Shown here: piece by piece, positions 1-32,000 of the stretch
Numbering within the stretch: position 1 is the first letter of the stretch
Layout of the letters: every line of letters starts with the position of its first letter
DNA from: Telmatocola sphagniphila
GTDB taxonomy: Bacteria > Planctomycetota > Planctomycetia > Gemmatales > Gemmataceae
Direction of reading: 5' to 3'
Assembly (NCBI RefSeq): GCF_018398935.1
Contig: NZ_CP074694.1
Location: forward strand, 4,560,001-4,592,000
DNA length: 32,000 nucleotides
The notes under the pieces: generated by a model
Database searches by the model: none
Told to the model about the DNA's origin: nothing
What the model saw: the letters and a program-made list of their open reading frames with translations, nothing else
Made by a program: the position numbers and the translations under genes

Positions 1-620
1 ATTCCCGTGAGCATAGTCATAACGATCTCTGAAAGAAGGCCTGAATCCTGCATTCTGCTAAGTTGCTTTTCAGTGAAGACACCAATTGATTTCAACGTAT
101 TCTCATATCTTTCTGTCACTTCAACGATGAACCATTTCAACTCTCCTTGGTGGGTGGCGTGACGTTTCTCTTGTGGATTCAGCGGCACCGTGTAGGAGTT
201 CATCCGGCGGAACACTTGGCGGATTTCATTATCCGTCGCTCCTACGAACACATCAGCGGATATGGAATAGCTGATGAATCGTTGTTTATCTCCTTGATCC
301 AATTGATCGTACGACCTTCCAGAGAACTCGCTTTTTCCCGTGAGTCGGAATTTATTTTCATAGAAGTCTAAAATTGCTTTGCTTCTTTGCTGTCCGTCAA
401 CGATTTCCTTTACTGTCTTTCTACTCCGTAAGTCAGTTTTCTGAGATAGGCAGAACTTCGGAATCGGGAAACCGTGGAGAATAGTGTCGATTAGATACGA
501 ACGAGCAGCGGGTGGCCAGACGGCATCGGAACGCTGATAATCGCGATTGATCGTGATTGATCCTTTCTCCATTTGGTCACAGTATTCGGCGATCGTGAAT
601 CCGGTCGTAGTTACTTGCAT
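1..620 (-). CDS. DUF262 (ParB/Srx-like, GmrSD N-terminal type) domain protein; 3' end lies outside the window
   Basis: Not in the ORF track because it is open at the window edge. My reverse-strand translation from the ATG at 620..618 gives MQVTTTGFTIAEYCDQMEKGSITINRDYQRSDAVWPPAARSYLIDTILHGFPIPKF...EIVDGQQRSKAILDF...VFRRMNSYTVPLNPQEKRHA. It stays open to position 1. The (I/V)xRxYQR...W and DGQQR motifs are the DUF262 hallmarks. Confidence 0.8.
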   Translation of the reverse strand, partial: MQVTTTGFTIAEYCDQMEKGSITINRDYQRSDAVWPPAARSYLIDTILHGFPIPKFCLSQKTDLRSRKTVKEIVDGQQRSKAILDFYENKFRLTGKSEFSGRSYDQLDQGDKQRFISYSISADVFVGATDNEIRQVFRRMNSYTVPLNPQEKRHATHQGELKWFIVEVTERYENTLKSIGVFTEKQLSRMQDSGLLSEIVMTMLTG

Positions 621-878
621 TGTCGGATCCTAAGTATTCTCGAGGTATTTTTTGTCCGTCTTCCCCGTCGAACACAATAAATTTATGACTGCTTACTCAA
701 ATTTACAGCCAAAACGACCTAAAAACTGTTCGAAAAACGGGTAATCCATATCGCTGTCTCTGAAGCACGCTCCCTTACATCGGTGCTCTTGGTGGCTGCT
801 TAGGATATCCGTATGATAGAAAAAACTGACTTAAAGCAGACATAAGTGCCATGAATATTTACAGAGGCGAATTCCTGA

Positions 879-2156
879 ATGATATTCTCCAACCCGAAGC
901 GGATGAAACAGAAAACGCCCAATAAAGAATCGTGGTTCAATTTCTATGCCGGATATTCAGGGGCGTTTGTTCGAGACGTATTAGTTCAGGTGATGCCGAA
1001 TAATCAGGGGCGGGTGTTGGACCCGTGGAATGGGAGCGGTACCACTACAACAACTGCACATGAGCAAGGTATCGACTCTACCGGTATCGATATTAACCCA
1101 GTCATGATTATTGTCGCAAAGGCGAAATTACTGTCACCAGGAGTTGTTGAAAGCTTGCTGCCACTTGCAGAAGAGATTATTGCTTTAGCAAAGCAGACGA
1201 AAAAGCGAATCCATTATACCGACCCCCTCTTGGAATGGTTTACCCCGGCTGGGGCTTTACCAACTCGATTATTAGCTGACGCAATTTCCAAAATACTGAT
1301 GCCTAGCGAGGCTTGGGAGAAAGTATTCCTCTCAGACCATATTTGTCTAGTGTCTGATCTTGCCGCTTTCTTTCTGGTCGCTCTGTTTCGAACAACCAGA
1401 TCTCTCGTCGTGCGATTTCGACCAACCAACCCAACGTGGATCAAAGCGCCGGAATCTGACAAATGTCGGATTCGACCTAACCCCGAAAAAGTCTACGATG
1501 AGTTTCGTTTGAATATTCGGGAAATGCTGGCTGGGGTGGCACCAATTTCTGGGCAAGCAAACACAATTATTTCCCTCGGTTCATCTAGTGACCTTCCATT
1601 AGCAAAGAAGAGTGTCGATGCGGTTATTGCTTCACCGCCGTACTGTACAAGAATTGATTACGCAATTGCCACGAAGCCAGAATTGGCGGTACTTGGTTAT
1701 TCGCAGAAGAGAGATTTTGATTCTTTGCGGCGACTTATGATGGGTGGTCCTGTTGTTACCTCTTTAGCCAGTTCAACAAAATCAGGATGGGGTGAAAACT
1801 GCGTAAATTTCTTAAAAGCAGTTGAGACACATCCTTCGAAGGGATCACGCAGCTATTACCACAAGCTGTTCTTGCAATACTACGCTGCCATGTACGAATC
1901 ACTGCAAGAGATCAATCGTGTACTGGTACCTGATGGCCAGTGCGTCCTTGTGGTACAGGACTCCTTTTACAAAGAAGTACACATTGATGTTGCAAAGCAT
2001 ATCGGCGAGATGGCTCGAAATCTTGGTTGGACCTTAAAAAACCGATTTGATTTCGAGGCTAACCTTGTGATGGCAAGAATGAATCCGAAGATCAAAAAAT
2101 ACCGAACTTACTCGGGTGCAACCGAGAGCGTGCTCTGGTTTCGAAAAGCGTCGTGA
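879..2156 (+). CDS. DNA amino-methyltransferase (N4-cytosine or N6-adenine type, N6_N4_Mtase-like)
   Basis: 425-aa ORF. The AdoMet-binding motif DPWNGSGTT...GIDINP is near the N-terminus. The catalytic motif IV is SPPY (DAVIASPPYCTRIDY), followed by RVLVPDGQCVLVVQD. Motif I precedes motif IV, which is permuted relative to beta-class enzymes. SPPY is most typical of N4-C methylases, but the base specificity cannot be read from the sequence. Confidence 0.85.
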   Translation: MIFSNPKRMKQKTPNKESWFNFYAGYSGAFVRDVLVQVMPNNQGRVLDPWNGSGTTTTTAHEQGIDSTGIDINPVMIIVAKAKLLSPGVVESLLPLAEEIIALAKQTKKRIHYTDPLLEWFTPAGALPTRLLADAISKILMPSEAWEKVFLSDHICLVSDLAAFFLVALFRTTRSLVVRFRPTNPTWIKAPESDKCRIRPNPEKVYDEFRLNIREMLAGVAPISGQANTIISLGSSSDLPLAKKSVDAVIASPPYCTRIDYAIATKPELAVLGYSQKRDFDSLRRLMMGGPVVTSLASSTKSGWGENCVNFLKAVETHPSKGSRSYYHKLFLQYYAAMYESLQEINRVLVPDGQCVLVVQDSFYKEVHIDVAKHIGEMARNLGWTLKNRFDFEANLVMARMNPKIKKYRTYSGATESVLWFRKAS

Positions 2157-2168
2157 GGAATTTGGATT

Positions 2169-3305
2169 ATGCCAACCATCGATCCTGTCTCCCTTATTGC
2201 TGCAGCTGACGAGCAGGTAGCAAAGGTTCGAACTCAAGGCAAAGACTATTCTTTCAACGAACTCCTTAGCATGCATGAGGAGGGCGAACTGATTATTAAC
2301 CCAGAGTATCAAAGGCTCTTCCGATGGCCAGAAGAAAAAGAATCTCGATTCATAGAATCTCTGATTTTAGAATTGCCCTTACCTCCAATTTTCGTGATCG
2401 AGGTTGAGGGCGGGAGATACGAACTAATTGACGGGTTACAGCGAATCTCATCATATTTCCATTATCGCGGTAAGCTCAAAGCACCTCATAGGAGTATAAA
2501 GGTTAATGATTACCTGAAACTGATCGACTGTGATATAGTGGAAGCGCTAAATGGGCACGTATACGATGATTTGCCCGAAGCACTTCGCATCAAACTCAAG
2601 CGTCATTCTGTTAGGGTCGAAGTGATTCGCAAAGAGAGCGACAGACGTCTCAGATATCACATGTTCAAGCGGTTGAATACAGGAGGAGCACTACTGAGTG
2701 AACAAGAAATTCGAAACTGTACTATTCGGCTCCTTGATAACACCTTCAATCAATTCATCATTGATTGCAGTCAAGAAGCCGATTTCATCGAATGTACCTC
2801 GAATGTGGGCTCAGAACAGATCGACAAGAAATTTGATCAAGAATTGGCTCTCAGATTCTTTGCATTTAAAAACTGGCCTGACAAATATAGCCACGAAATC
2901 GGTTCGTTTCTGACTGAATACATGGAGGCTGTAACGGACCCTCTGAAAGGTGTACCTTTTGATTACACCTCAGAGCGCCTCAAGTTCAAAAAAACATTCG
3001 GAGTTCTCCGTGCATGTCTCGGAAGTGACGCATTCTACATGGTTGTTAAGAGGAGTACGGGGACTCAATCGAAGTATCCTTTTAGTGTGTTACATTATGA
3101 AGCATTTACACTAGGGCTGCAATCTCACTTAGAGCGTCTCGATCTCACCAACTCATCTCAAATAGAAAAAATGAAATCAGAAGCAACGAAAATCAAGTAT
3201 GACGAAGAGTTTATTAAATTGACGACAGGAGGTGGGAAAAACACGAAAGGATCACTAACAAAGAGGATCCAGTTTGTATCTGATCGTATTGGTAAAGTCA
3301 TATGA
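2169..3305 (+). CDS. DUF262 (ParB/Srx-like) domain protein lacking a recognisable DUF1524/His-Me nuclease tail
   Basis: 378-aa ORF starting 12 nt after the methylase stop, with GAGGAA upstream. Motifs: INPEYQRLFRWPEEKESRFIESLILELPLPPIF, ELIDGLQRISS, FKRLNTGGALLSEQEIRN. The C-terminal ~180 aa has no motif I can assign. Confidence 0.85.
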   Translation: MPTIDPVSLIAAADEQVAKVRTQGKDYSFNELLSMHEEGELIINPEYQRLFRWPEEKESRFIESLILELPLPPIFVIEVEGGRYELIDGLQRISSYFHYRGKLKAPHRSIKVNDYLKLIDCDIVEALNGHVYDDLPEALRIKLKRHSVRVEVIRKESDRRLRYHMFKRLNTGGALLSEQEIRNCTIRLLDNTFNQFIIDCSQEADFIECTSNVGSEQIDKKFDQELALRFFAFKNWPDKYSHEIGSFLTEYMEAVTDPLKGVPFDYTSERLKFKKTFGVLRACLGSDAFYMVVKRSTGTQSKYPFSVLHYEAFTLGLQSHLERLDLTNSSQIEKMKSEATKIKYDEEFIKLTTGGGKNTKGSLTKRIQFVSDRIGKVI

Positions 3306-3988
3306 ACCTTGCCGACATCCGCGCAGAGCTTGAAGATGAGCTTAGATGGCGTTCGGAAGAACTCCGTTTCTTAAAAAACCAATTGACAGACCTACGAAAT
3401 GATGACGAACGCTGCCAATTTCGACGAGCTCTTGTTGTCATGCTGTATGCGCACTTTGAAGGCTTCTGGAAAGCGGCATTTTCAATCTACGTTAAGACAC
3501 TAAATTCAGAAGGAATTTTATGTAAAGATGCTGTTAATCATTTGGTTGCTGCAAGTCTCTTCGATTTGTTTTCGGCTTTATCAAGCCAAGCAAAGCATCC
3601 CTATTTTCGTGAAAGAGCAGCTGATGATACCAAGCTGCATCAACTATACCGTCAAGTCGAGTTCATCGATAATTTGCCCAACATAGACACAACGCGTCTT
3701 GAGTTGTCCGCAGAAAAAGTTGTAGATACTGAATCCAATCTTTGGCCTGTTGTTATACGGAAGATATTATTTCGCCTTGGATTTCCTGACCAGACATTCG
3801 GAAGCCATGAAGGGGCTGTATGGAATCTTGTTAACAAACGAAATGGTGTTTCCCATGGAACAGATCGATTAGGATTCACAGCGAAAGAATTCAATGAACT
3901 CGAATACGCTGTACTTAATATCATGGAGGACGTTGTAAAGATCCTTTTCAGTTGGTTGCGCGAGCGAAAATTTCTGAAAACAACTTGA
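3302..3988 (+). CDS. HEPN-like putative nuclease (resembles the MAE_28990/MAE_18760-type HEPN family)
   Basis: 228-aa ORF. Its ATG overlaps the upstream stop by 4 nt (ATGA at 3302..3305), suggesting translational coupling. The sequence is helix-rich, with a C-terminal R-x4-H motif (LVNKRNGVSHGTD). The family assignment is from memory of that family's frequent DUF262 neighbourhood and has not been searched. Confidence 0.65.
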   Translation: MNLADIRAELEDELRWRSEELRFLKNQLTDLRNDDERCQFRRALVVMLYAHFEGFWKAAFSIYVKTLNSEGILCKDAVNHLVAASLFDLFSALSSQAKHPYFRERAADDTKLHQLYRQVEFIDNLPNIDTTRLELSAEKVVDTESNLWPVVIRKILFRLGFPDQTFGSHEGAVWNLVNKRNGVSHGTDRLGFTAKEFNELEYAVLNIMEDVVKILFSWLRERKFLKTT

Positions 3989-4074
3989 TGTTTCGATTTA
4001 CTAACTGAATACTTATTGGGTTATTTGCGATATAAATCTCTTGCGTAGAGCAAGTGGGTATGTATTCTTGAATC

Positions 4075-4971
4075 ATGCCCCGCCGTCTTCCCCCCAAGGG
4101 CGATTTTCAGCCCGATCTCTTTGCCGCCAGTTTTGCGGATATCCCGATCCGCGACCAGCGGGATACTATGGAGCGGCCATTTTTTAGCCTTTCCAAAAAA
4201 CCTCGTATTACTCCAATCGCTTACCATGTTGGCGATGTTTGGGTGGAAGTCAGTCCCAATCCCCAGTTCGGCATGGCAACCATCTGGGATGCCGATATTC
4301 TGCTTTGGGCTTCAACTCAAATTACGGAGGCTCTCGACCGAGGTCTTCCGGCCAATCGCACTCTCAAATTCCATCCTCATAATCTGCTGAAGTCCATTCG
4401 TCGAGATATCGGTGGGGATCACTATGTCCGATTGCGGGCAGCCCTGGAACGCCTCACCCATACGGCGGTTCGGACGAATATCCGGGCCAATGGCAAAAAG
4501 AAGTTCGCTTCCTTCCATTGGCTGGAAAGCTGGACCGAGGTCACCGATGAAACCACGGGCGAAACCCAGGGGATGACCATTACTATTCCCGACTGGCTAT
4601 TCCAAGGCATCGTGATGAAGGGAGGTGTGCTGACTATCCACGAGGATTATTTCCTGCTCACGGGCGGTATAGAGCGATGGCTTTATCGGGTTGCCCGGAA
4701 GCATGCCGGGCATCAGGAGATTGGCTGGCAGTTTACCATGCGGCAGCTTTATGAAAAGTCCGGTTCGACAGCTCGGTTTTCGGATTTCGCTATCGATGTC
4801 CGGAAGCTGGTCGAATTGAATCAATTACCCGAATATTCGCTCTATCTGCATCGCAATGAGCAGGAGGAAGAGGTCATCAATTTCCTGAGGCGTAGCCAAT
4901 TGGGGGTCGATGATCCGAATTACCAGTTCGAACGGAATCCAAAGCGGCGTTTGACGCCCGCTGCGGTTTGA
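4075..4971 (+). CDS. repA: Plasmid replication initiator RepA (Replication initiator protein A / RPA family)
   Basis: 298-aa ORF with the family-typical N-terminal block DIPIRDQRDTMERPFFSLSKKPRITPIAY...GMATIWDADILLWASTQI. An iteron array lies immediately downstream. Confidence 0.9.
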   Translation: MPRRLPPKGDFQPDLFAASFADIPIRDQRDTMERPFFSLSKKPRITPIAYHVGDVWVEVSPNPQFGMATIWDADILLWASTQITEALDRGLPANRTLKFHPHNLLKSIRRDIGGDHYVRLRAALERLTHTAVRTNIRANGKKKFASFHWLESWTEVTDETTGETQGMTITIPDWLFQGIVMKGGVLTIHEDYFLLTGGIERWLYRVARKHAGHQEIGWQFTMRQLYEKSGSTARFSDFAIDVRKLVELNQLPEYSLYLHRNEQEEEVINFLRRSQLGVDDPNYQFERNPKRRLTPAAV

Positions 4972-5010
4972 GGGATTGATTGAAAACAGTCACTTAAATT
5001 TCCGAGGGTC

Positions 5011-5311
5011 GGCCTATCGGGCGCATTTAGGGTGAATTCTTCACCTTCGGATCTCCTTTCGAGTCCCCTCTTCTCCCGACTTTGAACGCAATCGAATCGA
5101 TTTATGGGTAATTATCCTGAATTTCGGAGAGGATTTCGGCAAAGTGCCGGTCATCGGCCTATTAGGCGTACAGTTCTGGGACTCCTTCTTCGGGGCAAGT
5201 TATCCCCGGACCCCTCCAATACAACACGGCCTATTAGACGCAACCTGCTCGGCCTATTAGACGCAGTTTCATTTGGCCTATTGGGCGCATGGATTCGGCC
5301 TATTAGGCGCG
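5011..5311. repeat. Iteron array of the replication origin (consensus CGGCCTATTRGRCGCA)
   Basis: Six direct copies start at about 5011 (ggcctatcgggcgca), 5156 (ggcctattaggcgta), 5228 and 5251 (ggcctattagacgca), 5275 (ggcctattgggcgca) and 5297 (ggcctattaggcgcg). The last four are spaced 22-24 bp apart, about two helical turns. A partial inverted copy (tgcgcctaataaacgg) lies at about 5625..5640. Confidence 0.8.
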
Positions 5312-5366
5312 CCAACGCCCGACAAATTCTTGAGTTTCAAGCGGTTCCAAGGAGCCTAACTGTTTA

Positions 5367-5414
5367 ACCTAAACAATAAATATAACTCTTTTAACGCACG
5401 GGACCTGTGGATAA
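5367..5414. promoter_or_regulatory. AT-rich stretch plus a perfect DnaA box (origin unwinding/host-factor region)
   Basis: aacctaaacaataaatataactcttttaac (about 5367..5397) is followed by TGTGGATAA at 5406..5414, the exact reverse complement of the consensus DnaA box TTATCCACA. Nested inverted repeats follow: AAGTCCCTT...AAGGGACTT, and ATCGATC-ctcta-GATCGAT. Confidence 0.55.
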
Positions 5415-5661
5415 GTCCCTTCCCTGCTCCCAATCGATCCTCTAGATCGATAGAAGGAAGTGGCTTAGCAGAAAGGGACTTCCCGGGATCGATTTATTCC
5501 CTTCAATGAACGATTAGCGTGGGCAACCTGAGGCGAAAGGCGTATCGAAGCCCCTACCCTATCAAAAAACCTCTTCGCTTCTAAAAAAGCCATTTCCCGG
5601 GCATTTTGTTTTTCGATCCGGATATGCGCCTAATAAACGGCGTTTAATGACTTTCTGAAAT

Positions 5662-5979
5662 CTAAGACCAGTAGCCCTTCGCTCGCATCCAGTCCTCCAA
5701 AGCCTCCTCGAGCACTTCCTGCAAGGAATTGGGATACTGGTTATTCAATTGCCGTTCCAGGGATTCCCTCTTGAGAGCATTGGCGAATTCCGCACGGAGT
5801 CGTGAAGTAAATGGAACTCGATTTATGGGCGGTTGACCTTTGGGATCGCGGCTTTCCACGGCTTTCGGATGAATTTTGACGGGTTCCTCAGCTTCTTTGC
5901 TGCCAAAAACAAACTGTTTTTCAATGGCTGGATCGATAGGATCCTTCAGTCCGGCGACTAATGGTCTTCTCTCTTTCAT
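5662..5979 (-). CDS. Small partition-operon protein (ParG/ParB-like centromere-binding candidate)
   Basis: It lies directly downstream of parA on the same strand, with an 17-nt gap. I prefer the internal ATG at 5979 (MKERRPLVAGL...) because GGGAGGAAG sits 5-6 nt upstream. The track ORF begins 15 nt earlier. At 105 aa, its position and size fit the type Ib par partner. No motif is recognised with certainty. Confidence 0.55.
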   Translation of the reverse strand: MKERRPLVAGLKDPIDPAIEKQFVFGSKEAEEPVKIHPKAVESRDPKGQPPINRVPFTSRLRAEFANALKRESLERQLNNQYPNSLQEVLEEALEDWMRAKGYWS

Positions 5980-5996
5980 GAGTCTTCCTCCCACAA

Positions 5997-6671
5997 TTAA
6001 GCAGATTCCAATTTCTTGATTTTGCTTCGCTTTTTGCTGGCGACCGCATCCGGCAGTAGCTCCCGGAAAAGGGCCTGCACCTCATCGGCGGCTTCGCGGC
6101 CCCGACTCCCCAGTTTCCAGACGACCGCTCCCTGCCCCGGTGCATCGGCATAGATCTGCTTCAGAGTTAAAGCAGTCTTGGCCAGCGGAAGTTCTAAAGC
6201 TTCGGCGGCATCCTTCATATCCTGCGTCAAGCGATAGTTTTTTCCCACCATCGAAAGGACGATCACGGCTTCGGGATGGCCTCCCCGAATATCCTGGGAT
6301 TGCCGTAAGACCTTGGTGGCCTGGGAAAGCGCCCTCACCTCCAACATGGAGGCTTTGCAGGGGACGATAGCCAGATCCGCTCGAAGTAACAAAGCCCGGC
6401 TGGTTTCGGTGTTGCTGCCCGGGCCGTCGGCGACGACATACTCGGCGTGTTCGCTCAGTGTTGGCAAACGATCCAAGATTTCTTCGGGGTCGGCCAGTCG
6501 TACCGTTTTAACTCCGGGTACCGCTTCGGCGGCCCAATCGGAGGAGGAATGCTGCGTGTCGCAATCGGCGAGAGTTACCGTATGGCCCTGCTCAAAAAGC
6601 CAAGCGGCCAAATGGACAGCCAGCGTGGACTTCCCAACTCCCCCTTTTGAATTTGCAACAACAATGATCAT
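5997..6671 (-). CDS. parA: ParA-family partition ATPase
   Basis: 224-aa ORF with a deviant Walker A at the N-terminus (MIIVVANSKGGVGKSTLAVHLA). ParA/Soj-typical blocks follow (DCDTQHSS, VVADGPG, IVPCKAS). Confidence 0.92.
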   Translation of the reverse strand: MIIVVANSKGGVGKSTLAVHLAAWLFEQGHTVTLADCDTQHSSSDWAAEAVPGVKTVRLADPEEILDRLPTLSEHAEYVVADGPGSNTETSRALLLRADLAIVPCKASMLEVRALSQATKVLRQSQDIRGGHPEAVIVLSMVGKNYRLTQDMKDAAEALELPLAKTALTLKQIYADAPGQGAVVWKLGSRGREAADEVQALFRELLPDAVASKKRSKIKKLESA

Positions 6672-6975
6672 GCGGCGGACGGTACCACATGTTTACATGA
6701 TTGCAAGTAATATGTGCGACATGAAGACACGACGGCATGTCGGCAAGGTGACATAATTTTATGTCTTCAAGTAATTAGGATTTCTTGCCGTCTTGCAAGC
6801 ATGTCAGCATGACGTTTTGATGACTTGGCGACAGTGCGACATGTAAGCAAGTAATCTGTATTTCATGTATTCCTGCAGTCTGGCAATCATGCTTACATGT
6901 TTACAACAATGCAAAATGGCCGCCTGACATGTAATCATGTTTTCATGTCGTCATGCCTGTCTGAAAACATGTCTG
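6669..6975. repeat. CATG-core repeat array upstream of parA (candidate centromere parS/parC plus par promoter/operator)
   Basis: I count 16 CATG tetramers in about 300 bp, against about 1 expected at random. Five of them are ACATGT. Longer words recur: ACATGTTTACA x2 (about 6688, 6896), GTGCGACATG x2 (about 6714, 6835), GCAAGTAAT x2 (about 6703, 6847) plus TCAAGTAAT (about 6768). Confidence 0.55.
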
Positions 6976-7262
6976 CTGGTCTTCCTGCTTACAGGCCTGA
7001 AAGTCAGCTTTCTGGCTGATCTGCCGGAATTTCACGGAGAAATTCTGTCGATGCGAAGCATCGGGAAGATGCCTGTACGGTTGACGGATATTTTTTCCCT
7101 CGAGGAAAGTCGCTCGTAAATGCATTAGAATTTGGGGCGCTGAAGATAGAAAAAGTGTCCCCAGTATCCTTCCGAAGCGAGCGATTGCACCTAAAATCGA
7201 CCAGAATCATTGCAAAGTATATTAAATCCCCAGCCTCGAAATCGGTGGTCGTAGATCGGAAT

Positions 7263-7766
7263 ATGAATGACATGGAAGAACTCGATTCGGAATCCCAGGA
7301 ACTACCGCACTACCGGCGTCCTTGGATCCTGCTGATTCCTCTCGGATTCGCAGCCTTCCTTTTTTTCTTGCTGACACTGCTCTTTCTTTTTGGGCCGGTA
7401 GACAAAAAGCATAAAGAAGATGATTCGGCCATGTTGCTGTTAGTTGGCGGCATCATGGCGTTTTTCTTCGCGGTATCTTTTTTTGTTTGCGTTCGGCTTT
7501 ACCGGGGGCCGCGCCCGGGCACGACCTCAGCGTTACCGCTTTGGTTCATTCGAGGCTTTGGGCTGTTCATGGCCCTGGGAGCAGTGGGAACTTATTTGCT
7601 GAATAAAACGAGTTTGCAAAACAGCATTAAAAGTTTTGTTTTATTCCTAGGGATTGCGATTACGGGCGATGTGGTTCAGATGATTCAGGACACTTCGAAT
7701 GAAGACAAAGAAAAAGAGGAACCCTCCACGAATTCAGATCCCCAGAAGGATGATAAATCAAAATAG
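7263..7766 (+). CDS. Hypothetical integral membrane protein (about 4 TM helices, acidic/lysine-rich tail)
   Basis: The track ORF 7155..7766 starts at a GTG. The in-frame ATG at 7263 (MNDMEELDSE...) is the more plausible start. Hydrophobic segments: WILLIPLGFAAFLFFLLTLLFLF, LLLVGGIMAFFFAVSFFVCV, GFGLFMALGAVGTYLL, FVLFLGIAITG. No family is recognised. Confidence 0.5.
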   Translation: MNDMEELDSESQELPHYRRPWILLIPLGFAAFLFFLLTLLFLFGPVDKKHKEDDSAMLLLVGGIMAFFFAVSFFVCVRLYRGPRPGTTSALPLWFIRGFGLFMALGAVGTYLLNKTSLQNSIKSFVLFLGIAITGDVVQMIQDTSNEDKEKEEPSTNSDPQKDDKSK

Positions 7767-7921
7767 CCCATAAAGAGTCTCAATGGGTTTTCTATTTGCT
7801 TACCTCGATTGACAAATTATACAATTCCGGTTGTCCCGCAGAATGCTACCGACTTTCGTGAGTGGGCGACACGGAACCGGACTTCTGCGGGACTCTTGTA
7901 TTTCCCTCGAATCGATTTCCT

Positions 7922-10900
7922 TCAAATCATCAATTCTTTGGATCGAGTGTCAGACGATTGGGTCACTTGCGTCCGGTAATCGGAGAGGTGAGGGGAGACT
8001 TCCGGTAGTGAAGTTTCCTCGGAAGGGTTTACTTCCTCCTTTAATAGCTCTTGCTCTCGCTGCATCCGCTCGCGAACCCGTTTAGTCACCGGCTCCTCGG
8101 CAATGATGATTCTCTGTTCTCCGGAACGCTGGGCGGTGGCTTCAATCGTGTTTATCGATTTCAGATCTTTAATCCGTTCGGCAATTTCAGAAGTCGATAC
8201 CCGCTCTTCTCCTTCAGCGGGAGGAGTCGTGATCGAAAGCCCCAGCTTCAATTGATCCCGGAGGTTGGTCAGTTCCGCCAAATAATCCTCATGGGCAAAT
8301 TCTTGACCCAGACGACTCTGGTAGTCGTGTAACTGACTCTGGGCCAGTTCCAGATCGTCCCGTTCTTTCTGGCACCTTTCGTCGTAGGTAGTGGCCAATC
8401 GTTCCAAAGCATTCAGCACCGCACGCGGACCGCGATGCTCGCGGCTGAGTGTTGCCGTCCGTTTACTGGCTCCCTCGAGATAGACTTCCGGGGGATAATC
8501 CGCATGTAGTATCATCCCAAAATTCAATCCCTTATATCGTCCCAGGGCTACTCGAGTGGATTGACTGACTCGCTCCGGGAGATTCTCTAGTCGCTGGCCG
8601 AGTACCGCTTGGGCATCGCGAGGAGGTACCGGACGATTCCCGACGAAGAGAGAATTCGGATGGTCCTGGATCGTGTTCCGGTCGGCCTCGAAGGCGGCGA
8701 GGCGTCTTTGATAATCGGCAATATGATCAGGTAAGTTGCGGATATGCTTTCTCGCCAGATACTGCTCGTCGGCGTGGTTCTTTTTCAAGACCGATAGCCG
8801 TTGCAATTCGGCATCGGCTTCAGCGAGGGTTAACACCGCCGGATTGCCCGAAGCAATCGCTTTGACTTCGGCGTAGGAGAGTTCCTGACCGCCGATATCC
8901 TCGGCCTTACGCAGTCCGCAATTGCCCGAGATGACTTGGGCAATAAAGCGAGCCTTCGTCTCTAAGGCCTGCCACATATAAGAATCGAACGAGCCTTGCG
9001 TGACGTAGCGATAGATCGAAACTTCTTCACTTTCATTGCCTTGCCGGAGAATCCGGCCTTCTCGTTGTTCGACTTCGGCGGGTTTCCAGGGGGCATCGAG
9101 ATGATGCAAGGCCACCAGTCGCTTTTGGACGTTGGTTCCGGTGCCCATTTTCATGGTGCTGCCCAGTAACACCCGCACCGAACCCTGACGGACCTTCTCG
9201 AACAAGGCCTGCTTCTTGGCGTCCGAATCGGCTTCGCCGACGGCGGCGATCTGCTCGGCGGGGATTCCCTGCCGAATTAACTTCTGAATGATATCCTCGT
9301 AGGCGGAATAGCCCCAGGGAGTCGGATTCACTCCCATATCGCAAAAAATCATCTGCGTGCCGCGAGTGACTTCGCTCTTTCGCCAGATACGGACAACATT
9401 TTCGACCAGGGCGTTTACCTTCGATCCTGGATCGTCCTCGGCCTGGGCGTCGAGCATGCGAGCATCGAGGGCCAGTTTTCGGCCATCGGTGGTGATGGCT
9501 AAGGCGTTATCCTTGCGAGGATCGACCTTCTGGCTGCGGATCTGCTCGTAGCGTTGCACCAATTCCTGCTGCAGCCGGGACTGGGCTTCCGACATCGGGC
9601 AGGCGACGATGGTCGCCTTGCCTCCTTCGAGCTTGGGACGAGGGAGGTTCAACATTTCGGCGGTCTGCACATCGGCAAACGCTCGGAACATCTGTTGCAG
9701 TTCCGGAAGGTTAGTGAACTTGGCAAAGCGGCTACGAGGCTTTAAGGATTGACCATCGGGGGATATCTCCATGGTATCCACCACTTCGCCGAAGGTGGCA
9801 GCCCAGGCATCGAAGTGTTCGATGCCTCGGTCGCTCAATCCTTTCGGATCGAGGAAGCGCTGCATCGTGTACATTTCCATCATCGAGTTGCTGACCGGCG
9901 TGCCGGTCGCGAACTCGACCCCATGACCGGGATGTTGCTCATTCAAGTAGCGGCATTTCATGAAGAGATCGAAGGCTCGCTCCGATCCGCCGGTCTGGAT
10001 TCCAGCGACCCTATCCATCTTGGTCGGGGTTTCCAGGTTTTTAAAGAAGTGGGCCTCGTCGATGAAGATTTGATCGACTCCCAGTTCATCGAATACCAGC
10101 CCATCATCCTTTTTATCTTCGGCCAATAGGTCTTTGAGCTTGGCTTCGCGGGACGCTTTCTGCTTCTCGATGGTCTTAATCAGATTGCGGTGCGGTTTGT
10201 CCTGGGAACGGGAGCGATCACGCAAGAGCTCGTCGTACTCGGCGATTTGCTCTCTTAGGAACTTCTCTTGATAATCCTTGGACATGCCGATCCGCTCGAA
10301 GGAAGAATGAGTGACGATAATGCCGTCCCAGTCCCCGCTGGCGATCTTGGCCGTTAAGAACTTCCGCTTGTCCCGGCTCAAGTCCTCCTTGGTAGCCACC
10401 AGTAGATGGGCATTGGGGTATAACTGCATGAATTCCCGGGCGAATTGCTCGAGCATGTGGTTGGGAACCACATACATCGGCTTTTTCACCAACCCGGTCT
10501 GTTTCATCTTCATACCGGTAGCGGCCATGGTGAAGGTCTTGCCCGCTCCGACGACATGAGCCAGCAAGGTGTTGCCACTGCTCATACCCCGCCAGATGGC
10601 ATCCTTCTGGTGCGGACGAAGCTGAACGGTAGTATTCATCCCTGGAAAATCCAGATGACCGCCGTCGAATAACCTCGGCCGCAAATTGTTGTAAGTGTCG
10701 TTGTAAGTGCGAACTAAACGCTCGGTCCGTTCCGGATCCTGGAAGATCCACGACCGGAATTTTTCTTTGATGATTTTCTGTTTTTCTTTGGCGGCTAAAG
10801 TAGCATCGGGATTGATGACTTTTTCATCCTTATCCGATCCCGGCACGGTGTCGTAGATCACCGGCGACTTCAAATTGAGAGCCAGTTCGAACAGCCAAGT

Positions 10901-13597
10901 GCCATTCGCCCGGTCGGTGCCGTAATCGGCCGTGGCGGCCACGGAACGCTCGGTATGGTAATCGGCTTCAAAGCTCCACAAGGCATCTTTCTTTAAGTGA
11001 GCGACTTTGACGGAGTCGGCATCGACTCGGAAGAGCTCGCTGGCGAACGCCTGGATATCGGACTCCGGAATCCAGGGGGCTCCCAGATTAGCATCGATAT
11101 CGCCGGGCAGAACATCGGGCGGTTGGACGACGCGTAATGCCTCGGCATTCCGCGAGAATTTTTCGCCCGCTCGCTCGGCTAACGCGAGCTTCGCCCGCAC
11201 ATTACCCGAAAGGTATTCATCCGCCGTTTCCCAGTGTTGCGATTCGGGATTGAGGTAAATCAGTTCCCCCAGTTCGCCGATAATCTTCTCTTCGGGTTGT
11301 CCGTAAAGTTCGGCGATATAACCCAAATCAATGCCGCCCTTGCGGTCGAGCGACACCAATAGCCCTTCCTCGGCACTGCGGACCTGCAGAATCTCCGGCG
11401 TTTTGCCAACGACATCTTTTAGGAGGATGGCAGCTTTGGTCGCTTTACCCGTGACTTCGTCGTACTCTTCGAGCGACATCACCAACATCGCATCGGGGTC
11501 TTCCCGAAACTTCGCGAGATTGGGCATGCGGCGGATCACCGTGCCATCGGCGGTTTCGCCGAAAGTGGTTTTGTTGATCGGACCGTATTGCGACACGAAA
11601 TAGTCATAAGTCTGATTCAGCTTTCTTCGGGCCTGCTCGCGATGCTCCTCCGGCCAGCCCTCATTCTGCGATTGCAACACGCGACGGGCTTCGTCGCGAA
11701 GTTGAATCAACGCGGCTAAGCGTTTGCCCATCAAGCCGCCGGTGGCGGTCAGTACCGTGCTTCCGTGTTGGGCGGGCACGGCCCGACCGCCGATCAGCTG
11801 ACAGATGGCTTTCTGATCGCTCAAGAAAAAACTGCCCTCGGTGATATGCCGCTCCAGAGGAGGCGGAGTGAAGCAAGTTGTAGTATCTCGTTGGGATTCC
11901 GTCGCATCTTGCAGCGTCTCGAACCGGGGCAGGCGGGCAATCGCCTCGCGAAGTTGCGAGGATAAGTCGCCGTTGGATAACACGCTATAACCGGTCTCAC
12001 CGCCATAGAGACTGTCCTTGCTCGTCCAGGTGCCCAGCACCATCTCCGGATGGCTGTGAAAATACTCATTGATCGGAATGGCTTTTCCCTCGATATCGAG
12101 CGGTTCGGACTTCAGCCAGTTGGTCTCCGTGTGATGGGCTGCTTCGTCGGGGGCTCGCTTGCGAAGGAAAACTATATCGGTAACGACAGCAGTGCCTTCG
12201 CGTTTGAAGGCGTCACAGGGAAGGCGGATCGCTCCGATAAAATCGGCTCGCTCCGCGAGATATTCTCGGATCGAGGCATTTTGCTTATCGAGTGTGTAGT
12301 GCGAAGTGACCAGGGCCAGTACTCCGCCGGGCTTTAAGGCATCGACCGATTTGGCAAAGAAGTAATCGTGCAGAGAAAATCGCTGCCCTTTATGATCCAG
12401 CTTGACGTCGGCAAACGGCACGTTGCCGATCACGGCATCGAGCCTGCCATCGGGAAGTTTAGTGTCCCGAAAATTCTCGATGCGGATGTCCTGGTCTGGA
12501 TGCAACGCTTTTGCGATGCGGCCGGAAGTGCGGTCGAGTTCCACTCCGATAAAATGCTGCTTCGGCTTGGCGTAGCTTAAAAAATTCCCGGTGCCGCAGC
12601 CGGGCTCTAAAACCGTGGCTTGTTCCGGGATACCCAGGCGATCTAAGGCTTGGTGCATCGCCGTCATAACAACGGGTGCGGTATAGAAGGCGTTGAAAGT
12701 AGTTCGTTTGGCGGATTCGTAATCTTCGGGGGAGAGTAGGCTTTTCAATTCTTCGCCAAGACTCTGCCACGAAGCGTCTTTGTAAGTGCCTTTAATGGGA
12801 TCGGGAAACAGCGATAACGCCACGGCTCCGAAACCACCGAAGCGGGCCAAAGCTTGCCGTTCTTCCTCGGTGGCCAGACGATTTTCAGCATCGAGCCGGT
12901 TTAAGACGCGGATAGCCGCGAGAATATCGCGGGCCTTCGCTTTTTCACCGGAGGACGTTGAGACGCTCAGAGGGGATGAGTCTGTGGGGACGGTGACTTG
13001 CGAAATGGGTGCTTCGACTTGCTCGATAGGTTGATCGAACAAGGAATTTTGCCGGGGGCGGGGCTTTAATCCGAATCGCTGGGTTAAGTGATGAGAGTCG
13101 GAGGTACTGGCGAATCGCTCGGCATAGCTGGGGGTAAGAATTCCTCCTCCCACTGTTGGAGTGCTACCTCCAATGCGGCTTGGCTTTGAGTGAGGGAATC
13201 CATTGGAAGATCGTTCGGAAAGCTCGCTAGAGCTTCGAGATGAAGCTCCCGAAGTCGACTCGCTTGCCGGTTGACGGTCGACAGGAGAGTCTTCGAAGAG
13301 CGAAGAGGCTCGAAGAGGTTGGATCGGCTTTGAATCCAATCGAGAACGATGGTCTTGTACTGCATTAGGAGCCTCGGTTGGGTCGATCACCGACGTCGTT
13401 GTCTCCGCGAATTCTTCAAAATCGGTGGCAAAGCCGGGGAGTTGAGGAGTCCGTGAAGGGGGCTTCGAGGGCATCAAAAGTAATGAATATTGGAAAGGGG
13501 TAGCAGAGTTATAAATCGATTCCGCGTTCGGAGCAATCGCTTTTTGATGACTGTGAGAATTGGGTAGCAAACAGATCTGAGACATGGGCTTCTCCAT
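7922..13597 (-). CDS. Giant N6-adenine DNA methyltransferase / SNF2-type helicase fusion protein (plasmid and phage DarB-like architecture)
   Basis: 1891-aa ORF.
- Methylase motifs: VLEPGCGTGNFL (motif I) and DAVIGNVPFADVKL (NPPF-like motif IV).
- Helicase motifs: AHVVGAGKTF (motif I), IFIDEAHFFKN (DEAH), ATGTPVSNSMMEMY (SNF2-like motif III), LLGSTMKMGTGTNVQ (motif V), QREGRILRQGN (motif VI).
- The first ~215 aa are S/P-rich and look disordered. Confidence 0.9.
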   Translation of the reverse strand: MEKPMSQICLLPNSHSHQKAIAPNAESIYNSATPFQYSLLLMPSKPPSRTPQLPGFATDFEEFAETTTSVIDPTEAPNAVQDHRSRLDSKPIQPLRASSLFEDSPVDRQPASESTSGASSRSSSELSERSSNGFPHSKPSRIGGSTPTVGGGILTPSYAERFASTSDSHHLTQRFGLKPRPRQNSLFDQPIEQVEAPISQVTVPTDSSPLSVSTSSGEKAKARDILAAIRVLNRLDAENRLATEEERQALARFGGFGAVALSLFPDPIKGTYKDASWQSLGEELKSLLSPEDYESAKRTTFNAFYTAPVVMTAMHQALDRLGIPEQATVLEPGCGTGNFLSYAKPKQHFIGVELDRTSGRIAKALHPDQDIRIENFRDTKLPDGRLDAVIGNVPFADVKLDHKGQRFSLHDYFFAKSVDALKPGGVLALVTSHYTLDKQNASIREYLAERADFIGAIRLPCDAFKREGTAVVTDIVFLRKRAPDEAAHHTETNWLKSEPLDIEGKAIPINEYFHSHPEMVLGTWTSKDSLYGGETGYSVLSNGDLSSQLREAIARLPRFETLQDATESQRDTTTCFTPPPLERHITEGSFFLSDQKAICQLIGGRAVPAQHGSTVLTATGGLMGKRLAALIQLRDEARRVLQSQNEGWPEEHREQARRKLNQTYDYFVSQYGPINKTTFGETADGTVIRRMPNLAKFREDPDAMLVMSLEEYDEVTGKATKAAILLKDVVGKTPEILQVRSAEEGLLVSLDRKGGIDLGYIAELYGQPEEKIIGELGELIYLNPESQHWETADEYLSGNVRAKLALAERAGEKFSRNAEALRVVQPPDVLPGDIDANLGAPWIPESDIQAFASELFRVDADSVKVAHLKKDALWSFEADYHTERSVAATADYGTDRANGTWLFELALNLKSPVIYDTVPGSDKDEKVINPDATLAAKEKQKIIKEKFRSWIFQDPERTERLVRTYNDTYNNLRPRLFDGGHLDFPGMNTTVQLRPHQKDAIWRGMSSGNTLLAHVVGAGKTFTMAATGMKMKQTGLVKKPMYVVPNHMLEQFAREFMQLYPNAHLLVATKEDLSRDKRKFLTAKIASGDWDGIIVTHSSFERIGMSKDYQEKFLREQIAEYDELLRDRSRSQDKPHRNLIKTIEKQKASREAKLKDLLAEDKKDDGLVFDELGVDQIFIDEAHFFKNLETPTKMDRVAGIQTGGSERAFDLFMKCRYLNEQHPGHGVEFATGTPVSNSMMEMYTMQRFLDPKGLSDRGIEHFDAWAATFGEVVDTMEISPDGQSLKPRSRFAKFTNLPELQQMFRAFADVQTAEMLNLPRPKLEGGKATIVACPMSEAQSRLQQELVQRYEQIRSQKVDPRKDNALAITTDGRKLALDARMLDAQAEDDPGSKVNALVENVVRIWRKSEVTRGTQMIFCDMGVNPTPWGYSAYEDIIQKLIRQGIPAEQIAAVGEADSDAKKQALFEKVRQGSVRVLLGSTMKMGTGTNVQKRLVALHHLDAPWKPAEVEQREGRILRQGNESEEVSIYRYVTQGSFDSYMWQALETKARFIAQVISGNCGLRKAEDIGGQELSYAEVKAIASGNPAVLTLAEADAELQRLSVLKKNHADEQYLARKHIRNLPDHIADYQRRLAAFEADRNTIQDHPNSLFVGNRPVPPRDAQAVLGQRLENLPERVSQSTRVALGRYKGLNFGMILHADYPPEVYLEGASKRTATLSREHRGPRAVLNALERLATTYDERCQKERDDLELAQSQLHDYQSRLGQEFAHEDYLAELTNLRDQLKLGLSITTPPAEGEERVSTSEIAERIKDLKSINTIEATAQRSGEQRIIIAEEPVTKRVRERMQREQELLKEEVNPSEETSLPEVSPHLSDYRTQVTQSSDTRSKELMI

Positions 13598-13628
13598 CGA
13601 GTGAGAAATAAAAGATTCAAAAGGAGTA

Positions 13629-13653
13629 GGCGGTGGAGAGATCCTCCACCGCC
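13629..13653 (-). terminator. Candidate intrinsic terminator/attenuator hairpin between the small ORF and the methylase-helicase gene
   Basis: GGCGGTGGAG-agatc-CTCCACCGCC forms a perfect 10-bp stem. It sits 9 nt downstream of the small gene's stop on the minus strand and is followed there by tactccttttgaatcttttatttc (T-rich). Confidence 0.45.
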
Positions 13654-13661
13654 CCGCTGGC

Positions 13662-13925
13662 TTAAGCGACGACCTGCTTCGATTCTTTGCGGGCTTTAGC
13701 GTCAGCTGCTTGCTGGTGCATGATCCAGGTATGGGCGAGGTCGAATAATTTCGCCATAGTCAGTAGATCGTCGAACCCGAGGCTATCGGTCTCCTTCCAG
13801 GTTTCTTCCTGTCGATAACCTCGGCTGGGAATCACACTGTACCAATTGCCTTTATCGCTGTGATTTCTCCAGATGGTGACTTGCAATACTCCGATACGGA
13901 TTTTGTGGGCGGGTTGTGTAGACAT
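13662..13925 (-). CDS. Small hypothetical protein (87 aa)
   Basis: The track ORF extends to 14108. The internal ATG at 13925 (MSTQPAHKIRIGVLQVTIWRNHSDKGNWYSV...) is preceded by a strong AAGGAGA Shine-Dalgarno sequence. The upstream extension covers a large palindrome and looks non-coding. No family is recognised with confidence. Confidence 0.55.
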   Translation of the reverse strand: MSTQPAHKIRIGVLQVTIWRNHSDKGNWYSVIPSRGYRQEETWKETDSLGFDDLLTMAKLFDLAHTWIMHQQAADAKARKESKQVVA

Positions 13926-14012
13926 AGTGTTCTCCTTCTCATTTGTTAGAGGCCGCTTCATTGCGGCCTGACGGACCGCGTCCAACACCGCTTGAGCCGT
14001 TGCGTAGCGCAT

Positions 14013-14068
14013 CGGGCAAGCACAAAATTGGGGGAGACCTCTGGGGGAACCGATTTTGTGCTTGCCCG
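14013..14068. promoter_or_regulatory. Perfect 16-bp inverted repeat with 24-nt spacer (operator or RNA-structure candidate)
   Basis: CGGGCAAGCACAAAAT - tgggggagacctctgggggaaccg - ATTTTGTGCTTGCCCG. The spacer carries a direct TGGGGGA repeat. A second 7-bp hairpin (AGGCCGC-ttcatt-GCGGCCT) lies at 13950..13969, just upstream of the small gene's RBS. Confidence 0.6.
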
Positions 14069-14677
14069 AAACGGCGGCGGTGTTAGCGGTTGTTCGTCCA
14101 GGCTGCATGAAATTGCGGTCGTCTTATAAGTGAGAAGGAGTTCCACGTGCTCGAACTCCCTGCCCGGGATCCAGAAGAGATGTGTCCCCTGGAGCAACCG
14201 CTAGAAGGCTCGTTTCAGTTGATCCGCTTAGAACGGCCCCAAGAAACAAGTATCCGAGAAGCCTTGCGAGAAATTACAATCGATAAGGGGTCTTATTCGG
14301 CCTGCACCTGGGCTCAATGCTTCCCAGCCACAGCCGCAAAAAGAAGAGAGATCAGCAGGTGCATTCCGCTGAATGGGGGTAGCGCGAGATCGCTCGAACT
14401 GGGCTTTTTCTATTCTTAAATGGAGTCTTCCGGGTTTGAATGCAACAGCATTCACCCGGAACAAAAGAGCGGTATTTCCAAAAGAGGGAGCGTTGGTCAA
14501 GGACGATGGCGAGGAGGGTCTCCCTGGCTGCACAAGCGAGGCTCTACGAGCGCGGAAGCTAGGGAGGGGCCGCGCCAGCGCCGAAGGAAATCCTTGACCG
14601 ACGCGAGGGGAAATTCCCCAGTTTTACTGCACACGAGTGTTAATCAAATATTAATCGAAGGCTGGCAAAATCCCGAA

Positions 14678-15484
14678 ATGCAGCATGTCTCCAAAAACCA
14701 AAGTGGCTTCACGCTCCTCGAAATGTCGATTGTGGTCATGATCATCGGGCTGCTGGTGGGGGCGATTTTGTTTGGCAGGGATATGATTCATGCGGCGCAA
14801 TTACGCGGCTATACCAGTGCCTTCAATAAATATGAAGCAGCGGGCAATACCTTCAAAACAAAGTACAATTGTCTACCCGGCGATTGCCTCAACGCTACTG
14901 ATTTCTTCGGCAGCACAGTCGTGAATGGTAACGGCAATGGCATCATCGAGCGCACTTATTCCGGGGCCAGCACAACGACATCAAAATATTCCACTTGTAC
15001 AAATTCTGAATTGATTGCCGCCAACTCACATCTTGCATATGCCGGCTTGATCCCGCTTGCTCCGTTCAATCCCACAACGTTGGCGAATTGCGTGCCGAAT
15101 GTCGGCTGGATTGATCCAGTGAATCTTTATTCCGGTGCTGGTGGCTGGACATCGGGTAACGCCATCTGGATTACAAACACCAGTTTGGGGATGACAGTCA
15201 CTTTCGCAGGTAATGGATTGTCGATAGCATCTTACCTGACTCCCTACGAACTTTGGTATATCGACAATAAAGTTGATGATGGCATGCCACAAACAGGACG
15301 CGTTTGGGCGCAAGCATGGCTTGCCAGCGGCGCCAAGAATGATTGGACTTACGCGGTGTGGAATCCTCTAGGTAACGCGGGATGTCAGCTGCAGGACGCC
15401 AATGGAGTCTGGCAATATGCAAGGGTCGATTATCAATTAAACTGGGTAGACAATTGTGCTCTCTACTTCCTGCCGGATTTTTGA
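14678..15484 (+). CDS. Prepilin-type N-terminal cleavage/methylation domain protein (type IV pilin / T2SS pseudopilin-like)
   Basis: The internal ATG at 14678 gives MQHVSKNQSGFTLLEMSIVVMIIGLLVGAILF. This is the classic G/FTLxE prepilin peptidase site followed by a hydrophobic helix. The 86-codon upstream extension in the track ORF is basic and low-complexity and is probably not translated. Confidence 0.75.
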   Translation: MQHVSKNQSGFTLLEMSIVVMIIGLLVGAILFGRDMIHAAQLRGYTSAFNKYEAAGNTFKTKYNCLPGDCLNATDFFGSTVVNGNGNGIIERTYSGASTTTSKYSTCTNSELIAANSHLAYAGLIPLAPFNPTTLANCVPNVGWIDPVNLYSGAGGWTSGNAIWITNTSLGMTVTFAGNGLSIASYLTPYELWYIDNKVDDGMPQTGRVWAQAWLASGAKNDWTYAVWNPLGNAGCQLQDANGVWQYARVDYQLNWVDNCALYFLPDF

Positions 15485-15783
15485 ATCATAAGCCGGTAAT
15501 ACAATTTGCCCTGCCCCTTCAACGCTTCGCAACCCGGACCAGCTTCGCGTTTTCGGGGCGGACCGAACACAACGTGTCCGGAGCTCTAACGAGCAATGTT
15601 TTGCGTAATTTCCCCAAAAATTTGACTGTCGGCATGCATAAGTTGATCCTAATGTGTCTCACATTGGCACAAAATTGAGATCACATTTGACTCCTCGTCA
15701 CAGTCTGAAATCTTGACGGTCAGTATCCCTAAAGCACCGTCAGTCAACCATTTACGTCCTTAAGAATTGGCGTATGATGGTAC

Positions 15784-18585
15784 ATGCTTCGCATCACCCA
15801 GTCCGTCAGTGCCGCCGCTGCTAAGAAGTATTACAGCACGGCAGATTATTACACGGAAGGCCAGGAGATCGTCGGTTCCTGGGGAGGGGAAGCTGCCAAG
15901 AAATTAGGCCTCGAAGGAATTGTCGATCAGCAACTCTTCGAGCGGATGTGCGACAATCGCCATCCCTTCACCAATCAAAAACTCACGGTTCGAGACGGCT
16001 CTGAAAGAACCGTCGGTTATGACTTTACCTGGTCGGTGCCGAAGTCTGTTTCCTTGATGTATGCGCTCACCGGTGATCAGACAATTCTGGAGGCCTTTCG
16101 GGAATCGGTCCGCGAATCGATGCAAGAAATCGAACGTGAAATGAAAACGCGCGTTCGCATCAACGGCCGCGACGAAAATCGCACCACGGGCAATATGGTC
16201 TGGGCCGAGTTTATCCACACGACCTCAAGGCCAGTACAAGGTGTTCCTGACCCCCAATTGCATTCGCACTGCTTCGTTTTTAACACTACTTTTGATGAAA
16301 AAGAGAACCGCTGGAAAGCCGGTCAGTTCCGCGATCTGAAACGGGATGCCCCGTACTTTCAGGCGGCTTTTCGCGCCCGGTTGGCGGGCAAGCTCCAGGA
16401 TCTCGGATTTACACTGGAACGAAAACGAGATGATTTCGAGGTAGCCGGGATCTCCAAGGAGGTTATCAAGCGTTTTTCGCGACGGACTGATGTTATCGAG
16501 GGGGCCTATCGCGATTACCTAGCCGAGAAACTCGTCGAGTCGCATTATGTCGAGCGGAAAGAGGACGGGTATTATGCGGATCAAAAATTACTTTCCGATG
16601 AAGATATCCTTGCCTTGGCCGAACAGTATGGGCTGACGAACGACAAGGTCAAAGACGAACTGGGGGCCGAAACCCGGGAATCGAAATCGAGCCGCCATAG
16701 CTGGAACCAGTTGCGACAGATCTGGGATGCCAAGCTCTCTCGCGAGGATAGGGAGGCTATGGCCGAGGTCCACCGTCGCGAATCTCCTTCGAACAAACCG
16801 GAGCCGCAAAGTCAGGCGGCCGTCGACTATGCTCTCGCACACGTCTTTAAAACCAAGACCACAGCGACCGAGCGGGAAGTCCTGACCCATGCTCTCAAAC
16901 GCTATGTCGATTGCATCGATGTCACTTCGGTACAGCAGGAACTGTCCCTACGATCCTTGATTCGGGCCCGCAAAGGGGATCAGGTTCTGATTACGACCCC
17001 GAAAGTTCACGGCCTGGAAGTCTTCGTCAAAGAGTCGGCCCAAGAGGGGAGGGGGCGGTATCAGAAGTTTTTGCTGCATTCACCGACGATCCGCAGGGAC
17101 TGGCTCAATGAGGGACAGAGAAGAGCGGTCGAGCACGTCTGGGCCTCTCGGGATTTTGTCACCCTGATTCGCGGGGCGGCCGGTACCGGCAAAACTTCGA
17201 TGATGTCCGAGGCGATTGATGGCTTGGAGGCGGCCGGTCGTCATGTCACGGTTCTGGCACCGACCGTGAGTGCCAGCCATGAAGTACTTCGCGATGAAGG
17301 ATTTCGAGAAGCCGATACAGTAGCCCGTTTTCTCAAAGATCCGAAGATGCAGGAGAAAGCTCGGGGGCAGATCATTTGGGTGGATGAAGCGAGTATGATG
17401 GGCACAGAGGAGATGGCCAAACTCTTCCAAAAAGCCCAGGATCTGGGAGCCCGAATCGTACTATCCGGGGATCGCTTCCAACATCGGGCGGTCGCCCAAG
17501 GGGAACCTTTACGGCTGCTTGAACAGCGGGCCGGTTTGCCGGTCGCAGAGATCACCGAGATCATGCGCCAGAAACCGCAAGACTATCGCCGTGCGGTGGA
17601 GTTTTTGAGTCGGGGCGATACGGCGGCCGGACTCGATTTGTTCGAGAAGATGGGAAAAATTCGCGAGATCGCCGGGGAGGAGAGGGATGTCGCATTAAGC
17701 CAGGCCTATCTGGCGGCGGTGAAGGAAAAGAAGAAAAACGGCGAGAACGCAACCGCTTTGGTGGTCAGCCCGACCCACTCCGAAGGCAATCGCATTGCTG
17801 AGATGATCCGGAGCCAGCTCAAAAAAGCGGGAAGGATTAAAGGAGAAGTCACTCTCTCCACCTGGAAATCAGCCGGTCTAAGCGATCCCCAGAAGGGAGA
17901 TCGCACGCTTTATGAATCGGGGGACATGATCCAGTTCCATCAGAATGCCCCGGGGCATAAAAGTGGCTCTCGCCAAGTCCTCCTGGAAGGACAAAAACTT
18001 CCTCTAGAAGTGGCGGATCGCTTTGAACTGTTTAAGCCTTCGTCGCTCACTATTGGCCGTGGGGATCGCATTCGGATTACGCATCGCGGTCAGACTCAGG
18101 ACGGCAAACATCTCCTGGCCCGAAATGCCCTTTTTACCGTCCAAAAGGTTACCCCGCGAGGAGATCTGATCGTCGATCATGGTTGGGTGATCGACAAAGA
18201 TTTTGGGCATATCACTCAGGGCTATACGGTCACCTCACACGCCAGTGAAGGAAAGACGGTGGATCGAGTATTCATCGGTCAGTCGAGTGAATCGTTCCCA
18301 GCATCGAACCGTCGTCAGATCTACGTCTCGGCTTCACGAGCACGTCAAGAAGCGGTCATCTTCACCGATGACATTAAACAGCTTGCCAAGGCCGTGCGTC
18401 GGGCCGATGAGCCGATGTCGGCGATTGAACTCGAAGAGTTAGCCCGACAGCAAGCGACCACAAAGAAGCGTCGGCACAAACGACTTGCAAGAAACCAACG
18501 AAGCTTTAACCTGACGCGGCAAAACGAATTGCACCGCGATCAATTCGCACAAACTCGTCAACCGGAGGTAACGCATGAACGCTGA
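15784..18585 (+). CDS. MOBF-family conjugative relaxase fused to a RecD-like helicase (TrwC/TraA-type)
   Basis: 933-aa ORF. The N-terminus MLRITQSVSAAAAKKYYSTADYYTEGQE..GSWGGEAAKKLGL is TrwC-relaxase-typical. The histidine triad region is HTTSRPVQGVPDPQLHSHCFVFN. The central Walker A is IRGAAGTGKTS, with VDEASM as Walker B. The C-terminal helicase block is GYTVTSHASEGKTVD. Confidence 0.92.
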   Translation: MLRITQSVSAAAAKKYYSTADYYTEGQEIVGSWGGEAAKKLGLEGIVDQQLFERMCDNRHPFTNQKLTVRDGSERTVGYDFTWSVPKSVSLMYALTGDQTILEAFRESVRESMQEIEREMKTRVRINGRDENRTTGNMVWAEFIHTTSRPVQGVPDPQLHSHCFVFNTTFDEKENRWKAGQFRDLKRDAPYFQAAFRARLAGKLQDLGFTLERKRDDFEVAGISKEVIKRFSRRTDVIEGAYRDYLAEKLVESHYVERKEDGYYADQKLLSDEDILALAEQYGLTNDKVKDELGAETRESKSSRHSWNQLRQIWDAKLSREDREAMAEVHRRESPSNKPEPQSQAAVDYALAHVFKTKTTATEREVLTHALKRYVDCIDVTSVQQELSLRSLIRARKGDQVLITTPKVHGLEVFVKESAQEGRGRYQKFLLHSPTIRRDWLNEGQRRAVEHVWASRDFVTLIRGAAGTGKTSMMSEAIDGLEAAGRHVTVLAPTVSASHEVLRDEGFREADTVARFLKDPKMQEKARGQIIWVDEASMMGTEEMAKLFQKAQDLGARIVLSGDRFQHRAVAQGEPLRLLEQRAGLPVAEITEIMRQKPQDYRRAVEFLSRGDTAAGLDLFEKMGKIREIAGEERDVALSQAYLAAVKEKKKNGENATALVVSPTHSEGNRIAEMIRSQLKKAGRIKGEVTLSTWKSAGLSDPQKGDRTLYESGDMIQFHQNAPGHKSGSRQVLLEGQKLPLEVADRFELFKPSSLTIGRGDRIRITHRGQTQDGKHLLARNALFTVQKVTPRGDLIVDHGWVIDKDFGHITQGYTVTSHASEGKTVDRVFIGQSSESFPASNRRQIYVSASRARQEAVIFTDDIKQLAKAVRRADEPMSAIELEELARQQATTKKRRHKRLARNQRSFNLTRQNELHRDQFAQTRQPEVTHER

Positions 18586-19111
18586 ATCGCAACAAGAAGC
18601 TTTAGAGATCTTTCGGGGCGGACGAGCCCAGCCCAAAACGGGGTTTCTGCCGAAAGATCTCAAGGCCGCAGATACGGACGAAGAAGCCTCTTGCCGGGCG
18701 TACGGTTTCTTGCGGGGATTGCGAGAGAAGGCCCACATGCTCGAATTGCGTTTCAAAAACGGCAATACCGAGGCCCTGGCGTATCATCTTTTGCATTCGA
18801 TGCGGTTCAATCCGTCTTATGGGGTCCTACTTCGCTTCGGCGGGGATATTACCACGATGGTGATGATCTCCGGCAGCAATCTCGATGTCGTGCTGAAGGA
18901 TATGGAGGTCAATCTCACCGATAGGGGAATTCAGCGGCAGCGGATTACTTGGGTCCGGGAGATGGACGAGGATGAGCTTCGCAAATTGAAGCCAAGTGAT
19001 CCCTCTATCGATGCGATTGCCGTCGGAGAATGTGAATCCGAGGAGACTGTTCAAACCTGGATGGGTCAGAATGCGAAAGGATTTGCAAGGAATAGTGTAC
19101 CCGTGCTGTGA
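18575..19111 (+). CDS. Hypothetical protein, translationally coupled to the relaxase
   Basis: 178-aa ORF whose ATG overlaps the relaxase 3' end by 11 nt. Its composition matches the backbone. No motif is recognised. Confidence 0.5.
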   Translation: MNAESQQEALEIFRGGRAQPKTGFLPKDLKAADTDEEASCRAYGFLRGLREKAHMLELRFKNGNTEALAYHLLHSMRFNPSYGVLLRFGGDITTMVMISGSNLDVVLKDMEVNLTDRGIQRQRITWVREMDEDELRKLKPSDPSIDAIAVGECESEETVQTWMGQNAKGFARNSVPVL

Positions 19112-19159
19112 ACTGCATACTTGCGGGCTTTGCTAGTATGGAGAGTATTATGTATCCAA

Positions 19160-19570
19160 TCAGCACGGTTTTTCAGCTTTGGCTCGCTGAGCCTCGGCCC
19201 AGCGGGAGGGGAAGAGGTTGGTCAACTGTTGGTAGTCGGCTTTGGGAATCCGTGCCAGCACGTCTCGCAGGTAGGCGAAAGGGTCGATGCCGTGTCGTCG
19301 GCAAGTTTGCGTGAAGCTGTAGAGCACGGCGGCGGTTCGGCCGCCCTCGTCGCTGCCCGCGAACATCCAATTTTTGCGTCCGACGGCTCCCGCACGCAAG
19401 GCTCGCTCGGCGGCATTGTTGTCGATGTTCAAGAAGCCGTGCTCGGTGAAGCGACGCAAGGCCTCGCTCTGTCGCTGGGCGTAGGCGATGGCTTGGGCCA
19501 TCGGGCTTTTGGGCAACACCAGCTTGGCCTGCTCGTCGATCCAGAGCATGAACTCATTGTCCTTTACCGC
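19160..19570 (-). pseudogene. IS66-family transposase (TnpC) 3' fragment
   Basis: The C-terminal ~135 aa of track ORF 19160..19753 read ...FMLWIDEQAKLVLPKSPMAQAIAYAQRQSEALRRFTEHGFLNIDNNAAERALRAGAVGRKNWMFAGSDEGGRTAAVLYSFTQTCRRHGIDPFAYLRDVLARIP. This matches the conserved IS66 TnpC C-terminus (IDNNxAERxxR...GRKNWxFxGS). The ~350 aa that normally precede it are absent. Confidence 0.8.
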
Positions 19571-19806
19571 GGTTTGATCGCACTTTGGAATTCGAATAGC
19601 CGAATAGTTATTGAATTGCCAGTCGTCGCTTACGCTGCGAATTTGGTAAGGGAATTGACCTGTTAAGTCGGTTTTTCCCCGCCGTCTTTGATCGGTGATA
19701 AATCGTACCTCGCTCCTACCCCGCCTCGTGTCTGTACAATTTTCCTTTTCCATTTTGCTGAGGCTTACTCCTTGGGCGAGGTGCGGTTTTACCGCAGCGA
19801 GGAGGA

Positions 19807-20481
19807 ATGGAGTTCGTTCCCGGCACCGGCAAGAGCTTCATCAAGCAATCCCTTCAGCGGCTTCCCGAAAACCAGCACCTGGTCGCCACCGTGGGCCGCA
19901 CCTTGCACACCTATACCAACTCCGTCAAAATACTCTGCGATGCGTTCCGCATCGACTTCGAAAGCTCTGCCTTCAAGTGCGAACGCCGACTCATCGAACA
20001 AGCCTTCAGCCTCAACCATGCGGGCAAGTCGGTCACCACCATTCTCGACGACGCTCACCTCATGGATATGGCCTGTCTGCGAAAGTTGCGGCTGCTCTTC
20101 GAAGACTTCCCCAAAAACCACAACCTCATCCTCATCGGCCAACCCAGCCTGCTCGCCAACCTCGACCTCGGCGTCAACCAGGACATCAAAAGCCGAGTCA
20201 CTTACTCCGTCATCGCCAAACGGCTCGGACCCGATTTACTGCGCGACTTCCTTCTCCGGGAACTCGATCGCATCGGACTCGGCCACAATACTTTTACGCA
20301 ACCCGCCGTCGATCTCATCGTCCGCGCCGCCGACGGCATCCTGCGTAAAGCCCGCAATCTCTGCGTCGGCTGCCTCATCGAAGCCGTTCGATCCGCCAAT
20401 AAAACCGTGGACATCGACAACGTCAACCGCGTCTTGATGCAACCCCACTGGCAAAAAGAATCCGACCTCGCCGATTACTGA
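19807..20481 (+). pseudogene. AAA_22 / ExeA- or TniB-like transposition ATPase, apparently 5'-truncated
   Basis: The 224-aa ORF begins only 5 residues before the Walker A (MEFVPGTGKSF). Walker B is ILDDAHLM. The same frame has a stop at 19759..19761, so the usual ~35-40 aa N-terminal segment is missing. It abuts the IS66 fragment. Confidence 0.65.
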
Positions 20482-20507
20482 TTCTCAGCGCCCCCGTCGG
20501 AGAAACG

Positions 20508-20813
20508 ATGATCCAACCCGATCTACTACGCCGCATTCGCAACGATTTGCCCATGCCCGTCACCATCGCCACGCTGGGAGCCGATGGGCCACCTTCGAAA
20601 ATGAGCGAAGGTTACTTCCGCTTCCTCTGCCCCAACTGCGGCGAAATGCGGGCTACCGTCAACCCACGCAACAACCTCGCCCACTGCTTCGACTGCCAAA
20701 AAAACTTCAACAACATCGACCTCTTGCTCACTCTCGATTACGACTTCCTCACCGCCGTCGATTTACTCGAACGCTGGCTCAACGAATATCAAACCCGACA
20801 AGCCAAAAAGTAA
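20508..20813 (+). CDS. Small zinc-finger protein (CHC2/primase-like C4 finger), probably part of the same transposon remnant
   Basis: 101-aa ORF with CPNCGEMRATVNPRNNLAHCFDCQKNFNNIDLL (CxxC-x15-HCxxC). Confidence 0.5.
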   Translation: MIQPDLLRRIRNDLPMPVTIATLGADGPPSKMSEGYFRFLCPNCGEMRATVNPRNNLAHCFDCQKNFNNIDLLLTLDYDFLTAVDLLERWLNEYQTRQAKK

Positions 20814-21067
20814 TCAGTCGCAGGAAGCCCGTTCCTCTACGAACCTCTGCTGCTCGCGGCGACCGGCAGCGCCTCGCGCCGGACTACGCCGGCCCATCGC
20901 AACACCCCGGTCTCGGTCATCAGACCGCTCCAAAATTCCCCGGTATTCGGCAAAACACCCTTCAAAATGCCAAAATCCCTACAGCTTTAATTCGGCTACA
21001 AATGCGACCAGAATTCGGTTCGGGACAAGTAGGAGAAATGTATACCCGGTTTGAATTTTACTTCTGC

Positions 21068-21692
21068 CTAGAATTCGACGGCTTCATCCTTGAGTACTTG
21101 CAAATCTTTCGGAAGGAGATTGTCGCAGCGCCCGTGCTTGAGGTGGCTCCAGAGTTGTTCGACGGGATTGAGTTCCGAAGCGTACGGAGGTAGCAATTCG
21201 AAGGATAATTTAGAAAGATCTCTTAGCAATCATCGCTTTTCTTCTGGGCATTTGCGGAGAGAAGCCTTGCTTGCTTATCCAGCCGCAGAGGTAGTTGGTA
21301 TTAAAATGAATGCGTAATTTCTTTTTGATCAAGTGAACGACTCTCGGTGATGTCCAAAGGTTAGTCCGAAAGTCGAAATCTCGGGCGTCGCATAGGAGCC
21401 AGGAACGGATTTCCCGAAGTTGCTCTTGGGTCAATTTGGATTTCGGACCGGGATGCTTAACAGCTTCGAGCCCCTGTTTGTCGCGAGTTTTGTGGCAGGA
21501 GATCCAGCGATCCACGCTACGAGAATTGACCTTAAGTATCTGGGCCACTCTCTGGATAGTATTGCCTTCCAGGGTCAGTTGAACGCCGAGACGGCGTCGA
21601 TTTTCTTGCGCCTGGCTGCTAGTAATTTTCTTGACCAGAGAGGCGGTGGTTTGTGTTGACATAACCATGGTATGGCCACGACCGCACCCCAA
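21068..21692 (-). pseudogene. IS630-family transposase with an internal deletion of the DDE core (non-autonomous remnant)
   Basis: ORF 21210..21692 encodes only the N-terminal HTH part (...IQRVAQILKVNSRSVDRWI...NLWTSPRVVHLIKKKL...GFSPQMPRRKA). Immediately downstream, in another frame (21208..21068), I translate LSFELLPPYASELNPVEQLWSHLKHGRCDNLLPKDLQVLKDEAVEF*. This is the extreme C-terminus of IS630 transposases, including the catalytic E region. About 150 aa between the two parts are missing. Confidence 0.75.
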
Positions 21693-21839
21693 GCAAACGT
21701 ATTGAAAACTATCCCGAGAATTAAAATTCCTTCCCAGGATATTGCAAATGCTGCAACGGCTGTATCAGGGCGAGGAGGAGTGGAGGAGAATAAAACAAGA
21801 TAATAGATCATACAACACGAAGCAGCAATATAAAATAAA

Positions 21840-22364
21840 TCATTGAGGTCTATCCCAAACGAGATCATAAGCGTCCAGTATATTGAAAATATCTAATATC
21901 TCGAGGTAAGTGGGATTATTATCCGTAGAGCTCGCAAGCCAAACTTCAGAATCTATATAACCAAAAACATATTTTATTTTATTTTGAAATGTATTTTTAA
22001 CTGAAAGAAATATGTCGATTGATAACCAATCGTCTGGATAAATCAACTCAGACGACTTATAGTTTGATAACTTGACGCAATTCGAGTGGCTTGCGATTTT
22101 AACAAAATGATCGACAAGTGCAGCATCAGGAGATGAAAATACAACATGAATGCCGCAGAAGCAATTTGAGGTATCTGCTATAAGCAGAGGAAAATAACCA
22201 CGAACCATTAGGTTAAATAGTTTAGGTTTTTCCTTCGCCCAATTTCCATCTGGAAATAAAGGATTTCCAAATTCAAAAAGCAAATCGGTCATATTGAAAT
22301 GCCTCTCCGAGTGAAAAAAAATCAAAGCCTCTCGCATGAGGTTAAAAGCAGAGAATTTATACAC
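21840..22364 (-). CDS. Hypothetical protein in an AT-rich segment; candidate orphan or cognate immunity protein of the RHS locus
   Basis: A 174-codon ORF in very AT-rich DNA, where long stop-free runs are unlikely by chance. The likely real start is ATG 22292 (MTDLLFEFGNPLFPDGNW...), preceded by GGAGAGG. It is on the same strand as the RHS gene and downstream of it. No family is recognised. Confidence 0.45.
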   Translation of the reverse strand: MYKFSAFNLMREALIFFHSERHFNMTDLLFEFGNPLFPDGNWAKEKPKLFNLMVRGYFPLLIADTSNCFCGIHVVFSSPDAALVDHFVKIASHSNCVKLSNYKSSELIYPDDWLSIDIFLSVKNTFQNKIKYVFGYIDSEVWLASSTDNNPTYLEILDIFNILDAYDLVWDRPQ

Positions 22365-22829
22365 AAAGTTACAATCTGAAAATAATTACGACTCTTCAGC
22401 TACAATATGACTGCAAAGGTAAATAAATTGAGGTTGTTATTACAATTAGCAGTAATTAAATATTGACTAGCGATTAATACATACTAATTACTATCAATTT
22501 CCAAGCACGATTACTCCTCGTCAAGTGGTTACATTGTTTGACTTAATTGCAAAATACTCATCTAGTCTGGCGCAATGCGAATTAATCAAAACGAATTTTC
22601 CGTATTAAGAAGAGTATCTTAAGCGGACCTGACAAATCCCAAAATATCAATTGAATGCCCGCACATAAAAGTATTTAGCTGAATCTTAAAATAGATCATA
22701 ATGAATAGCCTGTGCGCAAAAACGCAATAACAAGTTATCTGCATATTTGGTAATAATTTTTATTTAACTAACCTAAGCCGGATATAGTATCGCAGATCGA
22801 ACTAATTGACAAATGCTAATAATTAAGAG

Positions 22830-22890
22830 GCCCTAACAAAACCTCTGATTGTCCATTGAATACCGCTATAAAAAGGGGTTTTGTTAGGGC
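22830..22890. repeat. 14-bp perfect inverted repeat (long-loop hairpin) in the AT-rich gap
   Basis: GCCCTAACAAAACC - about 33 nt - GGTTTTGTTAGGGC. It is a GC-rich island within AT-rich DNA that has no ORF of 60 codons or more, about 190 nt downstream of the RHS stop. Confidence 0.5.
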
Positions 22891-23076
22891 TTCTAAGTAA
22901 AAAACAAGCGAAAATCAAGTTTTCTAGCAAAAATTAAGAATACATATATTGCTACTATTTTGAATAAAACACAATTCTTGATTGATCGATCTTCTCGGAA
23001 GAAAACTAATCAAGTCCGTTTTTCTGTATTCGATGCGAAAAAGATATAGTTTTCGTCGAGGTCGCTTAAGCAATTC

Positions 23077-26000
23077 CTATTTGATACCAACGACCTGATT
23101 TCCATTTGCGTCGACGCGAACTCTAATCTTTTGCCCTCCAGGTGTTAGCCAAATCTGCACAGTCCATTTTGCACCCGGCAGCGTGTCTATAAGCACGGAG
23201 CCGGGAGGCACTACTCCTGTTGGTTGAGAATTTTCATTTCCTTCATAAGCTATATATATAATCCCTCCTATCAAAGCGAGAGCACCTGCACATCTGCAAA
23301 ATCGCATTACAATTTTTACTACTCGTTCACGCGCTGCAAAATCTGGAAATGATCCATTACCTGGAAGTCGTGGTGCATTTGGATCAGTTAATCTCAGAAT
23401 TCTCCACTTATTAAAATCAGTTACACCCGGCTGCTTCTCAATGGCATTACAATATTTCTCTATCATGATTTCAATATTATTTTTTCCGACTTTGGCTTCT
23501 AATTCTGCTAGTGTTAAATCAGTTCTGTTATTTAAAAAAAGGTTTATCAATTTCCGTGCTTCTGCCAAAGTCAAATCTGACAGTCCGAATGGGTCTATAG
23601 ATTTTATAACGTTATTATTACAAAACATATAAAAATTATTGTCACCACTAAGAAATTCAATTGGATCATTTTGCATCCATCTCTCAAGTGTTGGACTGTA
23701 CATTCGATTTCGGAAGCTGGAAAGTCCTCCAGCTTCGAGTTCTCCACCCTGATGCAAAAATTTCCATCCGTATGCACTTCCACTTAAAGAACCCCATGAT
23801 GAATTCAGATAGCTAACCACTCCAAAAGGCGAATAAGTGTACCGCTCAAGTACACTTCCGAAGGTGTTTACTAGAGAGGTTGTGTCGTAATCAGCATTCT
23901 GGAGTGCATAAATTCGCAGATTTAATGTTCCACTTCCAGTACTTGTGTCCCTACTAATCATGGCATCTATGTAGGTTGGGCTCCAAACATACCGATCCGT
24001 TTCAGTACTTCCTTGATATTCTTCGATCAGTTGCCACTGCGCTGAAAAATATCGATCTGTTGTCGTCCCAGATACAATCGCCTGAATTTGACGACCCAAG
24101 GCATCATTCACGTAAGAAGCGATAGTGCTACCGCTGGAATTTTTGACTGCCACCAACATGTTCCAAGCATCATAGACATACTGATTGCTGTTTTCATCGG
24201 TGGTAGTGTTTCCGTTCGAATCGTAACCTGGTGTTGCACTTCCGACTGCCGTGTATTCATTTTGTGTGTTAGCAGTACGCGTCTGGCCCGTTCCATTGGT
24301 CGTAACGTTGGTCATGTTCCCAAAAGAATCATAAGTCCAACTTTGTGTTGCACTGGGTGTTCCACTGATTCCTGTCTTAGTTCCATTCAGAGTCCCCTGG
24401 GCATAACTCGATGTTTGATTCAGTGCGTCGTATGTGAAAATCTCACTTTCCGCTGAATTTAAGAGATTGTTTTCGTAGAGAACGTTGCCATCCGCGTCGT
24501 AGCCATATTGGATTCGATCGACGGCAGTTCCCGAAGAATTAACCCAGCGTTGATCGATCACTCGACCAAAGCTATCCAGGCCGGTGTATTGATCCCCGGC
24601 TGACCCGTTACTCTCCCCCGATTCCTTGATATAAGTCAATTCAATCCCTGCTTGATTAAGATCGCGTACTACGATGGTATCTAATCCCAGATAGGTGTAG
24701 CTCTCTAGAGTTCCCGAGGAATCGCTTAGGGACGAAAGTCGACTGATTGTGTTGTTGAGCCCCGAAGAATAGTTATAGTTAATGGTGTAGCCATCGGCGT
24801 ACGTCATGCTCGTCAATCGACTGTTGTTCGCACCGCCAGCCATTTCCGAGTAAGAATACTGGATTTCAGGAGTAGTGCCGGTCACGACGGCCCCCGAATG
24901 GGATTGGTATTCGCCGATCAATTGATCCAGTCCATTATAAACGTCTTCGACTTGATTTACTATTGTTCCACCACTCGAAGTGCTGTAGCTGGTAAAAAGA
25001 TACGGATTGCCCTGCGTGTCGTAAGCAATCGTATGCTCTCGAATCGTTCCATCAACTCCTGTTCCCAGTTGCACGATAGCATCGGCTGTTTGTCGTCCGA
25101 GAACATCGTACGAGTAAGTGTGTTCATTCCCGTTGCGGTCCTGGAACGAAATTTTCTCACCGAGAGCATCGTAATTGGTTATTTCTTCTTGAGTGGTGCT
25201 GGGTGCGCCGGTTGGTCCGGGATACTCCGTAATTCCTACCAAATCATTGGAATAGAGATAGCTCCCCGGGGTGCCCGTACCGACAACGCCATAAACCCAA
25301 GCCGTGGTTTCGTTGTTACCACTGGCGGCAACGGCTGTTTCGCTCGTCATCCCCACCGCATTGTAAGTGTACTCAGTGGTCTTGTTAGTTTCGTTCGTAG
25401 GAATGCCGTTGGTGTAATCTTGGATAGTTTCCGTTGTTCTCCCCAGCATGTCGTAATAATTTCGAGTGTCCAATCCCAAGGGATCGACGACATCCAAGAC
25501 GTTGCCAGCTGCATCATAACTGGTTGTTGTGACCAATACAGTTGAGCTTGAGCTTGGAACAGAACTGGGTCGCGTGTAAGCTGTTCCTCCATTGGTTCCG
25601 ACGTTCACATCCGCAATTGCACGGTCGGCCATGTCGTAGTAGCTCGCATCATAATAGACGCGAGCTCCGATACCGCTCGTCGGCGATCCGAGGGCCCCCG
25701 TACCGGTGGCACTATCGAACCGCTGACGATCTACCGTCAGGATCACATTGCCATTTGCATCATGGGTATACTCTTTTTGATCGAGCACGGTATCGCTGGC
25801 AACACTGCTGGCCGCTGCCCAAGAATTGCCACCACCACCGTCGGTCGTGTAGTCTACTGTGTTTCGTCCCGCTCCGTCGTAAACTTCTTTCTCGACGAGT
25901 CCGCCCGGACTGGAAGTCTCAATGGCATCGCCACGATGATCGTAGTAAGTGTTCGTATTCAAGGACGATGTCGAAACACTTCCCGTACTCGGATCAACGT

Positions 26001-29000
26001 CAAATGTTTCCGTCAAGTAAACTCGACCTTGATCGTCGTAAAACGTTTGAGTTTCGGCTCGAAGCAGGCTTGCCGAAGGCGTGTTGGGTACTCCGCCCGT
26101 GGAAGTTATGCTCACCCCATCCCCATCGAAATGCTGCACTTCGATGGCTTCATCCAAATTGTTATAAGTTGTATAGTAGATCGGGCGATGGACCGTCGTC
26201 GATTCCGAGGTTTGTACCCCTTCTTTTACGGCAACCGCTCGGTCCCGCCAATCATAATAAGTATCAGTTTCTCGGTTGGCTGTACCGCCACCGGGATATA
26301 GGATCATGGCTGTTTTGTTGCCATCCCCAACACCGCCATTGTCGTAAACGTAAGAGGCAGTTTCCACCATATTGGAGGGGCTGGTGTTGTTGGTCGGTGA
26401 CCAGTAGCCGCTGGCTGGAGTATCGTTGGTTCCGACCCAGGTGCTCACGACTCTTCCCAAACCATCATAAACCGTTCGAATGATCGTTCCGGTGGGATCA
26501 ACGGTCTTTTCCAGCCAACCACGGTGGCCATAGAAATACTGCGTGGCGTAATAATTGGTCCCGGAGGTGCCTAAATAAGTGCTGGTCGAATAGCTCGCGC
26601 CAGAGAGTGAGAAATATTGATCTTCTTCGACGACTTGGTTAGCATCGTTGGTGATGTCACGGGTCAACGATTGAACGTTGGAAATAGCTTCCGTTCCGGT
26701 CGGAACTCCTCCCGAAACCGCCGGAGTCGCCGACATCGTCAATGTTTCGGTGTAGCTATGCGAGCGATCCTCCCGTATGACTTGAGTCGGTTCGCTGGCT
26801 GTGTTTGTAGTCGAATTCCAGCCGATGTAAGTTCGGACTTCGTGATCCGGGTCGTCGTAGACCGTGTAGTCGATATCTCCGTTGGGATGGGTCACTTTTG
26901 TCGTGCGGCCGAGAGCATCAACTACGAAAGAAGTTATCAGATTCAACCCGCCACCGGTAGGCGTGCTCCAGCCCGAAGGAAGATTGACAAATTCCCCCGT
27001 GAGGGAAGTATTCACATCGGTGATTTGAGTAATGACCGCCCCGGTTAAAGTGTCGTATGCCGTGTAATTGATATAGCCATCGGCATCTTTGGTCCAAACG
27101 GGGCGTCCGATTGAATCGTAAACAGTGGTGGAGACATCGGCCGTGCCCGGCCCATTTTCCGCACTGGAGATAACAGGCAACGATATAGTTTCAGAGGCGA
27201 CTTGAGCAGTCGAACCCTGCCAGGTATACGAATAACTGGTAGTTTCTGCCCCAGTTCCATTGGTGTTTCGGTATTGGGTCGAGGTCGCTTCAAAAGCTGT
27301 ATCGTTCCCACTCACCACTTTGTCGTAATAGGTCATCGCTGACTGGGGAATTGTTGTCCCCGAGAGCCCTTGTTGAATCGAGGTACTCATCAAGTAACCG
27401 AGGATATTCCCAGCTGTTGTTCCCGAGGCCGTGGTCGATGTTGCGAAGTTATAATTCGTGATCAAGCCATTCGTCGAAGAAATGTAAGAAGAACTTCCTC
27501 CGGTGAAATTCACAAGATCGGCATAGCTCTCGCTATAGCCGGTGACAGCGGAGGGGTTGGCCGTCAGAATGGCTCTTCCAGAGCTGTCGTATCTCGTATA
27601 GGTGCACCATTTGAGACCCGAGGTCGTGTCTTGGTAGACACTCAACATCGGCTCGTCGTAGACGTTTGAGTAGGTAGTTTGCGTATTTCCATCCGAAAGT
27701 GTTTCGACCGTTTTCATGTGCCAGGAATTGTATCCGGCTGCATTTGAACTGGTGGAATAAGTGAATGTGTCCGTTCCAAAACCCGAAGAACAGGAGGTAC
27801 AACCACTGCCTTGAGTCACCGCTTCAGAAACCTGAAAGTTCGAGTTGTACTGATAATACTCGTCAGCGAATCCCGACAGAACAGTATTGCTAACGGTCGT
27901 GGGATTGCTATATGCTGCAGCCAGGCGAGCGTAAGAATCGGAATTCAAAACATATTCCAATCCTTGTTGGGGGCCATTCGGATCACTCGCCCCATAATAG
28001 CGGTAGTAACTGGTATCTAAGACGTTGCCAGAACCATCCTCAATTTGGGCAAGCTTCAAGTCATTCAAGTTTCCATAAGCTTCGGTCCCATTGTAATAGG
28101 TGTAAATTGCTTGTCTTACAGTCGTCCATGATCCCGAACCTACTTTCGTCCGTTCCACGACCGAAGACACTAATCCTGCGTTTGGATCACCAGAGCCGAG
28201 ATAGCTATAGAGGTAGGATTCGGTAATTGCACTAGACCCGCTACCTACGGTGCGTTGAATTTCGCCAATAGTTCCACTGGAAGTTTCCGATGTGACTTGC
28301 GTCGTTACTCCCGCAGGATCGGTCTCGCTTTGGAATTGACCTTGTTCCGCCGTAGGAGCACTCGATCCGAATCCTGTAAACCTGATTACATCATTGAATT
28401 CATCTACGAAGGTGTATAAGTTTGTCGAAGAGTTGTAGGTTAAATTGCTCCTCCCAAAATTTCGTTCCGTATAGCTACCGCCCGTTTGCAAATCAAAGGT
28501 CTGAAAATCGTTCCCATTGGTGACCACAACAATTGAGTTACCCCCTGCCGCTTGGAGTAGATAAGGGTTTTGAGATACTGTCCAGCCAATGCCAAAGTAA
28601 TCACCTGCAACCACTAGGACGTTATTGGTCCAGCTTCGAGTCAAGCCCCAATCGGAACCAAATCCATTCGAGGACAGATCGGTCGAATTCATCGAAATAA
28701 ACCCGGTGGCGACGTTATCTCCACCTCCCACGCTGGCACCCGAGGGAATGTCACTTGCTCCAGCAGATTCAGTGACGAGGGTATCGCTGCCACAGGATGT
28801 GGTCGTTACTTGGTCGGGCGTGCAATCGCCAATTGGTACAACTCGGGGAGCTGAAACGGTATTGGGTAGTGATACTGGCTGAATACAGATAGGTTTTGGT
28901 GGAGGAACTCCCGGAGTTAGTAAGGGTGTTGCGGCTACCGGTGGAAAAGTGGAAACAAGGGTAGGAACTGCCTGGTTCGTTTGAGGAACTCCATTGTAGA

Positions 29001-29961
29001 TCTGTTCTTCTGCAGCGCCATTGCGATACCCAGCTATCGTGATTGCCGGAACACTGCTTGTGAGCTGAGCAAACCCTACCGTTCCAGATGATCCTGCATC
29101 AAACCCTGATGCATTGAAATTTTCCAGCAAATTTCCTGTTTTTCCATCATATCCTTGGATGTGCAGCTCTGGTGCATTTTTGGGAGAAACCAGAATATCC
29201 GTCGTACCATCTTTGTTCAAATCGCCAGCCGCGACTTGAAGGCCACCCATGTAGCCGGGCGAATACGGTGATAGCGTCTGGATGACCGAGTTCGTTCCTA
29301 AATCAAAAACCTTGATGGAGGGTGCGGCTCCGGCACCACTACCTACAATCGCTTCTGCTTGCCCAAGTGGACTTATCCCAAGAGCAACACTCAGACCTCC
29401 CCGAAAGCTGGGCGAGAAAGCGTAGAAAGAGTCAACCAGAGTTCCATTTAAGGTGAAAGTCTCGACGTGAGGTCCAGCCCCGGCATCTGCTCCAACAATA
29501 ATGCCCATTCGACCTTCGCCGATATTCCCAGCGTCTACGGTGACTCCTCCCAGAAAGCCTGGAGCAAATGCATCGAAGCTACTCAATAAATTTCCGGTGG
29601 CCCCATCGAAAACTTTGATGATGGGTGCCATTCCGGGACCGGGTGCGGCAATGAGATCGGGCACACCATCGCCGTTTAGATCAGCAAGAGCTACCCTTAC
29701 TCCTCCCTTAAAACTCGAATCGTAGGCCATGTAAGAAGCTAATAAACTTCCCGTGGCACTGTCATATTCGCTGATCACAGGACTCTGACCGGGCTTTGCC
29801 CCAACGATATAAGGCAGACTCCCATGAATGATCACATTGCTAAGAAGATCCTTTTGCTCGAGTCGTTGCACGTCCAGACGAATTTTGTGCTGTCGTCGAA
29901 TAGGAAGAGTCTTTTGAACCCAAAAGAGTTTTCGAAACAACCAGATGTGGAATCGCTTCAT
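23077..29961 (-). CDS. FG-GAP/VCBS propeller + RHS/YD-repeat polymorphic toxin with an unassigned C-terminal domain
   Basis: The track ORF is 2314 aa from a TTG at 30021. The ATG at 29961 (MKRFHIWLF...) is the more plausible start.
- N-terminal FG-GAP-like repeats: ADLNGDGVPDLIAAPGPG, AGDLNKDGTTDILVSP.
- A long YD-repeat region: YDALGR, YDGLGRVV, YYDMLGRTTE, YSYDVLGRQT, YGYDADGNVLYE.
- The RHS core end RMYSPTLERWMQNDPIEFLSGDNNFYMFCNNNVIKSIDPFGL, with DPFGL at 23581..23595.
- A 167-aa tail at 23080..23580. Confidence 0.9.
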   Translation of the reverse strand: MKRFHIWLFRKLFWVQKTLPIRRQHKIRLDVQRLEQKDLLSNVIIHGSLPYIVGAKPGQSPVISEYDSATGSLLASYMAYDSSFKGGVRVALADLNGDGVPDLIAAPGPGMAPIIKVFDGATGNLLSSFDAFAPGFLGGVTVDAGNIGEGRMGIIVGADAGAGPHVETFTLNGTLVDSFYAFSPSFRGGLSVALGISPLGQAEAIVGSGAGAAPSIKVFDLGTNSVIQTLSPYSPGYMGGLQVAAGDLNKDGTTDILVSPKNAPELHIQGYDGKTGNLLENFNASGFDAGSSGTVGFAQLTSSVPAITIAGYRNGAAEEQIYNGVPQTNQAVPTLVSTFPPVAATPLLTPGVPPPKPICIQPVSLPNTVSAPRVVPIGDCTPDQVTTTSCGSDTLVTESAGASDIPSGASVGGGDNVATGFISMNSTDLSSNGFGSDWGLTRSWTNNVLVVAGDYFGIGWTVSQNPYLLQAAGGNSIVVVTNGNDFQTFDLQTGGSYTERNFGRSNLTYNSSTNLYTFVDEFNDVIRFTGFGSSAPTAEQGQFQSETDPAGVTTQVTSETSSGTIGEIQRTVGSGSSAITESYLYSYLGSGDPNAGLVSSVVERTKVGSGSWTTVRQAIYTYYNGTEAYGNLNDLKLAQIEDGSGNVLDTSYYRYYGASDPNGPQQGLEYVLNSDSYARLAAAYSNPTTVSNTVLSGFADEYYQYNSNFQVSEAVTQGSGCTSCSSGFGTDTFTYSTSSNAAGYNSWHMKTVETLSDGNTQTTYSNVYDEPMLSVYQDTTSGLKWCTYTRYDSSGRAILTANPSAVTGYSESYADLVNFTGGSSSYISSTNGLITNYNFATSTTASGTTAGNILGYLMSTSIQQGLSGTTIPQSAMTYYDKVVSGNDTAFEATSTQYRNTNGTGAETTSYSYTWQGSTAQVASETISLPVISSAENGPGTADVSTTVYDSIGRPVWTKDADGYINYTAYDTLTGAVITQITDVNTSLTGEFVNLPSGWSTPTGGGLNLITSFVVDALGRTTKVTHPNGDIDYTVYDDPDHEVRTYIGWNSTTNTASEPTQVIREDRSHSYTETLTMSATPAVSGGVPTGTEAISNVQSLTRDITNDANQVVEEDQYFSLSGASYSTSTYLGTSGTNYYATQYFYGHRGWLEKTVDPTGTIIRTVYDGLGRVVSTWVGTNDTPASGYWSPTNNTSPSNMVETASYVYDNGGVGDGNKTAMILYPGGGTANRETDTYYDWRDRAVAVKEGVQTSESTTVHRPIYYTTYNNLDEAIEVQHFDGDGVSITSTGGVPNTPSASLLRAETQTFYDDQGRVYLTETFDVDPSTGSVSTSSLNTNTYYDHRGDAIETSSPGGLVEKEVYDGAGRNTVDYTTDGGGGNSWAAASSVASDTVLDQKEYTHDANGNVILTVDRQRFDSATGTGALGSPTSGIGARVYYDASYYDMADRAIADVNVGTNGGTAYTRPSSVPSSSSTVLVTTTSYDAAGNVLDVVDPLGLDTRNYYDMLGRTTETIQDYTNGIPTNETNKTTEYTYNAVGMTSETAVAASGNNETTAWVYGVVGTGTPGSYLYSNDLVGITEYPGPTGAPSTTQEEITNYDALGEKISFQDRNGNEHTYSYDVLGRQTADAIVQLGTGVDGTIREHTIAYDTQGNPYLFTSYSTSSGGTIVNQVEDVYNGLDQLIGEYQSHSGAVVTGTTPEIQYSYSEMAGGANNSRLTSMTYADGYTINYNYSSGLNNTISRLSSLSDSSGTLESYTYLGLDTIVVRDLNQAGIELTYIKESGESNGSAGDQYTGLDSFGRVIDQRWVNSSGTAVDRIQYGYDADGNVLYENNLLNSAESEIFTYDALNQTSSYAQGTLNGTKTGISGTPSATQSWTYDSFGNMTNVTTNGTGQTRTANTQNEYTAVGSATPGYDSNGNTTTDENSNQYVYDAWNMLVAVKNSSGSTIASYVNDALGRQIQAIVSGTTTDRYFSAQWQLIEEYQGSTETDRYVWSPTYIDAMISRDTSTGSGTLNLRIYALQNADYDTTSLVNTFGSVLERYTYSPFGVVSYLNSSWGSLSGSAYGWKFLHQGGELEAGGLSSFRNRMYSPTLERWMQNDPIEFLSGDNNFYMFCNNNVIKSIDPFGLSDLTLAEARKLINLFLNNRTDLTLAELEAKVGKNNIEIMIEKYCNAIEKQPGVTDFNKWRILRLTDPNAPRLPGNGSFPDFAARERVVKIVMRFCRCAGALALIGGIIYIAYEGNENSQPTGVVPPGSVLIDTLPGAKWTVQIWLTPGGQKIRVRVDANGNQVVGIK

Positions 29962-30536
29962 GGGGAAAATCTCTGTATAGGCGCAGAAAATCTGCGTGCA
30001 TAAACAAGTGAAGGTGCCCAATCAGGACCGATGGGGACAAAACGGAATTAATTTGTTGTGCTCGCTCTTTTGGAACCCATTCTTCAAGGGTATAAAGAGG
30101 TAGCAGGTCAGCTCTCGCGATCAAGACCCGTTCAATAGCTCAGGGGGTCTATTAGAGATGGAAATGCAATAGTTTTGTAAGGATATATCAGTTAGTGATT
30201 CTAAATAATCCGACATGCAGTTCTCCAGGAAAATCTCGAAGATGATTAAGAGGGCATAGCAAGTGTGCCCTGGAGTTTGAGCTATCAATATTCATCAAAC
30301 TTGAAGAAAATACCCAGTCCGGAAAAAGAACCGAGTGGACGTTGTTATTTTGCCTGACGGATCAATTTTGATTTGAAAACGAACTCAATTCAGGCTGAAT
30401 CTGAAGGGATATTAATCGACGGAGAAATCAATTACAAGCGCCGTTTTCCAAAATTTCTGAAAATTTCTCCTGATGCAGTTTTAGTGTATTCTGAGACGCG
30501 AAAATTCAGATTTCGTCTGCTTCTTTTTGAGAATCT

Positions 30537-30574
30537 GGAGTATATCCCATAAAGGACGTTATGGGATATACTCC
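30537..30574. repeat. Perfect 16-bp palindrome arms with 6-nt spacer upstream of vapB
   Basis: GGAGTATATCCCATAA-aggacg-TTATGGGATATACTCC lies about 100 nt upstream of the vapB ATG. A TTGACA hexamer follows at 30617..30622. Confidence 0.6.
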
Positions 30575-30676
30575 AATCACAAATCACAATATAACAAATC
30601 AGCATATATTTATCGATTGACACTTGCCCACTAATTGTGCCAAGATGATTTTGTGTGCAATAAAACGCATTTTGGC

Positions 30677-30919
30677 ATGACCGATCTCCGCATCCGCAAC
30701 ATCGAACCTTGGGTCATCGAATCCATCCGTGCTTTGGCCAAAGCTCATGGCCGAACCATGGAGGCTGAACTGCGGGCGACTTTGGAAGAAGCCGTTTCCC
30801 GTTCAAAACAAGAACTCCTGAACGAGTTGCAGGGTTTGCAAAAAGATCTCACCGATAAGTACGCACTTTTATCCGACTCGACCGCTTTCATCCGTGAAGA
30901 ACGGGATCTGGAAGGATGA
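30677..30919 (+). CDS. vapB: Ribbon-helix-helix antitoxin (VapB/FitA-like)
   Basis: The ATG at 30677 gives MTDLRIRNIEPWVIESIRALAKAHGRTMEAELRATLEEAV, the FitA/Arc-type RHH pattern (xLxIRNLxxxxxxxLRxxAxxHGRSMExExRxIL). The track ORF starts at an upstream TTG. The stop overlaps the next ATG. Confidence 0.75.
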   Translation: MTDLRIRNIEPWVIESIRALAKAHGRTMEAELRATLEEAVSRSKQELLNELQGLQKDLTDKYALLSDSTAFIREERDLEG

Positions 30920-31365
30920 TCGTCGTTGACGCCAGTGTCGTGGTGAAGTGCTATCTTCCCGAGGTTGGCAGTGCGGAAGCCTTATCGGTCATTACCGGAC
31001 GCGAGAAACTCATCGCTCCGCAATTGCTCCGCTTGGAAGTGCATTCCGCGATCATCCGGCACTATCGAGAAAATGCCCTCTCTCGCGAGGAAGTCGAAAG
31101 GCACTCCTCGGCTTTTGAGCGGCATCTGATTACTCGAAAGCACGTCGAATTGTACCCGGACGACAATCAACTTTCGCTGGCTCGAAAGATCGCACTGGAT
31201 TTGCGACATCCGATTCAAGATTGTCTCTACCTGGCTTTGGCAGTCGAGCAAGGCGCTTCGTTGCTCACCGCTGATGACAAGTTCCACTCCAAGGCAGGCA
31301 AAACATTTGATCATGTGAAATTGCTTCGGAATATCCCAAGGGTATCGAACCATGGCACGGCTTGA
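30916..31365 (+). CDS. vapC: PIN-domain toxin (VapC family)
   Basis: 149-aa ORF with a 4-nt ATGA overlap with vapB. The N-terminal MIVVDASVVVK carries the first acidic PIN residue. LLTADDKF lies near the C-terminus. Confidence 0.85.
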   Translation: MIVVDASVVVKCYLPEVGSAEALSVITGREKLIAPQLLRLEVHSAIIRHYRENALSREEVERHSSAFERHLITRKHVELYPDDNQLSLARKIALDLRHPIQDCLYLALAVEQGASLLTADDKFHSKAGKTFDHVKLLRNIPRVSNHGTA

Positions 31366-31448
31366 ATCAAACATCATTTTATTCGATGAGTGATTTCTGC
31401 GTGCCCCAGGAAATACTCCCTTTTGAGTCTTCCCTTCCCTCAAAATTA

Positions 31449-32000
31449 CTGGGTGCTCAATTCCCTGCAACTTTTACCGCCGCTGGAGAGAGGGCCTCTC
31501 GACGACTCATCGAATTTCTCACAGCCGAGATCCAAAACCCCAATACTCGCCAGAGCTACGGTCGGGCAATTCTTCGCTTTGACCAGTGGTGCGTTTCCCG
31601 CGAGCTGAAACTTGAGCAATTGACCCCCTTCCATATCGCCGCCTATATCGAAGTGCTGGGCAAAGTTCTGGCGAAGCCCTCCGTCAAGCAGCACCTGGCG
31701 GCACTCCGTATGCTTTGCGATTATCTGGTGATTGGGCAAATAATCCCCTTCAATCCGGCTTCGGCGGTACGCGGCCCGAAATACGTGGTCAAAAAAGGGA
31801 AAACTCCGGTCCTCTCGGGTGAAGAAACCAAGCTCCTCTTCGAGAGTATCGAACAAGATAGTTTGATAGGACTCCGAGACCGGGCATTGATAGGCGTGAT
31901 GGCCTACAGCTTTTCCCGGATTTCGGCCGTTCTGGCGATGAACGTCGACGACTTTTACCAGCAAGGCACCAAATACTTTCTTCGGCTCCATGAAAAGGGC
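31449..32000 (+). CDS. Tyrosine recombinase / phage-type integrase, 3' end outside the window; start codon uncertain
   Basis: Not in the ORF track because it is open at the edge. My translation reads ...AAGERASRRLIEFLTAEIQNPNTRQSYGRAILRFDQWCVSRELKLEQLTPFHIAAYIEVLGKVLAKPSVKQHLAALRMLCDYLVIGQIIPFNPASAVRGPKYVVKKGKTPVLSGEETKLLFESIEQDSLIGLRDRALIGVMAYSFSRISAVLAMNVDDF...RLHEKG. This shows the SAM-like N-domain and the beginning of the catalytic domain. The frame opens after a TGA at about 31424 and contains no ATG, GTG or TTG before the conserved region. The coordinate 31449 is a CTG. Confidence 0.8.
   Translation, partial: MGAQFPATFTAAGERASRRLIEFLTAEIQNPNTRQSYGRAILRFDQWCVSRELKLEQLTPFHIAAYIEVLGKVLAKPSVKQHLAALRMLCDYLVIGQIIPFNPASAVRGPKYVVKKGKTPVLSGEETKLLFESIEQDSLIGLRDRALIGVMAYSFSRISAVLAMNVDDFYQQGTKYFLRLHEKG

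What the first reader, a model, noticed from the sequence alone, without database searches (positions are those of the whole stretch)
879..3988. Tight methyltransferase - DUF262 - HEPN operon: candidate undescribed restriction-like defence system
Three co-directional genes are packed with a 12-nt gap and a 4-nt ATGA overlap.
- Gene 1 is an amino-methyltransferase (DPWNGSGTT and SPPY motifs).
- Gene 2 is a DUF262 ParB/Srx-like protein (QRLFRW and DGLQR motifs) with no recognisable DUF1524/His-Me nuclease half. In GmrSD, BrxU and SspE that half supplies cleavage.
- Gene 3 is a separate 228-aa protein with a C-terminal Rx4H HEPN signature (RNGVSH).

This looks like a split GmrSD-type enzyme, with the effector swapped for a HEPN nuclease in trans. 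The dedicated methylase is a logical puzzle. Classical DUF262 enzymes attack modified DNA, whereas a cognate methylase implies either self-marking (R-M logic) or a modification the sensor is blind to. I do not know of an experimentally characterised system with this composition. Computational surveys of HEPN proteins have noted DUF262 neighbourhoods, so the novelty is functional rather than absolute.
Basis: partly seen in the sequence, partly recalled or inferred. Interest (0 to 1): 0.8.

Follow-up and report, generated by a model that had tools for sequence, protein, structure and literature searches.

The report
Methylase–DUF262–HEPN three-gene defence cassette
This is a real three-gene cassette (DNA methylase, ParB-like DUF262 sensor, HEPN RNase) inherited as a unit across many phyla; it is a methylase-carrying, experimentally untested branch of a known two-gene anti-phage type, so it is moderately interesting rather than new in kind.

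Summary
Three co-directional genes (879-2156, 2169-3305, 3302-3988) encode an amino-methyltransferase, a nuclease-less DUF262 protein and a MAE_28990/RiboL-PSP-type HEPN protein.

The trio is not a local accident. Of 67 related loci with enough upstream DNA, 60 keep the same order, across more than a dozen phyla. No fourth gene is conserved. The motifs SPPY, DGLQR and Rx4H are near-invariant.

On a DUF262 tree the trio forms one clade. It sits inside a broader family of two-gene DUF262-HEPN pairs that lack a methylase. The validated E. coli anti-T4 system PD-T4-2 has that two-gene make-up. The methylase appears to have been gained once, then lost several times and replaced once.

The composition is not undescribed. 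[quoted passage not shown] I found no experimental work on the trio.

The most likely mechanism is modification-coupled defence. The methylase marks host DNA, the DUF262 NTPase reads the DNA's modification state, and the HEPN RNase arrests the cell. All three steps are inferred.

Verdict: new variant of a known kind; interest about 0.55.

The parts
879..2156 (+). g1: amino (N6-A/N4-C) DNA methyltransferase, 425 aa. Motif I DPWNGSGTT is at nt 1020-1046 and motif IV SPPY at nt 1632-1643. A poorly conserved stretch (aa 81-244), a putative target-recognition region, lies between them.
   Evidence: PF01555 4.5e-15. PADLOC MTase_II 4.3e-25 over aa 12-385. PDB beta-class methylases match in permuted order, with motif I at aa 38-81 and motif IV at 241-262. 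SPPY present in 60/60 trios. Variable region 28% vs core 46% mean pairwise identity. Full-length homologues support the start at 879.
2169..3305 (+). g2: ParB-DUF262 NTPase-type domain (aa ~20-190) with motifs QRLFRW (nt 2310-2327), DGLQR (nt 2430-2444) and FKRLN (nt 2664-2678), plus a helical C-terminal domain (aa ~190-378). No nuclease domain.
   Evidence: PF03235 8e-24. PADLOC NsnA 1.1e-59 and PD-T4-2_A 5.6e-41, both full length. AF2 model pLDDT 83.9. Foldseek neighbours are ParB/Noc, pNOB8 ParB-N, SspE and BrxU, all weak (E 0.01-0.07), and no nuclease fold. All three motifs at least 97% conserved.
3302..3988 (+). g3: stand-alone HEPN protein of the MAE_28990/RiboL-PSP type, 228 aa. Rx4H (RNGVSH) at nt 3839-3856. 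Translationally coupled to g2 through the ATGA overlap.
   Evidence: PF18737 9.3e-29 and PF18735 7.4e-28. R180 and H185 invariant in 30 homologues down to 38% identity. AF2 model pLDDT 89.5, all-helical. The 4-nt g2/g3 overlap occurs in 41/60 trios.
621..878 (.). 258-bp intergenic region between g1 and the divergently oriented second DUF262 gene. Presumed shared promoter region (inferred only).
   Evidence: Gene positions. The promoter-like site at 858-886 is no better than chance (9 sites found vs 7.4 expected).
1..620 (-). N-terminal 206 codons of a second, divergent DUF262 gene (348 aa in full; motifs QRSDAVW, DGQQR, FRRMN) that runs off the window's left edge. Outside the window it is followed by a 215-aa protein with an Rx4H-like RNYFAH. 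Possibly an associated second sensor/effector pair.
   Evidence: A homologous second pair lies directly downstream of the trio in L076: 44% identity over 98% of the DUF262 protein, and the 215-aa partner carries RNFFGH.

Best explanation
The three genes form one mobile, self-contained, modification-coupled defence cassette.

- **g1** is an amino-methyltransferase with its AdoMet-binding motif I before the catalytic SPPY motif. A variable, recognition-type region lies between them. It is proposed to mark the host's own DNA at a specific site. SPPY hints at N4-methylcytosine.
- **g2** is a ParB-type DUF262 NTPase with a helical C-terminal domain and no nuclease domain. By its resemblance to NsnA's C-terminal ParBDB domain, that domain is presumed to bind DNA. 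g2 is proposed to act as the sensor and switch. It would read the modification state of DNA and use NTP binding or hydrolysis to change state, as DUF262 does in GmrSD, BrxU and SspE.
- **g3** is a HEPN RNase made in stoichiometric coupling with g2 through the ATGA overlap. It is the proposed effector. Once released or activated by g2 it would cut RNA (tRNA or mRNA) and stop growth of the infected cell, which is an abortive-infection type outcome.

In evolutionary terms, the cassette is the methylase-bearing branch of the two-gene DUF262-HEPN family. PD-T4-2 is a validated, more distant relative of that family.

Shown here: gene structure, domain identities, conservation of catalytic motifs, inheritance as a unit, mobility, and the single-clade origin of the methylase association.

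Inferred:
- that g1 methylates DNA;
- that g2 senses methylation state, and in which direction (unmethylated foreign DNA as trigger, or methylated self DNA as a licence as in Ssp);
- that g2 controls g3;
- that g3 is an RNase;
- any anti-phage phenotype.
For: 1. **Unit of inheritance.** Of 67 HEPN-seeded loci with enough upstream DNA, 60 have g1-g2-g3 in the same order and strand. They span Planctomycetota, Bacillota, Bacteroidota, Acidobacteriota, Chloroflexota, Cyanobacteria, Pseudomonadota, Myxococcota, Verrucomicrobiota and archaea. Three of 4 methylase-seeded loci are also trios. No other gene family recurs in more than 3 of 79 loci. Pairwise identities of the three proteins correlate at 0.67-0.77.
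2. **Catalytic motifs under selection.** SPPY 60/60, DGLQR 59/60, QRxFxW 59/60, RNxxxH 57/60. R180/H185 are invariant.
3. **A methylase function is selected.** In L027, g1 is replaced by an unrelated beta-class PF01555 methylase (1.2e-34) that also carries SPPY. Roseomonas plasmid pTT14-4 has a divergent methylase in the same position.
4. **g2 is a sensor-type protein, not a nuclease.** It matches NsnA and PD-T4-2_A over its full length. Its nearest folds are ParB/Noc, SspE and BrxU. No nuclease family was found.
5. **The two-gene core is a defence system.** PD-T4-2 ('DUF262, HEPN') protects E. coli against T4 both natively and in K12 (PMC9519451).
6. **Precedent for a modification module plus a DUF262 reader.** SspE's DUF262 NTPase is stimulated by host phosphorothioate (PMC10952713). 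One modification module can serve two restriction modules (PMC12707154).
7. **Mobile, defence-island context.**
   - Integrases lie next to L080, L102 and L103.
   - Seven trios are on IMG/VR contigs.
   - The window carries RepA, ParA and a TrwC relaxase.
   - The cassette's GC is 0.41-0.46, against mostly 0.49-0.58 for the adjacent 16 kb.
Against: - There is no experimental evidence for any step.
- Six loci inside the trio clade (L011, L013, L050, L070, L078, L087) keep intact g2/g3 motifs but have no adjacent methylase. The basal pair-only relatives never have one. So g2-g3 is not obligatorily lethal without the linked methylase. That argues against a simple 'unmethylated DNA triggers killing' logic, unless an unlinked methylase compensates, which I could not check.
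- g3 has no significant structural neighbour in the PDB. RNase activity therefore rests on the HMM family assignment and the Rx4H motif.
- g1 could in principle modify RNA rather than DNA. It shows weak hits to UPF0020/RlmKL-like and generic SAM methyltransferase families.
- No g2-g3 or g1-g2 fusion proteins appeared among the best 150 HEPN-family representatives, so there is no fusion evidence for physical coupling.
Confidence: 0.55

Rival explanations
1. PrrC-like two-tier system, the hypothesis of Anantharaman et al. 2013. The methylase plus the DUF262 'ParB nuclease' form a conventional R-M pair in which g2 itself cuts unmethylated DNA. The HEPN RNase is a latent suicide module. The R-M proteins hold it inactive, and it is released only when a phage anti-restriction factor neutralises them.
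For: - This is the published proposal for HEPN genes embedded in R-M operons (PMC3710099).
- Table 1 of that paper calls the partner a 'ParB nuclease'.
- g2 and all related DUF262 proteins give weak hits (E 1e-7 to 2e-14) to a PADLOC 'Type II restriction enzyme' model, PDLC03418, restricted to the DUF262 domain.
- The methylase is conserved in 90% of loci.
Against: - g2 has no recognisable nuclease domain or fold.
- In the characterised DUF262 enzymes the DUF262 domain is the NTPase/sensor, and cleavage comes from DUF1524 (PMC10952713; PMC12065111).
- Pair-only relatives, including PD-T4-2, work or persist without any methylase. In those, the HEPN protein cannot be a back-up to an R-M unit.
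Confidence: 0.2
2. Type IV-like logic. g2 recognises foreign modified DNA, as GmrSD and BrxU do and as PD-T4-2's activity on T4 might suggest, and triggers the HEPN RNase. The linked methylase is not the self-mark. It serves another role, for example protecting the mobile element from the recipient's restriction systems or epigenetic regulation, or it produces a mark the sensor ignores.
For: - DUF262 enzymes with known targets read modified DNA.
- PD-T4-2 was selected on T4, whose DNA carries glucosylated hydroxymethylcytosine (the GmrSD target).
- The pair survives loss of the methylase in several lineages.
- A g1-type methylase can occur without the pair (L104).
- The window's element carries another large methylase-helicase.
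Against: - An accessory methylase would not be expected to stay glued to the pair in 60/67 loci across many phyla, to co-diverge with it (r about 0.67-0.71), or to be replaced by a different methylase at the same position when lost (L027).
- g1 divergence tracks the C-terminal half of g2 slightly better than the DUF262 domain (partial r 0.22 vs -0.12). This is weak evidence.
Confidence: 0.13
3. Addiction or stabilisation module of mobile elements rather than anti-phage defence. The cassette behaves like a selfish R-M/toxin-antitoxin unit. Loss of the element dilutes methylation and unleashes the HEPN toxin (post-segregational killing), or the unit excludes competing plasmids.
For: DUF262-HEPN genes sit next to plasmid replication genes:
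- in the window, g3 ends 86 nt before repA;
- in Psychrobacter, repM ends 159 nt before the DUF262 gene;
- in an E. coli IncX1 plasmid, rep overlaps the DUF262 gene by 8 nt;
- the pair is on a 5.7-kb Col plasmid and a 4-kb E. coli plasmid.

The trio is found on integrative elements, next to integrases.
Against: - Most of the 79 genomic loci have no replication or partition gene nearby.
- Intact pair-only loci show the HEPN protein is tolerated without the methylase.
- Stabilisation and defence are not mutually exclusive for R-M-like modules.
Confidence: 0.1

Closest known systems
MAE_28990 HEPN operon class (Anantharaman, Makarova, Burroughs, Koonin & Aravind 2013, Biol Direct 8:15, Table 1)
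   Same: [quoted passage not shown] The window's g3 hits PF18737 HEPN_MAE_28990 at 9e-29. This locus is a member of that computationally defined class.
   Different: That work gives one table line and a generic PrrC-like hypothesis. It has no anatomy, phylogeny or experiment. It calls the DUF262 protein a nuclease, which the analysis here does not support.
PD-T4-2 (Vassallo et al. 2022, E. coli ECOR65)
   Same: A DUF262 protein followed by a HEPN protein. g2 matches PADLOC's PD-T4-2_A model over its full length (5.6e-41). It is a validated anti-T4 defence both natively and in K12.
   Different: PD-T4-2 has two genes in about 1.54 kb, and the cloned fragment has no room for a methylase. Its HEPN model (168 positions) does not match g3 even at E<=1. 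The window adds a dedicated methylase and uses a 228-aa MAE_28990/RiboL-PSP-type HEPN.
Menshen (NsnABC; Millman et al. 2022; Li et al. 2025, PMC12065111)
   Same: g2 has the NsnA architecture (ParB-DUF262 plus a helical C-terminal 'ParBDB'-type domain). It gives its best PADLOC score to NsnA (1.1e-59, model positions 42-382 of 385).
   Different: There is no NsnB ATPase and no NsnC (inPIN plus nuclease). The partners here are a methylase and a HEPN protein.
GmrSD / BrxU / SspE (DUF262-DUF1524 enzymes), especially SspABCD-SspE
   Same: A DUF262 NTPase-sensor domain with QRxxxW, DGxQR and FxxxN motifs. SspE and BrxU are among the nearest folds. Ssp couples a host DNA-modification module to a DUF262 reader, which is the closest analogue for the logic of a linked methylase.
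   Different: There is no DUF1524 His-Me nuclease. The effector is a separate HEPN (predicted RNase) protein. The modification enzyme is a single methyltransferase rather than a phosphorothioation machinery.
PrrC-EcoprrI (R-M-linked HEPN anticodon nuclease)
   Same: A HEPN RNase genetically embedded with modification/restriction genes. It is the model for RNase-based back-up suicide.
   Different: PrrC has its own ABC-type ATPase domain and sits inside a Type IC R-M system. Here there is no Type I machinery, and the partner is a ParB-type protein.

Membership tests
MAE_28990 HEPN / ParB / methylase operon class (Anantharaman 2013) | HEPN protein of the MAE_28990 family with conserved Rx4-6H | tested here: met
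   PF18737 9.3e-29, above the 26.8-bit cut-off. R180/H185 invariant.
MAE_28990 HEPN / ParB / methylase operon class (Anantharaman 2013) | Operon partner with a ParB-like (DUF262) domain | tested here: met
   PF03235 8e-24. 4-nt overlap with the HEPN gene.
MAE_28990 HEPN / ParB / methylase operon class (Anantharaman 2013) | DNA methylase gene in the same operon | tested here: met
   PF01555 4.5e-15. 12-nt gap to g2. Conserved in 60/67 loci.
PD-T4-2 | PD-T4-2_A-type DUF262 protein | tested here: met
   PADLOC PDLC04027 5.6e-41, aa 29-368 on model positions 40-355 of 363. It scores higher on NsnA, however.
PD-T4-2 | PD-T4-2_B-type HEPN partner | tested here: not met
   No PADLOC hit for g3 at E<=1. 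The 168-position model only weakly touches one E. coli plasmid HEPN (8.5e-4). hhalign of the g3 family against E. coli plasmid HEPNs aligns only around Rx4H (probability 14-39%).
PD-T4-2 | Two-gene system that works without a methylase | tested here: not met
   The window has a linked methylase. The PD-T4-2 clone was 338141-339964 with ORFs at 338334-339873.
PD-T4-2 | Protection against phage | not testable with these tools
   Requires plaque assays.
Menshen (NsnABC) | NsnA: ParB-DUF262 plus ParBDB | tested here: met
   PADLOC NsnA 1.1e-59. Two-domain AF2 model. Motifs I-III present (definition).
Menshen (NsnABC) | NsnB ATPase gene following NsnA | tested here: not met
   The gene after g2 is the HEPN gene. 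No further conserved gene in 79 loci.
Menshen (NsnABC) | NsnC effector (inPIN plus nuclease) | tested here: not met
   g3 has no PADLOC NsnC hit and is a HEPN protein by Pfam.
GmrSD-family Type IV restriction enzymes | DUF262 N-terminal NTPase domain | tested here: met
   PF03235 8e-24. BrxU and SspE are among the nearest folds.
GmrSD-family Type IV restriction enzymes | DUF1524 His-Me finger nuclease, fused or as a separate GmrD | tested here: not met
   No such Pfam hit in g2, g3 or the neighbours. No nuclease fold among the g2 model's neighbours.
Type II restriction-modification system | Cognate DNA methyltransferase | tested here: met
   PADLOC MTase_II 4.3e-25. DNA as the substrate and the target motif were not tested.
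Type II restriction-modification system | Restriction endonuclease with a nuclease catalytic domain | tested here: inconclusive
   g2 weakly hits PADLOC REase_II PDLC03418 (3.2e-7), but only over the DUF262 domain. No nuclease domain or fold was found.

The most novel reading that the evidence does not exclude
An R-M-like system whose 'restriction' arm is not a DNase. A ParB-type NTPase reads the methylation state written by its own methylase and switches on a HEPN RNase. Self versus non-self is then decided on DNA, but the response is executed on RNA. One methylase may also serve more than one DUF262-HEPN sensor/effector pair. Supporting examples:
- Telmatocola has a second, divergently oriented pair.
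- L076 and L103 have a second pair directly downstream of the trio.
Probability: 0.35. Interest if true: 0.75.

Novelty: new variant of a known kind. Interest (0 to 1): 0.55.

Why it matters
DUF262 proteins are known as readers of modified DNA that drive a fused DNase. Here the same reader is coupled to its own methylase and to an RNase made as a separate protein.

If methylation state controls the RNase, this would be a compact and widely distributed example of epigenetic self/non-self discrimination feeding an abortive-infection effector. It would also explain how the uncharacterised PD-T4-2-type pairs sense infection.

The natural series makes the question testable with simple genetics. That series runs from the pair alone, to the pair plus methylase, to methylase replaced, to methylase lost.

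The cassette is small (3.1 kb) and self-contained. It comes from a cultured organism, Telmatocola sphagniphila, so it is practical to clone.

Tried and rejected
- **Megablast of 700-4100 against plasmids:** no match.
- **Sequence searches of the PDB:** nothing for g2 or g3.
- **Direct comparison with PD-T4-2 from ECOR65:** I could not fetch the sequence. I used PADLOC's PD-T4-2_A and PD-T4-2_B models and E. coli plasmid pairs as proxies.
- **DARNA preprint:** it is PD-T7-3, an unrelated HEPN protein.
- **Abortive or direct action of PD-T4-2:** this is only in a figure, not in the text.
- **Window scans:**
  - Promoter and terminator scans were no better than shuffles.
  - No Rfam families or tRNAs were found.
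  - Repeats are short and probably chance.
- **Fusion proteins:** none among the best 150 HEPN-family representatives.
- **'Split GmrSD':** rejected as the best description, because g2's basal relatives on the tree are other two-gene DUF262-HEPN pairs rather than fused DUF262-DUF1524 enzymes.
- **Menshen and PD-T4-2 membership:** rejected, because defining partner genes are absent or unmatched.


Full report
**1. Observation**

The three ORFs are exactly as described: 879-2156 (425 aa), 2169-3305 (378 aa) and 3302-3988 (228 aa), all on the + strand.
- The g1 stop ends at 2156, and 12 nt containing a GAGGAA-like ribosome-binding site precede the g2 ATG.
- g2 and g3 share ATGA at 3302-3305.
- Pfam gives g1 PF01555 N6_N4_Mtase (4.5e-15). 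g2 hits PF03235 GmrSD_N (8e-24) and nothing else. g3 hits PF18737 HEPN_MAE_28990 (9e-29) and PF18735 HEPN_RiboL-PSP (7e-28).
- All quoted motifs are present.
- g2 is 100% identical to a DUF262 protein of Telmatocola sphagniphila (Planctomycetota) recorded on a 6.59-Mb contig.
- A Logan contig from that organism is identical to the window over the 700 bases compared, and all three genes are called on it.

**2. Is the trio real beyond this locus?**

The HEPN protein has 344 homologues in the 90%-clustered collection. In an exhaustive profile search of 1.84 billion representatives, 224 clusters (at 50% identity) score E<=1e-30 and 1,462 score E<=1e-10.

A scan of one genome per species found 163 stretches encoding a relative and returned 79 loci. 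These come from Planctomycetota, Bacillota, Bacteroidota, Acidobacteriota, Chloroflexota, Cyanobacteria, Pseudomonadota, Myxococcota and relatives, Verrucomicrobiota and Methanothrix-type archaea.

I called ORFs with my own script and searched them with the three window proteins. The results were:
- 60 of the 67 loci with enough upstream DNA carry g1-g2-g3 in the same order and on the same strand.
- The 4-nt g2/g3 overlap is present in 41 of those 60.
- SPPY is present in 60/60, DGLQR in 59/60, QRxFxW in 59/60 and RNxxxH in 57/60.
- R180 and H185 are invariant in a 30-sequence alignment reaching down to 38% identity.
- No other gene family recurs in more than 3 of the 79 loci, so the cassette is autonomous.
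- Pairwise identities of the three proteins correlate at r = 0.67-0.77, as expected for inheritance as a unit.

Because that survey was seeded on the HEPN gene, I also looked up four loci through methylase homologues. Three are trios: Pseudomonas, Termitidicoccus and an Armatimonadota MAG. One has two g1-type methylases alone.

**3. Exceptions and evolutionary history**

Exceptions within the survey:
- Five loci have room for a methylase but lack one (L011, L013, L050, L070, L078).
- L036 keeps only a g1 fragment.
- L062 has an insertion sequence between g1 and g2.
- L027 has, in place of g1, an unrelated beta-class PF01555 methylase (1.2e-34) that also carries SPPY, plus an extra 288-aa ORF.
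- Roseomonas plasmid pTT14-4 has a divergent methylase upstream of the pair.

On IMG/VR contigs, the seven trios (L081-L086, L095) have HEPN proteins 33-42% identical to g3. L087 (33%) and the seven more distant relatives (25-29%) have only the DUF262-HEPN pair. Pair-only versions also sit on plasmids of Psychrobacter, Enterobacter (a 5.7-kb Col plasmid) and three E. coli plasmids.

A neighbour-joining tree of 88 DUF262 proteins places ten of these pair-only sequences outside the trio clade. They comprise three E. coli plasmid sequences, the Psychrobacter plasmid sequence and six viral-contig sequences. The tree was rooted on Telmatocola's second DUF262 protein.
- All trios fall in one clade of 77 leaves.
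- That clade also contains the six pair-only loci, in four separate places, plus the replaced, fragmentary and divergent-methylase cases.
- The simplest reading is one gain of the methylase by a two-gene ancestor, followed by several losses and at least one replacement.
- The tree has no support values, so this remains an inference.
- The pair-only members inside the clade keep DGLQR and Rx4H.

**4. What the proteins are**

*g1.* AdoMet motif I (aa 48-56) comes before catalytic motif IV (aa 252-255). The solved beta-class methylases match it in the opposite order. The roughly 160 residues between the motifs are the least conserved part: 28% mean pairwise identity against 46% for the core. From my own knowledge of the Malone-Blumenthal-Cheng classification, this is the alpha-type layout with a central target-recognition domain. 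Also from my own knowledge, Ser in motif IV is typical of N4-cytosine enzymes but is not diagnostic. Sources label homologues 'DNA methyltransferase', 'DNA modification methylase' or, by automated similarity, 'Modification methylase MjaII'.

*g2.* It carries the three DUF262 motifs defined in the literature (QRxxxW, DGxQR, FxxxN), each at least 97% conserved.
- Its AF2 model (pLDDT 83.9) has an N-terminal alpha/beta domain and a helical C-terminal domain.
- Its nearest solved folds are ParB/Noc CTP-dependent clamps, pNOB8 ParB-N, SspE and BrxU. All are weak matches (E 0.01-0.07), and no nuclease fold appears.
- PADLOC's NsnA model (Menshen) matches at 1.1e-59 and PD-T4-2_A at 5.6e-41, both over the full length.
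- Every DUF262 partner of a HEPN protein that I tested scores higher on NsnA than on PD-T4-2_A. The NsnA model is therefore acting as a generic model of this architecture.

*g3.* Its model is confidently all-helical (pLDDT 89.5) but has no significant PDB neighbour. The HEPN assignment therefore rests on the HMM scores and the invariant Rx4H. NCBI annotates relatives as 'MAE_28990/MAE_18760 family HEPN-like nuclease'.

**5. Comparison with what is known**

The composition is not new as an observation. Table 1 of Anantharaman et al. [quoted passage not shown] That paper proposes a PrrC-like role for HEPN domains in R-M operons.

The two-gene core matches the make-up of PD-T4-2, recorded as 'DUF262, HEPN'. 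PD-T4-2 protects E. coli against T4 in its native strain ECOR65 and in K12. It was cloned on a 1.8-kb fragment with no room for a methylase.

The locus fails membership of three named families:
- **PD-T4-2:** g3 does not match PD-T4-2_B even at E<=1, and a methylase is present.
- **Menshen:** there is no NsnB and no NsnC.
- **GmrSD:** there is no DUF1524.

Judged by its individual models, PADLOC would not name the trio. I could not run its system-calling step. Full-text searches found no functional study of MAE_28990-type systems or of a methylase-DUF262-HEPN system.

**6. Mechanism**

I favour (about 0.55) a modification-coupled defence. g1 marks host DNA, g2 reads the modification state through its DUF262 NTPase and its presumed DNA-binding C-terminal domain, and g3 is the RNase effector that g2 controls.

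The closest analogue for the logic is SspABCD-SspE. There a host modification module is read by a DUF262 NTPase, and one modification module can work with two restriction modules.

The direction of sensing is open.
- Pair-only loci inside the trio clade remain intact. This argues that g2-g3 is not automatically lethal on unmethylated host DNA.
- That favours a licensing or tuning role for methylation over strict Type II logic. An unlinked methylase in those genomes cannot be excluded.
- g1 divergence tracks the C-terminal half of g2 slightly better than the DUF262 domain (partial r 0.22 vs -0.12). This is weak evidence because the sequences share ancestry.

Rivals:
- the PrrC-like two-tier model, with g2 as DNase and HEPN as back-up (0.2);
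- Type IV-like sensing of foreign modification, with an accessory methylase (0.13);
- a plasmid-addiction role (0.1). This is suggested by the repeated position of DUF262-HEPN genes beside or overlapping plasmid replication genes.

**7. Context**

The window lies on a mobile element. It carries RepA (PF10134, 2e-80) 86 nt after g3, ParA, a TrwC relaxase, a 1,891-aa methylase-SNF2 helicase and a PIN toxin. A tyrosine integrase lies upstream in the Telmatocola contig. The cassette's GC content is 0.41-0.46, against mostly 0.49-0.58 for the next 16 kb.

Immediately to the left, in the opposite orientation, is a second DUF262 gene (DGQQR; window 1-620, running off the edge). Outside the window it is followed by a 215-aa protein with RNYFAH. 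A homologous second pair follows the trio directly in L076. Another kind of second pair follows it in L103. In L034 and L037 a further divergent DUF262 gene, preceded by a 375-389-aa ORF of unknown family, lies next to the trio.

**8. Verdict**

- The feature is a real, widespread but rare, experimentally uncharacterised cassette.
- It is best described as a methylase-bearing variant of the DUF262-HEPN defence type, and it was already catalogued computationally in 2013.

Caveats:
- ORF calls and the tree are my own simple analyses.
- Many loci are metagenome-assembled genomes.
- No step of the mechanism has been shown experimentally.

Noticed in passing
window 1-620 (- strand, runs off the left edge); L080 4348-6038: A second, divergently oriented DUF262 gene (348 aa, canonical DGQQR) followed by a 215-aa protein. 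That protein has no Pfam or PADLOC hit but carries RNYFAH, an Rx4H signature. This is a second DUF262/HEPN-like pair abutting the trio and sharing its 258-bp upstream region.
   Followed up: partly
L076 7749-9451; L103 8167-10023; L034 7651-9863; L037 2315-4470: A second DUF262 module recurs next to the trio in other genomes. L076 has a homologue of the Telmatocola second pair (44% identity over 98% of the DUF262 protein; the 215-aa partner has RNFFGH) directly downstream. L103 has MTase-DUF262-HEPN-DUF262-HEPN(RiboL-PSP), all co-directional. L034 and L037 share a third type: a 375-389-aa protein of unknown family plus a divergent DUF262 protein. One methylase may serve several sensor/effector pairs.
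   Followed up: partly
window 3988-4075; L097 3817-3977; L101 2851-2858: DUF262-HEPN genes repeatedly sit beside plasmid replication-initiator genes. In the window, g3 ends 86 nt before repA. In the Psychrobacter plasmid, repM ends 159 nt before the DUF262 gene. In an E. coli IncX1 plasmid, rep overlaps the DUF262 gene by 8 nt. This might point to a plasmid-maintenance or exclusion role for the ParB-like protein.
   Followed up: no
L027 4021-5783: In one Bdellovibrionales MAG, the g1-type methylase is replaced by an unrelated 298-aa beta-class PF01555 methylase that also has SPPY. It is followed by a 288-aa ORF with no Pfam hit, then by g2-g3.
   Followed up: partly
L104 3660-6539: Two g1-type methylases (439 and 512 aa) lie back to back on opposite strands with no DUF262 or HEPN gene nearby. 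The methylase family is therefore not strictly confined to the trio.
   Followed up: no
g2 and all related DUF262 proteins (e.g. window 2169-3305): All of these give weak hits (E 1e-7 to 2e-14), restricted to the DUF262 domain, to a 372-position PADLOC 'Type II restriction enzyme' model (PDLC03418). That suggests some catalogued Type II 'restriction enzyme' is a DUF262 protein of similar size. I could not identify which one.
   Followed up: no
window 790-811 and 4136-4157: A 22-nt imperfect inverted repeat (77% complementary, core CGGATATCC) brackets the three-gene cassette. The right arm lies inside repA. Probably chance.
   Followed up: no
window 4075-31991: The rest of the window looks like an integrated conjugative or mobilisable element. 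It has RepA (4075-4971), ParA (5997-6671, -), a 1,891-aa methylase + SNF2/ResIII helicase (7922-13597, -), a TrwC relaxase-helicase (15784-18585), a 2,314-aa FG-GAP-repeat protein (23077-30021, -) and a PIN-domain protein (30916-31365). There is a GC trough (0.34) at 22001-23000 and a strong negative GC skew (-0.29) at 20001-21000.
   Followed up: partly
window 3302-3988: The homologue search returned no hit for the HEPN protein closer than 82% identity, whereas g1 and g2 each returned a 100%-identical hit. The gene is nevertheless called, at the same 228 aa, on the Logan contig of the same organism. I did not check why.
   Followed up: no

Follow-up and report, generated by a model that had tools for sequence, protein, structure and literature searches.

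A 32,000-nt stretch of Telmatocola sphagniphila DNA (the window) carries a giant RHS gene on its minus strand, the features of which are collected with those of its downstream region in Table 1. The open reading frame is intact over 23077..30021 (-) by the ORF list and its translation; the ATG at 29961 yields a product of 2294 residues, a TTG at 30021 offers an alternative start, and a gene caller run on the corresponding Logan contig picked the identical 2294-residue product. The gene is thus real. The exact product is recorded from the Logan assembly only and is absent from NCBI annotation.

Table 1. Features of the RHS locus and its downstream region, in window coordinates.
Feature	Position	Strand	Remarks
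Predicted RHS polymorphic-toxin gene	23077..29961	-	2294 aa plus stop; ORF list, translation
N-terminal motif RLDVQRLEQKDLLS, degenerate copy of planctomycete surface signal	29839..29880	-	aa 28-41; MAFFT
FG-GAP (integrin-alpha-like) beta-propeller region	28927..29799	-	about aa 55-345; Pfam and family profile
YD/RHS repeat shell	23836..28704	-	about aa 420-2042; TIGR01643, homologues, family profile
Composition-break zone	23640..24096	.	within core, upstream of DPFGL; GC and GC3 change-points
RHS-associated core / C-terminal plug, motif DPIE-X20-DPFG-L	23581..23835	-	aa 2043-2127; TIGR03696
Orphan tip, 167 aa	23080..23580	-	helical N-part, hydrophobic segment, predicted-strand C-terminal tail
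Hydrophobic segment IVMRFCRCAGALALIGGIIYIAY, candidate TM helix	23245..23313	-	tip residues 90-112; AxxxAxxxG small-residue pattern
AT-rich non-coding spacer, GC about 0.33	22365..23076	.	14-20 stop codons in every frame
Orphan ORF, 150 aa (174 aa from GTG at 22364)	21840..22292	-	lone candidate soluble immunity protein
97-aa ORF, many hydrophobic segments, doubtful	21575..21868	-	maximum KD 2.28
IS630-family transposase remnant, edge of AT-rich island	21068..21692	-	HTH_33/HTH_23 domains

The protein starts with a basic segment ahead of its propeller, in which Pfam FG-GAP matched aa 87-108 (E=1e-8) and FG-GAP_3 matched aa 233-258. When the family profile was compared with the PDB, profile positions 66-266 matched the integrin alpha-V propeller (E about 2e-7), and further matches comprised teneurin-like proteins, RhsA, and Tse5. 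YD repeats were recognized by NCBIfam TIGR01643 in three stretches (E=2.4e-4), and TIGR03696 (Rhs_assc_core) matched aa 2043-2127 over its curated cut-off (E=6.4e-13). The analysis supports the original prediction of an FG-GAP plus RHS polymorphic toxin with a swapped, family-less tip, including its estimate of an approximately 2300-residue protein with an N-terminal FG-GAP propeller, its YD repeats and RHS core end, and its placement of the terminal DPFGL at 23581..23595.

The same prediction described the locus as plasmid-borne. Plasmid-type genes are indeed present in the window (RepA/RPA, ParA, TrwC relaxase, and VapBC), with a tyrosine integrase and a TraG/TrwB-type coupling protein coming next. 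However, the longest contig carrying KIH39_18350, the adjacent 150-aa ORF, measures 6,592,641 bp, and PLSDB returned no match for the locus, tblastn included. No tRNA was found in the window as an integration-site mark. With its neighbor placed on a contig of 6.59 Mb, the locus probably belongs to a plasmid-like element that has integrated into a replicon of chromosome size, and not to a free plasmid.

Searches of public proteins yielded about 30 homologues over the full length (43-56% identity), which carry PF05593 and PF25023 (TEN_YD-shell). In a scan of genome contigs, the single protein as query found nothing, and the family alignment as query gave at least 178 relatives of the same architecture in GTDB genomes, mainly from Gemmataceae and with several paralogues per genome. 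Across 21 family members 170+ alignment columns are invariant, and the tips are hypervariable, ranging from 75 to 381 aa; 53 distinct tips were extracted, with a mean column identity of 7% among the 50 that were aligned. The T. sphagniphila tip was unrelated to all other extracted tips by tblastn against 79 related loci. Only one of 50 scanned tips had a Pfam match, so that an unassigned tip is the rule in this family and not a special property of the present protein. One relative bears PT-HINT and Ntox33, a recognized polymorphic-toxin module, and TM-like segments occur in about 7 of 52 tips, several of them as strong glycine zippers. At 28 of 36 related loci, the tip is poorer in GC than the core by more than 5 points. 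Hypervariable tips together with a composition break are a hallmark of competition-driven polymorphic toxins. The T. sphagniphila protein fits this large, planctomycete-wide family of RHS "toxin-in-a-shell" proteins as an ordinary member and is very likely an RHS polymorphic toxin of the family.

At the N terminus, the motif listed in Table 1 was placed by MAFFT in register with the RLxxxxLE[DE]R motif of the family, reading LEQK where the family has LE[DE]R. The sequences RRLxxExLExRxLLA and LxLExLExRxxP constitute a planctomycete cell-surface signal (PF07595; Studholme 2004; PMC8567305), and proteomics of Tuwongella immobilis (Gemmataceae) found that motif-bearing proteins fractionate with the cell envelope (PMC8567305). 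The family motif lies at a constant distance from the start, and is common to many giant planctomycete FG-GAP proteins. Among 34 family members about 21 have it, as do 58 of the 120 best matches. Family N termini thus resemble those of planctomycete motif proteins in bearing the motif at a matching distance from the start, whereas the copy in the T. sphagniphila protein is degenerate and recognized by neither PF07595 nor the motif HMM. Three homologues matched PF07595 with E values of 0.0014-0.07, all under the gathering score, and the T. sphagniphila protein itself had no match; the family motif HMM gave it 2.4 bits, a non-significant score exceeded by shuffled sequences. The original prediction had left export open. 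The N terminus does align with a surface-signal motif, but the copy is degenerate and does not score alone, and this want of statistical support for the protein's own motif speaks against surface export. No fusion of a planctomycete surface signal to an RHS toxin was found described in the literature searched.

The RHS protein showed neither a TIP domain nor a Sec or lipoprotein signal. PAAR, VgrG, Hcp, and TpsB were absent from it and from the other large window ORFs scanned, in agreement with the earlier view that a T6SS or two-partner-secretion context is lacking, and no T6SS genes were found within the window or around three homologues. Export of WapA does not involve a T6SS. Judged from sequence, delivery in the planctomycete family also appears to be T6SS-independent.

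The core end retains the elements of an aspartyl-protease motif, the general form of which is DPxG-X18-20-DPxG. All 21 family members compared have D2099, D2123, and G2126, and 20 have L2127; the T. sphagniphila protein keeps the two catalytic aspartates as well as the G-L of its cleavage motif. The first motif glycine is replaced by glutamate (DPIE), at a position where only 12 of 21 family members have glycine. Overall, the core end deviates from family-conserved residues at G2093E, G2102E, and P2118V.

It had been proposed that composition drops to AT-rich exactly after DPFGL, with a shift lying elsewhere named as a result that would count against the prediction. When composition was computed, total GC and GC3 both broke upstream, inside the core. 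The maximum-likelihood change-point of total GC lies at 23672 (support 23640-23977), 77 nt upstream of DPFGL, and GC climbs back to 0.44 at 23444, within the tip. The GC3 change-point follows codon 1955 (support 1936-2009; about window position 24096), which lies 172 codons before the L of DPFGL, and GC3 drops there from 0.50 to 0.30; the statistic was reached by none of 500 permutations, and placing the GC3 break at DPFGL is 9.6 lnL units worse than the optimum. The shift does not coincide with DPFGL, which shifts the breakpoint back into the core, to within its final 30-170 codons or so, but does not thereby refute a cassette swap. Beyond aa 1955, identity to the family falls more than the family's internal identity, and the closest relatives of the protein switch; this breakpoint stretch is also the site of the non-family residues. 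The resulting AT-rich island comprises the core end, in which its upstream edge lies, the tip, the 712-nt spacer, and the 150-aa orphan ORF, and it may have been gained by C-terminal displacement, i.e., recombination within the conserved core end.

The tip carries the doubled DLTLAE motif that had been noted previously, at residues 2-7 and 21-26. The hydrophobic helix of the original prediction was also recovered: the top 19-residue Kyte-Doolittle window (IVMRFCRCAGALALIGGII) reaches 1.83, exceeding the customary membrane-helix cut-off of 1.6, and the glycine-zipper-like stretch CAGALALIGGIIYIAY lies at tip residues 97-112. The small-residue pattern of the segment (AxxxAxxxG; Table 1) is commonplace in any hydrophobic helix. 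Pfam DMAC1_Dmo2 over the segment was a weak, non-significant match (E=0.1). A PEP-CTERM- or LPXTG-type C-terminal sorting signal was considered for the helix and dropped, because 55 residues come after it. In dinucleotide shuffles of this AT-rich DNA the tip reading frame stayed open in 0 of 5000 cases; the tip ORF is not due to chance and is kept open by selection.

Searches for homologues of the tip gave no family match in Pfam, NCBIfam, or PADLOC, and phmmer against all PDB chains returned a designed protein alone (E=0.59), with no similarity to Tse5 or teneurin-like proteins. A word-indexed search of a collection of 5.8 billion protein sequences, tblastn in PLSDB and in the 79 related loci, and a scan of JGI metagenome contigs were likewise without a match. 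Exhaustive phmmer of 1.84 billion representatives produced two matches only, a eukaryotic tenascin with FN3 repeats and an LVIVD-repeat protein, and both were rejected on reading the sequences as repeat-inflated chance matches. The tip accordingly fits no recognized toxin family, as had been claimed from its sequence. Because no search yielded a homologue, conservation and fold are both unusable for the tip. The proposed "beta-rich tail" is weakly supported: strands are predicted for it in an AlphaFold2 single-sequence model of the tip that has a mean pLDDT of 46 and is unusable. Foldseek of this low-confidence model, which the original prediction had suggested, gave no meaningful match (nothing under E=0.3).

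At 25 of 33 related loci, the tip stop is followed within about 100 nt by the start of an ORF on the same strand, a count that is weak evidence since the ORFs were found mechanically. At the T. sphagniphila locus the toxin stop is followed by a 712-nt non-coding gap, and no immunity gene abuts the toxin. The gap contains an inverted repeat with 21-nt arms (22826-22894) and no decayed or small immunity gene in any frame (14-20 stops each); it matched nothing in Rfam and resembled neither related loci nor any other part of the window, and its small ORFs (35-49 aa) have no TM segment and no other support. The 150-aa ORF beyond it has 100% identity with T. sphagniphila KIH39_18350, its sole match in the 5.8 billion-sequence collection. 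This ORF had no match in Pfam, NCBIfam, or PADLOC, and its AlphaFold2 single-sequence model (pLDDT 33) is unusable. The 97-aa ORF shares 29 nt with the end of the 150-aa ORF and then enters the IS630 remnant, where it overlaps the HTH ORF (21210..21692) in a different frame. The DDE C-terminal fragment of the remnant lies in ORF 21068..21229, and the Logan contig breaks at 21148, within the remnant. With no homologue in the 79 related loci, the 97-aa ORF may be an IS-truncated membrane protein or spurious.

Immunity proteins against membrane-active toxins are usually membrane proteins; the one clear downstream ORF, that of 150 aa, has no TM segment (maximum KD 1.39) and would be an unusual immunity protein for a membrane-active tip. 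In another explanation, the tip would be a soluble enzyme or binding toxin that acts in the target cytoplasm or periplasm, with its helix buried in the core, and the 150-aa ORF, expressed from its own promoter within the spacer, would provide immunity. Such an arrangement is possible, if doubtful. The ORF shares strand and AT-rich island with the tip, is likewise an orphan, and is unlikely to arise by chance (an ORF as long occurred in 2-4 of 1000 shuffles); Ntox33 is present in one family member, and characterized RHS tips are mostly enzymes (PMC3482391, PMC13018210). However, no library gave a catalytic motif or family match for the tip, a 19-residue window of KD 1.83 is rare in a soluble domain of its size, and a gap of 712-785 nt is atypical of toxin-immunity pairs in the family.

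The same gap, with no adjoining immunity gene, is also what would be expected of a surface adhesin or an anti-eukaryote (grazer) toxin akin to Tc toxins or teneurins: not being an interbacterial weapon, it would need no immunity gene, and the downstream ORFs would be unrelated cargo. Homologues P0013 and P0016 likewise have no called co-directional gene directly downstream, the integrin-like N-terminal propeller suggests adhesion, and teneurin-like proteins are the best PDB match. This explanation appears quite unlikely, given the hypervariable tips and composition break typical of competition-driven toxins, the bacterial polymorphic-toxin module PT-HINT plus Ntox33 in one relative, and, more weakly, the mechanically counted downstream ORFs at 25 of 33 related loci.

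A further explanation is suggested by the IS630 remnant, which abuts the island and seems to cut the 97-aa ORF: the tip cassette might be an inactive leftover whose immunity gene was lost after displacement and IS630 activity, the tip now decaying or being tolerated because it is unexpressed or unexported. The degenerate export motif (LEQK versus LE[DE]R), the replacement of several conserved core-end residues, and the Logan-only record of the exact product are consistent with such a leftover, which is nonetheless very improbable: all 2294 codons are intact, the tip frame is open as in none of the shuffles, the catalytic aspartates and the cleavage-motif G-L are kept, and no spacer frame holds a recently decayed gene.

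The T. sphagniphila protein was also compared with known toxin systems. BiTLP of Bacillus inaquosorum and other teneurin-like proteins (TLPs; PDB 9pt5/9ifo; PMC13018210) are similar in having a big YD/RHS shell (surface-directed in TLPs, putatively so here) with a beta-propeller upstream, a hypervariable and mostly unannotated C-terminal domain (in TLPs about 15 kDa and autoproteolytically released), and no recognizable delivery machinery. One TM region is predicted in the BiTLP-CTD, which permeabilizes membranes and is toxic from the periplasm only (PMC13018210). Nothing in the PDB matches the family profile better than TLPs (E=4e-20), but the match spans profile positions 1891-2220 only; as it is limited to the C-terminal part of the shell and the plug, classification of the RHS protein as a TLP was rejected. 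The two also differ in that the propeller here is FG-GAP, integrin-like, and at the extreme N terminus, whereas TLPs have an NHL propeller beside the FN-plug; that the TIP domain and the Sec or lipoprotein signal were not seen here; that the immunity gene is almost always immediately downstream in TLPs; and that the tip has no sequence similarity to BiTLP-CTD. Planctomycetes go unmentioned in the TLP study (PMC13018210).

Tse5 of Pseudomonas aeruginosa (PA2684; PMC10684867, PMC9637101), which the family profile matches in the PDB with E=1e-11, likewise combines an RHS shell with an aspartyl-protease plug (motif DPxG-X19-DPxG). Cleavage of Tse5 occurs after DPxGL (PMC10684867), and its small hydrophobic C-terminal toxin is kept in the shell and reaches the membrane from the periplasmic side (PMC10684867, PMC9637101). 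Unlike the T. sphagniphila protein, which has no PAAR/VgrG context, Tse5 mounts on VgrG by its N-terminal region and needs a T6SS; it has a cognate immunity protein, Tsi5, with no equivalent identified at the present locus, and its sequence is not similar to that of the tip. The contact-dependent toxins Rhs of enterobacteria and WapA of Bacillus (Koskiniemi et al. 2013; Jackson et al. 2009; PMC4436062, PMC3482391) share the conserved core ending in DPxGL, a displaced tip of foreign, AT-richer composition behind it and, as proposed here, evolution by C-terminal displacement. In contrast to these, the composition break here lies 80 to about 500 nt upstream of DPFGL instead of at the boundary, an FG-GAP propeller and the planctomycete motif take the place of a Sec signal or PAAR, and the immunity gene is not adjacent.

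On balance, we favor the overall proposal that the T. sphagniphila RHS protein is a polymorphic toxin of the planctomycete family that carries a toxic tip and reaches the cell surface. The absence of an abutting immunity gene, unlike 25 of 33 related loci, counts against it. In this proposal, the protein would be exported to the cell surface by an uncharacterized planctomycete route, the propeller would bind the target, and the tip, cut off after DPFGL, would be held inside the shell until delivery. The tip itself is probably a functional toxin and would be toxic once delivered. Its membrane activity is a more tentative suggestion, based on one hydrophobic segment and on the precedents of Tse5-CT (PMC10684867, PMC9637101) and BiTLP-CTD (PMC13018210); the helix (residues 90-112) might enter the target cytoplasmic membrane from the periplasmic side and permeabilize or depolarize it, which is the likeliest mode of action although a doubtful one. 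That the hydrophobic segment is a lone one with a modest score argues against membrane activity.

By itself the T. sphagniphila locus changes little, being another RHS polymorphic toxin with an uncharacterized tip. The family is of broader consequence, as an integrin-like propeller and the phylum's own surface-signal motif replace PAAR/VgrG at no fewer than 178 loci. It provides a handle on the export and delivery of shell toxins lacking a T6SS, a question also left open by the 2026 teneurin-like-protein study, and on the role of the planctomycete LE[DE]R signal. Almost no tips being annotated, the family is a good hunting ground for new toxin domains. It is unlikely that the present tip founds a new class of single-helix membrane-permeabilizing toxins with T6SS-free delivery via an LE[DE]R-type signal and an FG-GAP propeller; if it did, the family, in which about 95% of tips are without a Pfam match, would offer a large, untapped source of novel toxin and immunity folds, in a phylum whose interbacterial warfare has hardly been studied.

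The gene under study is a single intact open reading frame on the minus strand (ORF list, translation), and its product, 2294 aa from the ATG at 29961, is a planctomycete T6SS-independent RHS polymorphic toxin. FG-GAP and FG-GAP_3 repeats were detected by Pfam within the N-terminal 260 residues, and NCBIfam identified YD repeats and an RHS-associated core at aa 2043-2127 (E=6e-13, exceeding the curated cut-off), closed by DPFGL with 167 residues beyond; this is largely the architecture described in the original prediction. Aspartyl-protease residues D2099 and D2123 are invariant in the family alignment together with G2126, and L2127 is nearly so; the equivalent aspartates of the T6SS effector Tse5 are required for cleavage after DPxGL (PMC10684867). 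The protease motif of the present protein reads DPIE-X20-DPFG, as compared to the family spacing DPxG-X20-DPxG. In its exact form the 2294-aa product occurs only in a Logan assembly record and is absent from the NCBI annotation of Telmatocola sphagniphila, unlike a neighbouring 150-aa ORF, which is present in NCBI; the annotation of the RHS gene may use another start or treat it as a pseudogene.

Features of the RHS locus and the element that carries it
Feature	Coordinates	Strand	Details
Defence-like trio	879..3988	+	DNA methylase, GmrSD-type nuclease, HEPN protein; adjoins replication gene
Methyltransferase + SNF2/ResIII helicase fusion	7922..13597	-	1891 aa
Prepilin-type N_methyl protein	14420..15484	+	motif at aa 92-117
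Mobile-element debris patch	19160..21692
IS66 transposase fragment	19160..19753	-
AAA_22 ATPase + 101-aa zinc-finger ORF	19807..20813	+
IS630 remnant	21068..21692	-	most of DDE domain missing
150-aa ORF	21840..22292
Spacer	22365-23076		712 nt
Inverted repeat	22826-22894		strong; 21-nt arms, 90% complementary, 27-nt loop; ~180-250 nt past RHS stop
RHS ORF	23077..30021	-	ATG at 29961
DPFGL	23581..23595	-	end of core

The tip was probably gained through C-terminal displacement. The best change-point in total GC fell at 23672 (support 23640-23977), 77 nt upstream of DPFGL and with a support interval that excludes that boundary; at a further change-point inside the tip (23444), GC rose back to 0.44. 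GC3 was 0.50 up to codon 1955 (support 1936-2009, window ~24096) and only 0.30 beyond it, a break at the DPFGL boundary being 9.6 log-likelihood units worse and none of 500 permutations reaching the observed statistic. A break exactly after DPFGL, the coincidence on which the original prediction had been staked beforehand, was therefore contradicted by the change-point analysis. After codon 1955, identity to the family fell from 0.56 to 0.46, as compared to 0.61 to 0.55 within the family, and the nearest relatives switched; in the last 35 core residues, family-typical residues are replaced (G2093E, G2102E, and P2118V). Together, the GC and GC3 breaks, the identity drop, the changed relatives, and the replaced core-end residues make a cassette swap with its joint inside the core well supported. 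The low-GC island continues through the spacer and the 150-aa ORF up to the IS630 remnant. Tip GC was below core GC in 28 of 36 related loci (median difference, -9 points).

As originally described, the tip holds a hydrophobic stretch, CAGALALIGGIIYIAY, and two copies of DLTLAE; its top 19-residue hydropathy window is 1.83. When the tip DNA was dinucleotide-shuffled 5000 times, the frame never stayed open, indicating a maintained reading frame. No homologue was found by word-indexed search of a 5.8 billion-sequence protein collection, among 79 related loci, or in a metagenome contig scan, and none that was credible by exhaustive phmmer against 1.84 billion representative proteins, where the sole two matches, repeat proteins whose scores sum short chance matches, were rejected. 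Consistent with the earlier statement that the tip shows no recognisable nuclease, deaminase, or ADP-ribosyltransferase motif, no match was obtained in Pfam, NCBIfam, PADLOC, or PDB chains (phmmer). An AlphaFold2 model made without an alignment reached pLDDT 46, and Foldseek found nothing with this low-confidence model.

The single hydrophobic segment of the tip raises the question of membrane action. Tse5-CT is a small hydrophobic toxin in an RHS/YD shell that acts on the membrane from the periplasmic side (PMC9637101, PMC10684867), and the C-terminal domain of a Bacillus inaquosorum teneurin-like protein (TLP), in which one TM region is predicted, needs a signal peptide to be toxic and renders cells permeable to propidium iodide (PMC13018210). 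TM-like segments, several of them clear glycine zippers, are found in approximately 7 of 52 family tips (e.g., those of related loci L004, L008, and L003 and homologue P0009). These precedents and family tips make a membrane hypothesis reasonable; a membrane-active tip is accordingly not new in kind, being preceded by Tse5-CT and the B. inaquosorum protein. In contrast to these domains, with which it shares no sequence similarity, the tip has a single, modest helix, and the downstream 150-aa ORF, the one solid ORF there, is soluble, which counts against the membrane reading. By analogy, action on the membrane would be a possible, if rather doubtful, function of this tip.

A same-strand ORF starts within ~100 nt of the tip stop in 25 of 33 related loci, by a mechanical count that is generous in GC-rich DNA. 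Here the tip is followed by a non-coding spacer with 14-20 stops in each frame, no RNA family in Rfam, and no similarity to the fetched related loci or the rest of the window. Each arm of the inverted repeat in this spacer is a small palindrome by itself, and the repeat may be a terminator or else a site of recombination. An ORF the size of the 150-aa ORF arises in 2-4 of 1000 shuffles; because it is unlikely by chance and lies in the same island, this ORF is the best candidate immunity gene, in an atypical arrangement. A hydrophobic 97-aa ORF, which overlaps its end and enters the IS630 remnant in a different frame, may be an artefact.

The gene had been described as plasmid-borne. The 150-aa neighbour is 100% identical to T. 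sphagniphila hypothetical protein KIH39_18350, with no other relatives in the 5.8 billion-sequence collection, and the longest contig on record that carries it spans 6,592,641 bp; a Logan assembly contig with this ORF is 100% identical to window 21148-32000 and breaks at 21148. Plasmid-type genes in the window comprise RepA (RPA family), ParA, a TrwC relaxase, and VapBC. PLSDB contained nothing similar, and RPA initiators within planctomycete chromosomes have been interpreted as integrated plasmids (bioRxiv 10.1101/2024.01.22.576637). Taken together, these observations leave a plasmid location unsupported and suggest a plasmid-derived, probably integrated element. Just past the window's right end (L085:1-8561) lie a tyrosine integrase, a tyrosinase (PF00264), several unannotated ORFs, and a TraG/TrwB-type coupling protein. 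As the element runs on past this end, the RHS gene is internal to a conjugative or mobilisable element and not at its margin.

Other cargo was also observed on the element. In the defence-like trio, the methylase is of PF01555, the GmrSD-type nuclease matches PADLOC NsnA (E=1e-59), and the HEPN protein is of the RiboL-PSP/MAE_28990 type with overlapping stop and start codons. The methyltransferase-helicase fusion gave weak PADLOC matches to mad2, BrxH, and DrmD. The listed start of the N_methyl gene is probably too far upstream; N_methyl and SBP_bac_10 genes also lie near RHS homologues P0013 and P0004 (loci L003 and L005), which probably reflects only their abundance in planctomycetes.

Export had been left open in the original prediction for want of a Sec signal or of a PAAR/VgrG, two-partner, or T6SS context, and these absences held: the RHS protein lacks a classical Sec signal, and PAAR, VgrG, Hcp, and TpsB were found neither in it nor among the scanned large ORFs of the window, nor in the surroundings of three homologues. 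The conserved family N terminus does, however, suggest a route: in approximately 21 of 34 relatives, L-x-x-LE[DE]R-x-V-P follows a basic stretch. Pfam lists this planctomycete cell-surface motif as PF07595; it also opens 37 unrelated giant FG-GAP proteins among the search matches, and the Pfam model matches three homologues weakly (E=0.0014-0.07). An export function was originally suggested for the motif in Rhodopirellula, and in Tuwongella immobilis (Gemmataceae) it occurs on 52 proteins, with 8 of 20 detected by proteomics confined to the SDS-soluble envelope fraction (PMC8567305). The query carries RLDVQRLEQKDLLS at the homologous place, aligned in register by MAFFT, with Q-K for [DE]-R, and scores nothing alone (PF07595, motif HMM). 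Judged from the alignment, RLDVQRLEQKDLLS would be a degenerate copy of the surface signal, and export through it may be impaired.

Approximately 30 full-length relatives (43-56% identity) were found among public proteins and at least 178 in GTDB genomes with the family alignment. Most hosts belong to the Gemmataceae (Gemmata, Fimbriiglobus, Zavarzinella formosa, Limnoglobus roseus, and Frigoriglobus), with some Isosphaeraceae, Tepidisphaeraceae, and Pirellulales and a few Verrucomicrobiota; multiple copies per genome are frequent. Against the PDB, the family profile ranked bacterial teneurin-like proteins first, followed by Rhs proteins including RhsA and Tse5, and its N-terminal region matched the integrin alpha-V propeller. 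FG-GAP propellers of the same kind were also observed with a Phage_base_V/VgrG-like domain (PF04717) in metagenome proteins of ~1300-2200 aa (P0042, P0043, P0046, P0052, P0060, P0062, and P0091), one of them named "T6SS baseplate-like injector VgrG/VCBS repeat protein" by a source, which hints that FG-GAP modules are also joined to contractile-injection spikes.

All family members share one architecture, and the tip after DPxGL differs in each (75-381 aa). Only 1 of 50 tips had a Pfam match, a PT-HINT domain; among nine additional C-termini, one carries PT-HINT with Ntox33, tying the family to polymorphic toxins, and one DUF6973. Tips without annotation are thus the normal state of the family and give no ground to single out this locus. 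The family is the more interesting object: in it a toxin shell is combined with an integrin-like propeller and the surface signal of the phylum itself, and nearly all tips lack annotation.
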